A stretch of 64,000 nucleotides of DNA from Candidatus Magasanikiibacteriota bacterium (lineage in GTDB: Bacteria > Patescibacteriota > Patescibacteriia > Magasanikbacterales > GWA2-37-8), in the NCBI GenBank assembly GCA_963802255.1, contig CAWDHY010000001.1, forward strand, positions 555,842 to 619,841. Direction: 5' to 3'. Shown one piece after another: positions 1 through 64,000 of this stretch. The notes beneath the pieces were generated by a model. The model saw nothing but the letters and a program-made list of their open reading frames with translations, was not told the origin of the DNA and ran no database searches. The position numbers and the translations under genes were made by a program. Positions within the stretch are counted from its first letter, which is position 1. Every line of letters begins with the position of its first letter.

Positions 1-682
1 TAAAGTCGATACAGGAAATAACCGGCGTGTATACAACTTTCATTCCAATTTTTTTGCATTCACGGCAAATATCAACATCTTCAAACCAGATAAAATATCT
101 CGGATCAAACGCCCAACCAAGTTTATCGTACAGGGTACGTCGCATCAGCATAAATGAACCTCGCACGGTATCAACCTCTTGCTCAACATCATCGTTAAAA
201 TTTTTATACAAATATCCGCTTAGAACATTCGGAAATATGTGATGAATTTTTAGAAGTATTGCTATTTGATCAAAAAGGCCGGGGAAACGTCTTGGTTTTG
301 CTTTTTCATTAAATTTTCCATTTTCATCTACAAGCTTGCAACTGGCGATTCCGACATCATGATGCTCACGCATCCACATAACGATTTTATCCAAACTCCC
401 CTCTTGCAGTCGCATATCCGGATTTAAAAAAAGCAAAAATTCACCTGACGACATCTCCGCTGCCTGATTATTGGCGTGGCCAAAACCGGCATTGTCTGAA
501 TTTTTTATTATTTTTACACTCGGAAAATCTTTAATGACCAAATCTATCGCGCCGTCTTCTGATCCGTTATCAACAACCCACTGTTCAATATCAATATTTT
601 TCACGGCGGACTCCGTGGATTTTAGCTGGTCGGCAATTCTTTCTTTATCGTTATGCGTTACGGTAATAATTGATAGATCCAT
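1..682 (-). CDS. Family 2 (GT2) glycosyltransferase, C-terminus runs off the window edge
   Basis: The reverse-strand ORF starts at ATG (complement of 680-682) and has no stop inside the window. Translation begins MDLSIITVTHNDKERIA...VVDNGSEDG...FLNPDM, with the GT2 D-x-D / 'DNGS' motifs. It is absent from the ORF track because it is truncated. Confidence 0.7.
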   Translation of the reverse strand, partial: MDLSIITVTHNDKERIADQLKSTESAVKNIDIEQWVVDNGSEDGAIDLVIKDFPSVKIIKNSDNAGFGHANNQAAEMSSGEFLLFLNPDMRLQEGSLDKIVMWMREHHDVGIASCKLVDENGKFNEKAKPRRFPGLFDQIAILLKIHHIFPNVLSGYLYKNFNDDVEQEVDTVRGSFMLMRRTLYDKLGWAFDPRYFIWFEDVDICRECKKIGMKVVYTPVISCIDF

Positions 683-794
683 AATTTTCCGCACTTATAT
701 ATAACCAAAAAATAAAGCCATTACGTAGCTATTTTTTGCTTAATTAAAGCTAAACTATGATAACATAATGGCTTGAATTGTCAAAGTTGCCTAA

Positions 795-820
795 ATTAAA
801 AAATCCCCATTTTTTGGGGC
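795..820 (-). terminator. Intrinsic terminator downstream of ftsW
   Basis: Minus-strand hairpin GCCCC-AAAAAA-TGGGG followed by a T-tract (plus 805-819 is ccccattttttgggg). Confidence 0.5.
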
Positions 821-840
821 TTTTATTTAAAAAAAACTTT

Positions 841-1950
841 TTACCTCGACCCTCTGCTGATGCTGGCAACAATTCCAACTGCAGCGAGACATGCCATAAG
901 AGACGACCCTCCATGACTCACAAAAGGCAAAGTAACGCCGGTTAATGGCAACAAGCCGACCATCGCGCCGATATTTATGAATGATTGCCAAAAAAACCAA
1001 ATCATAATCCCGGAAACAAGCAAAAAACCGTATTCATCGGTCGCTTCTTTCGCGATTTTGAATCCCCTCCATGCAATAAGCAAAATTAACACTACAACGC
1101 CGGACGAAAAAATAAAACCAAGTTCTTCAGCAATAACAGCGTAAATAGAATCAGCCTGAACTTCCGGTAAATAAGCGTGCTTTTGACGCGAATGGCCAAA
1201 ACCTAGCCCCCAAAAACCTCCTGAACCGACCGCTAAATACGCTTGATTAACATGGTAACCAACACCTTGCGGGTCGAGCTCCGGATGTAAAAAGATCGTC
1301 AGACGATTCATGCGATAAGGCGCTACAAGCGCAATCATAGCAAAACCAACAATCCCGACTAAGCCGATAATAACAAGATAAACTTTTGGCGTCTTGGCTA
1401 AAAATAACATGCCATATGTAACACCGCATATAACTGCAAGTGTTCCGATATCCGGTTGCAGTAATATGAGAATCATTACCGGCGCAATAACACCAATAAC
1501 CGGCAACAAACCGTGTTTAAAATCCCTGAGGTCACGATGCGGATCACTCAACATCTGGGCGAGAAGCATAATTATACCCAATTTAACAAACTCAGCCGGT
1601 TGAAAATGAAAAATACCGACATCAATCCAGCTTTTGGCAAATTTGTTAAAATCCGCCCCGACACCCGGAATAAAGACAATTATTAATGCCACCAGACAAG
1701 CAAAATATGCTACCCAGCTTATTCGCTGCCAAAATTTTGCTTTGAAACGTATAAAAATAAAAAACAAAAACAGGCCCGGCAACAAACCGAACAAAACCTG
1801 TCTTTTTACAAAATAATAAATATCGTCAAATCGGCTATAGCCATATGGGGCGCTCGCCGAAACTAAAACAGCCAGGCCAAACAAAACTAACAAGGCCACA
1901 TAAATTAAAAAAAGTCGATCAGTCTTTTTTTCTGTCGGTCTTTCCATCAT
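841..1950 (-). CDS. ftsW: SEDS-family peptidoglycan glycosyltransferase (FtsW/RodA)
   Basis: 369 aa, polytopic. It has the conserved FtsW/RodA block ...GGFWGLGFGHSRQKHAYLPEVQADSIYAVIAEELGF... and sits at the end of the dcw cluster. Confidence 0.85.
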   Translation of the reverse strand: MMERPTEKKTDRLFLIYVALLVLFGLAVLVSASAPYGYSRFDDIYYFVKRQVLFGLLPGLFLFFIFIRFKAKFWQRISWVAYFACLVALIIVFIPGVGADFNKFAKSWIDVGIFHFQPAEFVKLGIIMLLAQMLSDPHRDLRDFKHGLLPVIGVIAPVMILILLQPDIGTLAVICGVTYGMLFLAKTPKVYLVIIGLVGIVGFAMIALVAPYRMNRLTIFLHPELDPQGVGYHVNQAYLAVGSGGFWGLGFGHSRQKHAYLPEVQADSIYAVIAEELGFIFSSGVVVLILLIAWRGFKIAKEATDEYGFLLVSGIMIWFFWQSFINIGAMVGLLPLTGVTLPFVSHGGSSLMACLAAVGIVASISRGSR

Positions 1951-1956
1951 AATGTT

Positions 1957-2310
1957 CTACAAATTAATTTCGACCAGCAGGTACACGGCTAAAACCAAAA
2001 AAATTTGAAATAATGCCGCGCAAATTGATAAAATTCGCGATATAATTTTGTCAGAATTATAGCTATAAAATGAGAGTAAAAAATTTACAAGTATTAAAAC
2101 TAGGCCACCAAGCGGTAAAAATAACGCTTTCCACCAAGCACCAACCAAATCAATCCCGAAAATATTGTTATAGTGTAAAAAGGCCTGTTCGCCTGTGACA
2201 CTAAGCTTGAACACTATATAAAACCACATAAATAATTGCCCGGCCGCGGAAAAAATTATCGGCACGATAATCCAGGGGTCCTTGAAAAATACTTTTAATA
2301 AATAAAACAT
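1957..2310 (-). CDS. Hypothetical small membrane protein
   Basis: 117 aa with 3-4 predicted TM helices. Tightly packed between the ClpC-like gene and ftsW. Confidence 0.4.
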   Translation of the reverse strand: MFYLLKVFFKDPWIIVPIIFSAAGQLFMWFYIVFKLSVTGEQAFLHYNNIFGIDLVGAWWKALFLPLGGLVLILVNFLLSFYSYNSDKIISRILSICAALFQIFLVLAVYLLVEINL

Positions 2311-2313
2311 AAA

Positions 2314-5088
2314 TTAGATTACAGTGAGCGATCCTCCTTCGCCGAGCAAAATTTTACCGCGCCTTGAAACTTTGCCGGATAATATAAGTTCCGCCAGTTT
2401 ATTTTCTACGCGCTCTTGAAGCGCCCTGCGCATTGGTCTGGCGCCAAATTCGGGATCAAACCCAACCGAAGCGAGAAAATCGAGAGCAGTATCTTCGACC
2501 ACAAGTTCAATTCCTTTGGCCTCAAGATCCTTCGCGACTCGTGTAAGCATTATGCCTGCAATCTTTTTAATATCTTCCATATCAAGCGGTTTAAACAAAA
2601 CTATGCCGTCAAAACGATTTAAAAATTCCGGACGAAAATACTGTTTTAATTCTCCATGTAATAAGTGCTCTTTAATTGAGTCTGAAGAAGCGCCTTCTCT
2701 CATCTGTTCCTGTACATATGAGGTTCCCGCGTTTGACGTGGCAATAATAATAACATTTGTAAAATCTATAACTCTGCCTGTGCTGTCCGTTAACCGGCCG
2801 TCGTCCATCACTTGTAGAAATAAATTCAAAATATCAGGGTCGGCTTTTTCAATTTCATCAAGTAAAAGAAGCGTAAAAGGATGTCGCCGGATAGCTTCAG
2901 TAAGTATTCCCGTCCCCTTTTCACCCGGCGCTCCGATTAACCGATATATTCCGGATTTATCCTGATATTCACTCATATCAATTCGCGTCATCCTTTCTTC
3001 ACCGCCAAAATACACTTGTGAGATAGTTTTAGCCAATTCTGTTTTACCCACACCAGTAGGACCAAGAAATAAAAAGTTGGCTATCGGTCTTTGTTTTGAC
3101 CTAATTTCAACTCTGGCTCGGCGCAACGCGTTCGCCACCAAATCAACAGCTTCATCTTGTCCAATAACACGCTTATGCATTTCTTCCTCCAATTTTAGAA
3201 GCTTGCCGGTCTCATCTGTGGTTACGGAAGTAACCGGAATGCCGGTCTTGTCCGCAATAATAAATGCAATTTCTTCAGATGTTACCAGGGTATCGGCCCC
3301 TTTTTTTGAACGCGCATATCCCGCGGCTTCGCTCGCAATTTCAAGCGCACTGCCCGGTAAATATGTTTCATGCAGATACCGCGCCGACAACTGAACGGTT
3401 TTTTCAACGGCGCTATAGGCGAAAAAGACTTGATTTTTATACTCTAACGCTCCAATTTTTGATTCGACAACCTGTATTGCCTGATTTTCGTCCATCTCCT
3501 TAATATCAATTTTTGTAAATACGTTAGATAGCGATGTATCGGATACATGACGCGCATATTCTTCATCAGTTGTTGTTGCTATCGTCAGAAAATTTCCACC
3601 TTTTAAATATTCGGCTAATGTATCCGCCACATCAAGACTACTTCCCTCACCCGCCGATACACCCACTAGTTCATGAATATTGTGAATAAATAATATTACG
3701 TTTCTTGCCTTCGCTATCTCATTCATTATACCCACTAATCTTTCTATCGCTCCGGCAGGTGTTGTTCCGGCTAATAAAGACGGTACACTAAGTTTAACAA
3801 GGCGCTTATCTTGTAAACGAACCGGTACGTCATCTTCAACCATTCTTTGCGCCAAACCTTCCACAATAGTTCTTTTACCTACGCCGTGAGGCCCAACCAA
3901 AATAACACTCATTGAACCGCCGTCAACGACCCGAAAAATCTCTTCATTTTCTTTCTCTCTTGCGGCGCAATAATCATAGTGACCGAGCTGGGCATACAGC
4001 GTCATGTCTTCGCTTAAAGAATTTAAAAAAGGAGTCGATAAAGCTGTCATCGCTTTATCCATTCCTGTCTTTGACCGATGGCTAGCCGCGCGGGATAATT
4101 TTAAATATTGCCGGTACAAACGCTCCCTTATGCGAGCCCATTCAACAACATTCAGCAGTTGATTTTTCTCAACATTCAAATCATACATCAACTCCTGCAA
4201 AAATGGCGACTGTTTGATTGTAGCAACTAACAATTCGGTAACACTGACGTATTCCTGATGTGCTTCGTAAGCCTCTTCATACGCCCGAAACAAAATTTGT
4301 TGAATATCAGGCGACAGAAGCGGCATTGACGCTGAACTTTGCGTTTTAGCCGGTAAACCATAGGAAGATGAGATGTCATCTTGCAACGCTTTTGCCGGAA
4401 TTCCAAGCCTGATAAATACATTGGAAATGCGATTAAATGAAAGCAATGCGTAAAAAAGATGCTCCGGGGTAACAGTAGGATAATTATTCTTATCGGCAAA
4501 TCTGTATGCTTCGGCTAGAACCGACATTGCTTCATCAGTGAAAGCGCCATTTACTTTATGCCACTTATTTTTTGGAATAGACATGGCCTGAGTCCAATCG
4601 GAAACTATCTGTTGCTCGTGATCTTCACCCAAATCTTTAGCTTTATAATCATATTTTTCGACTAAACCACTTTTTTTTCTTTCCACAATCACGCGGTACC
4701 ATAAAGCACACAAGAAAATCAGACCCAGCCAAAATAAAAATTTATACTGTCCGTCAAGCGCAAAAAAAACTTCCGGCCACATATCCGGTGATGAAACAAA
4801 ATTCTTCACCAATCCGCTTTTATAAATTAAAAATAAAAACCATACCCATGAATTAAGCCATAATACAATCAGTGTGATGCGGCGGATTTTATTCCAAATT
4901 CTTCTGCCGTTTAAAAGCGCAAGATTGTATCTTGTGAGCGGATAATCCCAGAACAACCACCGGTTTCTTTTCCATACGCCAAGAGACGACGTCTTGCAGA
5001 CAGAGCATTTCCGTAAACCAACCAGACCGGTTCCTTTGCACGACGGACAAGATAAGACATTAAGCTGTGGTAACTCTTCAAACATCAT
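2314..5088 (-). CDS. ClpC/ClpB-like double-AAA+ ATPase with N-terminal zinc ribbon and two TM helices
   Basis: 924 aa. N-terminus has CPSC...CSVC (C4 zinc ribbon) followed by two hydrophobic helices. Clp_N-like repeats follow (TPEHLFYALLS). AAA-1 Walker A is GPHGVGKR; AAA-2 Walker A is GPTGVGKT, with the sensor/arginine region ...GARPMRRALQ. Confidence 0.8.
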   Translation of the reverse strand: MMFEELPQLNVLSCPSCKGTGLVGLRKCSVCKTSSLGVWKRNRWLFWDYPLTRYNLALLNGRRIWNKIRRITLIVLWLNSWVWFLFLIYKSGLVKNFVSSPDMWPEVFFALDGQYKFLFWLGLIFLCALWYRVIVERKKSGLVEKYDYKAKDLGEDHEQQIVSDWTQAMSIPKNKWHKVNGAFTDEAMSVLAEAYRFADKNNYPTVTPEHLFYALLSFNRISNVFIRLGIPAKALQDDISSSYGLPAKTQSSASMPLLSPDIQQILFRAYEEAYEAHQEYVSVTELLVATIKQSPFLQELMYDLNVEKNQLLNVVEWARIRERLYRQYLKLSRAASHRSKTGMDKAMTALSTPFLNSLSEDMTLYAQLGHYDYCAAREKENEEIFRVVDGGSMSVILVGPHGVGKRTIVEGLAQRMVEDDVPVRLQDKRLVKLSVPSLLAGTTPAGAIERLVGIMNEIAKARNVILFIHNIHELVGVSAGEGSSLDVADTLAEYLKGGNFLTIATTTDEEYARHVSDTSLSNVFTKIDIKEMDENQAIQVVESKIGALEYKNQVFFAYSAVEKTVQLSARYLHETYLPGSALEIASEAAGYARSKKGADTLVTSEEIAFIIADKTGIPVTSVTTDETGKLLKLEEEMHKRVIGQDEAVDLVANALRRARVEIRSKQRPIANFLFLGPTGVGKTELAKTISQVYFGGEERMTRIDMSEYQDKSGIYRLIGAPGEKGTGILTEAIRRHPFTLLLLDEIEKADPDILNLFLQVMDDGRLTDSTGRVIDFTNVIIIATSNAGTSYVQEQMREGASSDSIKEHLLHGELKQYFRPEFLNRFDGIVLFKPLDMEDIKKIAGIMLTRVAKDLEAKGIELVVEDTALDFLASVGFDPEFGARPMRRALQERVENKLAELILSGKVSRRGKILLGEGGSLTVI

Positions 5089-5092
5089 AATT

Positions 5093-5503
5093 CTATGAAA
5101 AACGCGATAATGAATTGATCAGGCCCCAAACAATGACTACCGGTAAAACAAGCCAAAACAACAATAATATTATGCAAAAAATAAGCCACACAAATAAGGC
5201 GAATCCGCGGCCGATTACCTGAAAAAAACGCATTAAAAAACTTATGATTCTTCCCTGTATATCATACTGACCAAACATCGGTACAAATAAATTTTTTAAC
5301 CACAGACCGGGAGATAAATTTCTATTTCCAATCTGGAATAATTCAGCACACCAAATAAGAGCATGCTTTAAGCCACCCGTATACCACCATAGAGGAAAAT
5401 ACAGCGCGTCCAAAAATGTTTCAACAAACAAGCGCTGTATAATTAGATATAACATAAGATATTCTTCACTATGAATTATAGCACAAATAAAATAGCCGTC
5501 CAA
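5093..5503 (-). CDS. Hypothetical membrane protein
   Basis: 136 aa, hydrophobic. It lies in the dcw cluster between ftsL and the Clp-like ATPase. Confidence 0.4.
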   Translation of the reverse strand: MDGYFICAIIHSEEYLMLYLIIQRLFVETFLDALYFPLWWYTGGLKHALIWCAELFQIGNRNLSPGLWLKNLFVPMFGQYDIQGRIISFLMRFFQVIGRGFALFVWLIFCIILLLFWLVLPVVIVWGLINSLSRFS

Positions 5504-5541
5504 GGCGTATATGGCTGATTGAACGGCTGTTGAAAATGTAT

Positions 5542-5913
5542 TTATCTTTTGGCGACCGCTATATCAACCGGTTTAATGTATTTAATAAATGAAACAGAAG
5601 TCATCCCTGATGACTGCACTCTTTTTTCTAAATTCGGAAGAGCATTAAAACTCGCAACTTCCACATTTATTTTTTGGATTTCTGATTTTAAATCAGACAC
5701 TTTTTTCTGCAAGTCGCGCATTTCATAACCGCTTCCGGAGGCGACGCTCACCTGGCAAATAAAGGCGACCAGCAAAGAAGCAAAAATTCCAACATAGGCA
5801 AACCGTGCTTTTGGACCGCCAATCCATGCCGGCACAGACAAGCAACGATAATAACCGATCAGCCAGCGTTTATAATGTTCAACCTGATATTTAATTTTTC
5901 TTTTTAATATCAT
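5542..5913 (-). CDS. ftsL: Cell division protein FtsL-like (septum formation initiator)
   Basis: 123 aa with a single TM segment followed by a coiled coil (LQKKVSDLKSEIQKINVEV). It sits directly after rsmH with a 4-nt overlap, the canonical mraZ-rsmH-ftsL order. Confidence 0.5.
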   Translation of the reverse strand: MILKRKIKYQVEHYKRWLIGYYRCLSVPAWIGGPKARFAYVGIFASLLVAFICQVSVASGSGYEMRDLQKKVSDLKSEIQKINVEVASFNALPNLEKRVQSSGMTSVSFIKYIKPVDIAVAKR

Positions 5914-6818
5914 ATCTTAATTACTGCTCGCAATTTAGCGCTTCTGGAACGCCTGTTGCCCTTCAGCTCATTTGCTTGCGGGCAAATTGGTTTTTTATTA
6001 ATTAATTCAATTTGCTTGCCGGCAATACCGGCGAAAAATTGCTTAACAATTCTATCCTCGAGTGAATGAAATGTTATTACTGCCAATTTTCCGCCAGGCG
6101 AGAGCAGGTCAATCGCTTGAGGCAATGCTTGTTTTAATGACTCAAGTTCATGATTTACCGCTATGCGCAATGCTTGAAATACTTTTGTTGCCGGGTGTGA
6201 ACCGCCTATCCAAGGAATTTCCTTGTCACTTTGCAGTTTGCTCTTGTATACCGACAGGACTATATCAACGAGCTGTTTAGTTGATAAAATCAACTCAACC
6301 TTTCTCAATGTTACAATTTCTTTTGCAATTTCTTCTGCAAATTTTTCTTCCCCAAATTGCTTAAAAATCTTTTTCAATTCCGGCTCACTATAATTATTTA
6401 AAATATCTGACGCTTTTTCTCTCGTGGCTTCATAGGGGTCGAACCTCATATCTAATAACTCGTCTTTATCAAATGAAAATCCCCTCCCCCTTTCCTCAAA
6501 TTGCGGAGATGACCACCCAAGATCCATGATAATTACATCCGCATTTTTGAACCCGTTCGCTTCTGCAATATTTTTTAAATCCTTAAAATTTGCTTTAGCA
6601 AAGGTAACTTGTTCTCCAAATTTGTATAAGTACCTTTTTGCCCTAAGCAGAGATTCCGGGTCAGTATCAATGCCGAATAATTTACCTTTTTCTCCGACAG
6701 CTTCGAGAAAGGCTTCAGCATGACCACCATCGCCCAAGGTGCAATCTATTACCACATCTCCCTGTTCTGGTTTTATCAATTGAATTATTTCATTTAAAAG
6801 TACTGGTTCGTGTCTCAT
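5910..6818 (-). CDS. rsmH: 16S rRNA (cytosine1402-N4)-methyltransferase RsmH (MraW)
   Basis: Has HxPVLL...DCTLGDGGHAE...SFDK...and the C-terminal RsmH domain. The ORF-track start (6905) would add a 29-aa Lys-rich extension that overlaps mraZ. The internal start MRHEPVLL at 6818 abuts the mraZ stop and is more plausible. Confidence 0.85.
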   Translation of the reverse strand: MRHEPVLLNEIIQLIKPEQGDVVIDCTLGDGGHAEAFLEAVGEKGKLFGIDTDPESLLRAKRYLYKFGEQVTFAKANFKDLKNIAEANGFKNADVIIMDLGWSSPQFEERGRGFSFDKDELLDMRFDPYEATREKASDILNNYSEPELKKIFKQFGEEKFAEEIAKEIVTLRKVELILSTKQLVDIVLSVYKSKLQSDKEIPWIGGSHPATKVFQALRIAVNHELESLKQALPQAIDLLSPGGKLAVITFHSLEDRIVKQFFAGIAGKQIELINKKPICPQANELKGNRRSRSAKLRAVIKI

Positions 6819-6819
6819 A

Positions 6820-7281
6820 TTAAATTCCCAGTTCCGCCATCCTTTCGGCGATTTCCCCGCTTTCAGTTTCCGTTTGTGTTTTATATGTTTTCCACTCTGA
6901 TTCATCCCAAATTTCTAAACGGCTATACAACCCGGCAACGACTACTGCTTTTTTTAAACCGGCAAACGAACGGAGATACTCCGGAAGAACCAACCGGCCC
7001 TGTTTGTCTATGTCCATATCCATCGCTCCGGCAAGCATTAATCGGGCAAAAGCCCGGCTGTCTGCTTGGCTGATTGGCAAAGCAGCCAATTTTTCCGCCA
7101 ACTTTTCCCATTCATTTTTTGTATAAAGAAAAAGGCAGTTGTCCAAACCTCTGGTGACTACCGCTCCCCCTTTAAGTTCTGCGCGAAACTTTGCCGGAAT
7201 TGCCAGCCGCCCCTTATCATCTAGATTGTGGGAGTATTCGCCAATAAACATAAAAACTGGATATTTACCACTTTTCACCAC
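6820..7281 (-). CDS. mraZ: Transcriptional regulator MraZ
   Basis: Duplicated MraZ/SpoVT-AbrB-like halves: DDKGRLAIPAKFR and DKQGRLVLPEYLR. It is the first gene of the dcw cluster. The start may be GTG at 7281 or ATG at 7251 (MFIGEY). Confidence 0.85.
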   Translation of the reverse strand: MVKSGKYPVFMFIGEYSHNLDDKGRLAIPAKFRAELKGGAVVTRGLDNCLFLYTKNEWEKLAEKLAALPISQADSRAFARLMLAGAMDMDIDKQGRLVLPEYLRSFAGLKKAVVVAGLYSRLEIWDESEWKTYKTQTETESGEIAERMAELGI

Positions 7282-7349
7282 TACTAACCATTTTATACCA
7301 CTTTAATACATGCGTCAACACAAAACACCATAATATTTTTGGCTAATAT

Positions 7350-7379
7350 AAAACAAAAAATCCCGCTTTAAACGGGATT
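7350..7379 (-). terminator. Intrinsic terminator after the beta-CASP RNase gene
   Basis: Hairpin AATCCCG-cTTTAAAc-CGGGATT (7359-7379). A T-tract follows on the minus strand (plus 7351-7358 is the A-run). Confidence 0.6.
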
Positions 7380-7400
7380 GTGGATAACTTTTTTTATTTC

Positions 7401-8765
7401 TTAAAACTGAACCGGAGTATCAGGTGTGGCAACTTCAGTTGGAATTTTTAACTCATTCTCAATTCTTCCGGCAAGGACTTCACTTTGGGTAATGTCACCA
7501 TGATTCAATATTACTTTCTTCGGCATCGCCCCGTCATTTTTTATCCAGCTAAATAGTCTGGCCCGGTCCGCATGAGCAGATAAAACATCAGCAAACTCAA
7601 TTTTACATTTCACCCGGACATTTTCACCCAAAAAATTTACCTGCGGCGCGCCATCTAATATTTTTCTGCCTAAAGTATGGGGCGCCTGAAAGCCTGTAAA
7701 AAACAAAGTATTTTTCTCGTCAGACAAATAGCGTAAAGCGTGATGCTGAATTCTGCCTCCGTTCATCATTCCGGCGCCGGCAATTATCACTTTTCTTCCA
7801 CGGAGACTGTTAATTTTTCTGGAATCGTCCCTTGAATAACAAACCTTCAATCCGTGGAAGTGAAACAGATCATCTCCGGAAAATAAATGTTTTTTTGCTT
7901 CATCATCAAAATATTTTGTATAACGGCTAAAAACATCAGTTGCGTCTATAGCCATCGGAGAATCAAGAAAAATAGGAATATCTTGAGGGAATGATTTTTC
8001 AAGGTCAATCAATTCATTTAGGTCATAAAGGATTTCTTGCGTTCGCTCCACCGAAAAAGCCGGAACCATCAAAACCCCTCCCCTATCCATAGCTTTTTTA
8101 ACAACGCTCTTAATAACATTCTGTCTGTCCAATTTTGTATTGTGCAGCCGGTCTCCGTAGGTTGATTCACAAACCAACAGGTCAACTCCATCGGGGAGTT
8201 TGTCTGTATCACGCAAAATCGGCACTTTCACATTGCCCAAATCTCCGGAGAAAACGATTTTTTTCCCTGAACAATTTATTTCTACAAATGCTGAGCCAAA
8301 TATATGCCCGGCTTCATAAAATTTAATCGATACTTTTTCAGCGGACGATAAGGTAAACTCTTCATAATATTCAATGTTCTTACACTGCCCTACAGTTGCT
8401 GTAACATCGTCTAAGCTGTATAAAATTCGCGTGCCATATTTCTTATTGTTGTATGTCATTATATCAAACGCATCTTCTAGCACTATTTTAATTAGGTCGA
8501 TGGTCGGTGGTGTAGCAAAAATAAATCCTTTATAACCGGCTTTTATAAGCAAGGGCAAGCGGCCAATGTGATCAAGATGGGCATGCGTCACCACGACTGC
8601 ATTCAAGGAACCAGCTTCAAATACGAATGGATCTGCGTTTCTATCTTCGACAAAATCACCGCCCTGGAAGGCGCCACAATCAACCAATATCCTGATATTG
8701 TTATGTTCAAAAAGCGAACAGGACCCTGTTACCTCGCCAGCCGCCCCGAAAAATGAAATATTCAT
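7401..8765 (-). CDS. Metallo-beta-lactamase-fold beta-CASP ribonuclease (RNase J/CPSF-like)
   Basis: 454 aa. Has the HxHxDH motif (VVTHAHLDHIGRLP) and downstream beta-CASP-like conserved D/H residues. The size fits the CPSF73-like bacterial beta-CASP family. Confidence 0.7.
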   Translation of the reverse strand: MNISFFGAAGEVTGSCSLFEHNNIRILVDCGAFQGGDFVEDRNADPFVFEAGSLNAVVVTHAHLDHIGRLPLLIKAGYKGFIFATPPTIDLIKIVLEDAFDIMTYNNKKYGTRILYSLDDVTATVGQCKNIEYYEEFTLSSAEKVSIKFYEAGHIFGSAFVEINCSGKKIVFSGDLGNVKVPILRDTDKLPDGVDLLVCESTYGDRLHNTKLDRQNVIKSVVKKAMDRGGVLMVPAFSVERTQEILYDLNELIDLEKSFPQDIPIFLDSPMAIDATDVFSRYTKYFDDEAKKHLFSGDDLFHFHGLKVCYSRDDSRKINSLRGRKVIIAGAGMMNGGRIQHHALRYLSDEKNTLFFTGFQAPHTLGRKILDGAPQVNFLGENVRVKCKIEFADVLSAHADRARLFSWIKNDGAMPKKVILNHGDITQSEVLAGRIENELKIPTEVATPDTPVQF

Positions 8766-8850
8766 AAAAAAATAAGCAAATTATTTGATAATTATACCAC
8801 AATTTATACCCTACACAAATAGATAAAGTTCTGCTATACTTAGAGCGAAT

Positions 8851-9567
8851 ATGATAACAAATCCAGACGATAGAATAAAAGGCGTAGAAATAATTGAACC
8901 GCCAATCCAGGAGCTAAAAAAACGCGGATCATGGCTAACAACCGCTTGTATGAGCGGCTGCAGTTTTATCTTAATTTTTATCATTGGAGTTGTAATCGGG
9001 GTTAAAATGTTTATTGGCGCCGGGCCTAAGGAAATTAAAAATTTGCCGGAAAATTTTCCGGCAAACATTCCTGTCTATGACCAATATAATATTGATAAGA
9101 TAACCCTCATTTCAGGACGATATAAAAGCCGGAGCATGGAGGTGTCAGCTCTTTTTCCAAAATTAATTTTGTCACCTCTTATATTAAGAAACGAACAACA
9201 AGCGGGCGAGGAAAATATAGGAATCATCCGTCAACTTTGGCTCGCCTTCACCGAGCCGGTCGGCGATAACAGAGATACCGTTCAGATTGAATGGCGGAAC
9301 ATATCAAGTGATGCGACTACTATGATTGCTTATTATAAAAATAAACTTGACGATGCGCTCTGCACGGTAGAGTCAGAAACTGCCGGTATAAATTATAATC
9401 AAATCACATTTAACTGCGAAAATGAATTAAGCGGAACTATATACGTTCAAATGGGTGAAACAAAAAAAATGATATCTTATGCTTATTTAATAATTAATTT
9501 ATCTCCAAATAATTCTGAAACTCCGGCAGACACTTCATCGAGCACAATACAATCAGCTGAAGATTAA
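8851..9567 (+). CDS. Hypothetical membrane-anchored protein
   Basis: 238 aa with an N-terminal TM helix (ILIFIIGVVIGVKMFIG) and no recognisable motif. Preferred over the overlapping 85-aa minus-strand ORF at 8811-9068. Confidence 0.45.
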   Translation: MITNPDDRIKGVEIIEPPIQELKKRGSWLTTACMSGCSFILIFIIGVVIGVKMFIGAGPKEIKNLPENFPANIPVYDQYNIDKITLISGRYKSRSMEVSALFPKLILSPLILRNEQQAGEENIGIIRQLWLAFTEPVGDNRDTVQIEWRNISSDATTMIAYYKNKLDDALCTVESETAGINYNQITFNCENELSGTIYVQMGETKKMISYAYLIINLSPNNSETPADTSSSTIQSAED

Positions 9568-9578
9568 TTATTCGTAAC

Positions 9579-11198
9579 ATGATTTTAGGACAGCTTAACA
9601 ATCAATCAAAAACGATTACCGGTGCGGCGCTGATCATTGCCTCAGCCACGCTTCTTAGTAAACTTATAGGGCTCATCCGAGACAGGATACTTGCCCATTA
9701 TTTTGGCGCAGGTGAAATTATGGATGCCTATTACGCCGCCTTCAAGATTCCGGATCTAATTTATACTTTGCTTATTGTCGGTGCTCTTACCGCCGGATTT
9801 ATTCCAACATTTACAAAATTATTTTACGCCGGCGAAGAAAAAAGCCCCGCATGGCGGCTAGCAAATAATATCTTCAATATCGGGGGTCTGATAATCGCAG
9901 CTCTCAGCATTTTAGGACAAATATTAGCCCCATTACTCGTACCGGTTATTGCTCCCGGATTTTCCGAAGCCAATCGTGAACTTACCATTTCTTTAACCAG
10001 GATAATGTTTATTTCGCCATTATTTTTCGGTTTATCAATGACCCTGGGAGGAGTTCTTCAATCATTAAGGCGTTTTGTCCTATATTCAATCGCTCCAATT
10101 TTTTATAATTTAGGCATTATTATAGGAACCGTATTTTTCGTTAAATTTTGCGGACCAATCGGTCTTGCTTGGGGCGTTGTACTTGGCGCGGTATTGCACT
10201 TCTCTCTTCAAATGATAGGCGCCTACAATGGGGGCTGGCGCTGGAAATGGCACTTTGATTTAAAAGATCCTGAAACCCGTTTGGTGGCCAAGCTAATGAT
10301 TCCCCGCACTCTTGGTCTCGCAGTTACTGAAATTAACGTTTTTGTTGTGACAATTCTGGCATCTCTCTTGCCCATCGGCAGTGTGGCTGTTTATAACTAC
10401 GCCAACAATCTTCAGGGTGTTCCGACCGGAATTATAGGCATTCCGTTTGCGCTGGCTGTTTTTCCTCTTCTATCAGTGGCGGCGGCAAAAAACAATACCC
10501 AGGAATTTATAAAATATTTAAGCAGTACGGCACGGCAGATAATTTTTTTAGTGATTCCAATTTCTATTATTGTACTGCTTTTAAGAGCACAAATTGTCCG
10601 CGTTGTACTTGGTTCAGGAGCCTTTGACTGGAGCGCGACCACTGCCACGGCAAACGCATTGGCTTTCTTTTCCTTCGGGCTATTTGCTCAATCGCTCGTC
10701 CCTCTTTTAGCGCGCGCTTTTTATTCGCTTTGCGACACAAAAACACCATTCGTAACAGGCATTATTGCAGAACTTATTGCAATTATCTCTGCTCTAATAT
10801 TAATGAAGCCGCTGGGAGTGGCCGGCCTGGCGCTTGCCTCTTCTATTGGAGCTATCGTAAATCTGACACTACTATCAATTTATTTACGAAAAAATACCGG
10901 TGGAATTGAAGGAGAAAAAATAATTTCATCTCTGTATCGCGTTTCTATTGCGGCTATTGCCATGGCCGTTGTAATACAATTATTGAAATATCCTCTGGCT
11001 GATATTTTTAATCTTAATTATTTCCATGGCGTGCTGGGGCAAGGCCTAACAGCTGGAATAGCCGGTCTTATTGTTTACGGCTTCATTTGCTGGCTATTAA
11101 AAGTACCTGAATTTATTTCTATAAAAGAAGCCTTAAAAAAACGCTGGCTGAAAACCCGCAATATTGACACTCCTGAACTTATTGAAACAAAAGAATGA
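9579..11198 (+). CDS. murJ: Lipid II flippase MurJ (MviN)
   Basis: 539 aa with about 14 TM segments. The N-terminus matches MurJ: LLSKLIGLIRDRILAHYFGAGEIMDAYYAAFKIPDL. Confidence 0.85.
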   Translation: MILGQLNNQSKTITGAALIIASATLLSKLIGLIRDRILAHYFGAGEIMDAYYAAFKIPDLIYTLLIVGALTAGFIPTFTKLFYAGEEKSPAWRLANNIFNIGGLIIAALSILGQILAPLLVPVIAPGFSEANRELTISLTRIMFISPLFFGLSMTLGGVLQSLRRFVLYSIAPIFYNLGIIIGTVFFVKFCGPIGLAWGVVLGAVLHFSLQMIGAYNGGWRWKWHFDLKDPETRLVAKLMIPRTLGLAVTEINVFVVTILASLLPIGSVAVYNYANNLQGVPTGIIGIPFALAVFPLLSVAAAKNNTQEFIKYLSSTARQIIFLVIPISIIVLLLRAQIVRVVLGSGAFDWSATTATANALAFFSFGLFAQSLVPLLARAFYSLCDTKTPFVTGIIAELIAIISALILMKPLGVAGLALASSIGAIVNLTLLSIYLRKNTGGIEGEKIISSLYRVSIAAIAMAVVIQLLKYPLADIFNLNYFHGVLGQGLTAGIAGLIVYGFICWLLKVPEFISIKEALKKRWLKTRNIDTPELIETKE

Positions 11199-12988
11199 TT
11201 ATGAATGAAAACATAAAAAATTTCTGTATTATTGCTCATATCGACCACGGCAAAAGCACACTGGCGGACCGATTTTTGGAATTGACCGGCACGGTCGCAA
11301 GACGCGATATGAAGGACCAGCTTTTGGATTCAATGGATCTTGAACGGGAACGGGGCATAACAATTAAACTGACTCCTGTCCGGATGGAATATCAAAAACA
11401 TATTTTAAACCTGATTGATACACCCGGTCATGTTGATTTTAATTATGAGGTATCCCGTTCATTGGCGGCCGTAGAGGGCGCCGTGCTCTTAGTTGACGCG
11501 ACTCAAGGTGTACAAGCCCAAACTATCGGCAATCTTTATTTGGCGCTGGAGCAAAATCTGACGATTATTCCTGTAATCAACAAGATTGACATGGCTCTCG
11601 CTAATGTGGAAAAAACTAGGGAAGAAATTATTCATTTAACTGGCTGCAAGGATAGTGAGATAATTATGGCTTCGGGCAAAACAGGAATTGGCGTACCGGA
11701 AATTCTGGACGCCATAATCAAACGTATCCCCTGCCCTTCCGACAACGCGAACAAACCGGCGCGCGCCTTAATTTTTGATTCCGAATACAATGAGTACAAA
11801 GGCGTAGTCGCCTCAGTCAGAATGGTTGACGGAGAATTAAAAAAAGGTGAAAAAATTCGTCTAATGACAACTCATACTCCGGCCGAAATTCTGGAAATCG
11901 GATACTATAAACCGAAATTCAAACCGGCTGACAAATTGGCTAATGGTGAAATCGGATATATTGTTACGGGCTTAAAAGAAGTGCGAGATTGCCGAGTCGG
12001 CGACACGATTGCCATATCAGGCGAAAACTCCGCTAAAACTCCTCTGCCGGGGTACAAAGAAGTTAAACCGATGGTTTTTGCCGGCATATTTCCAAAAGAA
12101 GGCAATGAATTTCAGGAACTGCGTGATGCGATAGATAAACTTAAACTCAATGACTCAGCCTTATACTTTGAACCAGAACATTCGCAAGCGCTTGGCTTCG
12201 GCTTTCGTTGTGGCTTTTTAGGAATGCTTCATTTGGATATTTTTCAGGAACGGCTCAGGCGGGAACATAATCTGGAAATTGTAATTACTGTACCAAGCGT
12301 AGCCTACAAAATACTAAAAAACGGCGGCGTGGAAATAATAATTCACGGGCCTCAAGAAATGCCGGACCCGGGCCATATCCAAGAAATTTCTGAACCATGG
12401 ATGACGCTCGATATTATTACGCCAAAAGATTTTGTCGGAAATGTTATGGGTCTAATATCAGAACGCCGTGGCCGGTATATCAATACGGAATATCTTTCAT
12501 CCGGGTCTGACCAGCGTGCGGTAATCCATTATGAAATACCACTGTCCTCTCTCATTACCGACTTCTATGATAAGTTAAAAACAGTCACTTCGGGATACGC
12601 TTCAATGAATTATGAATACAAAGGATATGAACCGACTGAAGTGGTAAAACTTGATATACTAATCGCTGATGAGCCGGTTGAAGAACTTTCCACTCTTGTT
12701 TGGAATGACGAAGCATACAAAACAGGAAAGAGAATTGTTCAATCCTTAAAAGAATCATTACCGCGCCAACAATTTGAAATAAAAATTCAGGCGGCCATCG
12801 GAGGAAAAATTATTGCAGCCGAAAGATTGTCGGCCTATCGCAAAGATGTGTTAGCAAAACTATACGGCGGAGACGTTACGAGAAAAATGAAGCTTCTTGA
12901 AAAACAAAAGAAAGGAAAAAGAAAGATGGCGGCCCACGGAAAAGTGGATATACCGACAGAAACATATTTAAAAGTATTAAAAAGATAA
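11195..12988 (+). CDS. lepA: Elongation factor 4 (LepA)
   Basis: G1 motif AHIDHGKST, DTPGH, NKID, plus the LepA-specific C-terminal domain. Overlaps murJ by 4 nt. Confidence 0.9.
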   Translation: MIMNENIKNFCIIAHIDHGKSTLADRFLELTGTVARRDMKDQLLDSMDLERERGITIKLTPVRMEYQKHILNLIDTPGHVDFNYEVSRSLAAVEGAVLLVDATQGVQAQTIGNLYLALEQNLTIIPVINKIDMALANVEKTREEIIHLTGCKDSEIIMASGKTGIGVPEILDAIIKRIPCPSDNANKPARALIFDSEYNEYKGVVASVRMVDGELKKGEKIRLMTTHTPAEILEIGYYKPKFKPADKLANGEIGYIVTGLKEVRDCRVGDTIAISGENSAKTPLPGYKEVKPMVFAGIFPKEGNEFQELRDAIDKLKLNDSALYFEPEHSQALGFGFRCGFLGMLHLDIFQERLRREHNLEIVITVPSVAYKILKNGGVEIIIHGPQEMPDPGHIQEISEPWMTLDIITPKDFVGNVMGLISERRGRYINTEYLSSGSDQRAVIHYEIPLSSLITDFYDKLKTVTSGYASMNYEYKGYEPTEVVKLDILIADEPVEELSTLVWNDEAYKTGKRIVQSLKESLPRQQFEIKIQAAIGGKIIAAERLSAYRKDVLAKLYGGDVTRKMKLLEKQKKGKRKMAAHGKVDIPTETYLKVLKR

Positions 12989-13099
12989 TATGAAACACAA
13001 AACCATAAAAAATCTTTGGATTATTGTTGCGCTTATCGGCGTTGCCGCCATGATAATGTTCACAATAATGCCTGCATTCCAGTTTTAATCATTCTTTAC

Positions 13100-14875
13100 A
13101 TGAAAAAATGGGTTGTTATTGAACCGCCACCGGGTGAATTTTTTGAAAATCACCCTGAGTTGCCGCCGATTGCCGCGCGGCTTCTTTGGAACCGTAATTT
13201 ACGCACTCAGGAACAAATAGACGAATTTTTAAATCCCGATTATCTGGCCGATGTACACGATCCTTTTTTGTTTAAAGATATGAAAAAAGCGGTGCATATT
13301 ATTTTTGAAGCGATAAAATCGCAAAAAAATATTATGGTACACGGAGATTATGATGCTGACGGAGTTTGCGCTTCAAAAATTCTTCTTAGCACTTTAAAAA
13401 ATATAGGCGCTAAAAACATTAATGTTTTTTTACCACACCGTGAAATCGACGGATACGGATTAAACATGAATAGTATAAATTCATTTATTGAACAGAGGGT
13501 TGATTTAATAATTACGTGTGACTGTGGTGTGTCAAATTTTGAAGAAATTAGTGCGGCGAAAGATGCGGGAATGCAAATTGTTCTGACTGACCATCATACG
13601 GTTCCCTCTGAATTGCCGAGAGCAGATGCCATCATTCATGCTCTGGTTCCCGGTGAGCCATATCCGGATAAAGGGCTTGCCGGAGCGGCGGTAGCTTTTA
13701 AACTGGCGCAAGCACTTATTAAGACAAGTAAGGTGAAAGGTGAAAAATTATGCGATGGCCAATCGCACGAGGCTTATGAAAAATGGCTGCTTGATCTGGT
13801 GGCAATTGCCACGATCGGCGATATGGTTCCTCTTGTGGGCGAATCCCGCACACTTACACGCTATGGGCTGACTGTTTTAAACAAAACAAAAAATATCGGC
13901 TTGAAAGAAATGTTAATAGCTTCATCGCTTGCCGATGAAAATGGAAACCCAAAAAAAGGAGCTTATACTTCTGAAACGGTAAGTTTTCAAATTGTACCTC
14001 GTCTTAATGCTGCAGGAAGAATGGACCACGCCAATACTGCGCTTGCTCTTCTTATGGCGGAAAACAATGATGAGGCGCAAAGTTTGGCTTTGCAACTTAA
14101 TAAAAATAATTCCGACCGTCAAAAGCTGACCGAACAGATGGTTGAACAGGCAACAAGCCAAATTAAAAAAATGAAGCAGGAAAAGAATCCTGTCTTAATT
14201 GTTATGGGTGAAAAATGGTCAACCGGGATAATTGGCCTTATTGCCGGAAAAATTAAAGATTTATATTATAAGCCGGCATTGGTTCTGGGCAACGACGAAG
14301 GAGAGATAACCGGTTCGGGCCGAAGCGTTCCACAGTTTAATATGATTAACGCCCTACAATCAATGCCTCAATATTTTTCTAAATTCGGTGGTCACCCTCT
14401 TGCTTGCGGTTTTTCATTGAAATCGATGGATATGCTTTCTGGTTTCAAAAATGAAATTAATCTGCTTGCTAAGAAACAAATGGCGGGAATTGAACTTGTA
14501 CCGCAAATTTTAATTGACGCTGAAGTAAATCTGGAGGAAGTTGATTGGAAACTTTACGATATTCTTCAAAAATTTGAACCATTCGGCCAGGCAAATGAGG
14601 AACCTCTTTACTTAGCAAAAGGATTAACCGTAATAGAAATAAATCCAGTCGGTCAGGACGGCCGCCATTTAAAGCTGATGGTTAAGCATAATTCTCATCT
14701 TATAAAGAAAACCATTGCTTTTGGTTTTGGTAATGCCGACAAACACCCGACTGACTGGAAAAAAACTTTAAAACCCGGTGATAAAATAGATATGGTTTTT
14801 GCAGTAGGCGTAAATGAGTGGAACGGAAATCGCGAATTAGAACTTTCAGTGAAAGACATGAAAAAAACCGGATAG
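13100..14875 (+). CDS. recJ: Single-stranded-DNA-specific exonuclease RecJ
   Basis: DHH family motifs (HGDYDADG, ...TDHH) and a DHHA1 domain. The track start 13016 (TTG) would give an odd Cys-rich leader. The ATG at 13100 (MKKWVVIEPP) is preferred. Confidence 0.8.
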   Translation: MKKWVVIEPPPGEFFENHPELPPIAARLLWNRNLRTQEQIDEFLNPDYLADVHDPFLFKDMKKAVHIIFEAIKSQKNIMVHGDYDADGVCASKILLSTLKNIGAKNINVFLPHREIDGYGLNMNSINSFIEQRVDLIITCDCGVSNFEEISAAKDAGMQIVLTDHHTVPSELPRADAIIHALVPGEPYPDKGLAGAAVAFKLAQALIKTSKVKGEKLCDGQSHEAYEKWLLDLVAIATIGDMVPLVGESRTLTRYGLTVLNKTKNIGLKEMLIASSLADENGNPKKGAYTSETVSFQIVPRLNAAGRMDHANTALALLMAENNDEAQSLALQLNKNNSDRQKLTEQMVEQATSQIKKMKQEKNPVLIVMGEKWSTGIIGLIAGKIKDLYYKPALVLGNDEGEITGSGRSVPQFNMINALQSMPQYFSKFGGHPLACGFSLKSMDMLSGFKNEINLLAKKQMAGIELVPQILIDAEVNLEEVDWKLYDILQKFEPFGQANEEPLYLAKGLTVIEINPVGQDGRHLKLMVKHNSHLIKKTIAFGFGNADKHPTDWKKTLKPGDKIDMVFAVGVNEWNGNRELELSVKDMKKTG

Positions 14876-14913
14876 ACCGGCCAATTATTTAAATAAGTTT
14901 ACATAAAAAAATA

Positions 14914-14938
14914 CCCCGTTTAGTCGGGGCATTTTTTA
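14914..14938. terminator. Bidirectional intrinsic terminator between recJ (+) and the downstream minus-strand gene
   Basis: Hairpin CCCCG-tttagt-CGGGG flanked by an A-run and a T-run. Confidence 0.6.
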
Positions 14939-14946
14939 TTAATATT

Positions 14947-15258
14947 TTAACCGTTTCTTATCTCCTTTTCTAATCCCTCCCATTTTTTCTGTAATTCCTT
15001 AATTAAATTATTTTTTATATCAATAGCCAGCTCTTTCTTAGCGCTATATTCTTCCACCGCTCTTTCAACAAGCGCATTCCACATCTCGCGAGTTGGGCCC
15101 TCCAATTTTTTAATACTTTCTCTCAATTCACTGTATAACGGCTCGATGTGAGCGATTAATTTGGCCCGGTATTCCTTTCCCTTAACAGTGGCATTAAGCC
15201 ACATTAATCCGGCCCCCAGAACGCCGCCCAGCACTAATCCTTTTTTGAATCTACCCAT
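14947..15258 (-). CDS. YtxH-like small membrane-associated protein
   Basis: 103 aa. Gly-zipper N-terminus GLVLGGVLGAGLMWLNA followed by a long charged helix, typical of the YtxH family. Confidence 0.45.
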   Translation of the reverse strand: MGRFKKGLVLGGVLGAGLMWLNATVKGKEYRAKLIAHIEPLYSELRESIKKLEGPTREMWNALVERAVEEYSAKKELAIDIKNNLIKELQKKWEGLEKEIRNG

Positions 15259-15283
15259 ATTGATAAAATTAATTATTTAACGA

Positions 15284-16132
15284 TTAGCCGCAGCTGGCGT
15301 CAGTATTCGTACCCGTGCCAACACCAAAACTCGGCGAGGCGCTTTGCGTACTAAGAGCAGTATCGCATTCAGAGGGCGCATTATTAAAGCTTGAGCAAAT
15401 TACCTGTTTAACCGCTTCAGGGCTACGCGACACTTCCACCTGCACGCCGTTAATTACAAGAGTCGGCGAACCCTGCACACCATACTTTTCATTCTCTGTC
15501 GCATGCACATCGTAAAGAGGAAATTGTCCGCTAAGCCAGCTTGCTTTGTCATCTAAATTCGCTTTTATTCCGAATTGCGAATCGGCTTTTGCCATGCATG
15601 AATTTACCTGGCTTTCGCTAACTCCTGCTTCCTTCAAACAAGCCGCATAATCATCTTTACCCGTAAAACAGGTAAGGTATTTTGCAAACTTCGCACTCTG
15701 GTCTTTTTGTATGCAGTACTGCCTGGTATTCTCGTTAATTTCTTTTTCTCCATGCATTGCATATGAAACAAATTTAATATCCATTTCGGCCTTCTTCTTT
15801 AATAATTCATAAGCCGGCAGATACGCTTTTTCCATCTGAAGTCCATAAGGACAATATGACATCACAAACAATTCAACCTTTGGCTTGTCGGTTTTTGGCG
15901 GAGGTGTCGCCTCTTGTTGCTGCGCACTCGCAATATCTTGAGCTTGGGCTGCCGCAATTGCTTTATTATTTCCGGCGGCGGCCGCACAATTAACCCCCTT
16001 TGTTAATGACATCACGACGAGCACTATAAAGCCGATAGTGCAAAGAATTAACAAGCCGGCAATTCCGCCAACAATCATGGCGCTTCGCGAATCCAACAGC
16101 TCAAAAAAATTCTTTTTTTCTCCATTATCCAT
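15284..16132 (-). CDS. Membrane-anchored thioredoxin-fold (DsbA-like) protein
   Basis: N-terminal TM helix. Thioredoxin-fold signatures FVMSYCPYG (CxxG variant of the CxxC site) and a cis-Pro loop YGVQGSPTLVINGVQV. Cys-rich C-terminal tail. Confidence 0.5.
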   Translation of the reverse strand: MDNGEKKNFFELLDSRSAMIVGGIAGLLILCTIGFIVLVVMSLTKGVNCAAAAGNNKAIAAAQAQDIASAQQQEATPPPKTDKPKVELFVMSYCPYGLQMEKAYLPAYELLKKKAEMDIKFVSYAMHGEKEINENTRQYCIQKDQSAKFAKYLTCFTGKDDYAACLKEAGVSESQVNSCMAKADSQFGIKANLDDKASWLSGQFPLYDVHATENEKYGVQGSPTLVINGVQVEVSRSPEAVKQVICSSFNNAPSECDTALSTQSASPSFGVGTGTNTDASCG

Positions 16133-16136
16133 ATAG

Positions 16137-16772
16137 CTATTTACTTAATAAATGATTATAAACAGATATGTAGGCACCCGCCTCCACATCTTCTTTGCTT
16201 AATTTTATAGCATCTATATCTAAAGTCAAGTGGATACTCTGCTGATTACTTGAATCACATATTATATCTTCCAATAATAGCATTTTTTTATCATTTAAAA
16301 ATTTTGAACAGGCACTATTCTTTTTGCAGGTTTGAACCGAGACTGCAATTAAAATATCAGCCAAATCAATCAATTTGGGCAAATAATATCTGTTGTATAA
16401 AGATAAAAAAAATGAAAATAAATCCTTAACATCAATATTCCTGTAAAAAGTAATGACCAACGGTTTCTTCCGCTCTTTCTTCCATTTTATCAAATCACCG
16501 GCTAAACCCATAAATGGAGTATGGAGATGAACGATGTCAGCCGCATCCAATTCTGAAATTACATGTGAGCCGCTAAACAATCCGGCAAATTTCATAGTCG
16601 GAGTTTTCATAGTCGTTTCAATCTGTTCCCTCCGTGACACCGTTCCATATTGAAGGGTGAAGGCTTCAGAGTTAATTCCACAAGTTCTCTCCCTCTCGGC
16701 CAAATTCATCGCCTGATCGCGGATATCTATAAAATAATCATAGACTGAAGGTATAATGTGTATTACTTTCAT
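16137..16772 (-). CDS. GT4 glycosyltransferase N-terminal-domain-only paralog (possible gene remnant)
   Basis: 211 aa. MKVIHIIPS...DIVHLHTPFMGLAGDLIKWKK...PLVITFYRN is a clear paralog of the N-terminal half of the full GT4 at 17581-18696 (MKIAHLVSTFPP...DIVHLHYPFYGALGSLIKAKK...LVVTYHMD). It lacks the C-terminal catalytic half. Confidence 0.55.
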   Translation of the reverse strand: MKVIHIIPSVYDYFIDIRDQAMNLAERERTCGINSEAFTLQYGTVSRREQIETTMKTPTMKFAGLFSGSHVISELDAADIVHLHTPFMGLAGDLIKWKKERKKPLVITFYRNIDVKDLFSFFLSLYNRYYLPKLIDLADILIAVSVQTCKKNSACSKFLNDKKMLLLEDIICDSSNQQSIHLTLDIDAIKLSKEDVEAGAYISVYNHLLSK

Positions 16773-17584
16773 ATCAATATTTTTTTCGCCTTCAAATGAA
16801 CATTAGGCGAAGGAATAAAGAAAAAAATATTCGATTCCAGAGTGACGAGAGAATTAACAATATTTTTAAACAAGCCCGGCCGCCGCCTACTTGAATGCTT
16901 AAAAAACTGTTCATTATTCAGCTGTTCATTTCCCGTTTTCTTCGCATAGTTATCCATGGCTACAAAAACGGCGACGCCCAAAATCTGTCCGAGAAAATGT
17001 TCCGCATAGGTTACGCTCTCGACAAAAAAATTATTTTTTTTAAATATTTCCTCCAGCCTTTTACGGGAGAAAAAATTTATGTGCCCGGCATATTTTTTGG
17101 TTAATCCGCGTTTCAGCCCCAATTTATCCAGTAGGTGCCATATTGAAGTAAAATCGCCTTCACAGGGAACAAAGGCATAAAGCACCCCGCCCGGTTTAAG
17201 AATGCGATATATTTCTTTTAATAAAACATCGGGGTCATTTACATGCTCAAGAACATCAAAAATCGCGATACCGTCAAATTCATTATCAGAATACGGCAAA
17301 TTACGTTCTCCACAGAGTGAATATTCAACTCCGTCAGAGAATGATTCGGCAATATTTATTGCCGCTTCACTAACATCGGTTCCAAAACATTGCCATGATT
17401 GCCTAAACGATTTTAAAGCACGTATAAATGTGCCTGCTCCACAGCCGACTTCCAATATTTTTGATTCTTCCGGCAAACCGAAAAATGAATTCATACACCG
17501 ACGTAAGCGAACATTTGTGGGGTCACTCCATTTATATGACGCCTGCCCATTACCCCAAACCGATTTGTTATAATCAAACGTCAT
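16769..17584 (-). CDS. Class I SAM-dependent methyltransferase
   Basis: Motif I ILEVGCGAGTF, motif post-I FGTD and motif II GGVLYAFVP. Overlaps its neighbours by 4 nt. Confidence 0.8.
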   Translation of the reverse strand: MTFDYNKSVWGNGQASYKWSDPTNVRLRRCMNSFFGLPEESKILEVGCGAGTFIRALKSFRQSWQCFGTDVSEAAINIAESFSDGVEYSLCGERNLPYSDNEFDGIAIFDVLEHVNDPDVLLKEIYRILKPGGVLYAFVPCEGDFTSIWHLLDKLGLKRGLTKKYAGHINFFSRKRLEEIFKKNNFFVESVTYAEHFLGQILGVAVFVAMDNYAKKTGNEQLNNEQFFKHSSRRRPGLFKNIVNSLVTLESNIFFFIPSPNVHLKAKKILI

Positions 17585-18696
17585 ATCAAAGTTCGATAAA
17601 CTTCATTTAGAGTAAATATGTGATTATTCCAATCATACTGAAGCGCCCTTTCCCGCGCTCTTCCCCTGATAATATTTTTTTCTTCATTGTTAAATAATAG
17701 TACCCGTTCGATACAATCTTTCCATGCCTGGTCGCTGTTTAATGATGCAAGAAAACCATTAACGCCGTTCTTAATGCGGCCCTTTATACCCGCGATATCG
17801 CTTGCGACCACAATCGCACCACAAGACATAGCTTCTACCACAACCAGTGAAAATGATTCGGAAAGTGAAGGAACCGCCACCAGGTCTGCGTTTGAATAAT
17901 ATTTTGATAAATCATTTCTGGCGACACCTGACCCAAGAAAGATAACTCTATTTTCATATTGCGTCGCAACGATTAGTTTCTTAAGCCTCTCTTCATCATA
18001 TCCCCCGCCGACAGACGCTAGAACGGTATCTTTAGGTAATTTCGGCAGTAAATTTATTAAAAACTCCAAATTTTTTACCGGTAAAAAATTACCGACAAAT
18101 AGTATTACCTTTTTATTGTTTAATTCCGGTTTCCCAACAGCAGACCAATCACCTTCCCGCCGGCTAAACTCATAGGTATCCACTCCATTAGGTAAAAAAA
18201 TAATTTTTTCTTTTCCGATGAAACGTCCGAATTTTGACTCTTTAAAATAATCCGCATCAACGGCGATTATCTTATCCGCAAATGTAAAAATTTTCCCGGC
18301 AAACATTGAATCATATATTCTTTGAAGCAAACCTTTTGCGCCGGCGCTTTGAGGGTCCATGTGATATGTAACCACCAGCTTAAAACCCAGCAATTTTTTC
18401 GCTTTTATCAGCGAACCCAACGCACCATAAAAAGGATAATGAAGATGAACGATATCAAAACCGCGAAGCAATTTCGGCAATCCAGAGATAATCCCCGCAT
18501 CACCGATTTTTATCACCGGCCGAAGCCGTCGGACAACAAAGTTGTATTCATTGTCATTATATTTTACACCCGGATATTTTAGCGTAAAAACACAAACATC
18601 ATTTTCTGGTGATATTCGTTTTGCTTCTTCAAGACAAACCGACCCCATCCCGCCAATATGCGGTGGAAAAGTTGATACTAAGTGTGCGATTTTCAT
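17581..18696 (-). CDS. Glycosyltransferase family 4 (GT-B, group 1)
   Basis: 371 aa. N-terminal Glyco_trans_4-like domain and C-terminal Glycos_transf_1 with the E-x7-E-like region (EAMSCGAIVVASDIAG). Confidence 0.8.
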   Translation of the reverse strand: MKIAHLVSTFPPHIGGMGSVCLEEAKRISPENDVCVFTLKYPGVKYNDNEYNFVVRRLRPVIKIGDAGIISGLPKLLRGFDIVHLHYPFYGALGSLIKAKKLLGFKLVVTYHMDPQSAGAKGLLQRIYDSMFAGKIFTFADKIIAVDADYFKESKFGRFIGKEKIIFLPNGVDTYEFSRREGDWSAVGKPELNNKKVILFVGNFLPVKNLEFLINLLPKLPKDTVLASVGGGYDEERLKKLIVATQYENRVIFLGSGVARNDLSKYYSNADLVAVPSLSESFSLVVVEAMSCGAIVVASDIAGIKGRIKNGVNGFLASLNSDQAWKDCIERVLLFNNEEKNIIRGRARERALQYDWNNHIFTLNEVYRTLI

Positions 18697-18715
18697 TTTT
18701 AAATATTTATCAAAA

Positions 18716-19585
18716 TTACAAAATTATTCCATCACGATCCTCATCGCCTTCAGCATTCCGTAAAACATACACGTCGCCATTATACTGATCGGTTCCGACA
18801 AGCTCCGCCTCTCTGTTGTAAATCTGCTCGTACGGCTGACACGCCTGGCATCCTCCTTCACCAGCCGGACATTTATATCTTTCTATTTGTCTCGCTAATT
18901 TAATATTTCTCCCGACTTCAAGAACTTTTTCCCTGCTCTCATCAAGATCAGGCAGTATTTTCTCTGTTAAAACATCGCTATAATCCAAATACCAATAGCT
19001 GGCTTTGACAGCATTTCTTTTTTGACAATTATGTACAAGCAGGTGATAAATCGGCAATTGCAGAGAAGACGGATCCTCTTCGCTTTTTCCTGTTTTAAAA
19101 TCAATAATATGCACACTATCAGTTTCCGGCAAATATTCCAGCCAGTCAATTTTTCCGCATAAAATAAGATTTTCTTCTTCAGAAATCCAATAATATGGTA
19201 AATCCATATTAATTTTTACCGAGAGCTCCTCAATTGGGCCCGGATTGTCCATAACTCTTCTCATCATATTTTGACCCCTAGTTTTATATTTATATTCCAT
19301 CTCATCGTTAAAAAAGCCACCTTTTTTTCCGGATACTTTTTCCCAGGCAACATCAAATTTTTTGATCAAGGGAGTATCAAAACGACGATCTCGCGGCAAT
19401 GTTGAAAGTGATTCAAGCACGTCATGAACACACTGACCAAGTGCTAACGAGGGGCTCATCAGCTTTATCTTATGATTATTTTTCGGATCCCGATAAACAT
19501 TTTTAAGATAATACGCTCGTCCGCAACGCAAAAAATCACTAATAGAACTATGCGAGATCCAATATGCGCTATATTTATCCGGCAT
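18716..19585 (-). CDS. PD-(D/E)XK nuclease, Cas4/AddB-like, with a 4-Cys Fe-S cluster site
   Basis: N-terminal Cys (FLRCGRAYYL). Catalytic core GKIDWLEY...IIDFKTGK (D...E-x-K), then QLPIYHLL (Q-x-x-x-Y). C-terminal C-x5-C-x2-C (CPAGEGGCQACQ). Architecture matches Cas4/DUF83. Confidence 0.7.
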   Translation of the reverse strand: MPDKYSAYWISHSSISDFLRCGRAYYLKNVYRDPKNNHKIKLMSPSLALGQCVHDVLESLSTLPRDRRFDTPLIKKFDVAWEKVSGKKGGFFNDEMEYKYKTRGQNMMRRVMDNPGPIEELSVKINMDLPYYWISEEENLILCGKIDWLEYLPETDSVHIIDFKTGKSEEDPSSLQLPIYHLLVHNCQKRNAVKASYWYLDYSDVLTEKILPDLDESREKVLEVGRNIKLARQIERYKCPAGEGGCQACQPYEQIYNREAELVGTDQYNGDVYVLRNAEGDEDRDGIIL

Positions 19586-19590
19586 AAAAA

Positions 19591-19926
19591 TTATTTTTTG
19601 CTTTCAATATCTTTTAAGGAAAGCAGGCGCGTCAGTACAGTGATTTCACGACGCTGCTTTTCCACAGAAATTAGTAAACGAAATACTAAGAAAAACAGAA
19701 GCACCAAGGCAAGATAGACAATTAGATCGGCGCCACGTCCGATACCAAGTTTATTTGAAAAATAAAATGTCGCGTCGGGCCAGATAACAACCGCACAAGC
19801 AGATACCCAGAATAAAATCCAAATTATCACCCCATATAACCCAACCTCTCCGCGCTTATAACGTATCAACGCGCTTACCGCTCCCAAAATAAACACTGCT
19901 AAAAGAATAATTTGTATTATGGTCAT
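19591..19926 (-). CDS. DUF2304-family small membrane protein (glycosyltransferase-associated)
   Basis: 111 aa with 3 TM helices. It sits immediately downstream of a DPM-synthase-like GT2, the typical pairing for DUF2304. Confidence 0.55.
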   Translation of the reverse strand: MTIIQIILLAVFILGAVSALIRYKRGEVGLYGVIIWILFWVSACAVVIWPDATFYFSNKLGIGRGADLIVYLALVLLFFLVFRLLISVEKQRREITVLTRLLSLKDIESKK

Positions 19927-19930
19927 AAAT

Positions 19931-20593
19931 TTATTTAAATAATTTTGAAATAAATAAATCGAGTAAAACTTTTAAACCGCCGGCAACACCCTGGCCATAT
20001 TCATGATAGACGACTTCAACAGGATATTCCTTGTACTTCATACCGTATTTTTTGATTTTTGATACTAATTCAGAATTATGCGCCATGCCATCCTGACGGA
20101 TATTAATTTTGCCCGCCGCATTGCGGTTTAGCAATCTGAAACCATTGTGCGCATCGCTTAGCCATATTCCGGTTACCAGCCAATTGATTAATCTTGCAAC
20201 TGGTAAAACAATGTGTCTTTTCGCCCAAGGAATTTTTGAACGACTATCCAAAAATCTTGATCCTAAAACGGCATCCAAAGACCCTTCACGCATCAAACGT
20301 ACTGCACCGGCTATGTCAGACGGATTAAACTGATCATCTGCGTCAAAATGCACTATAATTTCAGCTCCGGATTGATAAGCGAGTTGATTTCCGGTCTGAA
20401 GCGCCGCCCCTTGTCCGCGATTCAGAGCATGTCTCACAACTGTCGCGCCCGCCTCACGAGAAACAGTGCTGGTATTATCATTAGATCCGTCGTCAACAAC
20501 CACTACATACTCATAGCCATGTTGAAAAAGGCCGCGTATAACGCGGCCAATTTGTTTCTCTTCGTTATGCGCCGGTACAACAACAATAATCAT
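19931..20593 (-). CDS. GT2 glycosyltransferase, dolichyl/polyprenyl-phosphate sugar synthase-like
   Basis: MIIVVVPAHNEE...VVVVDDGSNDNT...DADDQ is GT-A, DPM1-like. Confidence 0.8.
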   Translation of the reverse strand: MIIVVVPAHNEEKQIGRVIRGLFQHGYEYVVVVDDGSNDNTSTVSREAGATVVRHALNRGQGAALQTGNQLAYQSGAEIIVHFDADDQFNPSDIAGAVRLMREGSLDAVLGSRFLDSRSKIPWAKRHIVLPVARLINWLVTGIWLSDAHNGFRLLNRNAAGKINIRQDGMAHNSELVSKIKKYGMKYKEYPVEVVYHEYGQGVAGGLKVLLDLFISKLFK

Positions 20594-20596
20594 AAA

Positions 20597-21679
20597 TTAA
20601 TGATCATGGTTAAAAATCAGTGCTTCCTTATTAGCCACCACGTATTCAATTGTTTTATCCAGGCCATCTTCAAGGCGTACAAGTGGCATCCAGCCAAGCG
20701 CGTCTTTAACAAAAGTTAAATCAGCTGCTCCTTTTTTTGTTAAAAATTGCAGGCTTTTCTCAAAAGTCACTTTTGAAGAAGAATTCATCATCTTTATTAT
20801 CATATTTGCAACATCCACAATTCTGACAATTTTATCATCGCCAAAATTTGCCACTCTAACCTCAGGATCTGCTGACATTAATTTAGTCAACCCTGTAACC
20901 ATATCATCAACATAACAAAGTGAAGTCGAAAAAGATTCATCCCCGTAGACAACAAGGTCTTTTCCGTCAATTGCATCAATAATAAAATCGGGAATCATTA
21001 ATCCCTGGAATAGATGCATGCGCGGACCATAGGTGGTAAATACTCGCGCAATTTTTGCGTCAACTCCATGAACCTGACGATAAGTTTCCACCGCCGCCTC
21101 GGCAAATTTCTTGCCCTCGTCATAACAGGCGCGGGGTGAAAGATGATCAACCAGACCTTGGTCTGTTTCCTTAAAGCGATCCCTTTGTTCGGTCGCGTCG
21201 CCGTAAACAACTGAACTTGACGCAAAAACATATTTCGCGCGATATTTTACCGCCAAATCCAGAGTATTAAACATGGCCGTTGAATTAGCGGCTAATGTTT
21301 TCATTTTAAGACTTTCAAAATCCTTAGGGCTTGTCGGACAGGCCAAATGATATATCTCCTGAATGCCCTGAAACTTGACTTTAAATTTATCCAATTCATC
21401 ATATGCCTCCATATCAAGAGGCTGGGAAACGTCCAAATTAATAAATTCAAAATCCGGATACTGCAAAAGGTGGTTGATATTATTCGGGTCCGAATTAGAA
21501 AAGTCATCAATACAAATAACTTTGGCCTCTTTTAGCAGGCGTTCACATAAATGCGAACCTATAAATCCCGCTCCTCCGGTTACAATAACATTCTTTTTCT
21601 CAAAAATTGGGGTATCCATATATTCAAAAACTATTGTATAAATCGCTATTATTTTATCAAAATTATCAGGCTTAGGCAA
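20597..21679 (-). CDS. NAD-dependent epimerase/dehydratase (UDP-glucuronate decarboxylase/UXS-like)
   Basis: Rossmann motif VIVTGGAGFIGSHL and catalytic YxxxK (YDEGKKFAE). The true start is possibly the internal M at 21619. Confidence 0.75.
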   Translation of the reverse strand: MPKPDNFDKIIAIYTIVFEYMDTPIFEKKNVIVTGGAGFIGSHLCERLLKEAKVICIDDFSNSDPNNINHLLQYPDFEFINLDVSQPLDMEAYDELDKFKVKFQGIQEIYHLACPTSPKDFESLKMKTLAANSTAMFNTLDLAVKYRAKYVFASSSVVYGDATEQRDRFKETDQGLVDHLSPRACYDEGKKFAEAAVETYRQVHGVDAKIARVFTTYGPRMHLFQGLMIPDFIIDAIDGKDLVVYGDESFSTSLCYVDDMVTGLTKLMSADPEVRVANFGDDKIVRIVDVANMIIKMMNSSSKVTFEKSLQFLTKKGAADLTFVKDALGWMPLVRLEDGLDKTIEYVVANKEALIFNHDH

Positions 21680-21695
21680 GTGTAATAAAAACGCT

Positions 21696-23648
21696 CTATT
21701 TTAACCGTGGTAACTGTACATTTTTTAATGTTTTACCCTTTCCTGAAATTATCTTAAACACGCCGCCACCGCCGTTATACGGCATTAAATCGATTAATCC
21801 ATCGCTGTCATAATCCTGCGATATTAAACTCCATTTTTCGCCGGTGTCAGAAAGCCGTTCTCTTAATATACTTCCGCTTTCAAGATAAACCATTGAACGG
21901 TAAGCGGCTAAACCGCGCCTGTATATTATGGTGAGCTGATCATTCTCACTGTCTACATAACGTTCAACAGACATGTCATCGACTCTTGTAGCAACGCCCA
22001 TTTCGATTTTTCTTATAAAATTACCAAGTGCGTTAAATTCTTCCACGGTCAATTTCCCATTTTTTATCCCGGCTATGAAAATATTACCATTTTTATCAAC
22101 AGTAAAAGAGTCTACACGCCCGGTAACCCACCATGATGACACTTGTTTGCCGCCAATGGAAGACGCGATAATTCTTGTGCGATCATTCTTTGCATCATAA
22201 CCAGTGGCGTAAACTTGTTTCTCATTTTTTAAAGAAGCTACTTTGACCAAATCAAAAATAATGCCCTGCGGCAGCGTCCATGATGAAACAATCTCACCGT
22301 TTTTCTTAATAATTTTTATTACATAGTTATTTCCTTCTTTAATCATTGCCGCTATCAGTTCACTGTCAGAACTGTCCAAAATAATAATTTTATTTTTAAA
22401 CCCGGCTATTTGCCATGACTTATTACTGGATAAACTCTGGCAATAGATATAGTTATCTGATTTATAACAAACATTAGCAAAAGGACCGTTTAAATTTATT
22501 TCATCAATTGCCATTTTAACTGCTGCCCCAATATTTAGACGTCCGTAGCCGAATAGTCCGAGGAGTTTCGGATTCATTTTATCAATATTGTCGGCAGAAG
22601 CCAGTAGCGTCGCTATAAGTTTTTTTGCCGTCCAATCCGGCTGTAACGATTTTAGCAAAGCAGCTGCTCCTGCTACCAGTGGCGTAGCGAAAGACGTGCC
22701 CGACCAGGGACCAATAAAACCTGTGCCATTTTCACCATTTGTGCGCATGGCAGTGCTATAAAGATTTTCACCGGGCGCGGCTATGTCAACACAATTGCCA
22801 AAATTCGCGAAAGCGCTTAATCGGTCAGTTTTGTCGACTGCAGTTACCCCTAACAACCAATTTTCATCGGCATACTCTCTATAACATACTGGGTATAACT
22901 CATTTTTTTCAAGAAAACCGGTGCCGTCTGCACGGTTATTACCCGCGGCCACTACAATAAGAATATTCTTGGCGTACGCCCGTCTCAAAGCCTCATACAA
23001 ACCCGCGTCATCTGCATAGCCGACAAAACTTAAACTGATTATATCCGCTCCGTTAAATGCGGCATAGTCAATGGCCTTTGCGATATCATCATAAGAACCG
23101 GAGCCGTAATTATCAATCGTGCGTACCGGCATAATTCTTACGCGCCAATTTACTCCGGCTCCGAATAAATTATTGTCCCCGGCGGCTCCAATCAACCCGG
23201 TAATTACTGTTCCGTGAGAAATCACATCATCGCCAAAAAAAGTTCCTTCTTCCGATCCAATGACATCATTATTCTTTTCAACAAAATTCCATCCATTAAC
23301 ATCATCAATATATCCGTTGCGATCGTCGTCAAAGCCATTGTCGGGCACTTCGTATTTATTCACCCAAATATTATTTTTTAAATCCGGATGATTTATATCA
23401 ATACCTGTATCAAGAACAGCCACAACAACTTCGGGCGACCCGGTGGTAAAATTCCAGGCGTCTGGCAGATTAATTTGACTGTAAACCTGCGTTTGCTTTT
23501 TATATTCCGGATCGGCTGAGATGCTGCCATAAGCCGGTAAGGCAGAAATTAAAAACAGGCCGATAATAAGCCCGGCAATTGATTTATTTATAAAAATATT
23601 GTAGGATTCATGCATAAAATACCATATAAAGTATACATCATATATCAA
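21696..23648 (-). CDS. Secreted subtilisin-like serine protease (S8) with a C-terminal beta-rich domain
   Basis: Catalytic triad contexts AVLDTGID (Asp), HGTVITGLIGA (His), GTSFATPLVAGAAALL (Ser). The signal peptide starts at the internal MHESYNIFINKSIAGLIIGLFLISALPAYG. Confidence 0.85.
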   Translation of the reverse strand: MIYDVYFIWYFMHESYNIFINKSIAGLIIGLFLISALPAYGSISADPEYKKQTQVYSQINLPDAWNFTTGSPEVVVAVLDTGIDINHPDLKNNIWVNKYEVPDNGFDDDRNGYIDDVNGWNFVEKNNDVIGSEEGTFFGDDVISHGTVITGLIGAAGDNNLFGAGVNWRVRIMPVRTIDNYGSGSYDDIAKAIDYAAFNGADIISLSFVGYADDAGLYEALRRAYAKNILIVVAAGNNRADGTGFLEKNELYPVCYREYADENWLLGVTAVDKTDRLSAFANFGNCVDIAAPGENLYSTAMRTNGENGTGFIGPWSGTSFATPLVAGAAALLKSLQPDWTAKKLIATLLASADNIDKMNPKLLGLFGYGRLNIGAAVKMAIDEINLNGPFANVCYKSDNYIYCQSLSSNKSWQIAGFKNKIIILDSSDSELIAAMIKEGNNYVIKIIKKNGEIVSSWTLPQGIIFDLVKVASLKNEKQVYATGYDAKNDRTRIIASSIGGKQVSSWWVTGRVDSFTVDKNGNIFIAGIKNGKLTVEEFNALGNFIRKIEMGVATRVDDMSVERYVDSENDQLTIIYRRGLAAYRSMVYLESGSILRERLSDTGEKWSLISQDYDSDGLIDLMPYNGGGGVFKIISGKGKTLKNVQLPRLK

Positions 23649-23664
23649 GGATTGAAAATGGCAT

Positions 23665-25053
23665 ATGCTCTATCGAATTAAACAATTAACTTTGCTTATC
23701 GGTGACTGGATAGCGCTATATCTGGCCTTATTTTCTTCGTTATGCCTTCGTTATCTAAAATTACCCGCTATCGAGTGGAATGTTTTGTTTATACCAATGA
23801 CCAAACTTTTCATTATCGCGGCGATAATATTTTTTATTGTCGGCCTATATGACATTGGACAATCAAAAAATCGCTGGCCTTTTTTTCAAAAAATATTTCT
23901 GGCAATGGGAATATGGCTGATATTCGGTGTGCTTTATTTTTATTTAAGCCCCCGTAATAATGTTCAACCTAAAACAATCATGCTTTTTTGCGCGATTATA
24001 GGAACATTATTTATCGGTGCTTGGAGAGCGCTCCACAACCGGTTTCTATCAAAGTCAATTTTAAAAAATAATATAGTTCTGGTCGGATTATCAAGAGAAG
24101 CGTCTGAGCTCATGGCCAAACTTGAGGCTGAACCGGAAATCGGATACGAAGTAATAGGAATAATAAAGCGCGGCGAAGAAGCAATGCAGGAAAGTTTACC
24201 CGGTATCCAAAAATATCCCATAGCCGTCTCAATTGCCGATTTGATGGATAAAATATCCAAACCGATAAACTATATCGTTGTCGCACCGTCAATGGCGAAA
24301 AATACCGAAATTGCTAAAGAATTATACCAGCAGCTTTTTAGTCAGGTAAGCGTTATTAGTTTTGTCCGGTTTTATGAGGAAATAATGAAGAGAATCCCGC
24401 CATCCACTTTTTCAGAATCATGGTTTTTAGCAAACCTGCAGGAGCAAGATAAAAAAATTTATGACAGATTCAAAATTATCATCGATTATATCTTCGCGTC
24501 AATTATGTGCGCGGTATTTGCGGTGACTTTTCCGTTCATTGCGCTAGCGGTCAAACTTTCTTCAGCCGGACCGATATTCTTTATTCAGGAAAGAACCGGA
24601 CGAAATGGCTTAATATTTAAAATATTTAAGTACCGTACAATGCAGGCGTTGTCAAAAGATGGCAGTGCTGAAATAAATGGAGCTCAATTCGCAGCCGTGG
24701 ACGATCAAAGAATCACTTCTGTCGGTAAATTTTTGCGCAAAACCCGGCTTGATGAATTACCGCAATTTATTAATATTTTTAAAAACGAAATGAGTCTGAT
24801 CGGGCCCCGTCCGGAAAGACCAAAATTCGTATCCGAATTATCGGCAATAATGCCCTACTATTCATTACGCCACTTAATTAAACCGGGATTGACCGGTTGG
24901 GGGCAAATTCAGAAATCCTATTATGGCACACTTGAAGAAAATCTGCGCAAACTGGAATTTGATCTGTATTATTTAAAAAATCGCGGTCCGCTTTTGGATG
25001 CGGCGATTATTCTTCGAACGTTTAATATTCTGGGCAGGATGGCAGGTAGATAA
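23665..25053 (+). CDS. Polyprenyl-phosphate sugar phosphotransferase (bacterial sugar transferase, WbaP/CpsE-like)
   Basis: Four or five N-terminal TM helices plus the C-terminal Bac_transf domain: KIFKYRTM, DELPQFINIFKNEMSLIGPRPERP. Confidence 0.85.
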   Translation: MLYRIKQLTLLIGDWIALYLALFSSLCLRYLKLPAIEWNVLFIPMTKLFIIAAIIFFIVGLYDIGQSKNRWPFFQKIFLAMGIWLIFGVLYFYLSPRNNVQPKTIMLFCAIIGTLFIGAWRALHNRFLSKSILKNNIVLVGLSREASELMAKLEAEPEIGYEVIGIIKRGEEAMQESLPGIQKYPIAVSIADLMDKISKPINYIVVAPSMAKNTEIAKELYQQLFSQVSVISFVRFYEEIMKRIPPSTFSESWFLANLQEQDKKIYDRFKIIIDYIFASIMCAVFAVTFPFIALAVKLSSAGPIFFIQERTGRNGLIFKIFKYRTMQALSKDGSAEINGAQFAAVDDQRITSVGKFLRKTRLDELPQFINIFKNEMSLIGPRPERPKFVSELSAIMPYYSLRHLIKPGLTGWGQIQKSYYGTLEENLRKLEFDLYYLKNRGPLLDAAIILRTFNILGRMAGR

Positions 25054-25084
25054 AGGAAGCGCCAAACGGCGCTTCCTTTTTTAT
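25054..25084 (+). terminator. Intrinsic terminator
   Basis: Hairpin AGGAAGCGCC-aaac-GGCGCTTCCT followed by TTTTTTATT. Confidence 0.7.
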
Positions 25085-25093
25085 TCTTCCTTT

Positions 25094-26722
25094 TTATTTT
25101 TTATTTAAAGCCGCTTTTACGAGTCCCATAAACAACGGATGGGGATGTAATGGGCGGGATTTAAATTCCGGATGAAATTGAGAACCGACAAAAAATGGAT
25201 GATTTTTTAATTCAATAATCTCAACAAGGTCAGATTCTTTGTTAATACCAACAATTTGCAAACCGGCTTTGTCTAATTCATCCCTGTATTGGTTATTAAA
25301 CTCAAAACGATGCCGGTGACGCTCACTAATTTTATTGGCACCATAGAGCTTCTGCACTTTGCTTCCATTTTTCAAAACACAGTCATAGGCGCCTAGGCGC
25401 ATTGTACCGCCATATTTTGCCTCCTGAATATTTTTCGCCTGATTCGGATTAACGTGAATAATGATATTTGAACTTTTCGGGTTACACTCAACCGTATGCG
25501 CATCTTTATATCCAAGTACGTGCCTGACATATTCAATTGCCGCCAGCTGCATGCCATAACATAATCCCAAATATGGAATCTTTTTTTCTCGGACATATTT
25601 AATCGCTGAAATTACCCCTTCAACTCCGCGGGTGCCGAATCCGCCGGGTACCACAACCGCATTATATCCGGAAAGCTCTTTTAAACATTTTGAATCCCGC
25701 TCATATTTTTCCGAATCAATCCATGTTAATTCCGGCACCGCCCCGTTATACCAGGCGGCGGTTTTGATAGCTTCAATAACTGAAATATATGAATCTGATA
25801 ATGTATAATTTCCGGTTCCGAAATATTTCCCGATTACGGCGACCTTGATAATTTTATCTGCAGTCCGCATCTTTTTTATAAAATTTGCCCATAATGAACC
25901 GTCTTTTTCTTTTAACCGAAGCTTTAATTTCTTGGCAATTATTTTACTTAAATTGTATTTTTCAAAATTGTAAGGAATTTCATAAATATTCCTTACGTCC
26001 GGAGCGGGAATAATGTCGTCTTTTGAACGCAGTGAACAAAAAAATGCCAACTTTTCACGTCGCGGTTCGTCCAGTTCTTCACGGCCGCGCGCGATGATAA
26101 CGTCGGCTTGCAGACCCGAATTATTCAAAGTTCTGGACGCATGCTGCGTCGGCTTTGTTTTCATTTCCCCTAAATGGCCGGGAATCGGCAGATAACTAAC
26201 TAAGACAAAAAGTACACTATCGGGATCGTCCAGTTTCATCATTCTGGCTGCTTCCAAAAATAAAATATTTTCGTATTCTCCGACCGTTCCGCCAATTTCT
26301 ATAATCATCACCTCGGCATTGGTTTTTTTCGCTGCTGTTTTTATTCTGCCGATTACTTCCAGCGGAATATGCGGCACTACCTGCACGCACCGGCCCTTGT
26401 ATCCCATACTTCTTTCTTTCTGTATCACATTTTGATAGACCCTGCCCGTAGTCATGTAATTAATTGAATATATGTCAGTATCGAGAAAACGTTCATAATT
26501 TCCAATATCTTGGTCAGTTTCATCGCCGTCATTAGTCACGAATACCTCACCATGCTCAATCGGATTCATTGTGCCTGCATCAATATTAATATACGGATCG
26601 ATCTTGATCGCCGACACCCGCATACCGCAATTGGCCAATATACGGCCAATTGATGCCACGGTTATTCCCTTTCCCACTCCGCTCATTACACCGCCGATAA
26701 CGAAAATATATTTTGTTTTCAT
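25094..26722 (-). CDS. pyrG: CTP synthase
   Basis: N-terminal synthetase domain IFVIGGVMSGVGKGI and a C-terminal class-I glutamine amidotransferase (GLCYGMQ; HPEF). Confidence 0.9.
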   Translation of the reverse strand: MKTKYIFVIGGVMSGVGKGITVASIGRILANCGMRVSAIKIDPYINIDAGTMNPIEHGEVFVTNDGDETDQDIGNYERFLDTDIYSINYMTTGRVYQNVIQKERSMGYKGRCVQVVPHIPLEVIGRIKTAAKKTNAEVMIIEIGGTVGEYENILFLEAARMMKLDDPDSVLFVLVSYLPIPGHLGEMKTKPTQHASRTLNNSGLQADVIIARGREELDEPRREKLAFFCSLRSKDDIIPAPDVRNIYEIPYNFEKYNLSKIIAKKLKLRLKEKDGSLWANFIKKMRTADKIIKVAVIGKYFGTGNYTLSDSYISVIEAIKTAAWYNGAVPELTWIDSEKYERDSKCLKELSGYNAVVVPGGFGTRGVEGVISAIKYVREKKIPYLGLCYGMQLAAIEYVRHVLGYKDAHTVECNPKSSNIIIHVNPNQAKNIQEAKYGGTMRLGAYDCVLKNGSKVQKLYGANKISERHRHRFEFNNQYRDELDKAGLQIVGINKESDLVEIIELKNHPFFVGSQFHPEFKSRPLHPHPLFMGLVKAALNKK

Positions 26723-26807
26723 AGGCGCTCTATTAAAAAAATGACACTATGATAGTTTTGGAATAATCAATTCAAAAATAACCCCATTAATAATACAAAA
26801 AATTTAT

Positions 26808-27272
26808 TTAGTCGGGTGAAGTCGTATTTTTTGAATTTACAATAATGTGAATCTTAATTTCTAAGCCATGCTTCAGTTTTACTGTTGCATCAAATTCCCC
26901 CGGTTCTTTTATCAGATTCGCTGAAATTTTATTTTTATCAATATCGAATCCCATTTTTTTGAGAGATTCCGAAATTTTTTGCGGTCCGACAGCGGCATAT
27001 AAAAAACCGGCCTCATTGGTCTTTTCGGTGAAAATCAACGGCAGACCCTCAAGCCGGCTGGCTAAAGACTGCTGAGTTTTTAAATCCATTTCCGCCCCTT
27101 TTTCTTTGCGCCTTTTATCGGCATTCAAATTACTGATAGTCTTCGAAGACGCTAAAACGGCTAAATGACGCGGAAAAAGAAAATTTACCGCATAGCCTTC
27201 GGCCACTTCCTTAATATCGTCAATATCGCCGAGCCCGGCCACTTTAGCTAGTAGTATTACTTTCATAGCCAT
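26808..27272 (-). CDS. rplI: 50S ribosomal protein L9
   Basis: MKVILLAKVAGLGDIDDIKEVAEGYAVNFLFPRHLA is the L9 N-domain signature. Confidence 0.85.
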   Translation of the reverse strand: MAMKVILLAKVAGLGDIDDIKEVAEGYAVNFLFPRHLAVLASSKTISNLNADKRRKEKGAEMDLKTQQSLASRLEGLPLIFTEKTNEAGFLYAAVGPQKISESLKKMGFDIDKNKISANLIKEPGEFDATVKLKHGLEIKIHIIVNSKNTTSPD

Positions 27273-27353
27273 CTGCCTTGAAAAATATCTTAATTTCGGG
27301 TATATTATAGTACAAAATTAACCAATTGAAAAACAACCTGTCAAGGGATTAAT

Positions 27354-28244
27354 ATGGACAAAAAAATAGCAAATATCAACGAGCCTAAACCGCCCTTAAA
27401 GTCCGGCATTATTACGCTTGTCGGCCGCTCTAATGTCGGCAAATCAACTCTGCTAAACACATTGGTGGGCACTAAATTGGCTATTGTAACAGATAAACCG
27501 CAGACAACCAGAAATATTATTCACGGGGTTCTAAATTGGCCGCAGGGACAGGCTGTATTTGTGGACGCACCAGGCGTATTTAAAGAAAACAGAAGCTTGC
27601 TTTCCGGTAAACTGGAAAAAAGAGTACACGAATCATTGGAGGACACGGATATAATTATCTATGTTGTTGACCCGACTAAATCACTCGGTGCTGAGGAACG
27701 CTACATATTATCCTTGGTCAGAAAAATTGAAAAGCCAAAAATATTAGTAATAAATAAATCAGATTTACCCCGTCAAGAAAAGGAGTATCTCGACGACTAT
27801 TTGGCGCTTGCGGATAATTTTTCGCAAACTTTTGAATTGTCAGCATTGCGAAACCGGCACGTCGAGCCTCTACGCGAAAAAGTATTTGAACTGTTGCCCT
27901 ATGGCGAACCGTTATATCCACCGGATCAACTGACAAATACTGATCCAAAATTCTGGGTATCAGAGCTGATCAGAGAAAAAATTTTTAAAGCGCTCCGAAA
28001 AGAAGTACCCTATACAATACATGTTGAAATAGAAAGCATCGAAGAAAAAACTGATATCTATGTTATTAAGGCAACAGTATTCACGCTTGACTCGCGTTAT
28101 AAAAAAATGATAATCGGCGCGCGCGGCAGAGCGATAAAAGAAATAGGTATCGCTGCGAGAAAGGAACTGGAAACAGCGTTGAATAAAAAAGTATTTTTGG
28201 AACTTGAAGTTGAAACGGATAAGCACTGGGAAGAAAAAATTTAA
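27354..28244 (+). CDS. era: GTPase Era
   Basis: G1 GRSNVGKST, G2 T, G3 DAPG, G4 NKSD, plus a C-terminal KH domain. Confidence 0.9.
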   Translation: MDKKIANINEPKPPLKSGIITLVGRSNVGKSTLLNTLVGTKLAIVTDKPQTTRNIIHGVLNWPQGQAVFVDAPGVFKENRSLLSGKLEKRVHESLEDTDIIIYVVDPTKSLGAEERYILSLVRKIEKPKILVINKSDLPRQEKEYLDDYLALADNFSQTFELSALRNRHVEPLREKVFELLPYGEPLYPPDQLTNTDPKFWVSELIREKIFKALRKEVPYTIHVEIESIEEKTDIYVIKATVFTLDSRYKKMIIGARGRAIKEIGIAARKELETALNKKVFLELEVETDKHWEEKI

Positions 28245-28248
28245 AAAA

Positions 28249-28276
28249 ATCCCCGGTTTAAGCCGGGGATTTTTTA
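28249..28276. terminator. Bidirectional intrinsic terminator between era (+) and the S41 protease gene (-)
   Basis: Hairpin ATCCCCGG-tttaa-gCCGGGGAT flanked by an A-run and a T-run. Confidence 0.7.
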
Positions 28277-29575
28277 TCAGTTCGTAGTACTTGTTGAATT
28301 ATCTGCCGGTAGTACTTCTCTTCCCTCAATAATATCTATTGCCCGGTCAAGCATAACGTCTTCTCCTACCTTTTCGTTTTCCCAATCCTGCTTTATTTCA
28401 ACGTCGGGCAAAATACCTTCTTTATTGATATTTTTTCCCAATGGCGTATACCATTCCGCAACTGTTAATTTCAAAGCCGAACCATCCGGAAAAGTTTCAA
28501 AATCCTGCACCGATCCTTTACCAAATGTTTTTTCTCCGATAACGTCTGCCAGGCCGTGATCCTTAAGCGCTCCTGCAACAATCTCTGAGGCCGATGCAGA
28601 ACCGCCATTTACCAAAACAACTGTTTTTATACCGGACAATCTATGTTCACCTATTGTTTCGTGGTCACGCGAATAACCGGTATCGGACTTTTCACTGACA
28701 ATCATACCCTCGTCTACCCATTCGCTAGCCATATTTACGGCAGCATCAAGAAAACCGCCCGGGTTATTTCGCATATCCAATATTATTCCTTTCGCATTTT
28801 CATCAACTAATTTTTGCGCGAAACGGTCAAATATCACGTCTGTATCTTCATTAAATTGTAAAATTCGTATATACGCAATCTTATCCCCTTTCCATTCAAA
28901 AGTGACCGATGGCACATTAATTTTTGCGCGCATAATAACAATATCAAAAGCCTTGCCGGCTCCATTGCGAGTGACTAATAAAGTGACCTCTGTCCCCGCT
29001 TCTCCACGAATTTTACTTACTGCCATATTAACATCCATGCCAAAAGTATTCTCCTTGTCAATCGCCATTATTTTATCGCCCGCACGCAGACCGGCGTGTT
29101 CAGCCGGTGAATCGGCGAGTGGAGACACGACCGTCAGCTGGCCATTCTTAATACCAATTTCAGCGCCAATACCTTCAAACTCGCCGGATAAGTCTTTAGC
29201 AAATTCTTCGGCTGTCTTTGGCACCATATAAACAGAATATGGATCGCCAAGAGAATAGACGAGACCCTCAATCGCCCCATAAAATAAATCCGCGTCCTTA
29301 ACATCCTTATAAACATATTTTTCTTTTATTCTGTCCCATACATCCCAAAACTGGCTAAAATCAATACTGTCTGAACGGCTTACCGATCGGTTGAAATTAA
29401 TAACTTTACTTATTTCCACATCGCCGTTTGCATTTTCAATTTGTTTCTTTATAATAATTGATTGGCCAACCAATATACCCAAGCCAAATGAAGAAACAAA
29501 TAAAATAATTGCAAGATATATTCCGATATATTTGCTAAAACGCGCCTTTGACGGCGTCACATTGCGTTCAAACAT
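28277..29575 (-). CDS. ctpA: Carboxy-terminal processing protease (S41 family, CtpA/Prc-like)
   Basis: N-terminal TM, PDZ domain and S41 catalytic region: GIILDMRNNPGGFLD, SASASEIVAGAL. Confidence 0.85.
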   Translation of the reverse strand: MFERNVTPSKARFSKYIGIYLAIILFVSSFGLGILVGQSIIIKKQIENANGDVEISKVINFNRSVSRSDSIDFSQFWDVWDRIKEKYVYKDVKDADLFYGAIEGLVYSLGDPYSVYMVPKTAEEFAKDLSGEFEGIGAEIGIKNGQLTVVSPLADSPAEHAGLRAGDKIMAIDKENTFGMDVNMAVSKIRGEAGTEVTLLVTRNGAGKAFDIVIMRAKINVPSVTFEWKGDKIAYIRILQFNEDTDVIFDRFAQKLVDENAKGIILDMRNNPGGFLDAAVNMASEWVDEGMIVSEKSDTGYSRDHETIGEHRLSGIKTVVLVNGGSASASEIVAGALKDHGLADVIGEKTFGKGSVQDFETFPDGSALKLTVAEWYTPLGKNINKEGILPDVEIKQDWENEKVGEDVMLDRAIDIIEGREVLPADNSTSTTN

Positions 29576-29581
29576 AAAAAA

Positions 29582-30889
29582 TTACTCATTAATTATTTTT
29601 ATATCAGCTCCGGCGCGGTTTAAAGTTTCATAAAAATCTTCATAACCGCGATCAATCATATAAGTATTTCGTAAAATTGATTTGCCTTTAGCCGCCATCA
29701 TGCCGAGCAATAAAACAACGGCAACTCTCAATATCGGCGGACAAATAGCTTCGTTCGATTTATATTCAGTCGGCCCCTCAATCCATACGCGGTGCGGGTC
29801 AAGCAAGGTTATTTTTAAGCCTAACTTTTGCATTTCCAAGTAGCTCACCGCCCTATTTTCATATGGCCAATCATGAAGAAGCGTACGGCCCTTGGCTCCA
29901 GCGACCACAGGTACGAATAACGGCAGATTATCTATATTTAATCCCGGATAAGGCCGGCATTCAATTTTATCAGACAAAGATTTTAAATTTGAAGGAATTA
30001 TAGATAAATCCGCAACTTCGAATTTTCCATTCTTTGATTTGCGTAAATTTCTTATCTCATATTTTTGCCCCATCCTGCTTAATTTCTCAAGTTCAAGCTC
30101 TAAAAAATCAATCGGGCAATTTTCTACAACGATCGCCGAACCGGTCACAATCCCGGCGGCAATGTAAGTCATTGCGACAATTGGATCAGGCATAATCGGA
30201 TAATATCCGACTGAACTCAATTTTTTTACACCATCAATTTCTAGTGTTGTTGAACCGATACCGCGAATTTTAGCGCCGGCTTTATTTAAAAAATGACAAA
30301 GGTCCTGCACCATATAATTTGCAGAGGCCATTTTTATAGTTGTTTTTCCTTTAGCCAATACAGCCGCCATTATGGTATTTTCAGTTGCTGTATCACCGGA
30401 CTCATACATCACGACTTTTCCAGCCATTAAAGGATGTTGGTTTTCAACCTCAAAATAATTTACCCGCGAGGTGATTTTTATGCCGAATTTTTCGAGCGCA
30501 TATATATGTGGCCTCACGGTACGTTCTCCAAGTTTGCACCCGCCCGATTTAAATAGTTTAAATTTCCTTTCCCTCGCCGCTAACGCGCCAAAAAGCAAAA
30601 GTGAAGATCGCGTCTTCTCCGAAGCATTTGAGTCTATTTTATCCATTTTTAAATTACCGGATGAATTGAGAAAATATTTTCCCGGACCAAGCTTTTCCAC
30701 TTTCACTCCAATGCTGATCAGCAGTTCAATAATACGATAAACTTCTTCAATTTCAGGCACATCAAAAAGTTTTACTTTGCCTTTTATCATTGCACAAGCG
30801 CAAAGAATAGCCACTGCTGAATTCTTTGCCGTTTGATTTATAATAGTTCCTTTTAATTTTTTTCCGCCGTTTATCACCAAATACGACAT
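29582..30889 (-). CDS. murA: UDP-N-acetylglucosamine 1-carboxyvinyltransferase
   Basis: 435 aa. EPT-family fold with MurA N-terminal KLKGTIINQTAKNSAVAILCA. Confidence 0.85.
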   Translation of the reverse strand: MSYLVINGGKKLKGTIINQTAKNSAVAILCACAMIKGKVKLFDVPEIEEVYRIIELLISIGVKVEKLGPGKYFLNSSGNLKMDKIDSNASEKTRSSLLLFGALAARERKFKLFKSGGCKLGERTVRPHIYALEKFGIKITSRVNYFEVENQHPLMAGKVVMYESGDTATENTIMAAVLAKGKTTIKMASANYMVQDLCHFLNKAGAKIRGIGSTTLEIDGVKKLSSVGYYPIMPDPIVAMTYIAAGIVTGSAIVVENCPIDFLELELEKLSRMGQKYEIRNLRKSKNGKFEVADLSIIPSNLKSLSDKIECRPYPGLNIDNLPLFVPVVAGAKGRTLLHDWPYENRAVSYLEMQKLGLKITLLDPHRVWIEGPTEYKSNEAICPPILRVAVVLLLGMMAAKGKSILRNTYMIDRGYEDFYETLNRAGADIKIINE

Positions 30890-31046
30890 AAATGTAAAAA
30901 TTTTTGATATTTAATGTTTATTTTTTAGCCTGTAACGCTCGATTCGACTTATCTTGATCATAATTCATACGAGTGAGCATACTTTACTGAAGACGTTTTT
31001 TATTATAATATAGTCTACACCAACTATCACCATAAATCAATATCGC

Positions 31047-32396
31047 ATGGAGTACCCCGGGAGTAAAATAACCAAACCGGTCCGCAACACAATATTAGCT
31101 GTTTTTATAGCTCTTTTTTTTGTAATTTCACCGGCAATAATAATGTATACAAGCGGTTATAGATATGACCTGAAACGCGGCCTTTTACGCGAAACAGGTG
31201 CAATAAATATTGACATCGAACCAAGAAATTCCGACATTTATTTGAATGGCATAAAAATTAAACGCGCAATGCCTGCCCGACTAAACGATCTGGTTCCCGG
31301 AAAATACAATATTTTAATTACAGCGCCGGGATATTTTGATTGGCAAAAAGAAATTGAAGTAAAAAATAAACAAACCGTTTACATTAAAGAAGTGTCCATA
31401 TTGAAAAAAAATGAACCTGAATATATAACTGACGGTACAATCCGCAACTTGTCTCTTTCTTACGACGGAGCGTATCTTGCCTATATCAGGCAAGCTGTCG
31501 ACGGGGAAGAAATATGCGTAAGAAATATTGCCAACCAATCCGAAGAAATTTTGTATAAATTTCCCGCCAATAAAAGTGCCACTTATGTTTGGGCCCCGGG
31601 AAGCGACCATATGGCCATAAGCAACGCCGAAGCGCCGTACGACACACTGATAATAGTAAACACTAAAAATATTGATAAAAAAATGGATGTAATGGCTGTA
31701 ACAAAATATCCCATAGATAAATACATGTGGAAAGAATCGTCAAATGCTGAACTGTATTTTGGCACAAAACTTCGGTTAATGTCTGTTTTACCGGAAACCG
31801 AACAAAAATTTATACTTAGCAAAACCAACTGGATTGATTGGTATATGGAAAATGGTCAGCTCTGGACAATACAAAGATCTACTTCAACATCTCAAATCTC
31901 AATAATTCGTGATGCTCTCGGGTTTAGCTCAGTCTTTGCCGGAGAAACTATTTTTTCGGCCACCGAACAAAATTTAAATATATTAGCGGGTAAAGATAAC
32001 CAGGTGTTATTAAAGAATGACGGAAAGCCAGAAATGATTTTGGTGACAAAAGACACCAAATATAATTTTTCAGGTGAAAAATTTTTCATTTCAAAATTTA
32101 ACGACTGGTGGTTATTTTGGACACCCTGGGAAATATGGACCTACTTAAAAGGCGAAGAGCCGAATTTGCTGAATCGTTCCGGCGAAGGATTGCGCAATGT
32201 GCTGACATTGGATCAATATAATACTCTAGCTCTAATCTGGGACAATAAATCAACGGCTCTTTATCCTTATTACCTGGTGACTCATGATTTAACGAATGCC
32301 AGTGTAAATTCAGGGACTGCTGATATTAAAAACCGCGTATTTTATTTTTCAGCTAAGGTCGGCGAACGGGAAGGGCTTTGGAAGTTAAATTATTAA
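31047..32396 (+). CDS. PEGA-domain protein with C-terminal beta-propeller-like region, membrane-anchored
   Basis: N-terminal TM. PEGA motif region INIDIEPRNSDIYLNG...PGKYNILITAPGYFDWQKEIEV. The remainder is Trp/Tyr-rich and beta-rich. Confidence 0.5.
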   Translation: MEYPGSKITKPVRNTILAVFIALFFVISPAIIMYTSGYRYDLKRGLLRETGAINIDIEPRNSDIYLNGIKIKRAMPARLNDLVPGKYNILITAPGYFDWQKEIEVKNKQTVYIKEVSILKKNEPEYITDGTIRNLSLSYDGAYLAYIRQAVDGEEICVRNIANQSEEILYKFPANKSATYVWAPGSDHMAISNAEAPYDTLIIVNTKNIDKKMDVMAVTKYPIDKYMWKESSNAELYFGTKLRLMSVLPETEQKFILSKTNWIDWYMENGQLWTIQRSTSTSQISIIRDALGFSSVFAGETIFSATEQNLNILAGKDNQVLLKNDGKPEMILVTKDTKYNFSGEKFFISKFNDWWLFWTPWEIWTYLKGEEPNLLNRSGEGLRNVLTLDQYNTLALIWDNKSTALYPYYLVTHDLTNASVNSGTADIKNRVFYFSAKVGEREGLWKLNY

Positions 32397-32409
32397 TTGA
32401 ATCTGATAA

Positions 32410-32823
32410 ATGAATATGAAACTTATTATTTTTTCCGACGGCGGGGCCAGGGGCAATCCCGGACCGGCGGCTACCGGGATTGTAATTAAAAATGAGACAG
32501 GAAAAATTGTAACATCATTTGGCGAGTATTTAGGCGAGCAAACCAATAATTACGCCGAATACTCTGCTTTAATAGCCGGACTCAAAAAAGCCAAAGAGCT
32601 CGGAGCAAATGATGTTGAATGCGTTTTGGATTCCGAACTTGTCGTCAAGCAAATGCAACGGGAGTACAAAGTGAAGGAACCGACTTTGCAAAAAAAATTT
32701 ATTGAAGCGTATAATGCCGCCATGCAATTTAAAAAAGTTGTCTTCCGGCATACTTTGCGCGAAGGCAACAAAGAGGCTGATGCAATACTAAACAAAATTT
32801 TAGACGAAATGAAAATAAAATGA
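32410..32823 (+). CDS. rnhA: Ribonuclease HI
   Basis: 137 aa. DGGARGNPGPAATGIVI...YAEYSALIAGLKKA...D has the RNase H type-1 catalytic DEDD arrangement. Confidence 0.8.
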   Translation: MNMKLIIFSDGGARGNPGPAATGIVIKNETGKIVTSFGEYLGEQTNNYAEYSALIAGLKKAKELGANDVECVLDSELVVKQMQREYKVKEPTLQKKFIEAYNAAMQFKKVVFRHTLREGNKEADAILNKILDEMKIK

Positions 32824-32830
32824 TTTATTA

Positions 32831-32856
32831 AAAAACGAGCCTAGAGCTCGTTTTTT
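32831..32856. terminator. Bidirectional terminator shared by rnhA (+) and dnaJ (-)
   Basis: Hairpin ACGAGC-ctaga-GCTCGT with the dnaJ stop codon in the loop. A-run on one side, T-run on the other. Confidence 0.6.
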
Positions 32857-33938
32857 AATTCTTCCAACAACTGTTTTGTTTTTTTACTGATTTTTTTTGG
32901 TACTCGTATTTTCACGCGAACATAATGGTCTCCCCTGCCCGACCGGCCCAGATGAATAATTCCACGCCCTTTAAGACGAATTAACTGACCTGACTCGGTT
33001 CCCTCAGGTACAATCACAGTCAAGTCGCCATCCAAAGTTGGTACCTGAATTTTATCGCCGAGCGCGGCTTGAGTAAAATTTATTTCGGATTCCGTGTAAA
33101 CATCAAAATTTTCGCGATGAAAAAGTTTTTGTGGTTTAATATGAACGCGAACATACAAGTCTCCGGCCGGCGCGCCATGTGGAGCGGCTTCACCATGTCC
33201 TGACAAACGAATTGCCTCACCGTCGTCAATGCCGGCAGGTATTTTAACTTTAATTGCCGATGTCTTTGACAAAACGCCATCACCTCCGCAATGTTTGCAT
33301 TTTGCCGACGGTTTCTGCCCACGCCCGTGGCATTCCGGACATGTCGTAACCGTTTGCATTACGCCTAAAAATGTTCTCTGCTGTTGTACAACTTGTCCTT
33401 GACCACGGCAAGCCGAACAAGTATCCATCTTGCTACCCGGTTCCGAACCGCTACCATGACAAACATCACATTTTGACTGCTTACGCAAAGAAATTTCTTT
33501 TTCAATACCAAATGCCGCTTCTTTAAAATCTAATTCCGCATCAACCTGAATATCACGGCCGCGGCCTTGTCCTCTTCCGCCGCCGAATGATGACCCGCCC
33601 TGAGATGAAAAACCGAAAATATCGCCAAATATATCTCCAAGGTCAATTCCGCCGGAAAAACCACTCTGTCCACCGCGCGCCGCGCGCATAAAATCATCCC
33701 AGCTGGCACCGCCAAAACCGCCCTGCTGTTCAAAATCAGCACCAAATTGATCGTATTTGGCTCTTTTTTCAGCGTTACCGACCACCTGAAAGGCTTCATT
33801 AATCTCTTTGAATTTTTTTTCATCTCCTCCCGGCCGGTCCGGATGATACTGCATGGCCAATTTTTTAAAGGCCTTTTTTATTTCATCCTGAGTCGCTGAT
33901 TTATCCACCCCAAGTAATTTATAATAATCCTTTGACAT
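32841..33938 (-). CDS. dnaJ: Chaperone DnaJ
   Basis: J-domain with HPD (YHPDR), a G/F-rich linker, four CxxCxGxG zinc-finger repeats and a C-terminal domain. Confidence 0.9.
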   Translation of the reverse strand: MSKDYYKLLGVDKSATQDEIKKAFKKLAMQYHPDRPGGDEKKFKEINEAFQVVGNAEKRAKYDQFGADFEQQGGFGGASWDDFMRAARGGQSGFSGGIDLGDIFGDIFGFSSQGGSSFGGGRGQGRGRDIQVDAELDFKEAAFGIEKEISLRKQSKCDVCHGSGSEPGSKMDTCSACRGQGQVVQQQRTFLGVMQTVTTCPECHGRGQKPSAKCKHCGGDGVLSKTSAIKVKIPAGIDDGEAIRLSGHGEAAPHGAPAGDLYVRVHIKPQKLFHRENFDVYTESEINFTQAALGDKIQVPTLDGDLTVIVPEGTESGQLIRLKGRGIIHLGRSGRGDHYVRVKIRVPKKISKKTKQLLEELKNEL

Positions 33939-33940
33939 AA

Positions 33941-35854
33941 TTATTTAACCACTTCTCCCTCAATCGGCCCTTGATCACCGCTTTTATCATCATCTGTTTT
34001 TTGACCGCTATTTTCTGAAGTTTGACCGGTACCGTCGGTTTTTTGTCCGGCAGAATACATTTTTACTCCGACTGCTTGTGCCGACTTTGACAAAGCGTCA
34101 CAGGCTTTTTTAATAGCCTCAACATCATCTTTATCTTTCACATCCTTAACCCATTTTAGCCCTTCATCAACATTTTTCTTTTCGTCATCAGTAATGGCAA
34201 CTTTCTTTTCTTCAACTTCTTTCATCATTTTTTCAGTCGTATAAATCATTGTATCAGCAATATTTTTTACTTCAATCAACTCCTGTTTTTTCTTGTCGTC
34301 AGTCGCATGTGCTTCCGCTTCCTTCTTCATTCTTTCCACTTCTTCTTTAGAAAGGCCGGAAGAAGCCTCGATGCGAATTGACTGTTCTTTATTAGTCGCC
34401 TTATCTTTTGCTTTGACATTCAAAATTCCATTTGCGTCAATATCAAATGTTACCTCAACTTGAGGTACACCGCGTGGAGCCGGTGGAATTCCATCAAGCA
34501 TGAAACGACCGAGAGTTTTATTGTCACCAACCATTGGCCTTTCTCCCTGCAAAACGTGAATTTCCACACCAGGCTGATTATCAGCCGCTGTGGAAAATAT
34601 TTGCGTTTTCGAAGTCGGTATGGTCGTGTTCCGATCAATAAGTTTGGTCATCACACCACCCAAAGTCTCCAGTCCGAGCGACAATGGAGTGACATCCAAT
34701 AATAGTATGTCTTTCACTTCACCCTTGAGCACGCCGCCTTGCACGCCGGCGCCAATTGCTACAACCTCATCAGGATTCACTGTAATATTTGGCTTTTTTC
34801 CAAAAAACTTTTCAACAACAGATAAAACTAACGGCATACGGGTCATTCCGCCAACTAAAACTATTTCTTCTATATCAGAGGCCTTTAATTTAGAGTCTTC
34901 AAGCGCTTTACGAACCGGTTCCAATGTTTTATCAACCAAATCACCGACTAATTCTTCGAGTTTTGACCGTGTCAGTTTCATCACTAAATGTTTTGGCCCT
35001 GATGCGTCAGAAGTGATAAACGGCTGATTAATCTCACTTTCCTGAGCTGTGGATAACTCAATTTTCGCTTTTTCAGCCGCTTCCTTAATACGTTGTAAAG
35101 CTAAATTGTCCTGGCTCAAATCAATGCCTTGTTCCTTTTTGAATTCATCGATAATCCAGTTAATCAGGACCTGGTCAAAATCATCACCGCCTAAATGAGT
35201 ATCTCCGTTGGTTGAAAGAACTTGTACATTATCAGGAGCAACTTCAAGAATGGAAATATCAAAAGTGCCGCCGCCCAAATCATACACTGCAATCTGCTGA
35301 TTTGTCTTTTTGTCAAAACCATAAGCTAACGCCGCCGCAGTCGGCTCGTTAATTACACGAAGCACGTTCAAGCCGGCAATTTCACCGGCATCTTTTGTCG
35401 CTTTTCGCTGGGAATCGTCAAAGTATGCCGGAACAGTAATAACGGCATCCGTAATTTTTTCGCCGATTCGTTCTTCAGCGTCCGCTTTCATTTTTCCCAA
35501 TATCATGGCTGAGATTTCCTGAGGAGAATATTCTTTTCCCTGCATCAGCACCTTTACACCTTCGCCGGCCTGCACAATTTTAAAAGGCATTAATTTCAAG
35601 TCTCTCTGAACTTCTGCGTCATCCCATCTTCGGCCAATCAGACGCTTAATTGAATACAGCGTATTTTCAGGATTGGTTACAGCCTGACGCTTTGCTAATT
35701 GTCCAACCAGCCGTTCGCCTGATTTTGAAATTGCCACAATCGACGGAGTGGTCCGCGCCCCTTCCTTATTTTCCAATACTTTCGGCTGACCTCCCTCAAT
35801 AATCGCCATACATGAATTAGTTGTTCCGAGATCAATTCCAAGTACTTTAGACAT
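33941..35854 (-). CDS. dnaK: Chaperone DnaK (Hsp70)
   Basis: [13 protein letters not shown] and DLGGGTFD signatures. I prefer the start [10 protein letters not shown] at 35854; the track start 35893 would overlap the hsp20 3' end. Confidence 0.9.
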
Positions 35855-35867
35855 AAAAAATTTTGAT

Positions 35868-36293
35868 TTATTTTTTAACAACTTTAACATCAACTTTTTT
35901 TGTTTTGGTTGATAGAGCTTTCGGGCATGTAATTTTTAATACTCCGTTCTTAAATTCAGCCGAAACCTTATCTTCTAAAACCGGTGCCGGTAAGGCAAGA
36001 ACCCGATAAAATGAGCCGCTTCGTACTTCTTTCCGGTAATAATTTTTTTCCTCAACCTCATGCTCTTTTTTTGTTTCTCCCTTAAGCGTCAGCACGCCTT
36101 TTTCCACACTCACGGAGACATCCTCCGGCCGCATGCCGGCAAGTGGTGCTTCTACCACGACGGTCTTCTCATCTTCGTATATATCCACCGGCGGCACAAA
36201 AGCTTTTAACGACGGATTTACTGCCGGCAGGCGCATCGTATCGTCAAACTCGGCAAAAGGGTCCCAAATTGGAGACCAACGGATTAATGACAT
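35868..36293 (-). CDS. Hsp20/alpha-crystallin-family small heat shock protein
   Basis: 141 aa with an alpha-crystallin domain (...[13 protein letters not shown]...VLKITCPK). Confidence 0.8.
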
Positions 36294-36351
36294 AAAATTT
36301 CTCCGATTATTCCATAGCCGGATGGTTATGGAATAAATAAAATATTAAAAT

Positions 36352-37236
36352 TTATTTTCCCACCAAAACCCTCGCCGCTTTGATCACCCTATCACCCATT
36401 TTGAAACCGGCAGATATTTCTTTTGTTATTTTATCTCCTTTTTCACCGGACACCTCTTCGTAGCCAACCGCTTCATGTAACCTCGGGTCAAATTTTTCCC
36501 CTACGGTTTTTATTTCTTCCACATTATGGGCTTTAAATATATCGGCAAACTGTTTTAGCACGTGTCTAACTCCATCCAACCATGCATTATTCTCTCCTAC
36601 TGTCTGATCATTATTAATAGCCAATTTTAAATGCTCATATACCGGAATAAACTCTTCCAAAATTTGCTGTTCGCTCATTTGCGCCCATTCTGCACGCCGT
36701 AAAACAATTTCTTTCTGCAAATTCTGATAATCAGCCAATGCTCTTTGCCAATTGATTTTTAATTCATCAACCTCATTAGACGCATTTTTATCCTCAAAAT
36801 GTTTAATATAAAAATTAATTGTTGCAGCGGTAAAGGAGTCAATTTTATATTTCTTATTTGTTAAAGCTTCCCGCGGATCCTCCCAAACCCATTCACTCAT
36901 TTCTCTGCTTATTTTTAGCTCACCACCGCACATATGAACAGCATAATCCAAAAAAATAAAATGAGCTTTGCGGTGAAACATTTTTGGTGCATTCGCTTCC
37001 TGAAAACCGATATATTCAACCTGGTCGACTTCTAACCCGGTCTCCTCTAAGATTTCGCGCTTAACAGTGTCTTCACAAGATTCACCGAGCTCAACATGCC
37101 CGCCGGGAATATGCCAGCGTTCACCCCACTTGGACGAACGTATTAGAAGCACTTTTCCCTCATCATTATATATTAGCGCGCCGACAGTCGGCTCCGGATA
37201 TGTTTGTTTCCATTCTGGATTATATTCAGCAGGCAT
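36352..37236 (-). CDS. grpE: Nudix hydrolase domain fused to nucleotide exchange factor GrpE
   Basis: N-terminus has a perfect Nudix box G-x5-E-x7-REUxEExGU: GHVELGESCEDTVKREILEETGL. C-terminus is GrpE-like with a coiled coil and the beta-sheet domain: KFDPRLHEAVGYEE...GDRVIKAARVLV. It sits in the grpE slot of hrcA-grpE-dnaK-dnaJ. Confidence 0.75.
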   Translation of the reverse strand: MPAEYNPEWKQTYPEPTVGALIYNDEGKVLLIRSSKWGERWHIPGGHVELGESCEDTVKREILEETGLEVDQVEYIGFQEANAPKMFHRKAHFIFLDYAVHMCGGELKISREMSEWVWEDPREALTNKKYKIDSFTAATINFYIKHFEDKNASNEVDELKINWQRALADYQNLQKEIVLRRAEWAQMSEQQILEEFIPVYEHLKLAINNDQTVGENNAWLDGVRHVLKQFADIFKAHNVEEIKTVGEKFDPRLHEAVGYEEVSGEKGDKITKEISAGFKMGDRVIKAARVLVGK

Positions 37237-37240
37237 AGTT

Positions 37241-37930
37241 TTATTTTATAAAATTATAGACGGCATTTATCACAGCCAGGTTTTTTTTATAATTCATGCG
37301 CGTTGGCCCTAAAATAATAAATAACCCATCTTTCGTTTTTCCTAAACGGCTCGCGACGACGCTTAAATAATTACCAAATGGGTGCTCGCTGCCGATAAAA
37401 ATACTGGGATCAGCCTTAACTTTACCGACAAATTTATCCAAACAATCTTCACACCGGTCAAACATCTTTGATGTGCTGATAACCATGTCCGTATTAACAA
37501 ATTCCGGTTTCTCAAATAAATTTGAAAAACCCGTGTAATAGACTTTATCCAGAGTAAACGCAACAATAATCGCCTCACGTGAAATATTTGCCGATTCTTT
37601 TGCCACCGCTTTACATGAGGATTCATATTCTTTATATCCTCTAAAAGCGCTTTCTATCCCTAAGAATTCTTTGTTTGTAATTTTAACTTTATCTTTTTGA
37701 AAGGCCTCCACATAAAAACGGTAGCCAAGCTCAGTGGGTATGCGGCCGGCTGAAGTATGCGGATGAGTTAGATATCCGGCTTCTTCTAGGGCGCGCAAGT
37801 CATTTCTGACTGTCGCTTCACTCCAGCCAATTTTTTCCTCATATGCCAAAAATTTTGAACCGACCGGCACAGCCGTTTCGATAAAATTTTCTATTACTAA
37901 GTTAAGCAGTTCTTTTTGGCGATTTTCCAT
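37241..37930 (-). CDS. hrcA: Heat-inducible transcription repressor HrcA (short form)
   Basis: N-terminal winged-helix region LLNLVIENFIETAVPVGSKFL...TVRNDLRALEEAGYLTHPHTSAGRIPT. It is immediately preceded by a CIRCE-like operator. At 229 aa it is shorter than canonical HrcA. Confidence 0.75.
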   Translation of the reverse strand: MENRQKELLNLVIENFIETAVPVGSKFLAYEEKIGWSEATVRNDLRALEEAGYLTHPHTSAGRIPTELGYRFYVEAFQKDKVKITNKEFLGIESAFRGYKEYESSCKAVAKESANISREAIIVAFTLDKVYYTGFSNLFEKPEFVNTDMVISTSKMFDRCEDCLDKFVGKVKADPSIFIGSEHPFGNYLSVVASRLGKTKDGLFIILGPTRMNYKKNLAVINAVYNFIK

Positions 37931-37973
37931 ATATGATTACAAGGAAGTAGTATGATTATCCGACACGCACGTA

Positions 37974-38000
37974 TTATCACTCTTCTACTTCGAGTGATAA
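37974..38000 (-). promoter_or_regulatory. CIRCE-like inverted repeat (HrcA operator variant)
   Basis: TTATCACTC-N9-GAGTGATAA, against the consensus TTAGCACTC-N9-GAGTGCTAA. It lies directly upstream of hrcA and overlaps the -10/TSS of the promoter below. Confidence 0.75.
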
Positions 38001-38027
38001 TATACCAGAGCCTATCCACAGTGTCAA
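37999..38027 (-). promoter_or_regulatory. Sigma70-type promoter of the hrcA-grpE-hsp20-dnaK-dnaJ operon
   Basis: On the minus strand: TTGACA, a 17-nt spacer, then TATATT, followed immediately by CIRCE. Confidence 0.65.
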
Positions 38028-38070
38028 CCCCGTTAAATGCCGACATTCTATTATAATTTATAATATAAAA

Positions 38071-38095
38071 GCGGCCTGAAGACCGGCCGCTTTTT
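38071..38095. terminator. Palindromic intrinsic terminator
   Basis: GCGGCC-tgaaga-CCGGCCGC followed by TTTTT, with a preceding A-run. It insulates the heat-shock promoter from upstream minus-strand transcription. Confidence 0.6.
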
Positions 38096-38128
38096 AGTAA
38101 AAACCCTCTCACAGCTTCGCTCCTAACC

Positions 38129-38260
38129 TCAGTTATCTATATCTTCACCGGATATTTTCTCGATAATAATGACCGCGACCCCCATAGCTATGATCAGAGT
38201 CAGAAAGAGCAACGAAAGACACTCACTTTTAGCAGAGTCTTTTGTCCGGAACATGTACAT
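38129..38260 (-). CDS. Small hydrophobic peptide (43 aa) with its own promoter and strong RBS
   Basis: MYMFRTKDSAKSECLSLLFLTLIIAMGVAVIIIEKISGEDIDN. It is preceded by AAAGGAGGGGTG-C-ATG. Below the 60-aa ORF-track cutoff. Confidence 0.4.
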   Translation of the reverse strand: MYMFRTKDSAKSECLSLLFLTLIIAMGVAVIIIEKISGEDIDN

Positions 38261-38295
38261 GCACCCCTCCTTTTGTAAATGGTTGCTTCGCAAAT

Positions 38296-38324
38296 ACTAT
38301 ATCAACAGCCACTATTCAAGTCAA
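38296..38324 (-). promoter_or_regulatory. Sigma70-type promoter for the small peptide gene
   Basis: On the minus strand: TTGACT, a 17-nt spacer, then TATAGT. Confidence 0.5.
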
Positions 38325-38348
38325 TAAAAAATCCACCATTTCTGGTGG
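38324..38348 (-). terminator. Intrinsic terminator after the SPFH-domain gene
   Basis: On the minus strand: CCACC-agaaat-GGTGG followed by ATTTTTTAT. Confidence 0.55.
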
Positions 38349-38356
38349 AATATTTT

Positions 38357-38935
38357 TTAATCCTTGCCGCTTATAATCTGTATCTCGCTAAGCAGCACAT
38401 TTTCAACATATATTCCGCGGGGATAAAAAATACTTTCCAACTCCTGCTTAAGCTGTTCTTCAACTTCGTCTCTTCGCGCGCCAACAATATCCTGATAATT
38501 AAATCTGGAAAAAACCATACGAATACGGCTGCGTATGGTAGGTCTGACAATTTTTTCAACAAAATCTTCACCAATCGTTTGCCAAATAAGCGGCACCTGG
38601 TGTACGTCAAGGCGTAACAATATCGTTCCCTCTGTTCCGATGCGCTTCCCGTCCATTGTAATCGCGGCGATCGGTATATCGCCGAGGGCTCTCGGCTGTT
38701 CTGAATTAAACTGGCGTGAAATACTATACTCTAATGTTTGAGTATTAAATAATTTTGCTTTCTGCCAAAAAGGTATTTTCAAATGCAAACCCGGTGTCAT
38801 CACTTTTTTTAAAACACCACGGCCTAAATCGTAAACACAAGCCACGTATCCGGGTGGAACATGAATAAAAAAACCCTTGAGGACATCCTCAACAACGAAG
38901 CTATACATTAATTTATCCAATGAATCTCCGGCCAT
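38357..38935 (-). CDS. SPFH/band-7 domain protein (no N-terminal TM)
   Basis: VPPGYVACVYDLGRGVLKKVMTPGLHLKIPFWQKAKLFNTQTLEY matches the SPFH core (..G..gVv..fG...pGlhf.iPf...v..v). Confidence 0.6.
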   Translation of the reverse strand: MAGDSLDKLMYSFVVEDVLKGFFIHVPPGYVACVYDLGRGVLKKVMTPGLHLKIPFWQKAKLFNTQTLEYSISRQFNSEQPRALGDIPIAAITMDGKRIGTEGTILLRLDVHQVPLIWQTIGEDFVEKIVRPTIRSRIRMVFSRFNYQDIVGARRDEVEEQLKQELESIFYPRGIYVENVLLSEIQIISGKD

Positions 38936-38936
38936 A

Positions 38937-39653
38937 TTAAGTCTTTGTTACGGCAATTTCTGACCCTTTTGGCACGGGAAAAATGACCAATCGGGCAAGC
39001 GTCAATATATCAGAAAATACCATACTTGTCAAGATAAAGAGCGACTTAGCCATCGGCAAAAACCATAGCGCCGCAAACACAAAAAGTGGAAATAAAACGA
39101 GAAAAATCGCTTCTGATCTTTCCCATGATTTATCGGCAATTTTTTGAATGATAATTAAGATAAATAAATACATCGCTACTATCCCCGCCCACAATAAATC
39201 ATGCCTTTGCCCGATATTATGTCCAAAAAAATCATTATTAATAGCACCAGGAAAATTAACCGAATCGTAAAGCAGTTTTACCAAACGCTCTCCAAAAATA
39301 CCGCTTATAAACACCTGATAAAGTAATACTAATACCAATGCTTGGATACCGAGTACCAGCACTTTCGCCCATGGAGAAATCCTGTTCTTTTTCATTATTT
39401 TTCTATATTCTTCGTTTCTCGCAACAGCGTCATTTTTAAACATTTCAACCGCTTTTTTCGCTTCAAGCTCTACTCGCTGTTGGCGCATCGCGTCGCGCTG
39501 AGAAATTATAGACAGAGGCAAAAGCGCCGTTCGTAAAAAAACGGTAAGAATTATAACCGCCCAACCCATATTCTGGCCGGACAAATTGTTATAAATCCAA
39601 ACCAATGCATTTAAAAGCGGCTGGTATAAATAAGAAAACCAAAAATCAGGCAT
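38937..39653 (-). CDS. yidC: YidC/Oxa1-family membrane protein insertase (short form)
   Basis: LLNALVWIYNNLSGQNMGWAVIILTVFLRTALLPLSI is the YidC core TM2 signature (GxAIIxxTxxxRxxLxPL), followed by a coiled region and further TM helices. Confidence 0.7.
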   Translation of the reverse strand: MPDFWFSYLYQPLLNALVWIYNNLSGQNMGWAVIILTVFLRTALLPLSIISQRDAMRQQRVELEAKKAVEMFKNDAVARNEEYRKIMKKNRISPWAKVLVLGIQALVLVLLYQVFISGIFGERLVKLLYDSVNFPGAINNDFFGHNIGQRHDLLWAGIVAMYLFILIIIQKIADKSWERSEAIFLVLFPLFVFAALWFLPMAKSLFILTSMVFSDILTLARLVIFPVPKGSEIAVTKT

Positions 39654-39658
39654 AACCG

Positions 39659-40240
39659 TCAGATACTATAAGTGAATAAACTGGTAATGGCAAAGGCAAT
39701 AGCGACATAGAATGCTCCCCGGGAAACAGGCAAAAGAGCGTCCAGGTTAAATACTAATGCCAGAAGCAAGAATACGACACCCGCAACCTGCAACAGCATT
39801 TTTGTTTTACCCCAAAAATTTGATTGCACTTCGCCTCCGCTTTGTTTTTTAAAAAGCGCAGCAGTAATAATTATGCTTTCCAGAATAATGATGATCCAAG
39901 CGGCATAAAAATCAACATATTTCAAAACCAGTATAAAAACCGTAGTACAAATAAGCAGTTTGTCCGCTAGCGGATCATACATTTTGCCCCATTCCGTAAT
40001 CTGATCGCGCGTGCGGGCTAAAGCGCCGTCAATCGCGTCAGTTAGCGCGGCAATTAAAAACAATACCAAACCTATCCAGTAATTACCCTGCCATAAAAAA
40101 AACGCAATCCATGGCACCATTAAAAAACGCAAAACAGTAACATAATTCGGCCTGACTTTTTTGGGTATCAGGCGTAAAATCGTTTTTTTAAACACCTTAT
40201 CAAAGAAGAACAATTTCGGTATTTGATGCTCTTCTGTCAT
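39659..40240 (-). CDS. CDP-alcohol phosphatidyltransferase (PgsA-like)
   Basis: DAIDGALARTRDQITEWGKMYDPLADK matches D-G-x2-A-R-x8-G-x3-D-x3-D. Multi-TM. Confidence 0.75.
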   Translation of the reverse strand: MTEEHQIPKLFFFDKVFKKTILRLIPKKVRPNYVTVLRFLMVPWIAFFLWQGNYWIGLVLFLIAALTDAIDGALARTRDQITEWGKMYDPLADKLLICTTVFILVLKYVDFYAAWIIIILESIIITAALFKKQSGGEVQSNFWGKTKMLLQVAGVVFLLLALVFNLDALLPVSRGAFYVAIAFAITSLFTYSI

Positions 40241-40242
40241 AA

Positions 40243-41016
40243 TTATTTCTCAATAATATCTACGGATTTAATGGCTACAGGATTTACAGGAGATGAATTT
40301 TCACCTCCGGCACTTTGTTTAACCGGTGCTTCAGCAATTTTATCCACAACATCAAGTCCTTCTGTTACATGGCCAAAAATTACATAATTTTTTGGCAAAG
40401 CGTAATCCTTATGCATAATAAAAAACTGACTGCCATTTGTATCAGGGCCGGAGTTTGCCATGGCAACCGTGCCTCTTAAATAATCACCATCAAATTCTTC
40501 ATCAGCAAAACGATAGCCTGGCCCTCCGGTTCCATTACCGTCCGGATCCCCTCCCTGGATCATAAAATTGCTGATAGTGCGATGAAAAATTGTGTTATCA
40601 TAAAAATTCTTTTTTGCCAAAAAAACAAAATTATTTACGGTAGCAGGCGTCATATCCGCAGTGAAACCAATGGTGATATCACCTGCCGTTGTATGAAGAA
40701 CCGCCGAATATTGTTTTCCTTCTTTGATGACAATTTGTGGCATATTTGAACTATTTGAATTAGCAGGATTTGACGGCGCTGATGCCGCATTTTCCTCCTG
40801 AATATTATTATTTGTATCAGTTGCCGCTTCTCCTGGGGCTGTTTTACCGCTTGAAATATCGTCGAGCCGGCTATTTAGCATTTTTTCTCCATCTTTAAAA
40901 TCTACTACTTCATCTTCTGTAGCAGCGCGTGGAGTTTCATATTTACCCTCAAAAAAAGCGCATCCGCATAGAAAAACAATGCTAAAGATAAGCAATATTG
41001 ACCATTTTTGTCCCAT
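40243..41016 (-). CDS. Cyclophilin-type peptidyl-prolyl cis-trans isomerase, secreted or lipoprotein
   Basis: Signal/lipobox (LCGCAFF) plus the cyclophilin signature FHRTISNFMIQGGDP. A low-complexity linker precedes the domain. Confidence 0.8.
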   Translation of the reverse strand: MGQKWSILLIFSIVFLCGCAFFEGKYETPRAATEDEVVDFKDGEKMLNSRLDDISSGKTAPGEAATDTNNNIQEENAASAPSNPANSNSSNMPQIVIKEGKQYSAVLHTTAGDITIGFTADMTPATVNNFVFLAKKNFYDNTIFHRTISNFMIQGGDPDGNGTGGPGYRFADEEFDGDYLRGTVAMANSGPDTNGSQFFIMHKDYALPKNYVIFGHVTEGLDVVDKIAEAPVKQSAGGENSSPVNPVAIKSVDIIEK

Positions 41017-41148
41017 ATTTCTGTAAGATTAACTAATGTATCAACTATAATCTTATATCAAATATTAAAAAAAGAAAAGACCCGCCCACGCTTTATACAA
41101 GTATACTGGCGTTTGCGGGTCTTTGCCAAAAAACGACTTCGCGCTTTG

Positions 41149-41541
41149 CTACAACAGCCTCCTGATCCCATTGGCATCTCCCTTTTCGCCCGATACGGCG
41201 CAAACTCGAGGCCAGCTATTTCTGACACGGGCCGGTATGGGCAGGTACTTTTTCAGAATTCTGAGCTGGTGCAGGTTCTCGGACACCTCTTTTTCTGACA
41301 GCACTCCGTTCCGGACAAAGAAGAAAACATCCAGCCACAAATCTTTGGCCGGAGCGTCGTTCCCGCTCTCCCTTTCCGGACAATTTCGCCTGCCAGAAGC
41401 AATTTCAATCAGATCGCTAAGCGCCATCTTCACCTCCCTTTCCGAAATTTCCCTGCGGCCCATTGCGCCGCGAATTTCACGCCATTCACCATATGCTGTT
41501 TCTTTGCCAACCTTTACGAGCAACGACATCATCCTCGCCAT
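41149..41541 (-). CDS. Hypothetical protein encoded in a GC-rich insertion
   Basis: 131 aa from the ATG at 41541. It has a strong SD (GGAGGTG-cact-ATG). The protein is charged and helical: MARMMSLLVKVGKETAYGEWREIRG...LSDLIEIASGRRN.... It has only a weak, unconvincing resemblance to four-helix-bundle (23S-IVS) proteins. Local GC is far above the flanks. Confidence 0.4.
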   Translation of the reverse strand: MARMMSLLVKVGKETAYGEWREIRGAMGRREISEREVKMALSDLIEIASGRRNCPERESGNDAPAKDLWLDVFFFVRNGVLSEKEVSENLHQLRILKKYLPIPARVRNSWPRVCAVSGEKGDANGIRRLL

Positions 41542-41676
41542 AGTGCACCTCCATTCTTGGGCGAAGTCTAATAGTTTTTCACGCACCATTACGCGAAAAA
41601 CCAAAAAAAAGAGCTATTAATAATATAGCACTTTTTTAGATTCGAGACAAAAATTTGACAATAACAAATTAAAAAA

Positions 41677-42597
41677 TTATGGATTATTTGCCAACTCATG
41701 AATCAGCCAGGTGTCACCATTCTTTTCTACGGTAACCCACCGCATATTAATACCCTGATTCCATCCATATTGTTCGCCGGCGTCGGTGGATTTTATCTCC
41801 AAATCGGCCTTAAAAACTTGACGCACAGACGTCCACTCTTCCTCATAAACCGGTTCCATATTTTTAATCTTTAGCGCCTGAATAGTATTGAAATTAACAC
41901 CCCAGCCTTGCTTGGTATCAGCATTTGCATCCATCATTTTCAACGCTTCATCAACATTTTTTTCTGAAAGGTAATCAAAAAATTTCCTCACCACTTCTAT
42001 CTGATTAGCTGACTGCGAAACCTTGGGAATCCCCTTTTTAATAATACCCGCGATTTTTACAGCAAAATTAATAATTTCCTCTTCGCTTAAAACCTTATTC
42101 GAACTGCGATTTATGGAAAAAAAATGATTTTCATCTATCACCAGGTATACTTCATTTATTATTCCGTCTTCCTGAATAACCAAAAAATGCTCCATCGGAA
42201 TTTTTGGATCTGTTGTTATGGTCCTATCCAAAAACTCATGCGATTTTTTTTGATTTTCAATCGATAAATTTTCGTAATTTAAACTAAAATACAGTCCGCC
42301 GGGTGACACCTTATTATTCGGCAATTTATAATAATCGTCTGAATACTCAGTAAAATACTGACAATATGCCCCATTATTCTTTAATTCAGTTTTAACAATC
42401 TGTTTGCCTGAAGCTTCCTCAATAATTTCCGCTGAGAATTGTCCGCACATATCCCGAATCTCAATTTCACCTCGATTACCAATGCCATTATCATCTAAGA
42501 CTGCTCCTTTATCATTTCGTCCGCAACCGGCGCCCATAAAAATCAAAACACAAAAAATAAATGTGGTAAAAGCGCTTAACTGTAAAAATTTTTTCAT
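41677..42597 (-). CDS. Hypothetical lipoprotein
   Basis: Preferred start MKKFLQLSAFTTFIFCVLIFMGAGCG (signal peptide plus lipobox); the track start is 42663. No other motif. Confidence 0.45.
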   Translation of the reverse strand: MKKFLQLSAFTTFIFCVLIFMGAGCGRNDKGAVLDDNGIGNRGEIEIRDMCGQFSAEIIEEASGKQIVKTELKNNGAYCQYFTEYSDDYYKLPNNKVSPGGLYFSLNYENLSIENQKKSHEFLDRTITTDPKIPMEHFLVIQEDGIINEVYLVIDENHFFSINRSSNKVLSEEEIINFAVKIAGIIKKGIPKVSQSANQIEVVRKFFDYLSEKNVDEALKMMDANADTKQGWGVNFNTIQALKIKNMEPVYEEEWTSVRQVFKADLEIKSTDAGEQYGWNQGINMRWVTVEKNGDTWLIHELANNP

Positions 42598-42666
42598 AAA
42601 ATATGAAAATAATAAATATGCTGTAATAATTAAAAGTATCCCCAACTTTATCACTTGCCTCAATCG

Positions 42667-42751
42667 CGGAAGGAGAGGGATTCGAACCCTCGAAACCTTT
42701 CGGTTTACACGCTTTCCAAGCGTGCGCCATCGACCACTAGGCGACCCTTCC
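42667..42751 (-). tRNA. tRNA-Ser (anticodon GGA)
   Basis: Reverse complement GGAAGGGTCGCCTAGTGGTCGATGGCGCACGCTTGGAAAGCGTGTAAACCGAAAGGTTTCGAGGGTTCGAATCCCTCTCCTTCCG. It has a 7-bp acceptor stem, anticodon loop TTGGAAA, a long variable arm and a T-loop GGTTCGAATCC. Confidence 0.85.
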
Positions 42752-43531
42752 TGATATATTTTTATGCCGTCTGATTCTATCCCAAATTAAGCCGGAAGTC
42801 AATAAAATAAACAATGCTATCATGCCCCATTGGGCCGGAGTTAACATCGCAAAACGTACATCAGAAACGGTTAAATCATAAGCTCTAAAAAAATCCAGAT
42901 TGAATCGTACGACTGAATACATTAAAAAAGAATACGCTAATACATGACCGGGTTGATGAATACATTTTTTACGCAATAAAATAAATATCAAAAAAATAGT
43001 AAAAGATAACAGTGATTCAAGCAACCCCAAATCTAAACGCGCTCCGCCCGGAAACGCAACCGATAAAAAACTGCCGGATAAAATCCCAATATGATCATGT
43101 ATCATAAAACAACCAAGCCGGCCAATCCCCCATCCCAGCCATAATCCAAGGACCAAGACATCTCCATAGGCTAAAAAATTAGCCAAATTCCACTTACGAA
43201 ATCTTGAGTAAATAAAAGCGGCTATACCGGCACCAAAGAACCCGCCAAGAGAAGATGCGCCACCATGCCAAATCATAAATATTTCAGATGGGTTTTGCAA
43301 AAAAAATAACGGATTATAAAATAAAACATAAAATAAACGTCCGCCAATCAACCCCGAGAGGAGTATCCAAAAAAATAAATCTAAGATAGCATCATCGGAT
43401 AAATTTTGTGTTCGAGCAATTTTTCGTGCGATAACAAGGGCGGCAAGGGCGCCAGCCGACACAAAAAGGCCCCAGACCTGCAACGTCACGGGACCGATGT
43501 TAATTGTGTTTAAAAAGAAATATGGTATCAT
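42737..43531 (-). CDS. lgt: Prolipoprotein diacylglyceryl transferase
   Basis: N-terminus INIGPVTLQVWGLFVSAGAL, ...GGRLFYVLFYNP..., multi-TM Lgt topology. Its 3' end overlaps the tRNA by about 15 nt, so the real stop or tRNA edge may differ slightly. Confidence 0.75.
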   Translation of the reverse strand: MIPYFFLNTINIGPVTLQVWGLFVSAGALAALVIARKIARTQNLSDDAILDLFFWILLSGLIGGRLFYVLFYNPLFFLQNPSEIFMIWHGGASSLGGFFGAGIAAFIYSRFRKWNLANFLAYGDVLVLGLWLGWGIGRLGCFMIHDHIGILSGSFLSVAFPGGARLDLGLLESLLSFTIFLIFILLRKKCIHQPGHVLAYSFLMYSVVRFNLDFFRAYDLTVSDVRFAMLTPAQWGMIALFILLTSGLIWDRIRRHKNISGRVA

Positions 43532-44865
43532 CTTAATTTCGCGCAGTTAATAATATCAGACACACTGTCGGCAATATGGCATAATTCACGGTCGCTTTTG
43601 CCGATAGTTTTAAAATCTTTATACATCACATTTATAAAATCAACCAATGGCTGCCAAAATTCTCTGTCATACAGGCAAAGCGGCATGTGTTCAACTTTCC
43701 CCGTTTCAACAAGGGTCAGTAATTCAAACAGCTGGTGTAAGGTGCCAAAACCACCCGGGAAAAAGGTAAAACCGCTAGAGGGTGCAGTAATAATTAGTTT
43801 GCGGACGAAAGGAAATGTAAAACCAATAGTTCTTGTCATAAAATTATTCCGTCTTTCGACTCCTTTTACGCGCATATTAATCCCAATGCTCTCACCACCT
43901 GCTTCGAATGCTCCTTTGTTTGCGGCTTCCATAATACCCGGCCCCCCACCGGTAACAACCGCATATCCCAATTTTGACATTTCCTTGCCCAGTTCATGCG
44001 CCGCCTCATAATAGCGGGTGCCGGCCATAATACTTTTCGTTCCCAAAATTGTGGCGCTATTTTTTATCTGGGTTAAAAATTCAAAGCCATCTACAAGCTC
44101 CGCCATAATTCTAAATATCCGCCATTCCGCGTCACCCTTTGAATCAAATTGCGGACTATAATAATTCGGCCTGTCTTTTGCTTCTTTTATATATTCAAAA
44201 GCTTCTTTCGCGTCGTCAACCACGTACCATTTATCTATCTCCGCGTCAGTCAATGAGCCGACCAGTTTTCCTGACTTCTCTCGCAAAAAACTAATAATTG
44301 GCTTCCAAAAGTCACTTCCCACCAATACCACCGGAGATTCTTGCATATACCCTTGCTCCATCAGATCTACGACCTCAAAAAATTCATCCAGCGTGCCGAA
44401 ACCGCCGGGAAAAAATACAAAGGCATTGGCCGGTGATGTCAACATTACCTTTCTGGTAAAAAAATAATAGAATCCCGTTGATTTTTTTACATAAGGATTG
44501 GTGCGTTGCTCAAACGGTAATTGAATATTTAGACCGACCGATTCTCCCCCCGCTTCATAGGCTCCGCGATTCCCCGCCTCCATAATACCGGGGCCACCAC
44601 CTGTAATTGTGGTAAAACCATTTTTTCCCAATAAGTGACCAAGGTCCACGGCGATCTTGTAATATTTTGTATTCGGTTCCAAACGGGCAGATCCCAAAAT
44701 AGTTACTTCATTCTTTAATTCACCTAAAAATTGAAATCCTTCGACAAATTCCGACATTATTTTAAAAATCCGCCATGATTCACGGTATTCCACCACTGCT
44801 CCGGCGGTAATTAATTTTTGCGGATTCTCGCCTGAATCCTGTGCTGGTTCTTGAATTTTTTTCAT
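43528..44865 (-). CDS. Tandem-duplicated LOG-family (TIGR00730 Rossmann-fold) protein
   Basis: Two consecutive LOG domains, each with GGGPGIMEA(G/A)N(R/K)GA...GGES(V/I)G(L/I)N and PGG(F)GT(L)(D/H)E(F/L) motifs. Confidence 0.75.
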   Translation of the reverse strand: MKKIQEPAQDSGENPQKLITAGAVVEYRESWRIFKIMSEFVEGFQFLGELKNEVTILGSARLEPNTKYYKIAVDLGHLLGKNGFTTITGGGPGIMEAGNRGAYEAGGESVGLNIQLPFEQRTNPYVKKSTGFYYFFTRKVMLTSPANAFVFFPGGFGTLDEFFEVVDLMEQGYMQESPVVLVGSDFWKPIISFLREKSGKLVGSLTDAEIDKWYVVDDAKEAFEYIKEAKDRPNYYSPQFDSKGDAEWRIFRIMAELVDGFEFLTQIKNSATILGTKSIMAGTRYYEAAHELGKEMSKLGYAVVTGGGPGIMEAANKGAFEAGGESIGINMRVKGVERRNNFMTRTIGFTFPFVRKLIITAPSSGFTFFPGGFGTLHQLFELLTLVETGKVEHMPLCLYDREFWQPLVDFINVMYKDFKTIGKSDRELCHIADSVSDIINCAKLR

Positions 44866-44876
44866 AAAAAAATTGA

Positions 44877-46301
44877 TTATTTTTCAAGTGAATGACCAAC
44901 GCGCAATATTGCAGATTCATTCATGCGTGCACCTATAATCTGTACGCCGATGGGCAAGCCTGACTTAGTCTCACCTGCGGGTAAAGACAGCGCGGGTAAA
45001 CCGGCCACTGCAGCCGGAGAAACCATTACATCGGATAAATATAGTGAGAGCGGATCATTTACCAATTCTCCAATATCAAAAGCAGGGCTCGGTGTTGTTG
45101 GTGTAATCAGTGCGTCAACTTTATTAAACACTTGATCAAAATCTCGCCTGATTAATGTCCTCACTTTCTGGGCTTTTTTATAGTAGGCGTCATAATATCC
45201 GGCCGATAACGCATAAGTGCCGATGAGAATACGCCGTTTTACCTCCTCCGGGAATCCATTCGCTCGAGATTTTGCATATAAATCAAACAATTTTTTTGTT
45301 TTTATTCTATCCCCATAGCGCACTCCATCAAGACGAGCCAAATTTGAGCTATCTTCACTCGGTACAATAATATAATAGACTGCGATAGCATATTTTGTAT
45401 GAGGCAAGCTGACCGGCACAATCTTACAGCCTAATTCCTTGAGTTTTTCAATTTGATTTTCCGTTGCCCCGATTATTTCTTTATCAATACCCTCCACATT
45501 AAAATATTCGGCCGGTACACCGATCTTCATCCCCTTAATATCTTTTTCAATCTCTTTTGAATAAATAGGTACCGGTTCATCAACAGTAGTGGCATCTTTC
45601 GGATCTTTACCTGCCATAACCTCCATCAGTAAAGCGACGTCTTCAACTGACTTTGCAATTGGCCCGACCGTATCAAGTGAAGATGCCATCGGCATAATTC
45701 CAAAACGAGAATTACGGCCATAGCTCGGACGCAAACCAACCACTCCGCAAAAAGCCGCCGGCTGACGGATTGACCCCCCGGTATCTTCAGCGATGGAAAA
45801 AATACACTCATTATCCGCTACTGCCGCGGCTGAACCCCCCGATGAACCACCTGCCACTTTTGATGTATTATGCGGATTGCGGACAGGCCCGTACATACTA
45901 TTCTCATTACTGGCGCCATGTCCAAAAGCATCACAATTATTTTTTCCGATAACCACACCTCCTGCATCGCGCAATTTTTTTATTACTGACGCATCATAAG
46001 ATGGAATAAAATTATCCAAAATTTTTGCCGCTCCGGTTGAACGAAGACCAACTGTGCAGATAGCGTCCTTTACCGCAAACGGAACGCCGGCGATCGCGCC
46101 GGCCTTTTTCTTTGATATCAAAACATCGGCTGTTTTCGCGTCAATCATCGCTTCTTCGGCACTTATTGAAATAAACGCATTTATTTCATCATTACGTTTA
46201 TTTATTCTTTTTAGACAGGCCTCCGTCAATTCAACAGAACTAAATTTCTTTTTTTTCAACCCTTCAACAGATTCTCTAATTGTCAGCTCATTTAAATTCA
46301 T
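44877..46301 (-). CDS. gatA: Glutamyl-tRNA(Gln)/Asp-tRNA(Asn) amidotransferase subunit A
   Basis: Amidase signature GGSSGGSAAAVA...TGGSIRQPA. Directly downstream of gatC. Confidence 0.9.
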   Translation of the reverse strand: MNLNELTIRESVEGLKKKKFSSVELTEACLKRINKRNDEINAFISISAEEAMIDAKTADVLISKKKAGAIAGVPFAVKDAICTVGLRSTGAAKILDNFIPSYDASVIKKLRDAGGVVIGKNNCDAFGHGASNENSMYGPVRNPHNTSKVAGGSSGGSAAAVADNECIFSIAEDTGGSIRQPAAFCGVVGLRPSYGRNSRFGIMPMASSLDTVGPIAKSVEDVALLMEVMAGKDPKDATTVDEPVPIYSKEIEKDIKGMKIGVPAEYFNVEGIDKEIIGATENQIEKLKELGCKIVPVSLPHTKYAIAVYYIIVPSEDSSNLARLDGVRYGDRIKTKKLFDLYAKSRANGFPEEVKRRILIGTYALSAGYYDAYYKKAQKVRTLIRRDFDQVFNKVDALITPTTPSPAFDIGELVNDPLSLYLSDVMVSPAAVAGLPALSLPAGETKSGLPIGVQIIGARMNESAILRVGHSLEK

Positions 46302-46303
46302 AT

Positions 46304-46603
46304 TTATGATTCTTCTTCAACAAACACTCCCGGCACCCTTAATTCACCGGCATAAACATCAGGCATTGCTTCAATCAATTCTTTCCTGTTAGGCGATGTA
46401 ATTGATTCGTCGGCGCGTACTACATTTATGAGACCGGTTACCTGCTCAGTCGCCTCTACGCCAGAAGTATCAACCTCGTTCAAAACCTTCATATATTCCA
46501 AAACCGCCGAAATTGTTTCGGCGTAACGGCGCTCTTCCTCACCCGTCAATTCAAGGCGGGCCAGAGAAGCGATTTTCTTAATTTCATCTAGTGTTAAAAC
46601 CAT
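46304..46603 (-). CDS. gatC: Glu/Asp-tRNA amidotransferase subunit C
   Basis: 99 aa. LTLDEIKKIASLARLELTGEEE is the GatC family N-terminus. Confidence 0.8.
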   Translation of the reverse strand: MVLTLDEIKKIASLARLELTGEEERRYAETISAVLEYMKVLNEVDTSGVEATEQVTGLINVVRADESITSPNRKELIEAMPDVYAGELRVPGVFVEEES

Positions 46604-46653
46604 AAATAGCCCCTAAACTATACCAAAAATACCGGGGCGCCGCAACCCGTTTG

Positions 46654-47022
46654 CTACTCCCCAAGCTTATCTTTAACGAGCTTTATCACATCTTTAATAT
46701 TCCAATCAGCTTTAACCAGATAATCAAACGACTTGTGTTTAACCGCTTCAGCCACTTTTTCATTATCACTCAGATTCGTCAGTAAAATAACTTTAACGTC
46801 TTTACCCCAACTGTCCTGACGCAGTTTCTCAAGCATGGTCATGCCGTCCATTTTTGGCATAATGATATCCAGCAAAATAAGGTCAGGGTGAAATTTAAGT
46901 GACATTTCCAGGCCTTCTTCACCATCACGCGCTACTTTTACATCAATTTTTTCCTCTTTGAGCTGCGATGATAGTATATCTGACAACTCAATTTCATCTT
47001 CTACTATAAGCACTTTTTTCAT
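46654..47022 (-). CDS. Single-domain response regulator (CheY-like receiver)
   Basis: 122 aa. Has DE (VEDE), the phospho-acceptor context LILLDIIMPKMDG, and T and K contexts. Confidence 0.8.
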   Translation of the reverse strand: MKKVLIVEDEIELSDILSSQLKEEKIDVKVARDGEEGLEMSLKFHPDLILLDIIMPKMDGMTMLEKLRQDSWGKDVKVILLTNLSDNEKVAEAVKHKSFDYLVKADWNIKDVIKLVKDKLGE

Positions 47023-47083
47023 ATGAATAAATATTATTTCTTAATCCATAAAAAATAGATCAAGAAGACTCCTGATCAGGGAA

Positions 47084-50000
47084 TCATTTTTTAGGTAACT
47101 CAAAATAAAATGTTGTACCAATATTTTCACCGGATTCAAACCAAATTTTACCGCCATGACCTTCAACAATAGCTTTCACGATATACAAACCGAGTCCCGT
47201 CCCCGCCTTGCCTGAATTTGTTACATTGTCAGCACGAAAAAATTTCTCATAAATGCGGTTTTGCTGTTTCAGCGGTATTCCCATACCGATATCTTTAACA
47301 ATAAAGATATTACTGCCGGTTCCCGGCTTTGTTTCGACTTTTATCTTTCCTCCTGGATTGGAGTATCTGACGGCATTATTTATTAAATTCTGAAACACCT
47401 GATATAGCTTCTCTTCGTCAACCATCATCAAAAGATGCTCCGGCCAGTTAATAAGCTCAATTTTAACATCATTTTGTACAACTGTTGCTGATTGATCAGA
47501 AATTACGCGACGCACAATTGAAGTTATATCCGACTTCTTTTTTTCTATGGCGAATTTTTTCCCTGTCTCGATTCTGGACACATTTAACAAGTCATTCACC
47601 AATCGTACCATTTTCAAGCTACCACTGTATATTCTGTGTACATAATCTGTTTGTTTCTTCGTCAATTCCTTTTTATCAGAAAGCAAAAGTTCCGTATACC
47701 ATTTCATCGAGGTTAAAGGCGTGCGGAGTTGATGAGAGGCAATTGAGACAAACTCTGTTTTCATCCGGTCGATTTCTTTCGCCCGTGTTATATCCTTTTC
47801 AATGCTTAGGAAAAAAATAATCTCACCATTGTCATCAAAAACCGGAGAAATGTGAACTTCAGCATCATAAATTTCGCCATCTTTTCTCTTGTTTTTTAAC
47901 TCGCCCTGATAAACTTTCTTTTCGTCTTTTATTGTCTGCCACATTTTTTGATAAAAATCCTTACTCATCTGACCTCCCCACAATTCGCCCGGGTCAAACC
48001 CGATTATCTCGTCTACTTTAAAACCTGTAATTTTCTCAGTGGCTTTATTAGCAAATAATATTTTCGCTTCAGCATCGGTAATTACAATAAGGTCCGAAGC
48101 CCCTTCAACAGCCAGTTTAAACTTTTCCAGGTCTTTGGCTAAAGATTCAGAAACATTTTTTTCTTTTTCTATGTCCTCGAGCACATTCATCATTGCTTTT
48201 TTTGTCTTTTCAACTTCAACAACTCTTTTTTGCAAATCATCCTCAACTTGTTTCCGTTTCGTAACATCCTTTAAAAAATTAAGCGTCGCCGGCCTGCCTG
48301 CCCACATGATTAAAACCGCGTTTATTTCCACCCACTTCACATTGCCAGATTTGTCAATAATTCTAAAGGTATAAGGCGTCTCTAATTTTTCACCCAACAA
48401 TCTTTTCTGATGTCGTTCGGCAACCATTTTTCTGTCATCCGGATGAATAATTTCTATAAAAGATTTTTTTGCAAATTCTTTTTCAGAAAAACCTGTAACT
48501 TGAATGACCTGACGATTAAAAAATTTAAACACCCCATCTTGAACGACGACAATCGACTCGGTGGCATTGTCAACGACATTTCTATAACGCTCTTCACTCA
48601 AGCGCAAATTTTCCGACGCCTTTTTCTTTTCTGTTATATCATCAATACTAGAAAGCACAATCTTTTCATTTCCAACTGTAACCAAATCTGCAAAAAAATT
48701 GCCGATAATAATTTCTCCGGATTTTTTTCTGAACTGGACTTCTCTATTTTTCACAGAAATGCCATTTTTTAAATCATCAACAATTTTTTTCCTCTCATTA
48801 AAATTGACCCATAGAGTCAGCTCTTCGGTTGTCTTACCGATTACTTCGGCCCGCGAATAGCCAGACAGCTTAAATAAGGCCTCATTTGCATCAATAATCT
48901 TCCCATCGGTCGGGCGTGTCATAATTTTAGCATAAGGAGATGTTTCAAAAGCTTTTGAAAACTTTTCTTCGCTCATTCTTATCTTCTCTTCCGTCAGCAA
49001 ACGACTGGTCACATCTTGTCCGGTAGATAAAACTCCGATGATTTTTCCACTTTCATCCCTTAAGACTTGGTTAAACCATTCAATGCTAATTTCACTTCCT
49101 GATTTAGTAAGGATGGAATTTATTAATCCTCTCACCGGGGTGCCTTCTTTAACACTTAAGAAGACATTTTTAATTTTAGCCCGGTCTCTATCGGGTAAAA
49201 ATTTTGCAAACCAATTCACGCCTTTTACTTCATCAATCTTATAACCTGATATTTTCTCAAAATAAGGATTTATGGAAACCACGTTTCCTTCTGCATCCAA
49301 AACGAGTATAACAACCTGTGAAGTGTCAAGAATGTTTTGCGAAAAATCCCGTTCCTTTCTAAGTTCATTTTCAATTATTTTACGGCTGGTAATATCACGG
49401 GCAATGCCAAGCACCATTGATTTACCGTCTATTTTTACCGGATGAGTGCTGATTTCAACAAAAATAGAAGTCCTGTCCTTTTTTACGAGAGTAAATTCAT
49501 CCGGACCGGTGGATTCACCTTTAATATTTTTAGCCAACAAAGACAATATTTTTGCTTTTTGTCCGGGAGCAACAAGCTCTCTCAAGTTAATAAAGCGACT
49601 TCCTATCAATTCACGCCTATCATAACCGGTAATCTTTTCAGCCTCCTTATTACCGTTAATAATTGTTCCTTTTAAATCGCTGAGGTAATAAGCATCCGGT
49701 GCATCCTCAAACATTACCCTCAGCCGTTCATTAGTATTTTTTAACTCTTTTTCCGCCATTTTTCTTTCCGTTATATCACGTATTATCCCCGTAAAATTCA
49801 TCAAACGTCTCCTCTCATCAAATATCGGCTTTCCATACTCTTCAGCATAAAAAAACGTTCCATCACTTTTGATTAAGCGAAATGTTGTAGTAAATAATTC
49901 ACCTGAATCAATGGTTTTTTGCATCTCAAACAAAATTTTCTTTCGGTCGTCCTTATGTACAAATTTTAAAATATTAGAGCCGACAACATCTTCAACTCTG

Positions 50001-51049
50001 TAACCCCAAAGCGTTACGTTGGGGCTGACGAAAATAATTTTTCCTTTAGAGTCAAAAGAATAAATAATATCTAATGTATTTTCCAAAATTGTTCTATAAC
50101 GCTCCTCACTTCGAAAAAGACTTTCTTCAGCCTGGAACTTTTTTATTGCGCTGCCCAGTTCTCTGCTGATTGAAAAAAGTACCTCTTTGTCACTAGCCGA
50201 CACTGTGTGACTTTTTTTACTGGCCACATTCAGAGCGCCGATAATTTCATTACCCGCCACAAGAGGCACGCTGACCAATGATTTAATACCACTCATTTTT
50301 GCTCCACTGGGAGAAATTCTTTCATAATGTTCGGTAATAATCGGTTCGCCTTTTATAAATACCGTATAATACGGTTTATCGGATATTTTTACTTCTCGCA
50401 CCGATTTTAAAAAACTTTCATTTAATTTTATACTGGCAACAACTTCAGCAGTATTATTTTTCTTATTTACCAAATATATTCCTCCTCCGAAGTAACCCAG
50501 AGTCTTAATTGTGGATAACAGCACAATTTTGAGCAAATCGATCAATTTATAGGAAGTGTTACTGGCAGAAATAATCTGATTTAATAGTGACAGTTTTCTT
50601 CTTTCAACATCCAATATGTGTTCAGTTTCAACACGTTCATTAATATTTCTAAAGGACAATACAATTACCGGGTGACCCGCATAAACTATCTTTTTCCCGA
50701 TATTTTCCACCCAGAGTATATTGCCTTTTGCCGTTAACAGCTTATATCTTTGAAAATAGCCGCCTCTACCCAATCGAACGCGTATCATATCCGATAAAAC
50801 AGCTTTCTTCGATTCATCGAATACAAGCGGAAGCAGACTCCTATTTATCCATTTATCAGGGTCGTCAATTTCAAGCATGCGTTGAGCCGCATCGTTAAAC
50901 ATAAGAATTCGACCCTTAAAATCAACAACAGCCACGCCGTCCAGCATGTTCTCAACTAATACCCGGTATTTTTCTTCGTTTCCGTTCATAAATTTTTCAG
51001 ACCGTTTCCGAGTTTTTTTCTTATGGTTATTGCCCAAAGCGGCAGCCAT
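47084..51049 (-). CDS. Multi-PAS/GAF sensor histidine kinase
   Basis: 1321 aa. At least 6-7 PAS/PAC repeats (recurring ...DITERK/DITSRK/DVTKRK boundaries) and a GAF-like segment. HisKA H-box SIASHQLRTPLTSM and HATPase_c N/G boxes (NLINNAVRYS, GTGLGLYIV). Confidence 0.85.
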   Translation of the reverse strand: MAAALGNNHKKKTRKRSEKFMNGNEEKYRVLVENMLDGVAVVDFKGRILMFNDAAQRMLEIDDPDKWINRSLLPLVFDESKKAVLSDMIRVRLGRGGYFQRYKLLTAKGNILWVENIGKKIVYAGHPVIVLSFRNINERVETEHILDVERRKLSLLNQIISASNTSYKLIDLLKIVLLSTIKTLGYFGGGIYLVNKKNNTAEVVASIKLNESFLKSVREVKISDKPYYTVFIKGEPIITEHYERISPSGAKMSGIKSLVSVPLVAGNEIIGALNVASKKSHTVSASDKEVLFSISRELGSAIKKFQAEESLFRSEERYRTILENTLDIIYSFDSKGKIIFVSPNVTLWGYRVEDVVGSNILKFVHKDDRKKILFEMQKTIDSGELFTTTFRLIKSDGTFFYAEEYGKPIFDERRRLMNFTGIIRDITERKMAEKELKNTNERLRVMFEDAPDAYYLSDLKGTIINGNKEAEKITGYDRRELIGSRFINLRELVAPGQKAKILSLLAKNIKGESTGPDEFTLVKKDRTSIFVEISTHPVKIDGKSMVLGIARDITSRKIIENELRKERDFSQNILDTSQVVILVLDAEGNVVSINPYFEKISGYKIDEVKGVNWFAKFLPDRDRAKIKNVFLSVKEGTPVRGLINSILTKSGSEISIEWFNQVLRDESGKIIGVLSTGQDVTSRLLTEEKIRMSEEKFSKAFETSPYAKIMTRPTDGKIIDANEALFKLSGYSRAEVIGKTTEELTLWVNFNERKKIVDDLKNGISVKNREVQFRKKSGEIIIGNFFADLVTVGNEKIVLSSIDDITEKKKASENLRLSEERYRNVVDNATESIVVVQDGVFKFFNRQVIQVTGFSEKEFAKKSFIEIIHPDDRKMVAERHQKRLLGEKLETPYTFRIIDKSGNVKWVEINAVLIMWAGRPATLNFLKDVTKRKQVEDDLQKRVVEVEKTKKAMMNVLEDIEKEKNVSESLAKDLEKFKLAVEGASDLIVITDAEAKILFANKATEKITGFKVDEIIGFDPGELWGGQMSKDFYQKMWQTIKDEKKVYQGELKNKRKDGEIYDAEVHISPVFDDNGEIIFFLSIEKDITRAKEIDRMKTEFVSIASHQLRTPLTSMKWYTELLLSDKKELTKKQTDYVHRIYSGSLKMVRLVNDLLNVSRIETGKKFAIEKKKSDITSIVRRVISDQSATVVQNDVKIELINWPEHLLMMVDEEKLYQVFQNLINNAVRYSNPGGKIKVETKPGTGSNIFIVKDIGMGIPLKQQNRIYEKFFRADNVTNSGKAGTGLGLYIVKAIVEGHGGKIWFESGENIGTTFYFELPKK

Positions 51050-51062
51050 ATTATTTCTTCTC

Positions 51063-52613
51063 TTATATTAATTCTTTTAATTGATTCTGTAATTTGCTAA
51101 TTTCTTCTTTCAGTTCAATCATTTTTAATTCCCGCCCAATCATTATCTTATTTAATTTTTCCAATTCCTGCGCGCGTGCCTGCAATGCAAGTTCATTTTT
51201 TCTAATTTCTGATAAATCGGTTAAAACAAGTAATTGGGTTTCTACATTCTGATAATTAATCACTTGAGCACTCACTTCAATATCACGAGTCTCGCCATCC
51301 TTAAAAAGCAGTCGGGTACCGAATTTTATATTCCCCGGAGCAGACGATATTTTGTCGAGATTTTTTATAAAACCCATTTTTTCATCGCTTACCACAATCG
51401 AGCTGACAATTTTTCCAACAATTGATTTTCCGCCTCCGCCGAAATTTTTTACTGCTATCGGATTTGCGAAAATAATTTTATGGTCTTTGCACAATAAAAC
51501 CATTCCGGAAAACTGTGTAATAAGCTCTCTATATAGCTCTTCACTGGCTACGAGTTTCCTTTCTGCAATAGTTAACCGGTCTAACATTAAATTAATTTCA
51601 TTGCCCAAAAAAGCAATTTCATCATGACCGCTTAACTTTATATCAATATGCCGGTAATCTGACCCCTGGATCGATTTTACTAAGGTGTTTAATTGGATCA
51701 GGCGGCGCAAAATAATAACATCAGATAATATAAAAGTAATAATTGCAATAATTAATCCCATCGCAAATATTAAAATTGAAAGCAATGATATTACATATAA
51801 TCCCTGTTTATATATATCGCGGGGTAATTCAGCGCGTAATATAAAAAATAAATTTGTATCAACATCACGAAAAGCGGTATAGCCGTAAATTATGTCAGAA
51901 TTGAAAGAAATGACGCGCGTGTCATTTCCCTTTGTAAAAAAACTGATATCATTCTCAAAATCAGAGGCTTGTTCTGTATTTCTGGTATCATACAACTCTA
52001 TCGGATAAGCGCTAAGGTCCGAAAGCGTTTTTATAATTTGCCCATCAAAAAAACGACCAAATAGAAGAGTACCCAGTGACGGTCCTGTGCCGTCACTTTT
52101 TGTAATCGGCCTTGAAACAACAAACAAAGGCGGCTGAGAATCTATTCTGACAAAACCGCCTGCTGAACCGTCAATAGAATCAAATTCAAAAAAAACATCT
52201 TGCCTTTTAACTTCTTCGCAAATTGCCGTCGCTTCAAAGATGGGTTGCATACTTTGCAGGTCCTCACCCTTTGCAAATGCTATTGTTCCCGAATTACTAA
52301 CAGCGCAAATAAAATTGACTCCAAGAGTAATTAGTGCGTCTTCCGGTAAATTTTCTTTAACAAACCCCTCATTATTGCCGGCCATAAAATTCCAAACAGA
52401 ATCCCACCGCGCCCAATCACCTACCTGTGAAATCATGGCTGTTTCAATATTCGTTACAGCGTTTTTGACTCGGGTATTGTTCAAGGAAACCTGTGACTGT
52501 TCAAAGTGATCAAAACTGTCGGTAACAAGAAACCGAAGGAAAGAATATAAAAGAATATTCAAAATAACTGTCGTTCCAACGACGATTAAGAATATCTTGC
52601 TTCGCAATTTCAT
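51063..52613 (-). CDS. Membrane sensor protein (extracytoplasmic domain, TM, HAMP, PAS, coiled coil) with no output domain
   Basis: TM1, a roughly 230-aa extracellular domain, TM2, then a HAMP-like segment (LRRLIQLNTLVKSIQGSDY...), a PAS domain and a C-terminal coiled coil. It ends 14 nt upstream of the histidine kinase. Confidence 0.55.
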   Translation of the reverse strand: MKLRSKIFLIVVGTTVILNILLYSFLRFLVTDSFDHFEQSQVSLNNTRVKNAVTNIETAMISQVGDWARWDSVWNFMAGNNEGFVKENLPEDALITLGVNFICAVSNSGTIAFAKGEDLQSMQPIFEATAICEEVKRQDVFFEFDSIDGSAGGFVRIDSQPPLFVVSRPITKSDGTGPSLGTLLFGRFFDGQIIKTLSDLSAYPIELYDTRNTEQASDFENDISFFTKGNDTRVISFNSDIIYGYTAFRDVDTNLFFILRAELPRDIYKQGLYVISLLSILIFAMGLIIAIITFILSDVIILRRLIQLNTLVKSIQGSDYRHIDIKLSGHDEIAFLGNEINLMLDRLTIAERKLVASEELYRELITQFSGMVLLCKDHKIIFANPIAVKNFGGGGKSIVGKIVSSIVVSDEKMGFIKNLDKISSAPGNIKFGTRLLFKDGETRDIEVSAQVINYQNVETQLLVLTDLSEIRKNELALQARAQELEKLNKIMIGRELKMIELKEEISKLQNQLKELI

Positions 52614-52659
52614 AAAAAATCAAATAGATGACTATTCCTTTATATTATACCATAAAAAG

Positions 52660-54444
52660 CTACCAGCTGCCTCCACCGCCGCCGCCAAATCCACCGCCCG
52701 ATCCGCCTCCTGAAAAACCGCTTCCGCCGGAAGAAGCGGATGATGATACTGTGGCGCCAAGTGTTGATGCCGCGGCAGTATCAAAACTGGCCAAACTGCT
52801 GGTAAGAAAAAGCGCATTAAACATGCCAGCATGATTCGGGTCTTCATACCACTTCGGCTGAATATTATAAATCCCCTCAAACTGCTTCGCCCATTCTTTT
52901 TCAACTTTCATCACCATGGCATAGGGCAATAATTTCTCAAATCTTTCCGGATTCTTCTCCGGCGCGTTGTGAAATTCAATCCGGGCTTTTTCCGCCACTG
53001 TCATATACAATTTTAATCCGAGAATTTTTTCCTTTGTTTCCGCTCCTTTTTTAGTTAATACCGGCATAATAAAACCGAAAACAATAATAATTATCGCTGA
53101 AAGTGTCAGGGCGAATATACCTAAAAGCCCGAATATCACTCCGATAAAAAATGCCATGAAAAAAACAAAACACCCGCCCGCCAGATATTTCATTTTCATC
53201 ATCCTTGGATTTTTTGCGAAATAACCGTCTGTTGTCAGGTCCTTATACAAATTACCGACGACTTTTTGCATGGTTGATGCAAACTCATATTTAAGTGCGG
53301 ACAATTTAATAACATCTCCTTTTTCAAACAAATTATTCATTATTTCCTTGTCAAAACTTTTTGTCAGATCGTCGGCCGGTTTGAGTTTGGTAAAAATGTA
53401 ATCGCTGTTTTTTAATATCTTTCCGGTTTCTTCCCGTCGAATTTTTAAATAGCCGTTTACAGCCAGTTGAATAATTTGAGCCGAAACATCATGACGGTCG
53501 GCGCGGTTATCATAAAGAGTGCCAACCTCGGCCGGAGCTAAATTATCGGGCGCTTCGTATTCGGGAATAATTGTTCCTCTTCCTTTAGCGTTTTTACCGA
53601 GCTTTTTCCAGCGCCTGTAAAGCCAAATAAAAATAAGTACCGGTAAGAAAATAATGCCATTATCACGAACAATTTCCAGAATAGTCTGAGAAAGAGGCGG
53701 TTTCTGAATAGTCCCGGCCGGCACTCCTATAACCACCGTTAAACCCTCAGCCGGTTTCAAATCAACGGCTTTAAATACTACTACGGAAATCGGATCGTTC
53801 TCATTAAGATCACCTGAGTCATTCAATATTCCGGCAGACATTTCACAAACCTTCGTGCTTCCATACGCTCCGTAATAGCATGTTCGTGTGACATCGCTAT
53901 CCGGCAAATCATTCTCAAAACGGACAATGGTTTCCGCTTCATCAATCGGCACCTGCCAGCCGTTGCCTGTGGCATTCCAATACAATTCATCATGATCATC
54001 AAAATAATTTATCGCTCGTCTGACCGTGTATCGTATGCGGTATGTGTGTTGGCCGGTAATAAGTTTATCCGCATCCCCGATTTTAATTTGCAAATTACTG
54101 CCGGAATATAAAGTGGTAAAAGTGTATGGGTTATTATTTTCGTCAACAACCGATACATCAGACACGCGCAATTTGTAATTTCCGCCCCGTGCTTTGTATC
54201 CGATAATAATATCGCGATATATTCCGTGGCGTTCCGCTTCGCCAAAATTATAAATTATACTTTCCTCAACATTAATACTGGCGTCGCTATGAAGAGAAAT
54301 ATCAGAAATAAATTTATCAATTTTCTCCTGAGCCATAACCGGCCCGGCGAAGGATAAAAAAACTACCACCAACAAACTTACACAAATTTTCTTAAACATA
54401 AATACATTGTTAAAATATGCATATATTGTATCACTTATGCTCAA
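52660..54444 (-). CDS. DUF2207-family membrane protein with a C-terminal Gly/Ser-rich tail
   Basis: Signal/TM, a large extracellular domain, TM segments, and a C-terminal ...[24 protein letters not shown]. The [30 protein letters not shown] region is typical of DUF2207. Confidence 0.55.
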
Positions 54445-54475
54445 AAAATAAAAAAATCCCGCAGAAATTGCGGGA
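54441..54475 (-). terminator. Intrinsic terminator of the zinc-ribbon gene (GC-rich cassette, unit 2)
   Basis: On the minus strand: CCCGCA-ATTTC-TGCGGG followed by TTTTTTTATTTTTT. Confidence 0.65.
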
Positions 54476-54497
54476 TGGCGGGAAAGAACAGGGTTTT

Positions 54498-54773
54498 CTA
54501 GGAGCAGTTGGGGCAGGGCAGGTCGCGGACGCTTCTGCGGTCATCGGCCAGACCGCACTCCGGGCACATCTCCTCGACGATGAGCTCGCCGAAAATGGTG
54601 CACTCCTCCGCTTCCAGGAATACGGCCAGAGATTCGTCCCTGAAGACGAACCGGGCGTAGCCGCGCTTGGCATCTTCGGCATTTTTCCCCAGCTGAAGCC
54701 CGCGAAGGACCTTGCCGGAACGGATATCCGTCATACGGAAGTGCCTCCGATGCTTGTGGGTCTTGCTAGCCAT
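54498..54773 (-). CDS. Hypothetical basic zinc-ribbon protein (GC-rich cassette)
   Basis: 91 aa from the ATG at 54773, with SD AAGGAG-aaatg-ATG. [26 protein letters not shown]...CPECG...CPNCS has a C-terminal C4 zinc ribbon. Local GC is far above the genome average. Confidence 0.5.
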
Positions 54774-54826
54774 CATTTCTCCTTTTTGAGAGCAATAACT
54801 GCCCAAAATTGCACGATTCTGGCCGT

Positions 54827-54855
54827 ATTATAGCACAAAATACGACTTTTGTCAA
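54827..54855 (-). promoter_or_regulatory. Perfect-consensus sigma70 promoter driving the zinc-ribbon gene
   Basis: On the minus strand: TTGACA, a 17-nt spacer, then TATAAT, about 50 nt upstream of the SD/ATG. Confidence 0.6.
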
Positions 54856-54902
54856 CCCCTCACGGACTTTCAATAAATTGCCTCTAACCCAGACAGATAT
54901 TC

Positions 54903-54934
54903 ATAAAAAAACCGGCAGAAAGGGATTCTGCCGG
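54903..54934 (-). terminator. Intrinsic terminator between the two cassette genes
   Basis: On the minus strand: CCGGCAGAA-tccct-TTCTGCCGG followed by TTTTTTTAT. Confidence 0.65.
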
Positions 54935-54964
54935 CCGGAATACTCCGTCAAAAAGGAACGACTG

Positions 54965-55570
54965 TCAGGTGGAGGCCAATCCTTCGGCCTTATTGCAGAC
55001 CGAACAAATGAATTGGCGGGCGGCCGTACTTTTCGGACGGCCGAAGAGCCATTCGGCGAAAATCGCCGAGAGGATGGTACTGCTGTCAGCCGGATCGAAA
55101 AGCCGGTCGGCGTTCAGCGTTTCATCGGTTTCTTCTGCCAGAAAGTCGGAAGAGGTGTCCGGCGGGTAAACGAGGAATGTCTTGTCCTGACGAAAGACCT
55201 CGACGGACAGAATCTGTTTTGAACCGATGAGACAAAACAGTGAAACCACATTGTCACTGAACATACCGGAAAGAGCCCGCAGGACTTCGGAATGAGGCTG
55301 AAGCTGGTCCAACCAGAACGACAGTTCGTTGCGGTCGATAGGCGTTGCGCACCGGCTGAGCAAATCCGTCCAATCGGCGTTCTGAACTTCATCGGTGAGA
55401 TCGGACCCGTAGATATTCATGAACTCGCGCATGTCCGGCTCGTCGGTGGTGGCGTTTGCCCGGCATTGGCGGTTTAGCCAGGAGAGCCTCCACTCCTTTG
55501 CTTCCGGGTGATTCCGCCTGTATGCGGATGTGCCGGCAAGCAGTTCCTTTCCCGAAATGTCGGTTATCAT
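54965..55570 (-). CDS. Hypothetical acidic protein (GC-rich cassette)
   Basis: 201 aa with SD AAGGAGGGG-ctttaa-ATG. Asp/Glu-rich with several Trp residues and no recognised catalytic motif. A weak resemblance to SUKH/Smi1-type immunity proteins is speculative. Confidence 0.5.
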   Translation of the reverse strand: MITDISGKELLAGTSAYRRNHPEAKEWRLSWLNRQCRANATTDEPDMREFMNIYGSDLTDEVQNADWTDLLSRCATPIDRNELSFWLDQLQPHSEVLRALSGMFSDNVVSLFCLIGSKQILSVEVFRQDKTFLVYPPDTSSDFLAEETDETLNADRLFDPADSSTILSAIFAEWLFGRPKSTAARQFICSVCNKAEGLAST

Positions 55571-55592
55571 TTAAAGCCCCTCCTTTTTTGTT

Positions 55593-55623
55593 TTCAACCA
55601 ATATGAAATTATCACCGGTTGAA
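55593..55623 (-). promoter_or_regulatory. Promoter with palindromic operator upstream of the acidic-protein gene
   Basis: On the minus strand: TTGACT, 15-17 nt, then GATAAT. A 7-bp inverted repeat TTCAACC-N17-GGTTGAA overlaps the spacer and -10. Confidence 0.5.
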
Positions 55624-55650
55624 GAAAAAGTCAAATATATTATAAACTAA

Positions 55651-55680
55651 AAAACTCCGGACCAAAATCCGAAGTTTTCC
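55651..55680 (-). terminator. Intrinsic terminator after the upstream membrane-protein gene (right cassette boundary)
   Basis: On the minus strand: AAAACTTCGGA-tttTgg-TCCGGAGTTTT followed by TTAGTTT. Confidence 0.55.
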
Positions 55681-55690
55681 CAAAATAATA

Positions 55691-56296
55691 TTATTTAATC
55701 GTTACTGTCACTTCTTTATCCGGCGCCATATAGCTGACCAATCGCTTTATCTCCTCTTTCGCCTTATTATTTGCCGCTTCCATCATCTCGGTGGAGGTCG
55801 CGGCACTCTCCGCTTGCCTTATTATCTCAGCCATGGCTTGGTTATAACCGTCATCATTTTCCAAAATACGTTTTAATATCCCCTGCTTATTTTCTACACT
55901 TATGTCGCCTACCAATCGGGAATTAAATATTTCCGCCCCCGGAACAGCTACCGTAATATCATTGCCGGTCATTTGAATATCATCGGCTTTCATTTCTTCC
56001 AAATCAACGCCGAGATTCACTTCCACCACAGCAGAAGCTTTTATTTCCTGGCCCCAAAATAATTTTTTCCAGATGCTGGCGTCATTGTCTTTTATCGTCA
56101 CAGCAACAGTGGACACGCTGGTTTCGGTTACCAAGAAACCGCGCTCGCGCAAGGCCGATAATATCGTCTGCCCGGAAACAACGCGCTCAGGCTTTGATTC
56201 TTTTGTTAGAAGCCAGCCGATAAAAACGCCAAACGCTAAAATTACAGCAACCAAAAATATCGCTCTAATCAATGCTTTCATATTCATTATTCGCAA
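55691..56296 (-). CDS. Hypothetical membrane-anchored protein (possibly DUF4230-like)
   Basis: 201 aa with an N-terminal TM helix and a soluble domain. No catalytic motif. Confidence 0.4.
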   Translation of the reverse strand: MRIMNMKALIRAIFLVAVILAFGVFIGWLLTKESKPERVVSGQTILSALRERGFLVTETSVSTVAVTIKDNDASIWKKLFWGQEIKASAVVEVNLGVDLEEMKADDIQMTGNDITVAVPGAEIFNSRLVGDISVENKQGILKRILENDDGYNQAMAEIIRQAESAATSTEMMEAANNKAKEEIKRLVSYMAPDKEVTVTIK

Positions 56297-56976
56297 TTAG
56301 CCTGCATGCACGAATCACGCGCCGCCCCGGTCGGCATTTTTTCACAAATTAAACACATATCAATATCATCCGCATTTAACGAAGATCCGTAACCACCCGC
56401 TGAAGCACCCGGCATACTGCCCGCGCCGGTCGCCGCGTTCATCATGTCATCCAAACTCTGGAACTGAACATTGCTTGGCGGAGTCATCACAGATTTTTCC
56501 GGAGACCATTTCTTGCATTTCAAATCTATCTTCATATCCATATCAATACTATCCTGGCTGGCCTCGCCGGCTTCTTCCTTCAATTTTTCTTCTTCCTCTT
56601 TTGTCATGGTCACTTTTATTCCGGTCGGCTGATCATCGGTCCAAACATATTGTGTCTCTCCGTCTTTCACAAAATGAGTCATTTTCTCACCCACTTCCGG
56701 CATATTAACTTTTATATCGCCGCGGATACTATCTTCACCGGCAAAGTATAATGTTCCTTCCTGATAAATATCCTGATAAGTCATGGCATAGGTACAGCGG
56801 TATGGCTTGCCGGACTTGGCCATTTCTTCAATTGTTGACTGAAACTCTTCCACTGTGGCACTCTCATTGCTCTCGTTTTGCAATTGACCCGTCTCTTCGG
56901 CTGTTTTCTTACCACAGCCGGTAAATACAAACGCTAACGCTACGAATATGGCCGCAAAATATATGGTTTTACGCAT
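56287..56976 (-). CDS. Hypothetical lipoprotein
   Basis: Signal peptide with lipobox (FTGCG). Acidic, and Cys-rich at the C-terminus. Confidence 0.45.
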   Translation of the reverse strand: MRKTIYFAAIFVALAFVFTGCGKKTAEETGQLQNESNESATVEEFQSTIEEMAKSGKPYRCTYAMTYQDIYQEGTLYFAGEDSIRGDIKVNMPEVGEKMTHFVKDGETQYVWTDDQPTGIKVTMTKEEEEKLKEEAGEASQDSIDMDMKIDLKCKKWSPEKSVMTPPSNVQFQSLDDMMNAATGAGSMPGASAGGYGSSLNADDIDMCLICEKMPTGAARDSCMQANCE

Positions 56977-57061
56977 ATTTAAAATATTAAATTATTACTA
57001 AAATATAGTATCACAAAATGAATAATTGGCAATAGCCGGCTGTGTTTTATCCCAACTATTA

Positions 57062-57979
57062 CTACTGTCTCTTCTTTCGAAAAATTAAAGCCACTAAAAA
57101 TATTGTTAGAAGAGTCACAGCTCCAAAAAGAGCAAATACGAGCGGCGGTTCGCTGGCAAGTGGCAACCTGTTCAGGTTCATGCCATAAAAACCGGCCAAC
57201 AGCGTGAGTGGCATGAGCGAAGCTGAAATAACCGTCAGGATGGTAATAATCCGGTTAGTATGCTGAGAAATCATTGATTCATTTGTCCAATGCAGTCCAT
57301 CAATAGTGTCCCGGTGATTTTCTATTTCCACCCATGCTTTTTCAATATGGTCGTGAACATTATCAAAATAGTGAGTCATGTCGGCCGGAATAAAATCAGA
57401 GTTTAAATTGACCAGAACATTCATGGTAAATCTTTGCGGGTCAAGCATCCGGCGCAAAGTTAATACTGAACGGCGGATAAACGCCAAATCGCGCGCCACG
57501 CTTTTTAGTTCATTTTCATAAACATCATCTTCCACTTCGGCCACTTGCCGTCCCACCGCGTCTATGGCGGCGTGGGCATCGCGGAAAAGACGCTCTAAAA
57601 TTTTATACATCAAATAACTTGCTCCTTTAGTCATCCACATGCTGCGCAGTTTGGCGTTGCCAGATAAGCGTTTAAAAATATGATTCAGAAACGGATAAGA
57701 GTTTTTTGAAACTGTTATCAAAGTGTCTTTTGTTAAAAAAATATCCACTTCACGCGCCCGTATCTTAAAACGTTCTTTGTCAAAAAACGGAAATACAGCA
57801 ATCAAAAATAAATAGTACTTGTAGACGTCTATCTTTGGCTGTTGTTTTTCGGACATCACATCCTCAATATCAAGGGCGTGAAATTTATAATTCTCTTTTA
57901 AATACGCGGCGGTCTCTTCGTCCGCACCGGTAAGGTGAATCCAGCGGCATTTTTTGCCTTTTATCTCTTCTGTTGACAT
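57062..57979 (-). CDS. corA: CorA-family Mg2+/Co2+ transporter
   Basis: Cytoplasmic N-domain, two C-terminal TM helices and the GMN motif (FYGMNLN). Confidence 0.8.
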   Translation of the reverse strand: MSTEEIKGKKCRWIHLTGADEETAAYLKENYKFHALDIEDVMSEKQQPKIDVYKYYLFLIAVFPFFDKERFKIRAREVDIFLTKDTLITVSKNSYPFLNHIFKRLSGNAKLRSMWMTKGASYLMYKILERLFRDAHAAIDAVGRQVAEVEDDVYENELKSVARDLAFIRRSVLTLRRMLDPQRFTMNVLVNLNSDFIPADMTHYFDNVHDHIEKAWVEIENHRDTIDGLHWTNESMISQHTNRIITILTVISASLMPLTLLAGFYGMNLNRLPLASEPPLVFALFGAVTLLTIFLVALIFRKKRQ

Positions 57980-58056
57980 ATTCTTTGTCCTGATTTAAAT
58001 GATATAGTACAATTATACCACAAGATGTTGTTGTAAGCGAGATAACCCGCCTAAAT

Positions 58057-59445
58057 ATGACGCATGAAGAAAAAATCAAAACTATCAGTGAACAAATAAT
58101 ACTCAAAAACACTTTGGGCAGGAAAATTGCGTTTGTGAAAAAATCCGTTACGCATGTTGTACCCAATGCCGGCGTGAAAAAAACCGGTGAAAAAATTTAT
58201 ATCGGAGATTTGGATCAGATAATTCAAATCAACACGGATGATAAAACCTGTACCGCCGAATCCGGCGTCACTTTTTATGATTTGGTGCAAAAAACTCTGC
58301 CGCTCGGTCTTGTCCCCTATGTTGTACCTGAGCTGAAAGGCATTACCATCGGCGGGGCAGTTTCCGGCTGTTCCATTGAGTCTATGTCCTACAAATACGG
58401 CGGTTTTCATGATTCCTGTCTTGAATATGAAATTATTGCCGCCACCGGCGAAATTCTTACCTGCTCGCGGGAAAATAATCCGGAATTGTTTGAAATGATT
58501 CACGGTTCATACGGAACGCTGGCGCTGGTGTCCAAATTAAAATTTAAACTCTACCCGGCCGAACCATTCGTCAAAATGACTTATGAAAAACACGATAATT
58601 TCGAAGAATTTTACCGTTCACTCCTGCACCACTGCGAACAAGCCGACTATACCTTTGTTGATGCGATAATACACGGCACTGACAACCTGGTAATCTGCCT
58701 GGGCGAATATGCCGCCAACGCGCCATATATTTCTAACTACGAAAAAGAAAATATTTATTATAAAAGCACGGATAAAAAAAATGAGGATTATTTACCGACA
58801 TCTCAATATTTTTTCCGTTACGATACAGAATGCCATTGGCTGTCGCGGACCATCCCCCCTCTTGAGTGGACCGCTGTGCGCAAATTTTTCGGTAAGTTTT
58901 TTCTCGGTTCGGATAATATGATCCGTTGGACCGAACGGCTGAAAAAAATATCCTTGCCGGCCGAAGCACAAAATCTTCCACCTCTGCGCGCTGCTGAAAA
59001 ATTCTTAAATTACAAAAAGCGCCCGGACGTGATTGTTGACGTATTTATTCCCAGCAAAAAATTCACTGATTTCTGGGCTTGGTACAAAAAAGAATTTAAT
59101 TTTTTCCCGCTCTGGATAGTGCCTTACAAAATGCCTCGGCCCAAGGCCGACAAGGTCGGGCTGTATCCATGGATTAATCCAGTGCACGCGATGAAATCAG
59201 GCGAAAGCTTTTTTATTGACACTGCCATTTACGGCAAAAAAAATTGCGAGGCCGACCGCGACCTGGCAAAAATGCTGGAAGATAAAGTGTTTGAGTTGGG
59301 CGGAATTAAAACCTTGATTTCAAAAAATTATTACAGCCGCGAACGTTTCGCGGAGATTTACAACCTCGCGCTGTATGACCGCATTAAACAAAAAACCGAC
59401 CCGAAAAATCTTTTCGGAACGGTTTATGAGAGAATGGTAAAATAA
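58057..59445 (+). CDS. FAD-linked oxidoreductase, PCMH-type FAD-binding (DHCR24/Diminuto-like)
   Basis: ITIGGAVSGCSIESMSYKYGGFHDSCLEYEIIAATGEILTCS aligns with the DHCR24 FAD-binding segment ([22 protein letters not shown]...YELVLADGS). Confidence 0.65.
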   Translation: MTHEEKIKTISEQIILKNTLGRKIAFVKKSVTHVVPNAGVKKTGEKIYIGDLDQIIQINTDDKTCTAESGVTFYDLVQKTLPLGLVPYVVPELKGITIGGAVSGCSIESMSYKYGGFHDSCLEYEIIAATGEILTCSRENNPELFEMIHGSYGTLALVSKLKFKLYPAEPFVKMTYEKHDNFEEFYRSLLHHCEQADYTFVDAIIHGTDNLVICLGEYAANAPYISNYEKENIYYKSTDKKNEDYLPTSQYFFRYDTECHWLSRTIPPLEWTAVRKFFGKFFLGSDNMIRWTERLKKISLPAEAQNLPPLRAAEKFLNYKKRPDVIVDVFIPSKKFTDFWAWYKKEFNFFPLWIVPYKMPRPKADKVGLYPWINPVHAMKSGESFFIDTAIYGKKNCEADRDLAKMLEDKVFELGGIKTLISKNYYSRERFAEIYNLALYDRIKQKTDPKNLFGTVYERMVK

Positions 59446-59480
59446 AAAAATCCCTCAGCCCGAGGCTGAGGGATTTTTTT
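59444..59480. terminator. Strong bidirectional intrinsic terminator
   Basis: A-run, then TCCCTCAGCC-cga-GGCTGAGGGA, then TTTTTTT. Confidence 0.75.
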
Positions 59481-59487
59481 GCATATT

Positions 59488-60060
59488 TTATTTTCCATTT
59501 GCAATTCTCTCTGCGAATCGCTTCCCTATTTTCACAATTTCTTCGTCGGTCACGGCGGAATGCACCGTATTTATCCGGAAAAATTTATTTTCACTGATAA
59601 TCAAATCCACACGATACGGCGTTTTAGCACCCCTGGAATAAAACAACAAATTATCCACCGGCAAACTATCGTCTTTTTTGTAGGTATATCCGTATTTATC
59701 AAGGTCAGCTTTGTTTGCAGTCACACTGGTGTCCTCTTCGAGCACCACCACAACCGGCGCGCCACCCGGTTTATCGCCATACGGTGTGTGATCATATGTC
59801 TCGCTCCAAACAGTGTAATAATTACAAATATAATCTTCGGCAATACTCGTATCCTCTGTCTTCACAATCGGCCGACCAATCGCTTCTTCAACCAGCTCCT
59901 TGGGGAAATATTTACAAACTTCTTCCATGTCTGACTTTCCGCTTTTTCCGGATGATTTCTCTCCGTTCGGCGCTACACTACCCGGACCGCCACATCCGGC
60001 TCCGGCGAATGTTATAGCCATCATGATGGCTATTGCTCCAAAAAGTATTCTCTTGGGCAT
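59488..60060 (-). CDS. Hypothetical lipoprotein
   Basis: Signal peptide plus lipobox (FAGAGCGG). 190 aa. Confidence 0.45.
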   Translation of the reverse strand: MPKRILFGAIAIMMAITFAGAGCGGPGSVAPNGEKSSGKSGKSDMEEVCKYFPKELVEEAIGRPIVKTEDTSIAEDYICNYYTVWSETYDHTPYGDKPGGAPVVVVLEEDTSVTANKADLDKYGYTYKKDDSLPVDNLLFYSRGAKTPYRVDLIISENKFFRINTVHSAVTDEEIVKIGKRFAERIANGK

Positions 60061-60071
60061 ATATACTTAAA

Positions 60072-61022
60072 TTAAACGTTATAACGTGTTGGTTGAATCA
60101 TAGTTAATAAATATGAACGCGTCGATGTGGTGGTTAAAATTTCATTTCTTAAACCGGCCTCGGAAATGACCTCAGCGATCACCTGTTCGGTAAATTTTCT
60201 CGAACGGACAATAAGAATCTTTTCTCCTTTCTCAATAATAAATTTTTCACTGCCGATTTTAACATTTGTATCTTTTTTAATCAGCAAGTGAGCCTGAATC
60301 TGATGGGATTTTTCATGCCATGAAAATTCTATGTCATTTCGCTTTGGGTCAAAGCCGATGTATCTCGGAATAAAAGATAGAAAATTATCACCCTCTCTTT
60401 CCTGCCTGTAACGCTCGAGTATTTTATCAATAAGAGCGAAGTTGGTCATTTCAATTCCGATAAGCAAATAATCTGATGTGGTCATGGAATCACGAAAATT
60501 TGTCAAAATGCGGTTGGCATTGTCAAAATTTCCGAGCGTCGTTCCTAAAAAAAGCATCAAATTGGCATATCCGCCACGGCTTAATGAAAAAGATATTTCG
60601 GAAAAATTTCCTAATTCAAAATCAACGACATAAGGAAATATTTTAATCTTAGGGAATGCTTTTTTTACTTTTTTGCACGCAATATCAATCAAAGATTGAC
60701 TAATATCCACCGGTACATAGCGCACGTCAAAGCCATATTCAATCGCGCGGTTAATTATTTTAACCGCTTTATAACCGTCGCCGCATCCAAGATCAATAAC
60801 GTTAATTTTTTTAGTATTAAAGGACGACAAAAATGTGTCTAATCTTTTGAAAAGCAACTCCATTTCCACACTATGAATATCGCTGCCAGATTGCCGTTTT
60901 TCGGATATTTTTGTCCAATTTAAAGCGCCTTTGCCCAAATAAGCAAACTTCAACGGTATCTCCCCGCGACCCTGTATTGCGGTAATTAACTCAAATTCCT
61001 GTCTTTTTGTAAACATAAACAA
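60072..61022 (-). CDS. EgtD-like (Methyltransf_33) SAM-dependent methyltransferase
   Basis: VIDLGCGDGYKAV...YVPVDISQSL...FLGTTLGNFDNANRIL...LLIGIEMT... follows the L-histidine N-alpha-methyltransferase family pattern (DLGsG...Y.PiDiS...FlGStIGNf...lLiG.D). No egtB/egtC is nearby. Confidence 0.6.
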   Translation of the reverse strand: MFMFTKRQEFELITAIQGRGEIPLKFAYLGKGALNWTKISEKRQSGSDIHSVEMELLFKRLDTFLSSFNTKKINVIDLGCGDGYKAVKIINRAIEYGFDVRYVPVDISQSLIDIACKKVKKAFPKIKIFPYVVDFELGNFSEISFSLSRGGYANLMLFLGTTLGNFDNANRILTNFRDSMTTSDYLLIGIEMTNFALIDKILERYRQEREGDNFLSFIPRYIGFDPKRNDIEFSWHEKSHQIQAHLLIKKDTNVKIGSEKFIIEKGEKILIVRSRKFTEQVIAEVISEAGLRNEILTTTSTRSYLLTMIQPTRYNV

Positions 61023-61110
61023 AAATTATGTGTATTTCGCCGTTGATAAATATAGTATCCGCGTATTTTTTCACAGAACTGCTTTCCATCTCACGGGGTA
61101 TAAATATATT

Positions 61111-61377
61111 TTATCTGAATAACCTTGCCCTTGGCAAATTCTTAATCAACTTCAACTTCTCCCCTCTGGTCAAATTCTTTATTTTGTTCTCCGCTTTGGA
61201 AGCCAGTGACCGGTTGCGGAATTTTTTTGAATATACAAGCTTGACCGGCCGGCGCGTCCGTGTGTACTTTGCGCCGAGTTTGGACGAGTTATGTTCTCTC
61301 AGCCGGCGCTCCAAATCAACCGTAATGCCGGTGTACAAGGTCTTGTCGGAACATTTTAAAATATATACGTAATACAT
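61111..61377 (-). CDS. GIY-YIG nuclease family protein (UPF0213-like)
   Basis: 88 aa. YYVYILKCSDKTLYTGITVDLERRLREHN has the GIY-YIG motifs. Confidence 0.8.
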   Translation of the reverse strand: MYYVYILKCSDKTLYTGITVDLERRLREHNSSKLGAKYTRTRRPVKLVYSKKFRNRSLASKAENKIKNLTRGEKLKLIKNLPRARLFR

Positions 61378-61467
61378 TGATTAATTATACCGCTCCACAC
61401 CAGTCAAAGTCAAAATTTAATCTGCTCACATTGAAAATTTTAAAAGAAAGAGGTAAACAATCTCATA

Positions 61468-61494
61468 TCAAAAAACCCCGGCGCTTAGCCAGGG
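61468..61494 (-). terminator. Intrinsic terminator
   Basis: On the minus strand: CCCUGGC-uaagc-GCCGGGG (one G-U pair) followed by UUUUUU. Confidence 0.45.
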
Positions 61495-61511
61495 TTTTAA
61501 AAAATTATTTT

Positions 61512-62057
61512 TTACTGTATCTGTATCAACTTCGCTTCCAATAATTTTTCATTATTTGGTGAGCCAAAAACTATAATATTTTGGCCAACTTGCAAAACGG
61601 ATAGACCAACTTCAGTTGATGAAGATATTATCACCGTATTAGCCTGAGATAAAATAATCTGTTCCTGCGCGGCGTTATTCATGATGGTAATCTGGTTTGC
61701 TTCAATCTTGGAAATATTGCCAAAAATTCTTTCCGGAGCCGGCGGTATCTCTTTACCGGCGTTGATTATCGTGGCAGTACCACCCTTCATTATTACGCCT
61801 CCGCCCTTTTCTTCACCAAAGCGATCTTGGTTGCCAATCTGACCGCACACCATTCCGCCGAACCTTGTATTTGACCCCCTAGCATCACGGCCGAGCTTAT
61901 AGCAAACAGTTATTGAAATAGCCAAAGCAAGCGCAATCATCACTAAAGCCAAAAATATCTTCAGTAGCAGATGTCCCCACGACAATTTGGTCCAGGAGCA
62001 TGAGCAATTGGTTCCGCACTTATGATTGGCGATCTTTTTTTCCCCCTTGTTTTCCAT
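61512..62057 (-). CDS. Hypothetical membrane-anchored protein
   Basis: 181 aa. N-terminal Cys cluster (HKCGTNCSCS), one TM helix and a beta-rich C-terminus. Confidence 0.4.
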   Translation of the reverse strand: MENKGEKKIANHKCGTNCSCSWTKLSWGHLLLKIFLALVMIALALAISITVCYKLGRDARGSNTRFGGMVCGQIGNQDRFGEEKGGGVIMKGGTATIINAGKEIPPAPERIFGNISKIEANQITIMNNAAQEQIILSQANTVIISSSTEVGLSVLQVGQNIIVFGSPNNEKLLEAKLIQIQ

Positions 62058-62165
62058 AAAAATATGGTTAAAAAATAATACGATTAATTAATGCTGAAAA
62101 CTTATTAGCTTAAACGGCAAATACATTATAATACTTTTTTAATAATTTGACGAGTACGCTATTTT

Positions 62166-62387
62166 TTACAGATTCTCAATCTTCCTCAAATCTCTATCCG
62201 GCCAATATATCAATAAAAGGCCGATAACAATTCCACCCAGCGTGGACCAAATATGAGTTCCATCAAGAAAACGCATGTCAAACCAATCCAGCGCGTACCA
62301 GATGCCGCGCCAGACCAGCACAAAACCGATGACCGTAGAAATATTTTTTACAAAATACAAGGGCGATAATTTTTTTCTAAAACACAT
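62166..62387 (-). CDS. Hypothetical small membrane protein
   Basis: 73 aa with two TM helices. Confidence 0.35.
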   Translation of the reverse strand: MCFRKKLSPLYFVKNISTVIGFVLVWRGIWYALDWFDMRFLDGTHIWSTLGGIVIGLLLIYWPDRDLRKIENL

Positions 62388-62411
62388 ATATTAATTATTT
62401 AATATATTATA

Positions 62412-63095
62412 TTAAATATTATAAACCACATCTTTTCTTTCCACAACCACCTTCCAACCGGCTTTTTTTGCCGCCGCAAACAATTTTTTATTCGGATTAA
62501 AACAAATAGGGTTTTCCACCATTTTCAAAAAGGCGATATCAACTTCCGAATCGCCCACTCCAATTGAGCCGGCAAGGGTCAAATTTTCTTTTTTAATTGC
62601 CCGCTTCAAAATTTGTTCTTTGTCGCTAATAAGCTCTTCGCGCAAAATACGACCCGTATATTTTTTGTTTTTATCAACTTCAAAAACACGGCCATAAACT
62701 TTATCAAAACCCCACCCCAAACAAAACCGGCTGACCAATTCAAACGGCGAACCGGAAATTGCAAGTAAAAAATACTTTTGTTTTTTTAATTTTTTAATGA
62801 GTGCCCTGGTATGGCGATAAACCCGGTTTTTGTGGAATTTAGCAACGCTCTCCACAATTTTAATAAAATCATCCTGCTTGATGCGCTTGATGTGCTTTTC
62901 AAACGAGCTAACCACCGCTTTAAGATAATTTTCATAACTCCCCTTGCGGTCAGACCATTTTTTATACGCTCTTGCATATTCACCACGTGTTGACGGCGGA
63001 AACAAACCCTCCTGCACCAAAGCTTCGGTTACTTCAATCAACAAACTGGAACGAAATATCGTTCCGTCCACGTCAAAGATAGCAACTTTTTTCAT
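62412..63095 (-). CDS. HAD-superfamily hydrolase (subfamily IB-like)
   Basis: Motif I AIFDVDGTI, motif II S, and motif IV GDSEVD contexts. Confidence 0.75.
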   Translation of the reverse strand: MKKVAIFDVDGTIFRSSLLIEVTEALVQEGLFPPSTRGEYARAYKKWSDRKGSYENYLKAVVSSFEKHIKRIKQDDFIKIVESVAKFHKNRVYRHTRALIKKLKKQKYFLLAISGSPFELVSRFCLGWGFDKVYGRVFEVDKNKKYTGRILREELISDKEQILKRAIKKENLTLAGSIGVGDSEVDIAFLKMVENPICFNPNKKLFAAAKKAGWKVVVERKDVVYNI

Positions 63096-63215
63096 AAAGT
63101 TATCAATCTGCTTAATAAAAACTATTTTTTGTCATGTTCGTGAATCACAGCCAGTATAATCACTACTGCGATAAGAACCAAGCTAATGAGGACAATAATT
63201 CCCATATTCCAAAAA

Positions 63216-63611
63216 TTATTCAATGTTACGTCTTAACGATTTCACCCGCGAACGCCGTATTTTAGATTCCAATCGGCGCAATTTGGACGCGCGGGTCGGC
63301 CTGGTCGGACGGCGTTTTTTTGGCACATGAAGAGCCCGGGCAACAAGCGCTTCCAGCCGGTCAACGGCCAGCGCCCGGTTTTGTGATTGTGTTCGCTCTT
63401 CTTCAGACACAACCACCACTTCATCTTTAGAATTTATCCGACTGGCCAGCTTCGCCCGCACTCTCGCTTTTTCTTCAAAAGATAAAACACGCGAACGCCC
63501 CAACGGCCAATGCACAGTCGCTTTGGTCGATGTCTTATTCACATTCTGCCCGCCTGCGCCGGATGAGCGGGAAAAAGTGATGCGGAGTTCATTGCCAGGT
63601 ATGTATATCAC
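63216..63611 (-). CDS. arfB: Alternative ribosome-rescue factor ArfB (peptidyl-tRNA hydrolase domain, GGQ)
   Basis: 131 aa. SRSSGAGGQNVNKTSTKA (GGQ motif) and a basic C-terminal tail. Confidence 0.8.
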   Translation of the reverse strand: MIYIPGNELRITFSRSSGAGGQNVNKTSTKATVHWPLGRSRVLSFEEKARVRAKLASRINSKDEVVVVSEEERTQSQNRALAVDRLEALVARALHVPKKRRPTRPTRASKLRRLESKIRRSRVKSLRRNIE

Positions 63612-63617
63612 AATATT

Positions 63618-64000
63618 TTATCTGAATAACATCGTACCACCATCGTCTTTGATTGTCAGTACCAATTCGTTTTTATCATTAAATGAATAACCGTCCACAT
63701 CTTGAAGAAGCTGGGAAAATTGGGACTCCTGCGAACCCTCACAAAACATCAACGTGGAAATCATTTGGGTAAAAGTCAAAGCGCCGTCATCTGCTTCATA
63801 TTTAGCGCCCATGCCGTTGCAATCAGTGCCAATACCCACTTTACCGCCCTCTGTAAAAGATAAAGTAAAAACATCGCTTTTAGCCGTGACCACTGTTTCA
63901 TCGCCTAACTCCGCTTTTACCCAGGTCCACTTTTTCATTTCCAGAGTCATTTTGGCCAGAGGCGGCGTGGTCGTGTCTTCAGCCGGCGTGTCACGTCTTC
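63618..64000 (-). CDS. META-domain (HslJ-like) protein, 5' end beyond the window
   Basis: META/DUF306 pattern W..V.L.........l.F...GkvsG..gCN...g.Y.....L.F......T.M.C, seen as KKWTWVKAELGDETVVTAKSDVFTLSFTEGGKVGIGTDCNGMGAKYEADDGALTF...TLMFCEG. The reading frame stays open upstream to position 64000, so the true start, likely a lipoprotein signal, is outside the window. Confidence 0.6.
   Translation of the reverse strand, partial: RRDTPAEDTTTPPLAKMTLEMKKWTWVKAELGDETVVTAKSDVFTLSFTEGGKVGIGTDCNGMGAKYEADDGALTFTQMISTLMFCEGSQESQFSQLLQDVDGYSFNDKNELVLTIKDDGGTMLFR

Follow-up and report, generated by a model that had tools for sequence, protein, structure and literature searches.

The canonical dcw cluster runs mraZ-rsmH-ftsL-ftsI-murE-murF-mraY-murD-ftsW. 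In the stretch of DNA analysed here (the window, 64 kb in full) and in its relatives, the mraZ-rsmH-ftsL-like head and the tail (mraY or ftsW) are kept in canonical order, but the place of ftsI(-murE-murF) is filled by the gene of a small membrane protein, smA, and that of a 924-aa membrane-anchored Hsp100/Clp paralogue, which we label Clp*. What is an ATPase of this kind doing at such a position, and can it stand in for the enzyme that usually occupies it? The question concerns a whole lineage of ultra-small CPR bacteria, the Magasanikbacteria, which have a Clp-derived ATPase in the usual slot of the wall-crosslinking FtsI. All seven ORFs of the cluster were found on the minus strand of the window, in the order mraZ, rsmH, FtsL-like gene, smA, Clp*, smB (another small membrane protein) and ftsW, with the following features:

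7379..7359, terminator-like hairpin closing the upstream beta-CASP gene and preceding the mraZ promoter-like site (consensus match)
7290..7318, minus strand, promoter-like site TTGACG-17-TAAAAT upstream of mraZ (consensus match)
6820..7281, minus strand, mraZ, 153 aa (PF02381 at 5e-44; TIGR00242, 155.9 bits, above the 98.35 cutoff)
5910..6905, minus strand, rsmH (mraW), 16S rRNA m4C1402 methyltransferase (PF01795 at 2.3e-99; TIGR00006, 298.7 bits, above cutoff), the true start being probably Met30 at 6818
5542..5913, minus strand, FtsL-like bitopic protein, 123 aa, one TM helix and then a coiled coil
5502..5475, second promoter-like site, just 5' of smA (consensus match)
5093..5455, minus strand, smA, 120 aa, from the conserved start Met17 at 5455 (the ORF reaches 5503)
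2314..5088, minus strand, Clp*, 924 aa (AAA_2 at 9.6e-54; ClpB_D2-small at 2e-25; Clp_N at 1.1e-5; AAA_lid_9)
1957..2310, minus strand, smB, 117-aa multi-pass membrane protein
841..1950, minus strand, ftsW, SEDS peptidoglycan polymerase, 369 aa (PF01098 at 1.5e-96; TIGR02614, 363.5 bits, above the 337.5 cutoff)
805..819, minus strand, terminator-like hairpin and T-run after ftsW (consensus match)

Genes in this cluster overlap or are separated by 3-6 nt, the exception being the 86 nt that separate the FtsL-like gene from the conserved start of smA. Division and peptidoglycan genes follow an mraZ-rsmH head on the same strand, as expected of a dcw cluster, and mraZ, rsmH and ftsW each exceed the curated cutoff of their model; against the RodA model, ftsW reached 293 bits, under the RodA cutoff. 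A sequence-only reading of this DNA had given the order as mraZ-rsmH-ftsL and, further on, ftsW. The ORFs and their order were all recovered, and the identity of the product of 5542..5913 as FtsL is probable. Its position after rsmH and its TM/coiled-coil architecture fit FtsL, with weak matches to NCBIfam FtsL_Actino (2e-6; 27.6 bits against a cutoff of 55) and Pfam FtsL_2 (E 0.05), while a comparison with E. coli FtsL by hhalign gave no support (probability 0.7%). FtsL is poorly conserved in general (PMC8871954).

We found the same arrangement in 61 species-level Magasanikbacteria genomes from independent assemblies, a recurrence that places it far beyond chance and shows that it is not an assembly quirk. 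Within this lineage, smA lies directly 5' of the Clp* gene in 57 of 58 loci, mraZ and rsmH are upstream of the smA-Clp* module in 46 of 51, and the FtsL-like gene is present in 44 of 51; downstream of Clp* there is mraY in 36 of 50 loci and smB-ftsW in 11 of 50. A more distant clade, represented by 29 metagenome loci in which Clp* is 32-43% identical, keeps smA-Clp*-mraY, with smA directly upstream in 25 of the 29. The region is therefore a conserved operon of Magasanikbacteria (CPR/Patescibacteria), in which an smA and Clp* module is inserted between ftsL and mraY/ftsW, and smA and mraY, not ftsW, are the closest conserved partners of Clp*.

Gene neighbourhood also bears on whether Clp* has anything to do with division. 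The module might act as a chaperone in stress or in the quality control of membrane proteins at large, having come to lie in the dcw cluster by historical accident, with no division-specific role. Such an accident would agree with the second promoter-like site just 5' of smA and with the fact that five of the 51 Magasanikbacteria loci, and almost every locus of the distant clade, have no mraZ-rsmH-ftsL upstream; the adjacency to mraY/ftsW could itself be a relic of the ancestral dcw order and not a functional link. Nevertheless, the module stays linked to mraY or ftsW in clades sharing only 32-43% identity, one subclade has an L,D-transpeptidase gene added to the cluster, a canonical Clp is encoded separately in those genomes where this could be checked, and Clp* has lost the M-domain, which removes the DnaK coupling used by disaggregases. 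We regard a general chaperone as unlikely.

The second part of the question concerns ftsI itself. Neither the slot nor any of the 90 flanks examined contains ftsI, murE or murF, smA-Clp* being there instead. No match to FtsI, MrdA or MrcB was obtained by phmmer in 90 related loci, and the E. coli proteins gave zero matches at E<=1 against all stop-to-stop window ORFs of at least 60 aa; E. coli MrdB, used as the positive control, recovered the window FtsW at 1.4e-47. A Pfam scan of 46 of the 52 window ORFs of at least 150 aa detected no PBP. The earlier claim that the 64 kb contain no penicillin-binding transpeptidase agrees with both scans. As to the claim that ftsI had been replaced, it is shown only for the position in the slot, and a cytoplasmic ATPase cannot give the activity of an extracytoplasmic transpeptidase. 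Clp* does not itself supply the transpeptidase activity of FtsI.

What Clp* may do instead has to be read from its parts, which are, from the N-terminus:

4996..5049, minus strand, C4 zinc ribbon with C14, C17, C28 and C31 (CxxCxGxG-like)
4687..4881, minus strand, predicted TM hairpin (TM1 ~70-90, outside loop 91-112, TM2 ~113-134)
4099..4548, minus strand, N-domain, a Clp_N double repeat (Clp_N at 1.1e-5) aligning to ClpC residues 4-150
4042..4065, minus strand, linker GMDKAMTA (G342-A349), seven of eight positions invariant, K345 varying
3295..3948, minus strand, D1 ring with Walker A GPHGVGKRT, Walker B ILFIHNIH and pore loop AGTTPAGAIE
2317..3294, minus strand, D2 ring with GPTGVGKT, LLLLDEIE, sensor-1 N786, Arg finger R825 and GARP

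All four zinc-ribbon cysteines are invariant in the 105 Clp* members and are kept in distant relatives. The ribbon gave a weak match to DnaJ_CXXCXGXG (E 0.003, below cutoff) and none to the Pfam ClpX-type zinc-finger model. For TM1 and TM2, the family-mean Kyte-Doolittle values are 1.85 and 1.55, and K/R counts of 7.6 before TM1 versus 1.2 in the loop reveal a positive-inside bias; AF2 builds helices at 53-91 and 113-138 (block pLDDT roughly 71-90), and the hairpin layout is the same in distant relatives. Hydropathy and the monomer AF2 model thus predict an N-in, C-in topology with a short loop outside and the zinc ribbon in the cytoplasm. The N-domain is strongly conserved (dN 0.095 against L001). 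The GMDKAMTA segment, modelled with low confidence (pLDDT <50 over 338-349), is specific to the Clp* family and reads NRAMTA in distant relatives. The N-terminal module is rare, with 54 clusters among 1.84 billion representatives. The sequence-only reading had recognised the zinc ribbon, the two TM helices (here predicted by hydropathy and AF2) and the Clp_N repeats, and its picture of an operon headed by mraZ, in which a membrane-anchored double-AAA+ Clp lies with small membrane proteins after the FtsL-like gene and before ftsW, is supported.

The rest of the protein belongs with the class I Hsp100 ATPases: Pfam, alignments and Foldseek all recover the N-domain, D1, D2 AAA_2 and ClpB_D2-small, but the KYR of D1 and the GYVG of D2 that mark this class are lacking, as are the catalytic Walker B and the arginine fingers of D1. 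ClpC of S. aureus (6em8, 1.3e-130) and ClpB of T. thermophilus (1qvr, 2.3e-126) were the best sequence matches, and the D1-D2 core matches the ClpC/ClpB/ClpC1 fold with a Foldseek TM-score of up to 0.85. Clp* shares with ClpC and ClpB the order N-domain/D1/D2/D2-small and a D2 that is 40-50% identical across motifs; unlike them, it has 180 additional N-terminal residues with the zinc ribbon and TM hairpin, and neither an M-domain nor a VGF/IGF loop. D1 runs straight into D2, with no counterpart of ClpC residues 407-459 or of the ClpB coiled coil. In ClpC, the short M-domain coiled coil in D1-small is the contact for MecA/McsB. The coiled coil missing relative to ClpB amounts to ~120 aa, and TIGR03346 gave 565.6 bits against a cutoff of 1232.1. 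The absence of an M-domain, the 281-282 residues between Walker A motifs and the match to TIGR02639 in one stretch (186-913) are ClpA-like, but this match reached 520.8 bits against a cutoff of 993.15, and Clp* has no IGL loop or pore tyrosines. ClpA is soluble and has ClpS and ClpP as partners. The NCBIfam models for ClpB, ClpA and ClpV are all scored far under their cutoffs. In ClpE and ClpX, too, the ATPase is preceded by an N-terminal C4 zinc-binding element, but in Clp* a TM hairpin follows it and the ribbon does not match the ClpX-type model. The earlier description as ClpC-like is therefore overstated and only loosely right, there being no M-domain, no VGF loop and no score near a cutoff.

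Motif states were read from 105 full-length Clp* members and from alignments with E. coli ClpA and ClpB. D1 keeps its fold and the P-loop lysine. Its Walker A is degenerate, as previously noted (GVGKR), and the losses go further than that. The Walker B acids are gone from every member examined, DE having become HN, NN or QN in 92 of 105, the arginine fingers RR have changed to NV in the window protein and to N/D/G-V across the family, and the pore loop is without the KYR tyrosine. Such a ring is predicted to be catalytically dead. In D2, the catalytic motifs are intact (DE and R825 in 105/105, sensor-2 GARP invariant), and the pore loop is shortened to GAPGEKGTG by a four-residue deletion that removes GYVG. 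No aromatic residue was found at the D1 or D2 pore-loop site in any of the 105 members or in distant relatives, and the motif losses of both rings are the same in these ~900-aa relatives. In L085, a canonical 879-aa Clp adjoins smA-Clp* and retains GYVG, DELH and IGF, with close homologues in L086, L089 and L093 (motifs were checked in the L085 copy). Since this neighbour keeps its motifs, the pore and catalytic losses are specific to the Clp* paralogue.

So many degenerate catalytic motifs could be taken as the mark of a decaying, non-functional paralogue, or of an assembly or annotation artefact. The conservation data effectively refute this reading, and we find it hardly credible. Almost all of the best 120 cluster representatives are near full length (878-954 aa, at least 57% identity), independent assemblies agree on the gene order, and the family has dozens of invariant residues, the degenerate motifs being themselves conserved. 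Purifying selection is strong (dN/dS ~0.04), and D1 (dN 0.091) is constrained about as closely as D2 (dN 0.075).

A functional protein may still be a conventional one. Clp* could be a membrane-tethered unfoldase or dislocase that threads divisome or membrane proteins, as FtsH or Msp1 would without a protease, given its Hsp100 architecture and fold, its complete D2 ATPase site and an N-terminal anchor that turns the ring entry face to the membrane as in those proteins. In ClpB, Hsp104 and ClpA, mutation of the D2 pore tyrosine abolishes translocation. Clp* has no pore tyrosine in either ring, the D2 GYVG having been deleted altogether, and a dead D1 besides, and the canonical Clp beside it shows that this is a loss of the paralogue only. 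The unfoldase or proteostasis role first proposed for this protein finds no support in view of the same losses, to which the D1 arginine fingers and Walker B are added in every member examined. Threading through unconventional pore residues is possible, and we consider a conventional unfoldase rather improbable. FtsH, too, is an AAA+ ring tethered to the cytoplasmic side of the membrane, each subunit contributing two N-terminal TM helices, as is predicted for Clp*. It differs in carrying only one AAA module, with an aromatic pore loop, and an M41 zinc protease at its C-terminus, whereas Clp* has two Hsp100 modules, no Peptidase_M41 match and no pore aromatic.

Public databases label Clp* as 'ATP-dependent Clp protease ATP-binding subunit', which would make it the ATPase partner of ClpP in the degradation of division proteins at the membrane. 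In favour of this, the family consensus reads A-G-[L/V/I] where ClpA has its IGL loop. Yet no [LIV]-G-[FL] docking loop was found: the window protein reads R-E-G-A-S (E-G-A at the motif itself), and [LIV]G[LI], as IGL or IGI, occurs in only two of 105 members. AF2 models the site as a four-residue turn between two helices, with no extended docking loop. Neither the window nor any of the flanks examined contains clpP, and, being without pore loops, Clp* could not feed substrate to ClpP. A partnership with ClpP seems to us very improbable. The commonest triplets at this site are AGL (25 members), AGV (13), AGI (8) and NGV (8), a consensus faintly like IGL/AGF.

We therefore give an even chance to Clp* being an undescribed Hsp100 subfamily, a membrane-anchored ATPase with a single motor that is probably non-threading. 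Up to 12 TM helices would hold the ring at the inner membrane face, with D1 as a structural ring and D2 as the sole motor. Neither ring has the aromatic paddles that gripping a polypeptide requires, so Clp* most likely neither threads nor degrades substrates. Against this, a D2 motor intact down to its Arg finger and sensors points to real mechanical work. The parts for grip and threading having been lost, a new role at the membrane, at the site of wall building, is probable. ATP-driven conformational change, with smA as partner, may serve to bind, assemble, disassemble or switch membrane proteins of division or wall synthesis, candidate targets being MraY, FtsW and the FtsL-like protein, and likely contact surfaces the conserved N-domain, the zinc ribbon and the GMDKAMTA linker. 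We infer these functional steps from motif loss and gene neighbourhood.

Their logic resembles that of Torsin and its cofactor, or of FtsEX, more than that of ClpB/ClpC. Torsins are Clp-related, membrane-associated through an N-terminal hydrophobic segment, devoid of aromatic pore loops and dependent on cofactors that are small membrane proteins (PMC5425593). As with Torsin and LAP1/LULL1, Clp* would be a pore-loop-less Hsp100 derivative at the membrane with a small TM neighbour, smA. Torsins, on the other hand, are eukaryotic, ER-luminal and single-ringed, with no arginine finger of their own and an ATPase that the cofactor completes, whereas Clp* has two rings, is predicted to be cytoplasmic and keeps the D2 arginine finger R825. 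The resemblance is thus an analogy of functional logic, not subfamily-level homology.

The putative partner smA is a lineage-specific membrane protein and an obligate neighbour of the Clp* gene. Its 188 homologues are all annotated as 'hypothetical', none with a Pfam match, and Foldseek found no match for it in the PDB. AF2 models it with high confidence (pLDDT 94.2) as two long helices, 2-47 and 66-117, and its loop carries the invariant motif PGLWLKN.FVPM.GQYD.QGR. The other small membrane protein, smB, matched no Pfam or NCBIfam model and is confined to the subclade in which ftsW follows the Clp* gene; it gave twelve matches in total, and the order was always Clp-smB-ftsW.

The division and cell wall (dcw) genes of the window form a compact series on the minus strand, in which a membrane-anchored ATPase of the Hsp100/Clp family with two rings, D1 and D2 (hereafter the anchored Clp), lies between two small membrane proteins, smA upstream and smB downstream.

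Features of the operon and its flanks (window positions)
7379..7359, terminator-like hairpin after the upstream beta-CASP gene (consensus scan)
7318..7290, promoter-like site ahead of mraZ (consensus scan)
7281..6820, minus strand, mraZ (PF02381, 5e-44; TIGR00242 above cutoff)
6905..5910, minus strand, rsmH ORF (PF01795, 2e-99)
5913..5542, minus strand, FtsL-like bitopic coiled-coil protein of 123 aa
5503..5093, minus strand, smA ORF
5088..2314, minus strand, anchored Clp, a Clp/Hsp100 protein of 924 aa
2310..1957, minus strand, smB, membrane protein of 117 aa
1950..841, minus strand, ftsW (TIGR02614, 363.5 bits against a cutoff of 337.5; RodA model below its cutoff)
819..805, terminator-like hairpin after ftsW (consensus scan)

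Neighboring genes overlap or are separated by 3-6 nt, except that the conserved start of smA lies 86 nt past the FtsL-like gene. Judging from the Pfam match and the layout, the true start of rsmH would be Met30 at 6818, one base past the mraZ stop. The three flanking sites, which are pattern matches only, would fit a seven-gene operon. A further promoter-like site (5475-5502, minus strand; TGGACG-16-TATAAT with an upstream TG, 10/12) is found just 5' of the conserved smA start and could give smA, the anchored Clp, smB and ftsW their own transcription, which would be in line with the loci where this module is detached from mraZ-rsmH-ftsL.

The 123-aa product following rsmH is a probable FtsL, as judged from its position, its architecture and weak model matches (NCBIfam FtsL_Actino at 2e-6, below cutoff; Pfam FtsL_2 at 0.05). 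Profile comparison of its family with E. coli FtsL by hhalign did not back this assignment (probability 0.7%). FtsL sequences diverge strongly, and position is the usual means of their identification (PMC8871954).

From its conserved start, smA encodes a 120-aa protein with 188 database homologues, all annotated as hypothetical and lacking a Pfam domain, the named ones belonging to Magasanikbacteria or Patescibacteria records. Its AF2 model (pLDDT 94.2) consists of two long helices, residues 2-47 and 66-117, with the invariant loop PGLWLKN.FVPM.GQYD.QGR between them, and the positive-inside rule predicts that this arginine- and lysine-rich loop faces the cytoplasm. For smA, Foldseek searches of the PDB revealed no structural neighbor, all matches being meaningless helical hairpins (E>4). 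Nothing credible came out of Pfam scans with relaxed thresholds for smA and smB, and neither these two proteins nor the N-terminal module of the anchored Clp is covered by a curated Pfam or NCBIfam model.

A pattern scan with one genome per species recovered 61 related loci, whose informative record titles are Magasanikbacteria or unclassified Patescibacteria. Many bear other database labels, with many of the contigs (L004, L009-L011 and others) filed under 'uncultured Gammaproteobacteria bacterium' or 'Candidatus Udaeobacter'; gene content and similarity point to Magasanikbacteria, and these labels are probably placeholders or wrong taxonomy. When used as a query, the N-terminal 388 residues of the anchored Clp matched exclusively Magasanikbacteria proteins. 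According to tblastn searches with the window proteins, smA lies immediately 5' of the Clp gene in 57 of 58 loci, mraZ and rsmH are located no more than 5 kb upstream in 46/51, and an FtsL-like gene is present in 44/51. Downstream of the Clp gene, mraY (Pfam Glycos_transf_4) was found in 36 of 50 loci and the window-like smB-ftsW arrangement in 11 of 50. The canonical dcw order is mraZ-rsmH-ftsL-ftsI-murE-murF-mraY-murD-ftsW, and the E. coli cluster was compared as far as murE. The neighbor counts therefore place the smA-Clp pair in the slot of ftsI, or of ftsI-murE-murF, in the canonical order.

A second scan, based on an alignment of very distant N-terminal relatives, added 29 metagenome loci with Clp proteins 32-43% identical to that of the window. 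Here smA is upstream in 25/29 and mraY downstream wherever the sequence extends far enough, while mraZ and rsmH are upstream in a single locus; smA-Clp-mraY is therefore an evolutionarily stable core. An artefact of a single assembly was rejected, the arrangement being found in 61+29 independent loci. The anchored Clp is tightly coupled in gene order to smA, and in most cases to mraY or ftsW, within the dcw cluster or in a context derived from it.

Some variation surrounds this core. In one Magasanikbacteria genome (L035:3668-4762) ftsW precedes mraZ and does not follow the Clp gene, indicating that dcw genes are being shuffled around a stable smA-Clp core. Two loci have a large ORF without Pfam match between the Clp gene and the next gene (L044:10809-12884, 691 aa; L025:10781-12247, 488 aa). 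On the other side of the window operon, the block at 7401-11198 comprises lepA, murJ and a 238-aa protein without Pfam match (8851..9567) on the opposite strand, and the gene preceding mraZ encodes a beta-CASP metallo-beta-lactamase (RNase J-like); this block is syntenic with the operon in the upstream flanks of most Magasanikbacteria loci.

The closest solved structures to the anchored Clp are ClpC (6em8, 1.3e-130), ClpB (1qvr, 2e-126) and ClpA (1e-101), and its AF2 model, built with 68 family members (pLDDT 81.6, pTM 0.69), superposes on protomers of ClpC, ClpB and ClpC1 with TM-scores up to 0.85. All the NCBIfam equivalog models remained far under their cutoffs (ClpB 566/1232, ClpA 521/993, ClpV 451/885). 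In the N-terminal extension (aa 1-180), a CxxC...CxxC ribbon retains all four cysteines in 105/105 full-length relatives; the ribbon shows a weak likeness to DnaJ CXXCXGXG (E 0.003), and a ClpX/ClpE-type domain was rejected, as there is no match to the ClpX zinc finger. Two hydrophobic helices follow, at about 70-90 and 113-134 by hydropathy and at 53-91 and 113-138 in the AF2 model. The lysine and arginine bias (7.6 ahead of the first helix vs. 1.2 in the 21-residue loop) suggests an N-in, loop-out, C-in topology, with zinc ribbon and ATPase predicted to be cytoplasmic.

Ring motifs were read from an alignment with E. coli ClpA and ClpB, and family statistics were taken from 105 members. In D1, the Walker A motif is G-x-x-G-V-G-K-[RK]-[ST], the canonical residue after the lysine being threonine, and the Walker B motif is ILFI[HNQ]N instead of ILFIDE, with HN, NN or QN in 92/105 members. 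The D1 pore loop is AGTTPAGA vs. AG[TA]KYRG in ClpA and ClpB, and the RR of the ALxRRF arginine fingers is replaced by [NDG]-V (L-S-N-V-F in the window). In D2, by contrast, GPTGVGKT, LLLLDEIEKA, sensor-1 N786, the arginine finger R825 and GARP are invariant, but the pore loop is G-x-P-G-E-K-G-[TS]-G vs. GAPPGYVGY, a four-residue deletion having removed the tyrosine. The alignment contains no counterpart of the ClpC M-domain (residues 407-459) or the ClpB coiled coil. Judged from these motifs, the anchored Clp represents an uncharacterised Hsp100 subfamily with a predicted membrane anchor, an apparently dead D1 and a presumably active D2, and without aromatic pore loops, M-domain or canonical ClpP loop. 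The same losses occur in relatives of about 900 aa (P0288, P0289, P0297, P0298) with N-termini only 24-33% identical. Three shorter homologues of 600-607 aa (P0290, P0291, P0294), each representing a separate cluster, combine zinc ribbon, TM hairpin and N-domain with a D1 that has degenerated further; they stop at one shared point of the D1-D2 linker (...PYTKILK) and may be D2-less or split-gene variants, not contig truncations.

Nearly all of the best 120 database clusters are close to full length (878-954 aa), with at least 57% identity, and dozens of positions are invariant in the family. Against the closest relative (L001) dN/dS is about 0.04, the only usable estimate since dS is saturated for all more distant pairs, and dN values of 0.091 in D1, 0.095 in the N-domain and 0.075 in D2 reveal that the first two are constrained almost like D2. 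Conservation and dN/dS led us to reject the idea of a decaying pseudogene. A linker motif, GMDKAMTA (aa 342-349, window 4042-4065), is invariant at 7/8 positions, reads NRAMTA in distant relatives and has nothing comparable in ClpA, ClpB or ClpC; modeled with pLDDT <50, it resembles a short linear motif conserved for binding.

Hsp100 proteins are textbook threading machines, and in ClpB, Hsp104, ClpA and ClpX the pore tyrosines are needed to grip and translocate polypeptides. With both tiers devoid of these tyrosines, the ring is therefore unlikely to thread. The sequence-only reading had proposed a membrane-tethered unfoldase: the tether agrees with the conserved TM hairpin, but an unfoldase, while possible, is disfavored by the loss in both rings. 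A partnership with ClpP is unlikely, considering that the docking position is E-G-A in the window and mostly A-G-[LVI] in the family, with I-G-[LI] in only 2/105 members, and that the AF2 model has there a short turn between two helices. More likely than threading would be specific binding through the conserved N-domain, zinc ribbon, linker motif and smA, with D2 driving a conformational cycle that might remodel or switch membrane-embedded partners. The nearest precedent in logic for the anchored Clp with smA is Torsin/LAP1-LULL1: Torsins are Clp relatives that associate with membranes, lack pore loops and depend on a cofactor (PMC5425593). Unlike Torsins, the anchored Clp retains its own arginine finger.

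The absence of a nearby penicillin-binding protein (PBP), claimed from the window alone, was borne out for the window and all the flanks examined. No transpeptidase or GT51 domain was detected in the 46 of 52 window ORFs of at least 150 aa that entered the Pfam scan, which include MurJ, MurA, LepA, RecJ, the HrcA-GrpE-DnaK-DnaJ operon, YidC and many glycosyltransferases. Searches by phmmer with E. coli FtsI, MrdA and MrcB against stop-to-stop ORFs of at least 60 aa gave zero matches at E<=1 in the window and the 61 related loci, and likewise zero at E<=0.01 in the 29 further loci; by the same method, E. coli MrdB finds the window FtsW at 1.4e-47. That the anchored Clp itself stands in for the enzymatic role of FtsI is ruled out because it is cytoplasmic.

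In six loci of the distant subclade (L085, L086, L088, L089, L092, L093), mraY of the smA-Clp-mraY core is immediately followed by a gene for a YkuD L,D-transpeptidase (L085:11380-12078; PF03734, 5.8e-20). These genes may be relevant to peptidoglycan cross-linking in lineages without a nearby PBP. Weak YkuD-like ORFs also occur upstream of smA in two Magasanikbacteria loci (L039:502-1830, L023:4983-5978). In L085, mraY is part of a 523-aa ORF (9802-11373) joining MraY (Glycos_transf_4, 83-242) to a C-terminal QueH epoxyqueuosine reductase domain (352-523), which may reflect either a gene fusion or read-through across two genes. The same locus has a divergent canonical Clp of 879 aa (3666-6305, minus strand) right upstream of smA, with homologues in L086, L089 and L093. 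It keeps DELH, GYVG and IGF, so the losses in the anchored Clp are paralogue-specific rather than a lineage-wide drift, and the anchored variant is an additional paralogue, not the sole Hsp100 of the cell.

It is conceivable, though on balance rather improbable, that the anchored Clp and smA together constitute a new bacterial machine, a membrane-anchored, non-threading Hsp100 ring that would use ATP to switch or scaffold septal and lipid-II-linked wall synthesis (MraY, FtsW, FtsL). It would be a lineage-specific divisome component of Patescibacteria (CPR) and a prokaryotic counterpart of the Torsin/cofactor principle, in a lineage that moved or lost its class-B PBP and may cross-link otherwise, for instance by the L,D-transpeptidase of the subclade.

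We found no description of this family in the literature searched on Magasanikbacteria, Patescibacteria dcw/ftsI, membrane-anchored Clp or pore-loop-less Hsp100, and the papers retrieved on the diversity of dcw and bPBP leave CPR out. Public annotation as ClpC or 'Clp protease ATP-binding subunit' is probably misleading. For AAA+ biology, strong purifying selection here acts on a family that has lost the pore tyrosine of each ring and the entire catalytic function of one ring, and has gained a membrane anchor and zinc ribbon. This suggests that bacteria, too, can turn the Hsp100 scaffold to tasks other than threading, as Torsins indicate in eukaryotes. To our knowledge, almost nothing is known about division and wall building in ultra-small, uncultured CPR cells, for which the module offers a lineage-specific component embedded in the dcw cluster exactly at the FtsI position. 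Whether the FtsW partner here is a PBP encoded elsewhere or another cross-linking system is a testable question.

Two other places in the window deserve mention. The GrpE at 36352-37236 (minus strand), within the hrcA-grpE-dnaK-dnaJ operon (37930..32841), has an N-terminal NUDIX hydrolase domain fused to it (NUDIX 15-128, GrpE 151-294), an unusual fusion for a nucleotide-exchange factor. At 47084-52613 (minus strand), a 1321-aa histidine kinase with six PAS-domain matches and a GAF domain adjoins a 516-aa CHASE4-domain protein, a pair that amounts to elaborate sensing for a small-genome CPR bacterium.

Follow-up and report, generated by a model that had tools for sequence, protein, structure and literature searches.

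Among the eukaryotic Hsp70 exchange factors, those of the BAG family carry accessory N-terminal domains that link the chaperone cycle to other processes, although their fold and lineage are unrelated to those of GrpE and their accessory domains are not nucleotide hydrolases. GrpE itself ranks among the most thoroughly studied co-chaperones. Canonical GrpE proteins, such as those of E. coli (1DKG), G. kaustophilus (4ANI), T. thermophilus (3A6M) and M. tuberculosis (8GB3), share the stalk block, the glycine, the bundle and the beta domain with the protein described here. However, they begin with a disordered N-terminal tail of about 30 residues that carries a DnaK-binding motif and has a direct role in substrate release from DnaK (PMC12915176, PMC10803776). 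In the E. coli protein, the hydrophobic tail motif 17-IIM-19 binds the groove of the DnaK SBD (PMC12915176), residues L63-R75 contact the SBD loop and the linker (PMC12915176, PMC10803776), and the substitution G122D is inactivating (PMC12915176). In the fusion described here, a predicted folded Nudix enzyme of 135 residues is found instead of the tail, and the initial annotation was therefore right to call this a non-standard GrpE architecture. The genetic setting is shared, with grpE located between hrcA and dnaK under CIRCE control, as in many Gram-positive-type lineages.

Within the 64-kb window (the whole stretch of DNA that was analysed), we found neither a second grpE nor a second Nudix gene. 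The gene in question, nudix::grpE, starts with ATG, ends with TAA and encodes 294 aa, including both peptides quoted in the initial annotation (Table 1). The reading frame is continuous between the Nudix and GrpE halves, with 0 stops and 0 frameshifts, and no Met codon intervenes between M113 and M187, so that there is no internal ATG start for a separate GrpE. An exact-sequence look-up of the 294-aa protein identified an identical copy on a 628,439-bp NCBI/ENA contig, and the same protein, with the same neighbours, was present on an independent 7,478-bp Logan assembly of run ERR12035938. Thus, the single-polypeptide Nudix-GrpE fusion claimed at the outset is borne out, and the stop or frameshift between the two domains that was to be looked for in the raw reads is absent from an assembly made independently from them.

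Table 1. Features of the nudix::grpE locus (window positions; aa numbers refer to the 294-aa protein).
Feature	Position	Strand	Basis or remark
Promoter, sigma-70-like TTGACA-17-TATATT with TG extension	37999..38027	-	consensus match
CIRCE-like operator TTATCACTC-N9-GAGTGATAA	37974..38000	.	sole match in the window at <=3 mismatches
hrcA, short form, 229 aa	37241..37930	-	TIGR00331, E 9.7e-47; Pfam HrcA C-terminal domain
nudix::grpE, complete gene	36352..37236	-	single ORF, 294 aa plus stop; two Pfam domains above cut-offs
Nudix fold, aa 14-146 (beta-grasp core and C-terminal helix 134-146)	36799..37197	-	Pfam, AF2, Foldseek
Nudix box, aa 46-68, GHVELGESCEDTVKREILEETGL	37033..37101	-	conserved across 116 fusion homologues
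GrpE domain, aa 151-294 (stalk helix, four-helix bundle, beta domain)	36355..36786	-	Pfam, PDB matches, AF2
Stalk block, aa 164-176, QRALADYQNLQKE	36709..36747	-	equivalent to E. coli GrpE L63-R75
hsp20 (alpha-crystallin family), between grpE and dnaK	35868..36293	-	Pfam HSP20, E 8.7e-21
dnaK	33941..35893	-	Pfam HSP70, 855 bits
dnaJ	32841..33938	-	Pfam DnaJ, DnaJ_CXXCXGXG, DnaJ_C
Intrinsic-terminator-like hairpin, 15-bp stem and T tract, at the end of dnaJ	32827..32859	-	closes the transcription unit

The transcription unit reads promoter-CIRCE-hrcA-nudix::grpE-hsp20-dnaK-dnaJ-terminator, with all genes on the minus strand, and this gene order is common to every fused locus. Accordingly, the initial placement of the fusion in a heat-shock operon stands, but the order hrcA-grpE-dnaK-dnaJ given for it has to be amended, because hsp20 sits between grpE and dnaK; hsp20 is also found in most related loci. 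The candidate promoter, assigned purely by consensus, matches at 11 of 12 positions and is the best site in the scan, with a -10 element that abuts CIRCE. The CIRCE-like operator, of which 0.01 would be expected by chance in the window, precedes the hrcA start by 44 nt. The true start of dnaK is probably the ATG at 35854.

The N-terminal part of the protein matches the Pfam NUDIX profile PF00293 over aa 15-128 (E 5.2e-24; 85.2 bits against a cut-off of 21.1), in line with its first description as a domain with a textbook Nudix box. The box is complete with respect to the consensus GX5EX7REUXEEXGU (G46-x5-E52-x7-R60-E61-I-L-E64-E65-T-G67-L68). In an alignment of 116 fusion homologues at 40-74% identity, G46, E52, R60 and E65 are present in all 116 sequences and E61 and E64 in 115; outside the box, H92 is likewise universal (116/116), and E112 and W118 are each retained in 115/116. 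The AF2 model of the Nudix domain alone (pLDDT 90.8, pTM 0.84) displays the alpha/beta/alpha Nudix fold, and Foldseek aligned this domain model with many solved Nudix enzymes at TM 0.71-0.76. Together, these comparisons show that the N-terminal ~135 residues correspond, as judged from sequence and model, to a minimal Nudix fold with an intact catalytic box that is kept family-wide.

The nearest stand-alone relatives of the fused domain belong to a widespread family of Nudix proteins of ~140 aa (P0121-P0240), which are 42-52% identical to it over ~90% of its length. These proteins come from Firmicutes, Anaerolineales, archaea and others, and often carry the JGI name 'nucleoside triphosphatase'. 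They share with the fused domain the Nudix box and the signature P14, G19, K36, W37, H47, F87, H92, E112 and W118, but differ from the fusion in being single-domain proteins, and no characterised member of the family was found. For the two stand-alone relatives that were examined, the gene context is unrelated to heat shock. In an NJ tree, a single split divides all 119 of the nearest stand-alone Nudix proteins from all 132 GrpE-fused domains, which argues that the fusion has persisted through deep divergence.

More remote comparisons were directed at the substrate class. A single-sequence PDB search returned generic matches alone (E about 4e-9 or weaker), and a profile search retrieved NudI and 4KYX at ~1e-15/1e-16, followed by AtNUDX1 and MutT types. 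NudI/YfaO (6DT3, 3OGA, 3N77), which is among the best characterised profile matches (E 9e-16 to 2e-14), and the minimal NTP/ApnA Nudix hydrolases (Aquifex Ap4A hydrolase 3I7U, T. thermophilus Ndx1 and MutT1/Rv2985) resemble the fused Nudix in having a minimal single-domain fold with a complete box, but are just 20-27% identical to it. By structure, the best matches (E ~2e-10, TM 0.71-0.76) were Ap4A/Ap6A hydrolases, NudI and MutT1; the Aquifex Ap4A hydrolase ranked at the top (E 1.7e-10), with NudI, Ndx1, MutT1 and NUDT12 scoring essentially equally. Because these rankings are flat, with the full model and with the domain model (all matches of the latter near E 1e-10), a substrate is not transferable from the NudI-, MutT- or ApnA-type relatives. 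The domain also fell far short of three NCBIfam equivalogs, namely MutT TIGR00586 (36.1 vs 97.9 bits), NAD diphosphatase NF001299 (50.2 vs 158 bits) and pyrimidine (d)NTP diphosphatase NF007834 (35.5 vs 156 bits). ADP-ribose pyrophosphatases of the Nudix superfamily are reportedly marked, by a rule attributed to Dunn et al. 1999, by a conserved proline about 16 residues past the Nudix box. In the window protein, P84 lies 16 residues past L68, and this proline is present in just 84 of the 116 fusion homologues.

The initial assignment of the C-terminal part as a bona fide GrpE domain is equally well founded. Pfam GrpE PF01025 matches aa 151-294 (E 1.2e-33; 116.6 bits against a cut-off of 25.8) at profile positions 22-165 of 165, and PDB sequence matches of the domain include 4ANI (E 3e-15), 3A6M and 1DKG. 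The cut-off of the best NCBIfam GrpE equivalog, NF010738, was missed (85.8 vs 137 bits); since the NCBIfam GrpE models are lineage-specific, this low score reflects divergence rather than non-membership. The stalk block, in which R165 maps to residue 64 of E. coli GrpE, shows the strongest conservation within the family, with A166, A168, D169, Y170 and N172 invariant. F230, G277 and V290 are further invariant residues among the 116 fusion homologues, G222, the equivalent of E. coli G122, is retained in 115 of them, and the C-terminal FDPxxHEA and G[YF] motifs are conserved. The secondary structure in the AF2 model (helices 134-208 and 218-236, beta strands 239-293) is that of a GrpE fold, and the top Foldseek matches of the full model include an integrative model of GrpE with DnaK (9A81). 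Thus, profile coverage and residue conservation show the C-terminal 144 residues to be a complete GrpE, with its predicted DnaK-contact elements conserved.

In the AF2 model of the full protein (pLDDT 88.2), helix 134-208 runs unbroken from the Nudix fold into the GrpE stalk; this is a monomer prediction, and the junction is less confident, with pLDDT 77-85 over aa 151-200. The Nudix domain is therefore predicted to stand where the disordered N-terminal tail of GrpE normally is, joined by one continuous helix. Just ~13 residues lie ahead of the Nudix fold, and no IIM-like motif was identified in them.

Nudix-GrpE is a recurrent architecture in Patescibacteria and is not confined to one genome. 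Nudix plus GrpE was present in all of the best 120 homologues, down to 40% identity, and those that are named are Patescibacteria. Among the top 150 clusters at 50% identity, about 50 extend over the two domains, the in-frame, contiguous fusion occurs at 16 of 80 species-representative loci, and the same architecture recurs in hundreds of homologues drawn from NCBI, JGI, ENA and Logan. At loci of identical synteny, the close relatives L011, L013 and L015 encode a plain GrpE, and the Nudix module is thus dispensable for GrpE function. Other close relatives that keep this gene order encode DUF1653-GrpE, Nudix-Nudix-GrpE or HD-GrpE. More generally, Patescibacterial GrpE proteins were found with a plain tail or with Nudix, Nudix-Nudix, DUF1653, DUF1653-Nudix or HD (YpgQ-type) modules at the N-terminus. 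The GrpE and DnaK trees, which like the Nudix tree were built by NJ and are indicative only, show fused and unfused forms interleaved, and the similarity patterns of the Nudix and GrpE halves are partly discordant. A literature search found no function for DUF1653, the single PDB match of which is an uncharacterised structural-genomics entry (3BE3).

The HD-GrpE proteins of other Patescibacteria (P0292, P0388/P0504 and P0389) are a parallel to Nudix-GrpE. They occupy the same slot in the order hrcA, fusion, dnaK, their additional module is attached to the stalk at the same place, and this partner, too, is predicted to be a metal-dependent nucleotide pyrophosphohydrolase, with Lin1889 (3B57) and B. 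subtilis YpgQ (5DQV) as the best PDB matches. The HD module retains residues aligned with the YpgQ metal-binding motifs HDWxH, HD and DAD (metal-ligand numbering from PMC8177086). HD-GrpE differs from Nudix-GrpE in that its all-helical HD domain is unrelated in fold to Nudix and in its rarity, with three divergent clusters found. That nucleotide pyrophosphohydrolases of two unrelated folds have come to sit at one GrpE site argues that hydrolase activity is selected, and the tandem Nudix-Nudix-GrpE forms point the same way.

Taking the gene structure, the domain assignments and the proposed functions jointly, we put the probability that nudix::grpE encodes a protein with two real functions, characteristic of part of the Patescibacteria, at about 0.5. 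Under this main reading, the fusion protein would still be a DnaK nucleotide-exchange factor, and the Nudix module would be an active pyrophosphohydrolase for nucleoside polyphosphates, its substrates being (d)NTPs that are non-canonical or in excess, or else dinucleoside polyphosphates, for example Ap4A. The fusion could thereby place nucleotide 'house-cleaning' or alarmone clearing under heat-shock control, fix the hydrolase at a 1:1 ratio with GrpE and bring two copies of it next to each other on the dimeric stalk. With the tail replaced, substrate release would rest on stalk contacts and ATP rebinding; in L004 and L006, where a hydrophobic-CxxC linker is retained, this linker may add to substrate release. 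A large group of the ultra-small Patescibacteria has swapped the GrpE tail for an apparently intact Nudix enzyme, and a second lineage has done likewise with an unrelated HD enzyme whose predicted chemistry is similar. This pattern suggests that selection ties nucleotide hygiene, or the turnover of alarmones, to the chaperone machinery of the heat-shock response, and it amounts to a natural experiment on the purpose of the GrpE tail.

The idea of the initial annotation that nucleotide clearance could be coupled to the Hsp70 cycle would be in keeping with the conserved catalytic residues and with the HD-GrpE parallel in the same operon slot. A closer coupling can be envisaged, in which the tethered hydrolase destroys nucleotides that compete with ATP at the nucleotide-binding domain of DnaK, such that ADP, Ap4A or damaged adenine nucleotides expelled on opening of the pocket would be degraded and exchange would become directional or 'proofread'. 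The recruitment of two unrelated folds, Nudix and YpgQ-type HD, to the GrpE terminus, the strict conservation of the catalytic residues and the Ap4A hydrolase as top fold match would all suit such a mechanism, as would the reports that Ap4A crosslinks to DnaK, GroEL and ClpB and that apaH mutants are heat-hypersensitive (PMC10148737). Nevertheless, we consider it unlikely, because the model places Nudix at the far end of the stalk, past the SBD-contact block, whereas the beta domain that opens the nucleotide pocket is at the opposite end of GrpE, presumably several tens of angstroms from it. In addition, small molecules are free to diffuse, the characterised proteins closest in sequence are NTP pyrophosphohydrolases rather than ADP hydrolases, and many close relatives either lost the module or never acquired it. 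It likewise appears unlikely, on the predicted geometry, that the Nudix domain takes ADP straight from the DnaK pocket; ADP channelling was disfavoured on account of the stalk-tip position and of the nearest homologues being (d)NTP/ApnA pyrophosphohydrolases. Somewhat more speculative is the idea of GrpE as a nucleotide-aware exchange factor, the Nudix or HD module of which, located on the stalk beside the DnaK SBD, would clear DnaK-poisoning nucleotides or tune release: Ap4A or oxidised ATP/dATP might be removed, or their binding might tune the coiled-coil thermosensor and substrate release. If true, the Hsp70 cycle would respond, in a way so far overlooked, to alarmones or to the quality of the nucleotide pool, and the binding of Ap4A to DnaK, observed decades ago, would gain its first molecular rationale.

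Alternatively, the main role of Nudix could be to cap the GrpE coiled-coil, as a structural element or by binding a ligand, with catalysis secondary; it might stand in for the tail in modulating substrate release or make the stalk thermosensor nucleotide-responsive. This would be compatible with the identity of the replaced element, the one shown to bind the DnaK SBD groove (PMC12915176), with the predicted rigid helix through which Nudix adjoins the conserved SBD-contact block, with the non-catalytic DUF1653 module that can hold the same place and with the L031 lineage, in which the Nudix domain is kept despite a degenerate box. However, without catalysis it is difficult to account for near-absolute catalytic glutamates in 116 sequences as divergent as 40% identity, the stand-alone enzymes bear exactly this signature, and the HD module keeps its residues aligned with the YpgQ metal-binding motifs, which leaves a primarily non-catalytic role distinctly improbable. 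Against the main reading count the flat substrate ranking, the missed NCBIfam cut-offs, the DUF1653 module at the same site, the degenerate box of L031 and the plain-GrpE relatives. These plain-GrpE relatives also fit near-neutral accretion at a permissive terminus, in which inserted genes in compact genomes fused to a tolerant, disordered GrpE N-terminus, with shared transcription and translation as the only benefit and no functional tie to the chaperone. The high variability of Patescibacterial GrpE N-termini, the interleaving of fused and unfused forms on the trees and the partial discordance between the two halves are in keeping with it. We regard such accretion as more doubtful still, given that the partners are non-random (nucleotide pyrophosphohydrolases make up two of the three types, and hrcA, which usually lies upstream, is not among them), that no separate Nudix gene adjoining grpE, as a possible fusion precursor, was found within 6 kb at 62 unfused loci, and that the fusion has persisted through deep divergence. 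Finally, the sequence derives from a metagenome-assembled genome, in which assembly, binning or gene calling might have joined two genes; with an identical ORF in an independent assembly, hundreds of homologues of the same architecture across four data sources, contiguous in-frame domains in 16 species-representative genomes and a continuous predicted helix across the junction, this is hardly credible, and an assembly or gene-calling artefact was rejected on the independent assembly and the homologue architecture.

In public databases, the fusion proteins are annotated simply as 'nucleotide exchange factor GrpE', and a literature search on the Nudix-GrpE fusion, including Patescibacteria/CPR, found no description of it. 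Several hundred database entries named just 'GrpE' carry a second function, which is probably enzymatic. Further Nudix genes were observed in the vicinity of grpE at individual loci: at L038, a Nudix gene lies about 5 kb from grpE, and at L012, an extra Nudix ORF is located upstream of a gene that is already fused.

The fusion of a Nudix hydrolase domain to GrpE is real and not an artefact. It is encoded by an unbroken ORF of 294 codons that includes both peptides quoted in the initial annotation, and an exact look-up recovered the identical protein from a 628-kb NCBI/ENA contig. The independent Logan assembly of run ERR12035938 also contains the identical protein, again flanked by hrcA and hsp20. 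Both halves belong to one gene, as had been claimed. Pfam places NUDIX (PF00293) at residues 15-128 (E = 5e-24; score 85 bits, cut-off 21) and GrpE (PF01025) at residues 151-294 (E = 1e-33; score 117 bits, cut-off 26; match to profile positions 22-165 of 165), which bears out the earlier description of a genuine GrpE preceded by a textbook Nudix box, complete at residues 46-68 (G46-x5-E52-x7-R60-E61-I-L-E64-E65-T-G67-L68). There is no Met codon between M113 and M187, so that no internal ATG could start a separate GrpE, and the 64-kb window contains no GrpE or Nudix match besides the fusion.

Of 1065 homologues retrieved from 5.8 billion proteins, the best 120, down to 40% identity, all combine PF00293 with PF01025; a few of the 120 are named just 'bacterium', and those with a taxon-specific name are Patescibacteria (Magasanikbacteria, Falkowbacteria and Parcubacteria). 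When 1.84 billion 50%-identity representatives were searched exhaustively with phmmer, about 50 of the best 150 clusters spanned both domains. Furthermore, among the best 80 GrpE-encoding loci from a scan in which each GTDB species was represented by one genome, Nudix and GrpE are contiguous and in one frame in 16, a 17th (L031) carrying a degenerate Nudix domain, and all fused loci retain the order hrcA, fusion, (hsp20), dnaK, dnaJ. Public databases contain many proteins of this architecture, most under the plain name GrpE and a few labelled as Nudix enzymes, and we found no paper describing or analysing the fusion in the accessible full-text literature. It would come as a surprise to chaperone specialists and is easily testable.

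In an alignment of 116 fusion proteins, 41-74% identical to the window protein, the box residues G46, E52, R60 and E65 and, beyond the box, H92 are present in all 116, and E61, E64, E112 and W118 in 115. In the GrpE half, A166, A168, D169, Y170, N172, F230, G277 and V290 occur in every sequence, and G222 in 115. The most conserved GrpE block is residues 164-176, QRALADYQNLQKE; R165 aligns with residue 64 of Escherichia coli GrpE (sequence matches to 4ANI, E = 3e-15, 3A6M and 1DKG), and the block is therefore equivalent to E. coli L63-R75, the stalk segment that touches a loop of the DnaK substrate-binding domain (SBD) and the interdomain linker (PMC12915176, PMC10803776). G222 aligns with E. 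coli G122, and the G122D substitution inactivates E. coli GrpE (PMC12915176).

The full-length AlphaFold2 model on this alignment has a mean pLDDT of 88, rising above 94 in the Nudix core (residues 15-133). In this model, the last Nudix helix and the GrpE stalk are predicted to form one unbroken helix (residues 134-208), followed by the second bundle helix and the beta domain. Whereas residues 1-33 of canonical E. coli GrpE are a disordered tail, a Nudix globule takes that place here. The E. coli tail binds the DnaK substrate groove via 17-IIM-19 and drives substrate release (PMC12915176), and the Mycobacterium tuberculosis tail is likewise supported in this role (PMC10803776); the ~13 residues preceding the window Nudix fold contain no IIM-like motif. 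Some related GrpE ORFs, fused and unfused, carry a CxxC just before the stalk helix, often after a hydrophobic SFF, GLF or SFW, and the window protein has neither. With two copies in each GrpE dimer, the CxxC could serve as a Zn or disulfide clamp; the hydrophobic motif might correspond locally to the IIM motif of the E. coli tail.

The fusion shares its strand with the flanking hrcA, hsp20, dnaK and dnaJ (see the table). The CIRCE-like repeat, a candidate HrcA operator, occurs once, against a chance expectation of 0.01, and the best sigma-70-like promoter of the region has its -10 element directly beside the repeat. Together, the promoter, the repeat, the co-directional genes and the terminator place the fusion second in one heat-shock transcription unit. 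The operon had been given as hrcA-grpE-dnaK-dnaJ, which is correct in position and order but omits the hsp20 between grpE and dnaK. Most related loci have hsp20 there; it is missing in L006, L011, L014, L019 and L020. The CIRCE variant has T/A instead of the consensus G/C in both arms. Throughout this lineage HrcA is a short protein of 229-242 aa, whereas TIGR00331 has 338 positions; it matches the HrcA domain in the N-terminal winged-helix part and at the C-terminal end, and lacks the region in the middle.

Features of the window and of related loci and proteins
Feature	Location or members	Strand	Remarks
Nudix-GrpE fusion	36352-37236	minus	294 aa
hrcA, short	37241-37930	minus	229 aa; first gene, then fusion, hsp20, dnaK, dnaJ
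hsp20	35868-36293	minus	between grpE and dnaK
CIRCE-like inverted repeat	37974-38000		TTATCACTC-N9-GAGTGATAA; 44 nt upstream of hrcA
Near-consensus extended -10 promoter	38027-37999		overlaps CIRCE-like operator
Terminator-like hairpin	after dnaJ		15-bp stem
Other short hrcA	L011 5174-5902; L086 5279-5998
Separate Nudix ORF and Nudix-GrpE gene	L012:1083-2368		Nudix ORF directly upstream
Degenerate Nudix-GrpE	L031:6001-6786
CxxC, fused	L004, L006
CxxC, unfused	L013, L014, L015, L019, L020, L026, L042, L063, L078, L080, P0257
DUF1653-GrpE	L027, L032, L034, L035, L048, L050, L053, L066; P0449, P0451, P0469
DUF1653-Nudix-GrpE	P0051, P0102
Nudix-DUF1653-GrpE	P0351
Nudix-Nudix-GrpE	P0252, P0286, P0295		~450 aa
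HD-GrpE	P0292, P0388/P0504, P0389; loci L085-L087		YpgQ/Lin1889-type

Many stand-alone proteins of about 140 aa from unrelated phyla are related to the window Nudix (42-52% identity, ~90% coverage), and fused and stand-alone domains have P14, G19, K36, W37, H47, F87, H92, E112, W118 and the box in common; the gene contexts of the two stand-alone relatives examined were uninformative on function. The best profile match of the family is the R. felis entry 4KYX (4.5e-16), followed by the NudI nucleoside triphosphatases 6DT3, 3OGA and 3N77 (9e-16 to 2e-14) and then by AtNUDX1 and MutT-type enzymes. A Nudix-only AlphaFold2 model (pLDDT 90.8) gave a flat Foldseek ranking (E ~2e-10, TM 0.71-0.76) with Aquifex Ap4A hydrolase, NudI, Ndx1 (Ap6A), MutT1/Rv2985 and NUDT12, and the window protein reached no NCBIfam equivalog threshold. 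Together, the profile and fold matches point to a class, and the domain is predicted to be a minimal Nudix enzyme for nucleoside polyphosphates, (d)NTPs or ApnA.

The grpE ORFs extracted from each of the 80 loci show that the patescibacterial GrpE N-terminus is modular, most commonly a tail of 10-50 residues, acidic or Lys/Glu-rich; in L011, which has the SPFH-hrcA-grpE-dnaK synteny of the window, the plain-tailed GrpE is 171 aa long and 61% identical to the window protein in the GrpE domain. In eight of the 80 loci, a 62-aa DUF1653 (PF07866) is fused directly to GrpE, as confirmed with Pfam, and this form occurs in many Patescibacteria; the literature searched yielded no function for DUF1653, and the one relative with a solved structure, 3BE3, is itself uncharacterised. 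The Nudix domain of L031 has G46V, E61R, E65N, H92E and E112K and, judging from these substitutions, is probably catalytically dead although kept. The L012 fusion has a partly degenerate box (E61K and E64D). Additionally, HD-GrpE proteins from three divergent clusters in independent datasets occupy the slot between hrcA and dnaK, and their HD domain is nearest to Lin1889 (3B57) and Bacillus subtilis YpgQ (5DQV), a Mn-dependent (d)NTP pyrophosphohydrolase (PMC8177086). HD-GrpE is a non-homologous analogue of Nudix-GrpE, with an unrelated fold of the same general predicted chemistry at the same attachment point on GrpE. We take this pattern, the strongest evidence available, to suggest that selection at the GrpE N-terminus favours nucleotide pyrophosphohydrolase activity. 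Neutral accretion of domains onto the GrpE terminus is weakened as an explanation, because the choice of partner is non-random.

In neighbour-joining (NJ) trees built from the GrpE domain and from DnaK, genes with and without the fusion are interleaved. The fused L004 is the sister of the unfused L015, and the two differ essentially in a Nudix versus an acidic tail, each upstream of a common SF[FW]...CxxC linker. One split of an NJ tree separates all 132 fused Nudix domains from their 119 nearest stand-alone relatives, and the similarity patterns of the two halves are partly discordant: the window protein is 58% identical to L001 in Nudix and 44% in GrpE, but 41% and 55%, respectively, to L004. 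The simplest reading, which NJ and identity data cannot prove, would be a single ancient fusion event, after which there were repeated losses and some exchange of modules. Whatever the history, GrpE as such can function without the Nudix module.

A complete, conserved GrpE and a complete, conserved Nudix catalytic site are joined here in a heat-shock operon, the tail having been replaced. We infer that the protein would still be a DnaK exchange factor and that its Nudix module would be an active (d)NTP/ApnA-type pyrophosphohydrolase. The fusion would put the hydrolase under HrcA-regulon induction and fix it 1:1 with GrpE, and the dimeric stalk would display two Nudix copies as a pair. Direct capture of ADP from DnaK by the Nudix module appears unlikely, because in the model the module joins the far end of the stalk, beyond the SBD-contact block, whereas the beta domain that opens the nucleotide pocket lies at the opposite end, and because its closest relatives are not ADP hydrolases. 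In our estimate there is a minority prospect of another role: the module might remove nucleotides occupying DnaK, in keeping with the known crosslinking of Ap4A to DnaK, GroEL and ClpB and the heat sensitivity of apaH mutants (PMC10148737), or else it might modulate substrate release or the stalk thermosensor.

A single 403-aa homologue, P0098, has a C-terminal S1 RNA-binding domain after Nudix-GrpE; either it is a true three-domain protein, or the gene call may have run on into the following gene. Many CAxxxx 'TPA_asm' contigs titled 'uncultured Gammaproteobacteria bacterium' (L002, L004, L007, L013, L014, L019, L022 and others) are Patescibacteria-like in gene content, synteny and similarity, and the organism labels of these third-party MAG records look unreliable. 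Finally, GC skew is below zero in all 4-kb bins of the window (1-64000; cumulative -2.33) and the genes examined at 32.8-42.7 kb are all on the minus strand, which fits a window wholly inside one replichore.

Follow-up and report, generated by a model that had tools for sequence, protein, structure and literature searches.

A GC-rich orphan gene with a conserved leader hairpin at the head of a protein-folding gene cluster of Candidatus Magasanikbacteria

Introduction

Several described systems share traits with the DNA patch treated in this work. Escherichia coli rpsO (uS15) is an autoregulated monocistronic gene of a small basic RNA-binding protein and carries a pseudoknot in its leader. In AT-rich hyperthermophiles the signature of a local GC peak has been used for finding noncoding RNAs. 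Genomic islets adjacent to tRNA genes are recognized by a local compositional deviation, by atypical codons and by variability of the 3' side of the tRNA gene. RNA thermometers of the ROSE and fourU types are conserved structures in the 5' UTRs of heat-shock genes, and the 23S-IVS/Avd proteins (PF05635) are helical, basic and about 130 residues long. Bacterial orphan genes are typically AT-rich.

The patch lies in a 64,000-nucleotide stretch of a Candidatus Magasanikibacteriota genome, which is referred to below as the window, and contains a gene designated here as ORF130. The rpsO gene is resembled by the arrangement of promoter, structured leader, Shine-Dalgarno sequence, small basic helical protein and strong terminator, by a leader hairpin (P1) the loop of which can pair near the start site, and by conservation of the leader beyond that of much of the protein. 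In contrast to rpsO, ORF130 resembles neither uS15 nor any other ribosomal protein in sequence or fold, its possible pseudoknot is devoid of covariation and the binding of the leader by its protein is putative. Deviating composition, atypical codons, the presence of a tRNA-Ser gene within ~1 kb and the variable 3' side of the latter are reminiscent of a tRNA-adjacent islet; however, ORF130 itself does not vary in its presence, keeps its synteny and diverges in step with its housekeeping neighbour, and it is associated with no integrase, repeats or counterpart in phage collections. With GC-rich RNA genes the patch shares the sharp GC peak between AT-rich genes, the stable bounding hairpins and the spurious ORFs in several frames, but ORF130 is codon-periodic, has a dN/dS well below 1, a conserved frame and a confidently predicted fold, and matches nothing in Rfam. 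The size and the helical, basic character of the product are those of the 23S-IVS/Avd proteins, from which it is distinguished by the lack of any HMM or structural match, by short duplicated helices and by another genomic context. As in RNA thermometers, there is a conserved 5'-UTR structure and a pairable start region in a gene heading a chaperone-rich cluster; unlike in thermometers, no Shine-Dalgarno sequence is included in P1, the ROSE/fourU motif is absent and a temperature response of ORF130 is hypothetical. The composition of ORF130 is the opposite of the usual AT-rich pattern of orphans. No directly relevant precedent was found in the literature on Magasanikbacteria and on GC-rich bacterial orphans.

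Results and Discussion

The GC-rich patch and its neighbours

The coordinates of the features discussed below are collected in Table 1. The region 41130-41560 has a GC content of 52.4% vs 40.3% for the window (z = 3.3) and belongs to the top 0.8% of 430-bp windows; in the wider span 41075-41640 the value is 49.1%. The original prediction, made from the sequence alone, described a patch of markedly higher GC content between a cyclophilin gene and a lipoprotein gene, about 1 kb from tRNA-Ser. The computation agrees with this description (an excess of about 12 points over the window), and the neighbours are those named. Spurious ORFs in several frames had also been pointed out and are indeed present across the patch, the longest being a plus-strand ORF of 165 aa (41123-41620). 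A GC peak in AT-rich DNA with several open frames is what a structural RNA gene typically looks like, which is why the possibility of an RNA gene was tested first.

Table 1. Positions of the features in and around the GC-rich patch and of the two GC-rich genes near 54.5 kb (window coordinates).
Feature	Position	Strand	Remarks
Cyclophilin, lipoprotein-type	40243-41016		Pfam E = 5e-41
Intrinsic terminator	41067..41124	minus	Two-tier hairpin 41124..41076, then UCUUUUUUU at 41075..41067
Small 3'-UTR hairpin	41127..41148	minus	Directly after the stop codon; from folding
CDS of the 130-aa protein P0001 (ORF130)	41541..41149	minus	ATG at 41541; stop at 41149 included; 131 codons with stop
Shine-Dalgarno GGAGGTG (RNA GGAGGUG)	41552..41546	minus	4 nt before ATG; read from sequence
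Leader element UUCGCC(C/A)	41559..41565	minus	Core CGCC in 11/11 loci, usually followed by A
Leader hairpin P1	41600..41575	minus	5' arm UUUUUCGCG 41600..41592; loop UAAUGGUG 41591..41584; 3' arm CGUGAAAAA 41583..41575
Promoter-like site	41622..41650	minus	-35 TTGTCT, 17-nt spacer, TG-extended -10 TATATT; consensus scan match only
AT-rich lipoprotein gene, 328 aa	41677-42663		
tRNA-Ser(GGA)	42666-42751		1.1 kb from the patch
~100-aa gene, zinc-ribbon-like end	54498-54806	minus	Own Shine-Dalgarno and terminator; GC-rich
201-aa gene	54965-55570	minus	Own Shine-Dalgarno and terminator; GC-rich

ORF130 is a protein-coding gene

The coding sequence of ORF130 has a GC content of 52.7% and a GC3 of 0.60. 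Its counterpart P0002 in locus L001, which comes from a Candidatus Magasanikbacteria genome, has 64% protein identity to it with zero indels, and the 130-aa frame, the Shine-Dalgarno sequence and the terminator are all intact there. The DNA differences between the two genes are distributed over codon positions 1/2/3 as 30/27/58. This periodicity alone cannot pick the strand, because the plus-strand ORF and the minus-strand ORF share their third positions. The antisense 165-aa ORF was rejected as a gene: the third codon positions are common with the real gene, and its frame is broken in L001. The dN/dS ratio of ORF130 is 0.26-0.31 (Nei-Gojobori, three close pairs), and the frame is open in all 16 family members with a length of 118-139 aa. 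The dN/dS ratio, the codon periodicity, the conserved frame and the confident core of the AlphaFold2 model (see below) together demonstrate that ORF130 is a real protein gene, fast-evolving and under purifying selection. The strand, the choice of the gene and the strong ribosome-binding site GGAGGTG were correctly recognized from the outset, and the GGAGG part of the latter is identical in 11/11 loci. The predicted length of 131 aa has to be corrected by one residue, as it is reached only when the stop codon is counted.

Protein family and predicted fold

The family is very small. An exhaustive HMMER search of 1.84 billion (1.84e9) proteins yielded 9 representatives, and 12 matches were obtained by a profile search of 5.8 billion (5.8e9) clusters; the only name given to the matches is "hypothetical protein", from Magasanikbacteria and "Patescibacteria group" MAGs. 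Pfam contains no model matching the query or any of the 9 members at E <= 1. PHROGs and NCBIfam gave nothing meaningful for the query, with a single flicker of CymR (E = 0.049, 13.7 bits vs a cutoff of 195), and no PADLOC defence model matched at E <= 0.1. The best PDB sequence matches (E = 1.2 with the single sequence and 0.12 with the profile) are both unrelated eukaryotic proteins. Foldseek against the PDB revealed no fold relative (best E 2.2, TM 0.19-0.26). No phage counterpart was found either, and the resemblance to 23S-IVS proteins, already called weak in the original prediction, finds indeed no support in Pfam or Foldseek.

AlphaFold2 applied to the family alignment produced a model with a mean pLDDT of 77, in which the core (approximately residues 20-110) is above 90 and the termini are disordered. 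Helices are predicted at residues 16-28, 34-49, 65-77, 83-96 and 104-107. According to this model the product is all-alpha; it is mostly basic, the calculated pI being 9.3-10.7 in 9 of 11 members and ~6.5 in the other two. A helix-loop-helix unit W..G.L...EV...L..L is internally duplicated (E = 7e-5 between the two halves in hhalign) and is followed by a conserved LPxPxRVR motif with invariant P101, P103, R105 and R107. The conserved motifs are present across 16 aligned proteins. ORF130 represents a previously unannotated orphan family with a confidently predicted but unmatched fold.

ORF130 is a resident of its locus

The locus was compared in 11 distinct copies: the window, L001, L004, L006, L007, L008, L009, L010, L081, L082 and L083. 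In all of them ORF130 is situated directly upstream of the cyclophilin gene, down to a protein identity of ~25-30%. Judged in the loci long enough to show it, the order downstream on the same strand is ORF130, its own terminator, cyclophilin, CDP-alcohol phosphatidyltransferase, YidC, SPFH protein and HrcA-GrpE-DnaK; the part from the ORF and its terminator through cyclophilin and CDP-OH to YidC is identical in L001, L004, L006, L007, L008, L081 and L082 and can be followed in part in L009 and L010. The upstream neighbour varies: it is tRNA-Ser in L001, the lipoprotein gene in the window and Zip in L004, L006 and L007; L081 has a zinc-finger protein there and L082 a hydrolase. Immediately after lgt comes the tRNA-Ser(GGA) gene in the window, L001, L004 and L006, and the number of genes between it and ORF130 ranges from zero to six (0, 1, 1 or 6 by lineage), this lineage-variable segment being represented in the window by the AT-rich lipoprotein gene. 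The variable spot is the 3' side of tRNA-Ser; the constant block, ORF130 included, lies beyond it.

Pairwise identities of ORF130 track those of cyclophilin (Mantel r = 0.53, p = 0.004). One pair is discordant, L006 vs L007, with 73% identity for ORF130 and 98% for cyclophilin. These two loci form a recombination mosaic with a breakpoint at the ORF130 stop codon, the upstream Zip gene being included in the exchanged part, which explains the gap, and ORF130 was accordingly rejected as a local hotspot of divergence. There are no direct repeats bracketing the patch, no integrase at the locus and no PHROG matches. A first, looser pattern of the leader gave 4 chance matches in viral contigs with 50-68% GC, all without ORF130. 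The leader DNA pattern searched in 185,579 GTDB species genomes and in JGI metagenomes gave 66 loci, 5 of which carry ORF130 (L017 is identical to L001, L041 and L055 to L004, and L075 encodes the same protein as L006). These 5 stem from two genomes and a single short metagenome contig and bring in no new family member; the remaining matches are due to chance and fall in high-GC genomes.

The patch had been taken for a GC-rich insertion. This reading is rejected because of the synteny in 11/11 loci, the co-divergence with cyclophilin and the absence of flanking repeats and of any link to phages. ORF130 is, with high probability as regards the explanation as a whole, an old, vertically inherited gene restricted to Candidatus Magasanikbacteria and their relatives, a narrow group of ultra-small bacteria within the CPR (Patescibacteria). 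That the ancestor of this clade obtained it by transfer in the distant past is conceivable.

Leader RNA and terminator

The promoter-like site implies a 5' UTR of ~70-75 nt. Just downstream of this site all loci contain a conserved G.TC.TT block, and the conservation of the ~70 nt preceding the ATG exceeds that of much of the ORF130 protein. The most prominent element of the leader is P1, which was matched by its covariance model in the window at 41606..41569. According to RNAalifold and an explicit pair count, P1 is a 13-pair helix in which 90% of cells are paired and 6 pairs show compensatory double changes. The covariation score of 0.40 was reached by 0/500 shuffles, and slid registers gave 0.09-0.23. 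Several of the variants are changes from U-A to U-G, which indicates pairing in the sense RNA and speaks against the symmetry of a DNA operator. Almost no variation is seen in the loop (U/C)AAUGGUG. The covariance model finds one copy per locus, and no further copy was detected in 148 kb, so that a regulon of P1-like hairpins was discarded. Only tRNA-Ser reaches the gathering score of its Rfam family in the window; nothing relevant was found between 40950 and 41750 at E <= 10, the best score there being 19.7 bits vs a gathering score of 43. The covariation shows P1 to be, most probably, a cis-located RNA hairpin of the 5' UTR, and it is absent from Rfam.

The CGCCA of the downstream leader element is complementary both to the start region A-UGGCG-A, i.e. 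the start codon with codon 2, and to UGGUG in the loop of P1. Both pairings can form in ~89-90% of cells vs 23-58% in slid registers. They display no covariation (the score equals that of shuffles) because the columns concerned are invariant. In the MFE folds of most homologs CGCCA is paired with UGGCG. In L008 the loop reads UUCUG and the matching CAGAA is found only 3 nt further on, in a shifted register. Codon 2 is GCG in 11/11 loci, the background share of GCG among Ala codons being 28%; this codon could simply favour initiation. A toggle of CGCCA between the start codon and the P1 loop is proposed here purely as a hypothesis.

At the other end of the gene, the sequence GCGAAGU of the small 3'-UTR hairpin is complementary to ACUUCGC of the 5' UTR, which was seen in the window, L001 and L009 only. 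The outer stem of the terminator is formed by AAAGACCCGC/GCGGGUCUUU. For the 89-nt stretch 41150..41062 the MFE is -29.3 kcal/mol (z = -3.1), in line with the complex terminator expected at this place, although its position had been given as 41082-41129, which is ~5 nt off. The 3' arm and the tail ...GGGUCUUUUCUU are kept in all loci except L008, which has GGGCUUUUCUU instead. A simple terminator scanner missed this terminator because of its long loop. A separate promoter-like sequence precedes the cyclophilin gene; together with the terminator it makes the link of ORF130 to the cluster a positional one only.

Base composition

The GC3 of ORF130 (0.60) is to be compared with 0.40 +/- 0.07 in 62 ORFs of the window, and its synonymous codon usage is 4.7 sd away from that of 21 background genes. 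The same is seen in all 11 loci, where the gene has a GC content of 0.52-0.62 and a GC3 of 0.57-0.73 vs a GC content of 0.40-0.48 in the rest of each locus; the GC3 of the immediate neighbours, taken in the window and L001, is 0.27-0.46. The arginine content of the protein (12% vs 4%) explains GC1 and GC2 in part, but it does not explain GC3. Synonymous sites are saturated between distant members (pS 0.64-0.79). Between the window and L001 the third-position divergence is 0.45 for ORF130 and 0.45-0.50 for the neighbouring genes. A scar of transfer would by now be ameliorated, so the high GC3 is an equilibrium, upheld either by selection or by some local bias, and not a relic of transfer. Base composition and codon usage deviate to the same extent in every lineage, and the deviation is for this reason no sign of a recent event. 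The compositional anomaly existed before the known carriers diverged and requires active maintenance.

RNA structure of the coding sequence was considered as a cause of the high GC content and rejected, as comparison with codon-preserving shuffles gave inconsistent results across the loci. The folding z-scores range from -3.3 to +0.35 with a mean of about -1: 4/11 coding sequences are more stable than the shuffles (z -1.8 to -3.3), and 7/11 are near zero. If the stability of the RNA is the target, it is the bulk composition that counts and not a specific structure.

Alternative explanations

According to the first alternative to be weighed, the patch is a recent GC-rich islet that was inserted near tRNA-Ser and may have had a common donor with the patch at 54.5 kb. 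This would suit the 12-point excess of GC, the codon usage 4.7 sd off the background and the tRNA-Ser gene at 1.1 kb, from which ORF130 is separated by a segment varying between lineages. However, a recent event is contradicted by the same position in 11/11 loci and by the co-divergence with cyclophilin; GC3 is high despite saturated synonymous sites; bracketing repeats, an integrase and PHROG or PADLOC matches are lacking, the matches in viral contigs being chance ones without the ORF; and the 54.5-kb genes are non-homologous to ORF130 and themselves syntenic in a relative. Such an origin is very improbable. Low, too, though not to the same degree, is the probability of a structured ncRNA gene with an incidental ORF or, in a milder form, of a dual-function RNA in which the structure counts as much as the encoded protein. 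The peak of GC content within an AT-rich genome, the 5' and 3' hairpins conserved better than the protein and the 4/11 coding sequences folding beyond codon-preserving shuffles would all be expected of an RNA gene. They are outweighed by the dN/dS of 0.26-0.31, the codon-periodic substitutions, the frame of 118-139 codons kept open in every lineage and the conserved residues that form a confidently predicted protein fold, as well as by the absence of an Rfam family at E <= 10 and by the 7/11 coding sequences without extra structure.

The inverted repeat of the leader might alternatively be a DNA operator of a dimeric transcription factor, possibly of the ORF130 product itself. It is situated between the -10 box and the Shine-Dalgarno sequence, a typical position for a repressor, and has an 8-nt spacer; moreover, symmetric changes in the half-sites of an operator would also look compensatory. 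We nevertheless consider an operator unlikely. The U-A to U-G variants pair only in the sense RNA and are A-C mismatches in the symmetry of an operator, the spacer (i.e. the loop) is asymmetric and nearly invariant, and the P1 model scores 16.7-23.3 bits on the opposite strand (in four loci; the others have no match) vs 31.5-48.9 bits on the sense strand. As to the nature of the protein, a divergent four-helix-bundle protein of the 23S-rRNA-IVS or Avd type would be of similar size (~130 aa), helical and basic. Its likelihood is close to nil: none of 9 members matches PF05635, there is no Pfam match at E <= 1 and no PDB sequence match, the best Foldseek hit in the PDB has E 2.2 with a TM of ~0.2, the helices of 13-16 residues build a duplicated helix-loop-helix and no long antiparallel bundle, and neither an rRNA IVS nor a retroelement is found in the neighbourhood.

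Proposed function and significance

The explanation which we favour, and with considerable confidence, is that the patch is a self-contained monocistronic unit, vertically inherited and heading the cyclophilin/YidC/HrcA-GrpE-DnaK cluster. The unit is composed of a promoter-like site, a structured 5' UTR of ~70 nt, a strong Shine-Dalgarno sequence, the ORF of 130 aa and, at its end, a long intrinsic terminator. Our best guess as to its function is a small basic nucleic-acid-binding regulator, the expression of which may be set via its own leader. The parts of this guess are much less secure than the unit itself. Binding of nucleic acid by the protein is a tentative suggestion, drawn from the basic charge, the conserved Arg-rich motif and the conserved leader. 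Somewhat more doubtful is a post-transcriptional control of ORF130 synthesis that would use P1 and CGCCA and respond to its own protein or to temperature. In such a mechanism CGCCA would pair with the AUGGCGA start region and thereby lower initiation, and its capture by the loop UGGUG of P1 would free the start region; the toggle might perhaps be set by the ORF130 protein (autoregulation) or by temperature. With comparable reserve, the GC-rich mRNA body with its rare codons may be supposed to serve the stability of the message or the rate of translation. The constant place at the head of a cluster for protein folding and membrane insertion is suggestive of a part in these processes.

As it stands, ORF130 is a well-delimited orphan gene. 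What is new is an unannotated protein family and a leader hairpin that Rfam does not contain; the two occur only in an uncultured CPR clade that has been little studied. A tempting misreading is corrected here, as a peak of GC content close to a tRNA gene need not mark an island. If the leader turns out to act as a switch, or the high GC content as a regulatory device, gene regulation in organisms that cannot yet be grown alone would become accessible through a small and tractable system.

Relation to the GC-rich genes at 54.5 kb

A broader interpretation, which is rather unlikely, is that the clade retains a group of small, monocistronic and lineage-restricted genes (ORF130 and at least the two at 54.5 kb) in which the GC-rich, rare-codon composition is a selected regulatory property, with a leader switch in ORF130 in addition. 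The composition would then act via mRNA stability or via translation limited by rare tRNAs, and the leader switch, if true, would tie ORF130 to the protein-folding and membrane-insertion cluster.

It had been suggested that the patch may share its origin with the cassette at 54.5 kb. A shared origin finds no support: homology of ORF130 to the 54.5-kb proteins was rejected at an hhalign probability of 0.1%, and the preferences for Arg codons differ between ORF130 and these genes. What they have in common is their nature, since all are rich in GC3, use codons off the background and are syntenic. ORF130 and the 54.5-kb genes are old, syntenic, lineage-restricted and GC3-rich. The 201-aa protein has homologs at 51-55% identity, and in a relative both 54.5-kb genes occupy the same place between DUF4230 and DUF2207, with GC3 values of 0.66 and 0.73.

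Variable and recombining DNA around ORF130

The truly variable site of this region is the 3' side of tRNA-Ser(GGA) and not the GC-rich ORF130, the gene of the 130-aa orphan protein. The putative lipoprotein gene found at this site (coordinates of all features are given in the table) is missing from the homologous locus L001, and other lineages carry from 1 to 6 different genes in its place. DNA identity was also compared between two further ORF130 loci (L006 7046–12400 and L007 1–5278). It is ~0.80–0.85 over Zip and ORF130 and 0.96–1.00 over the genes of cyclophilin, CDP-OH transferase and YidC, the high values starting just past the ORF130 stop codon. A second diverged block (0.85–0.91) lies within a 230-aa gene. 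This sharp mosaic indicates that related CPR populations have exchanged DNA by homologous recombination.

Features in the window (strand given) and in the homologous loci
Feature	Position	Strand	Remarks
ORF130 3' UTR, GCGAAGU(U)	41127–41148	minus	directly past stop codon
Internal SD-like site, GAAAGGGAGGUGAAGAUGGCG	41421–41444	minus	EREVKMA codons of ORF130
ORF130 5' UTR, (A)ACUUCGC	41559–41566	minus	adjoins SD
Putative lipoprotein gene, 328 aa	41677–42663	minus	AT-rich (36% GC); between tRNA-Ser and GC-rich ORF
GC-rich gene pair region	54380–55720	minus	counterpart L084 5001–6040
~100-aa GC-rich small gene	54498–54806	minus	own SD, own terminator
201-aa GC-rich small gene	54965–55570	minus	own SD, own terminator
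RF-1-domain protein gene, 131 aa	63216–63611	minus	52% GC; Pfam E = 3e-20
ORF130 3' UTR of subclade	L004 8415–8545; L006 8418–8548; L007 1360–1490; L083 2774–2900

Signals within and around ORF130

In the L004/L006/L007/L083 subclade the ORF130 3' UTR (~125 nt) is highly conserved. Its stem GGCCUCG/CGGGGUC encloses two internal hairpins and ends as the common ...GGGUCUUUUCUU tail; this 3' UTR is a branched terminator, far more elaborate than termination needs. In the window and its closest relatives L001 and L009, but not in the L004/L006 clade, the two UTRs of ORF130 are complementary to each other over 7–8 bp, which could represent a long-range 5'–3' contact or mere chance. Inside the coding sequence, the SD-like GGAGGUG followed by AUGGCG resembles the true start GGAGGUGCACUAUGGCG. 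This internal site is probably incidental, because its AUG is not conserved in L001.

Other GC-rich genes

The two small genes at 54.5 kb are syntenic and as GC-rich in a Magasanikbacteria relative (L084; GC3 0.66 and 0.73) as in the window. The ~100-aa product bears a zinc-ribbon-like CPxCG...CPNC motif at its C-terminal end. Neither gene had a match in PADLOC or a significant one in Pfam, where only zf_Rg appeared (E = 0.011, below its cutoff). GC-rich composition may be a common trait of the lineage-restricted small genes of this clade. A useful contrast to ORF130 is the RF-1-domain gene, whose product is ArfB/peptidyl-tRNA-hydrolase-like: it is locally GC-rich, yet its GC3 is just 0.50, and therefore its GC excess comes largely from amino-acid composition.
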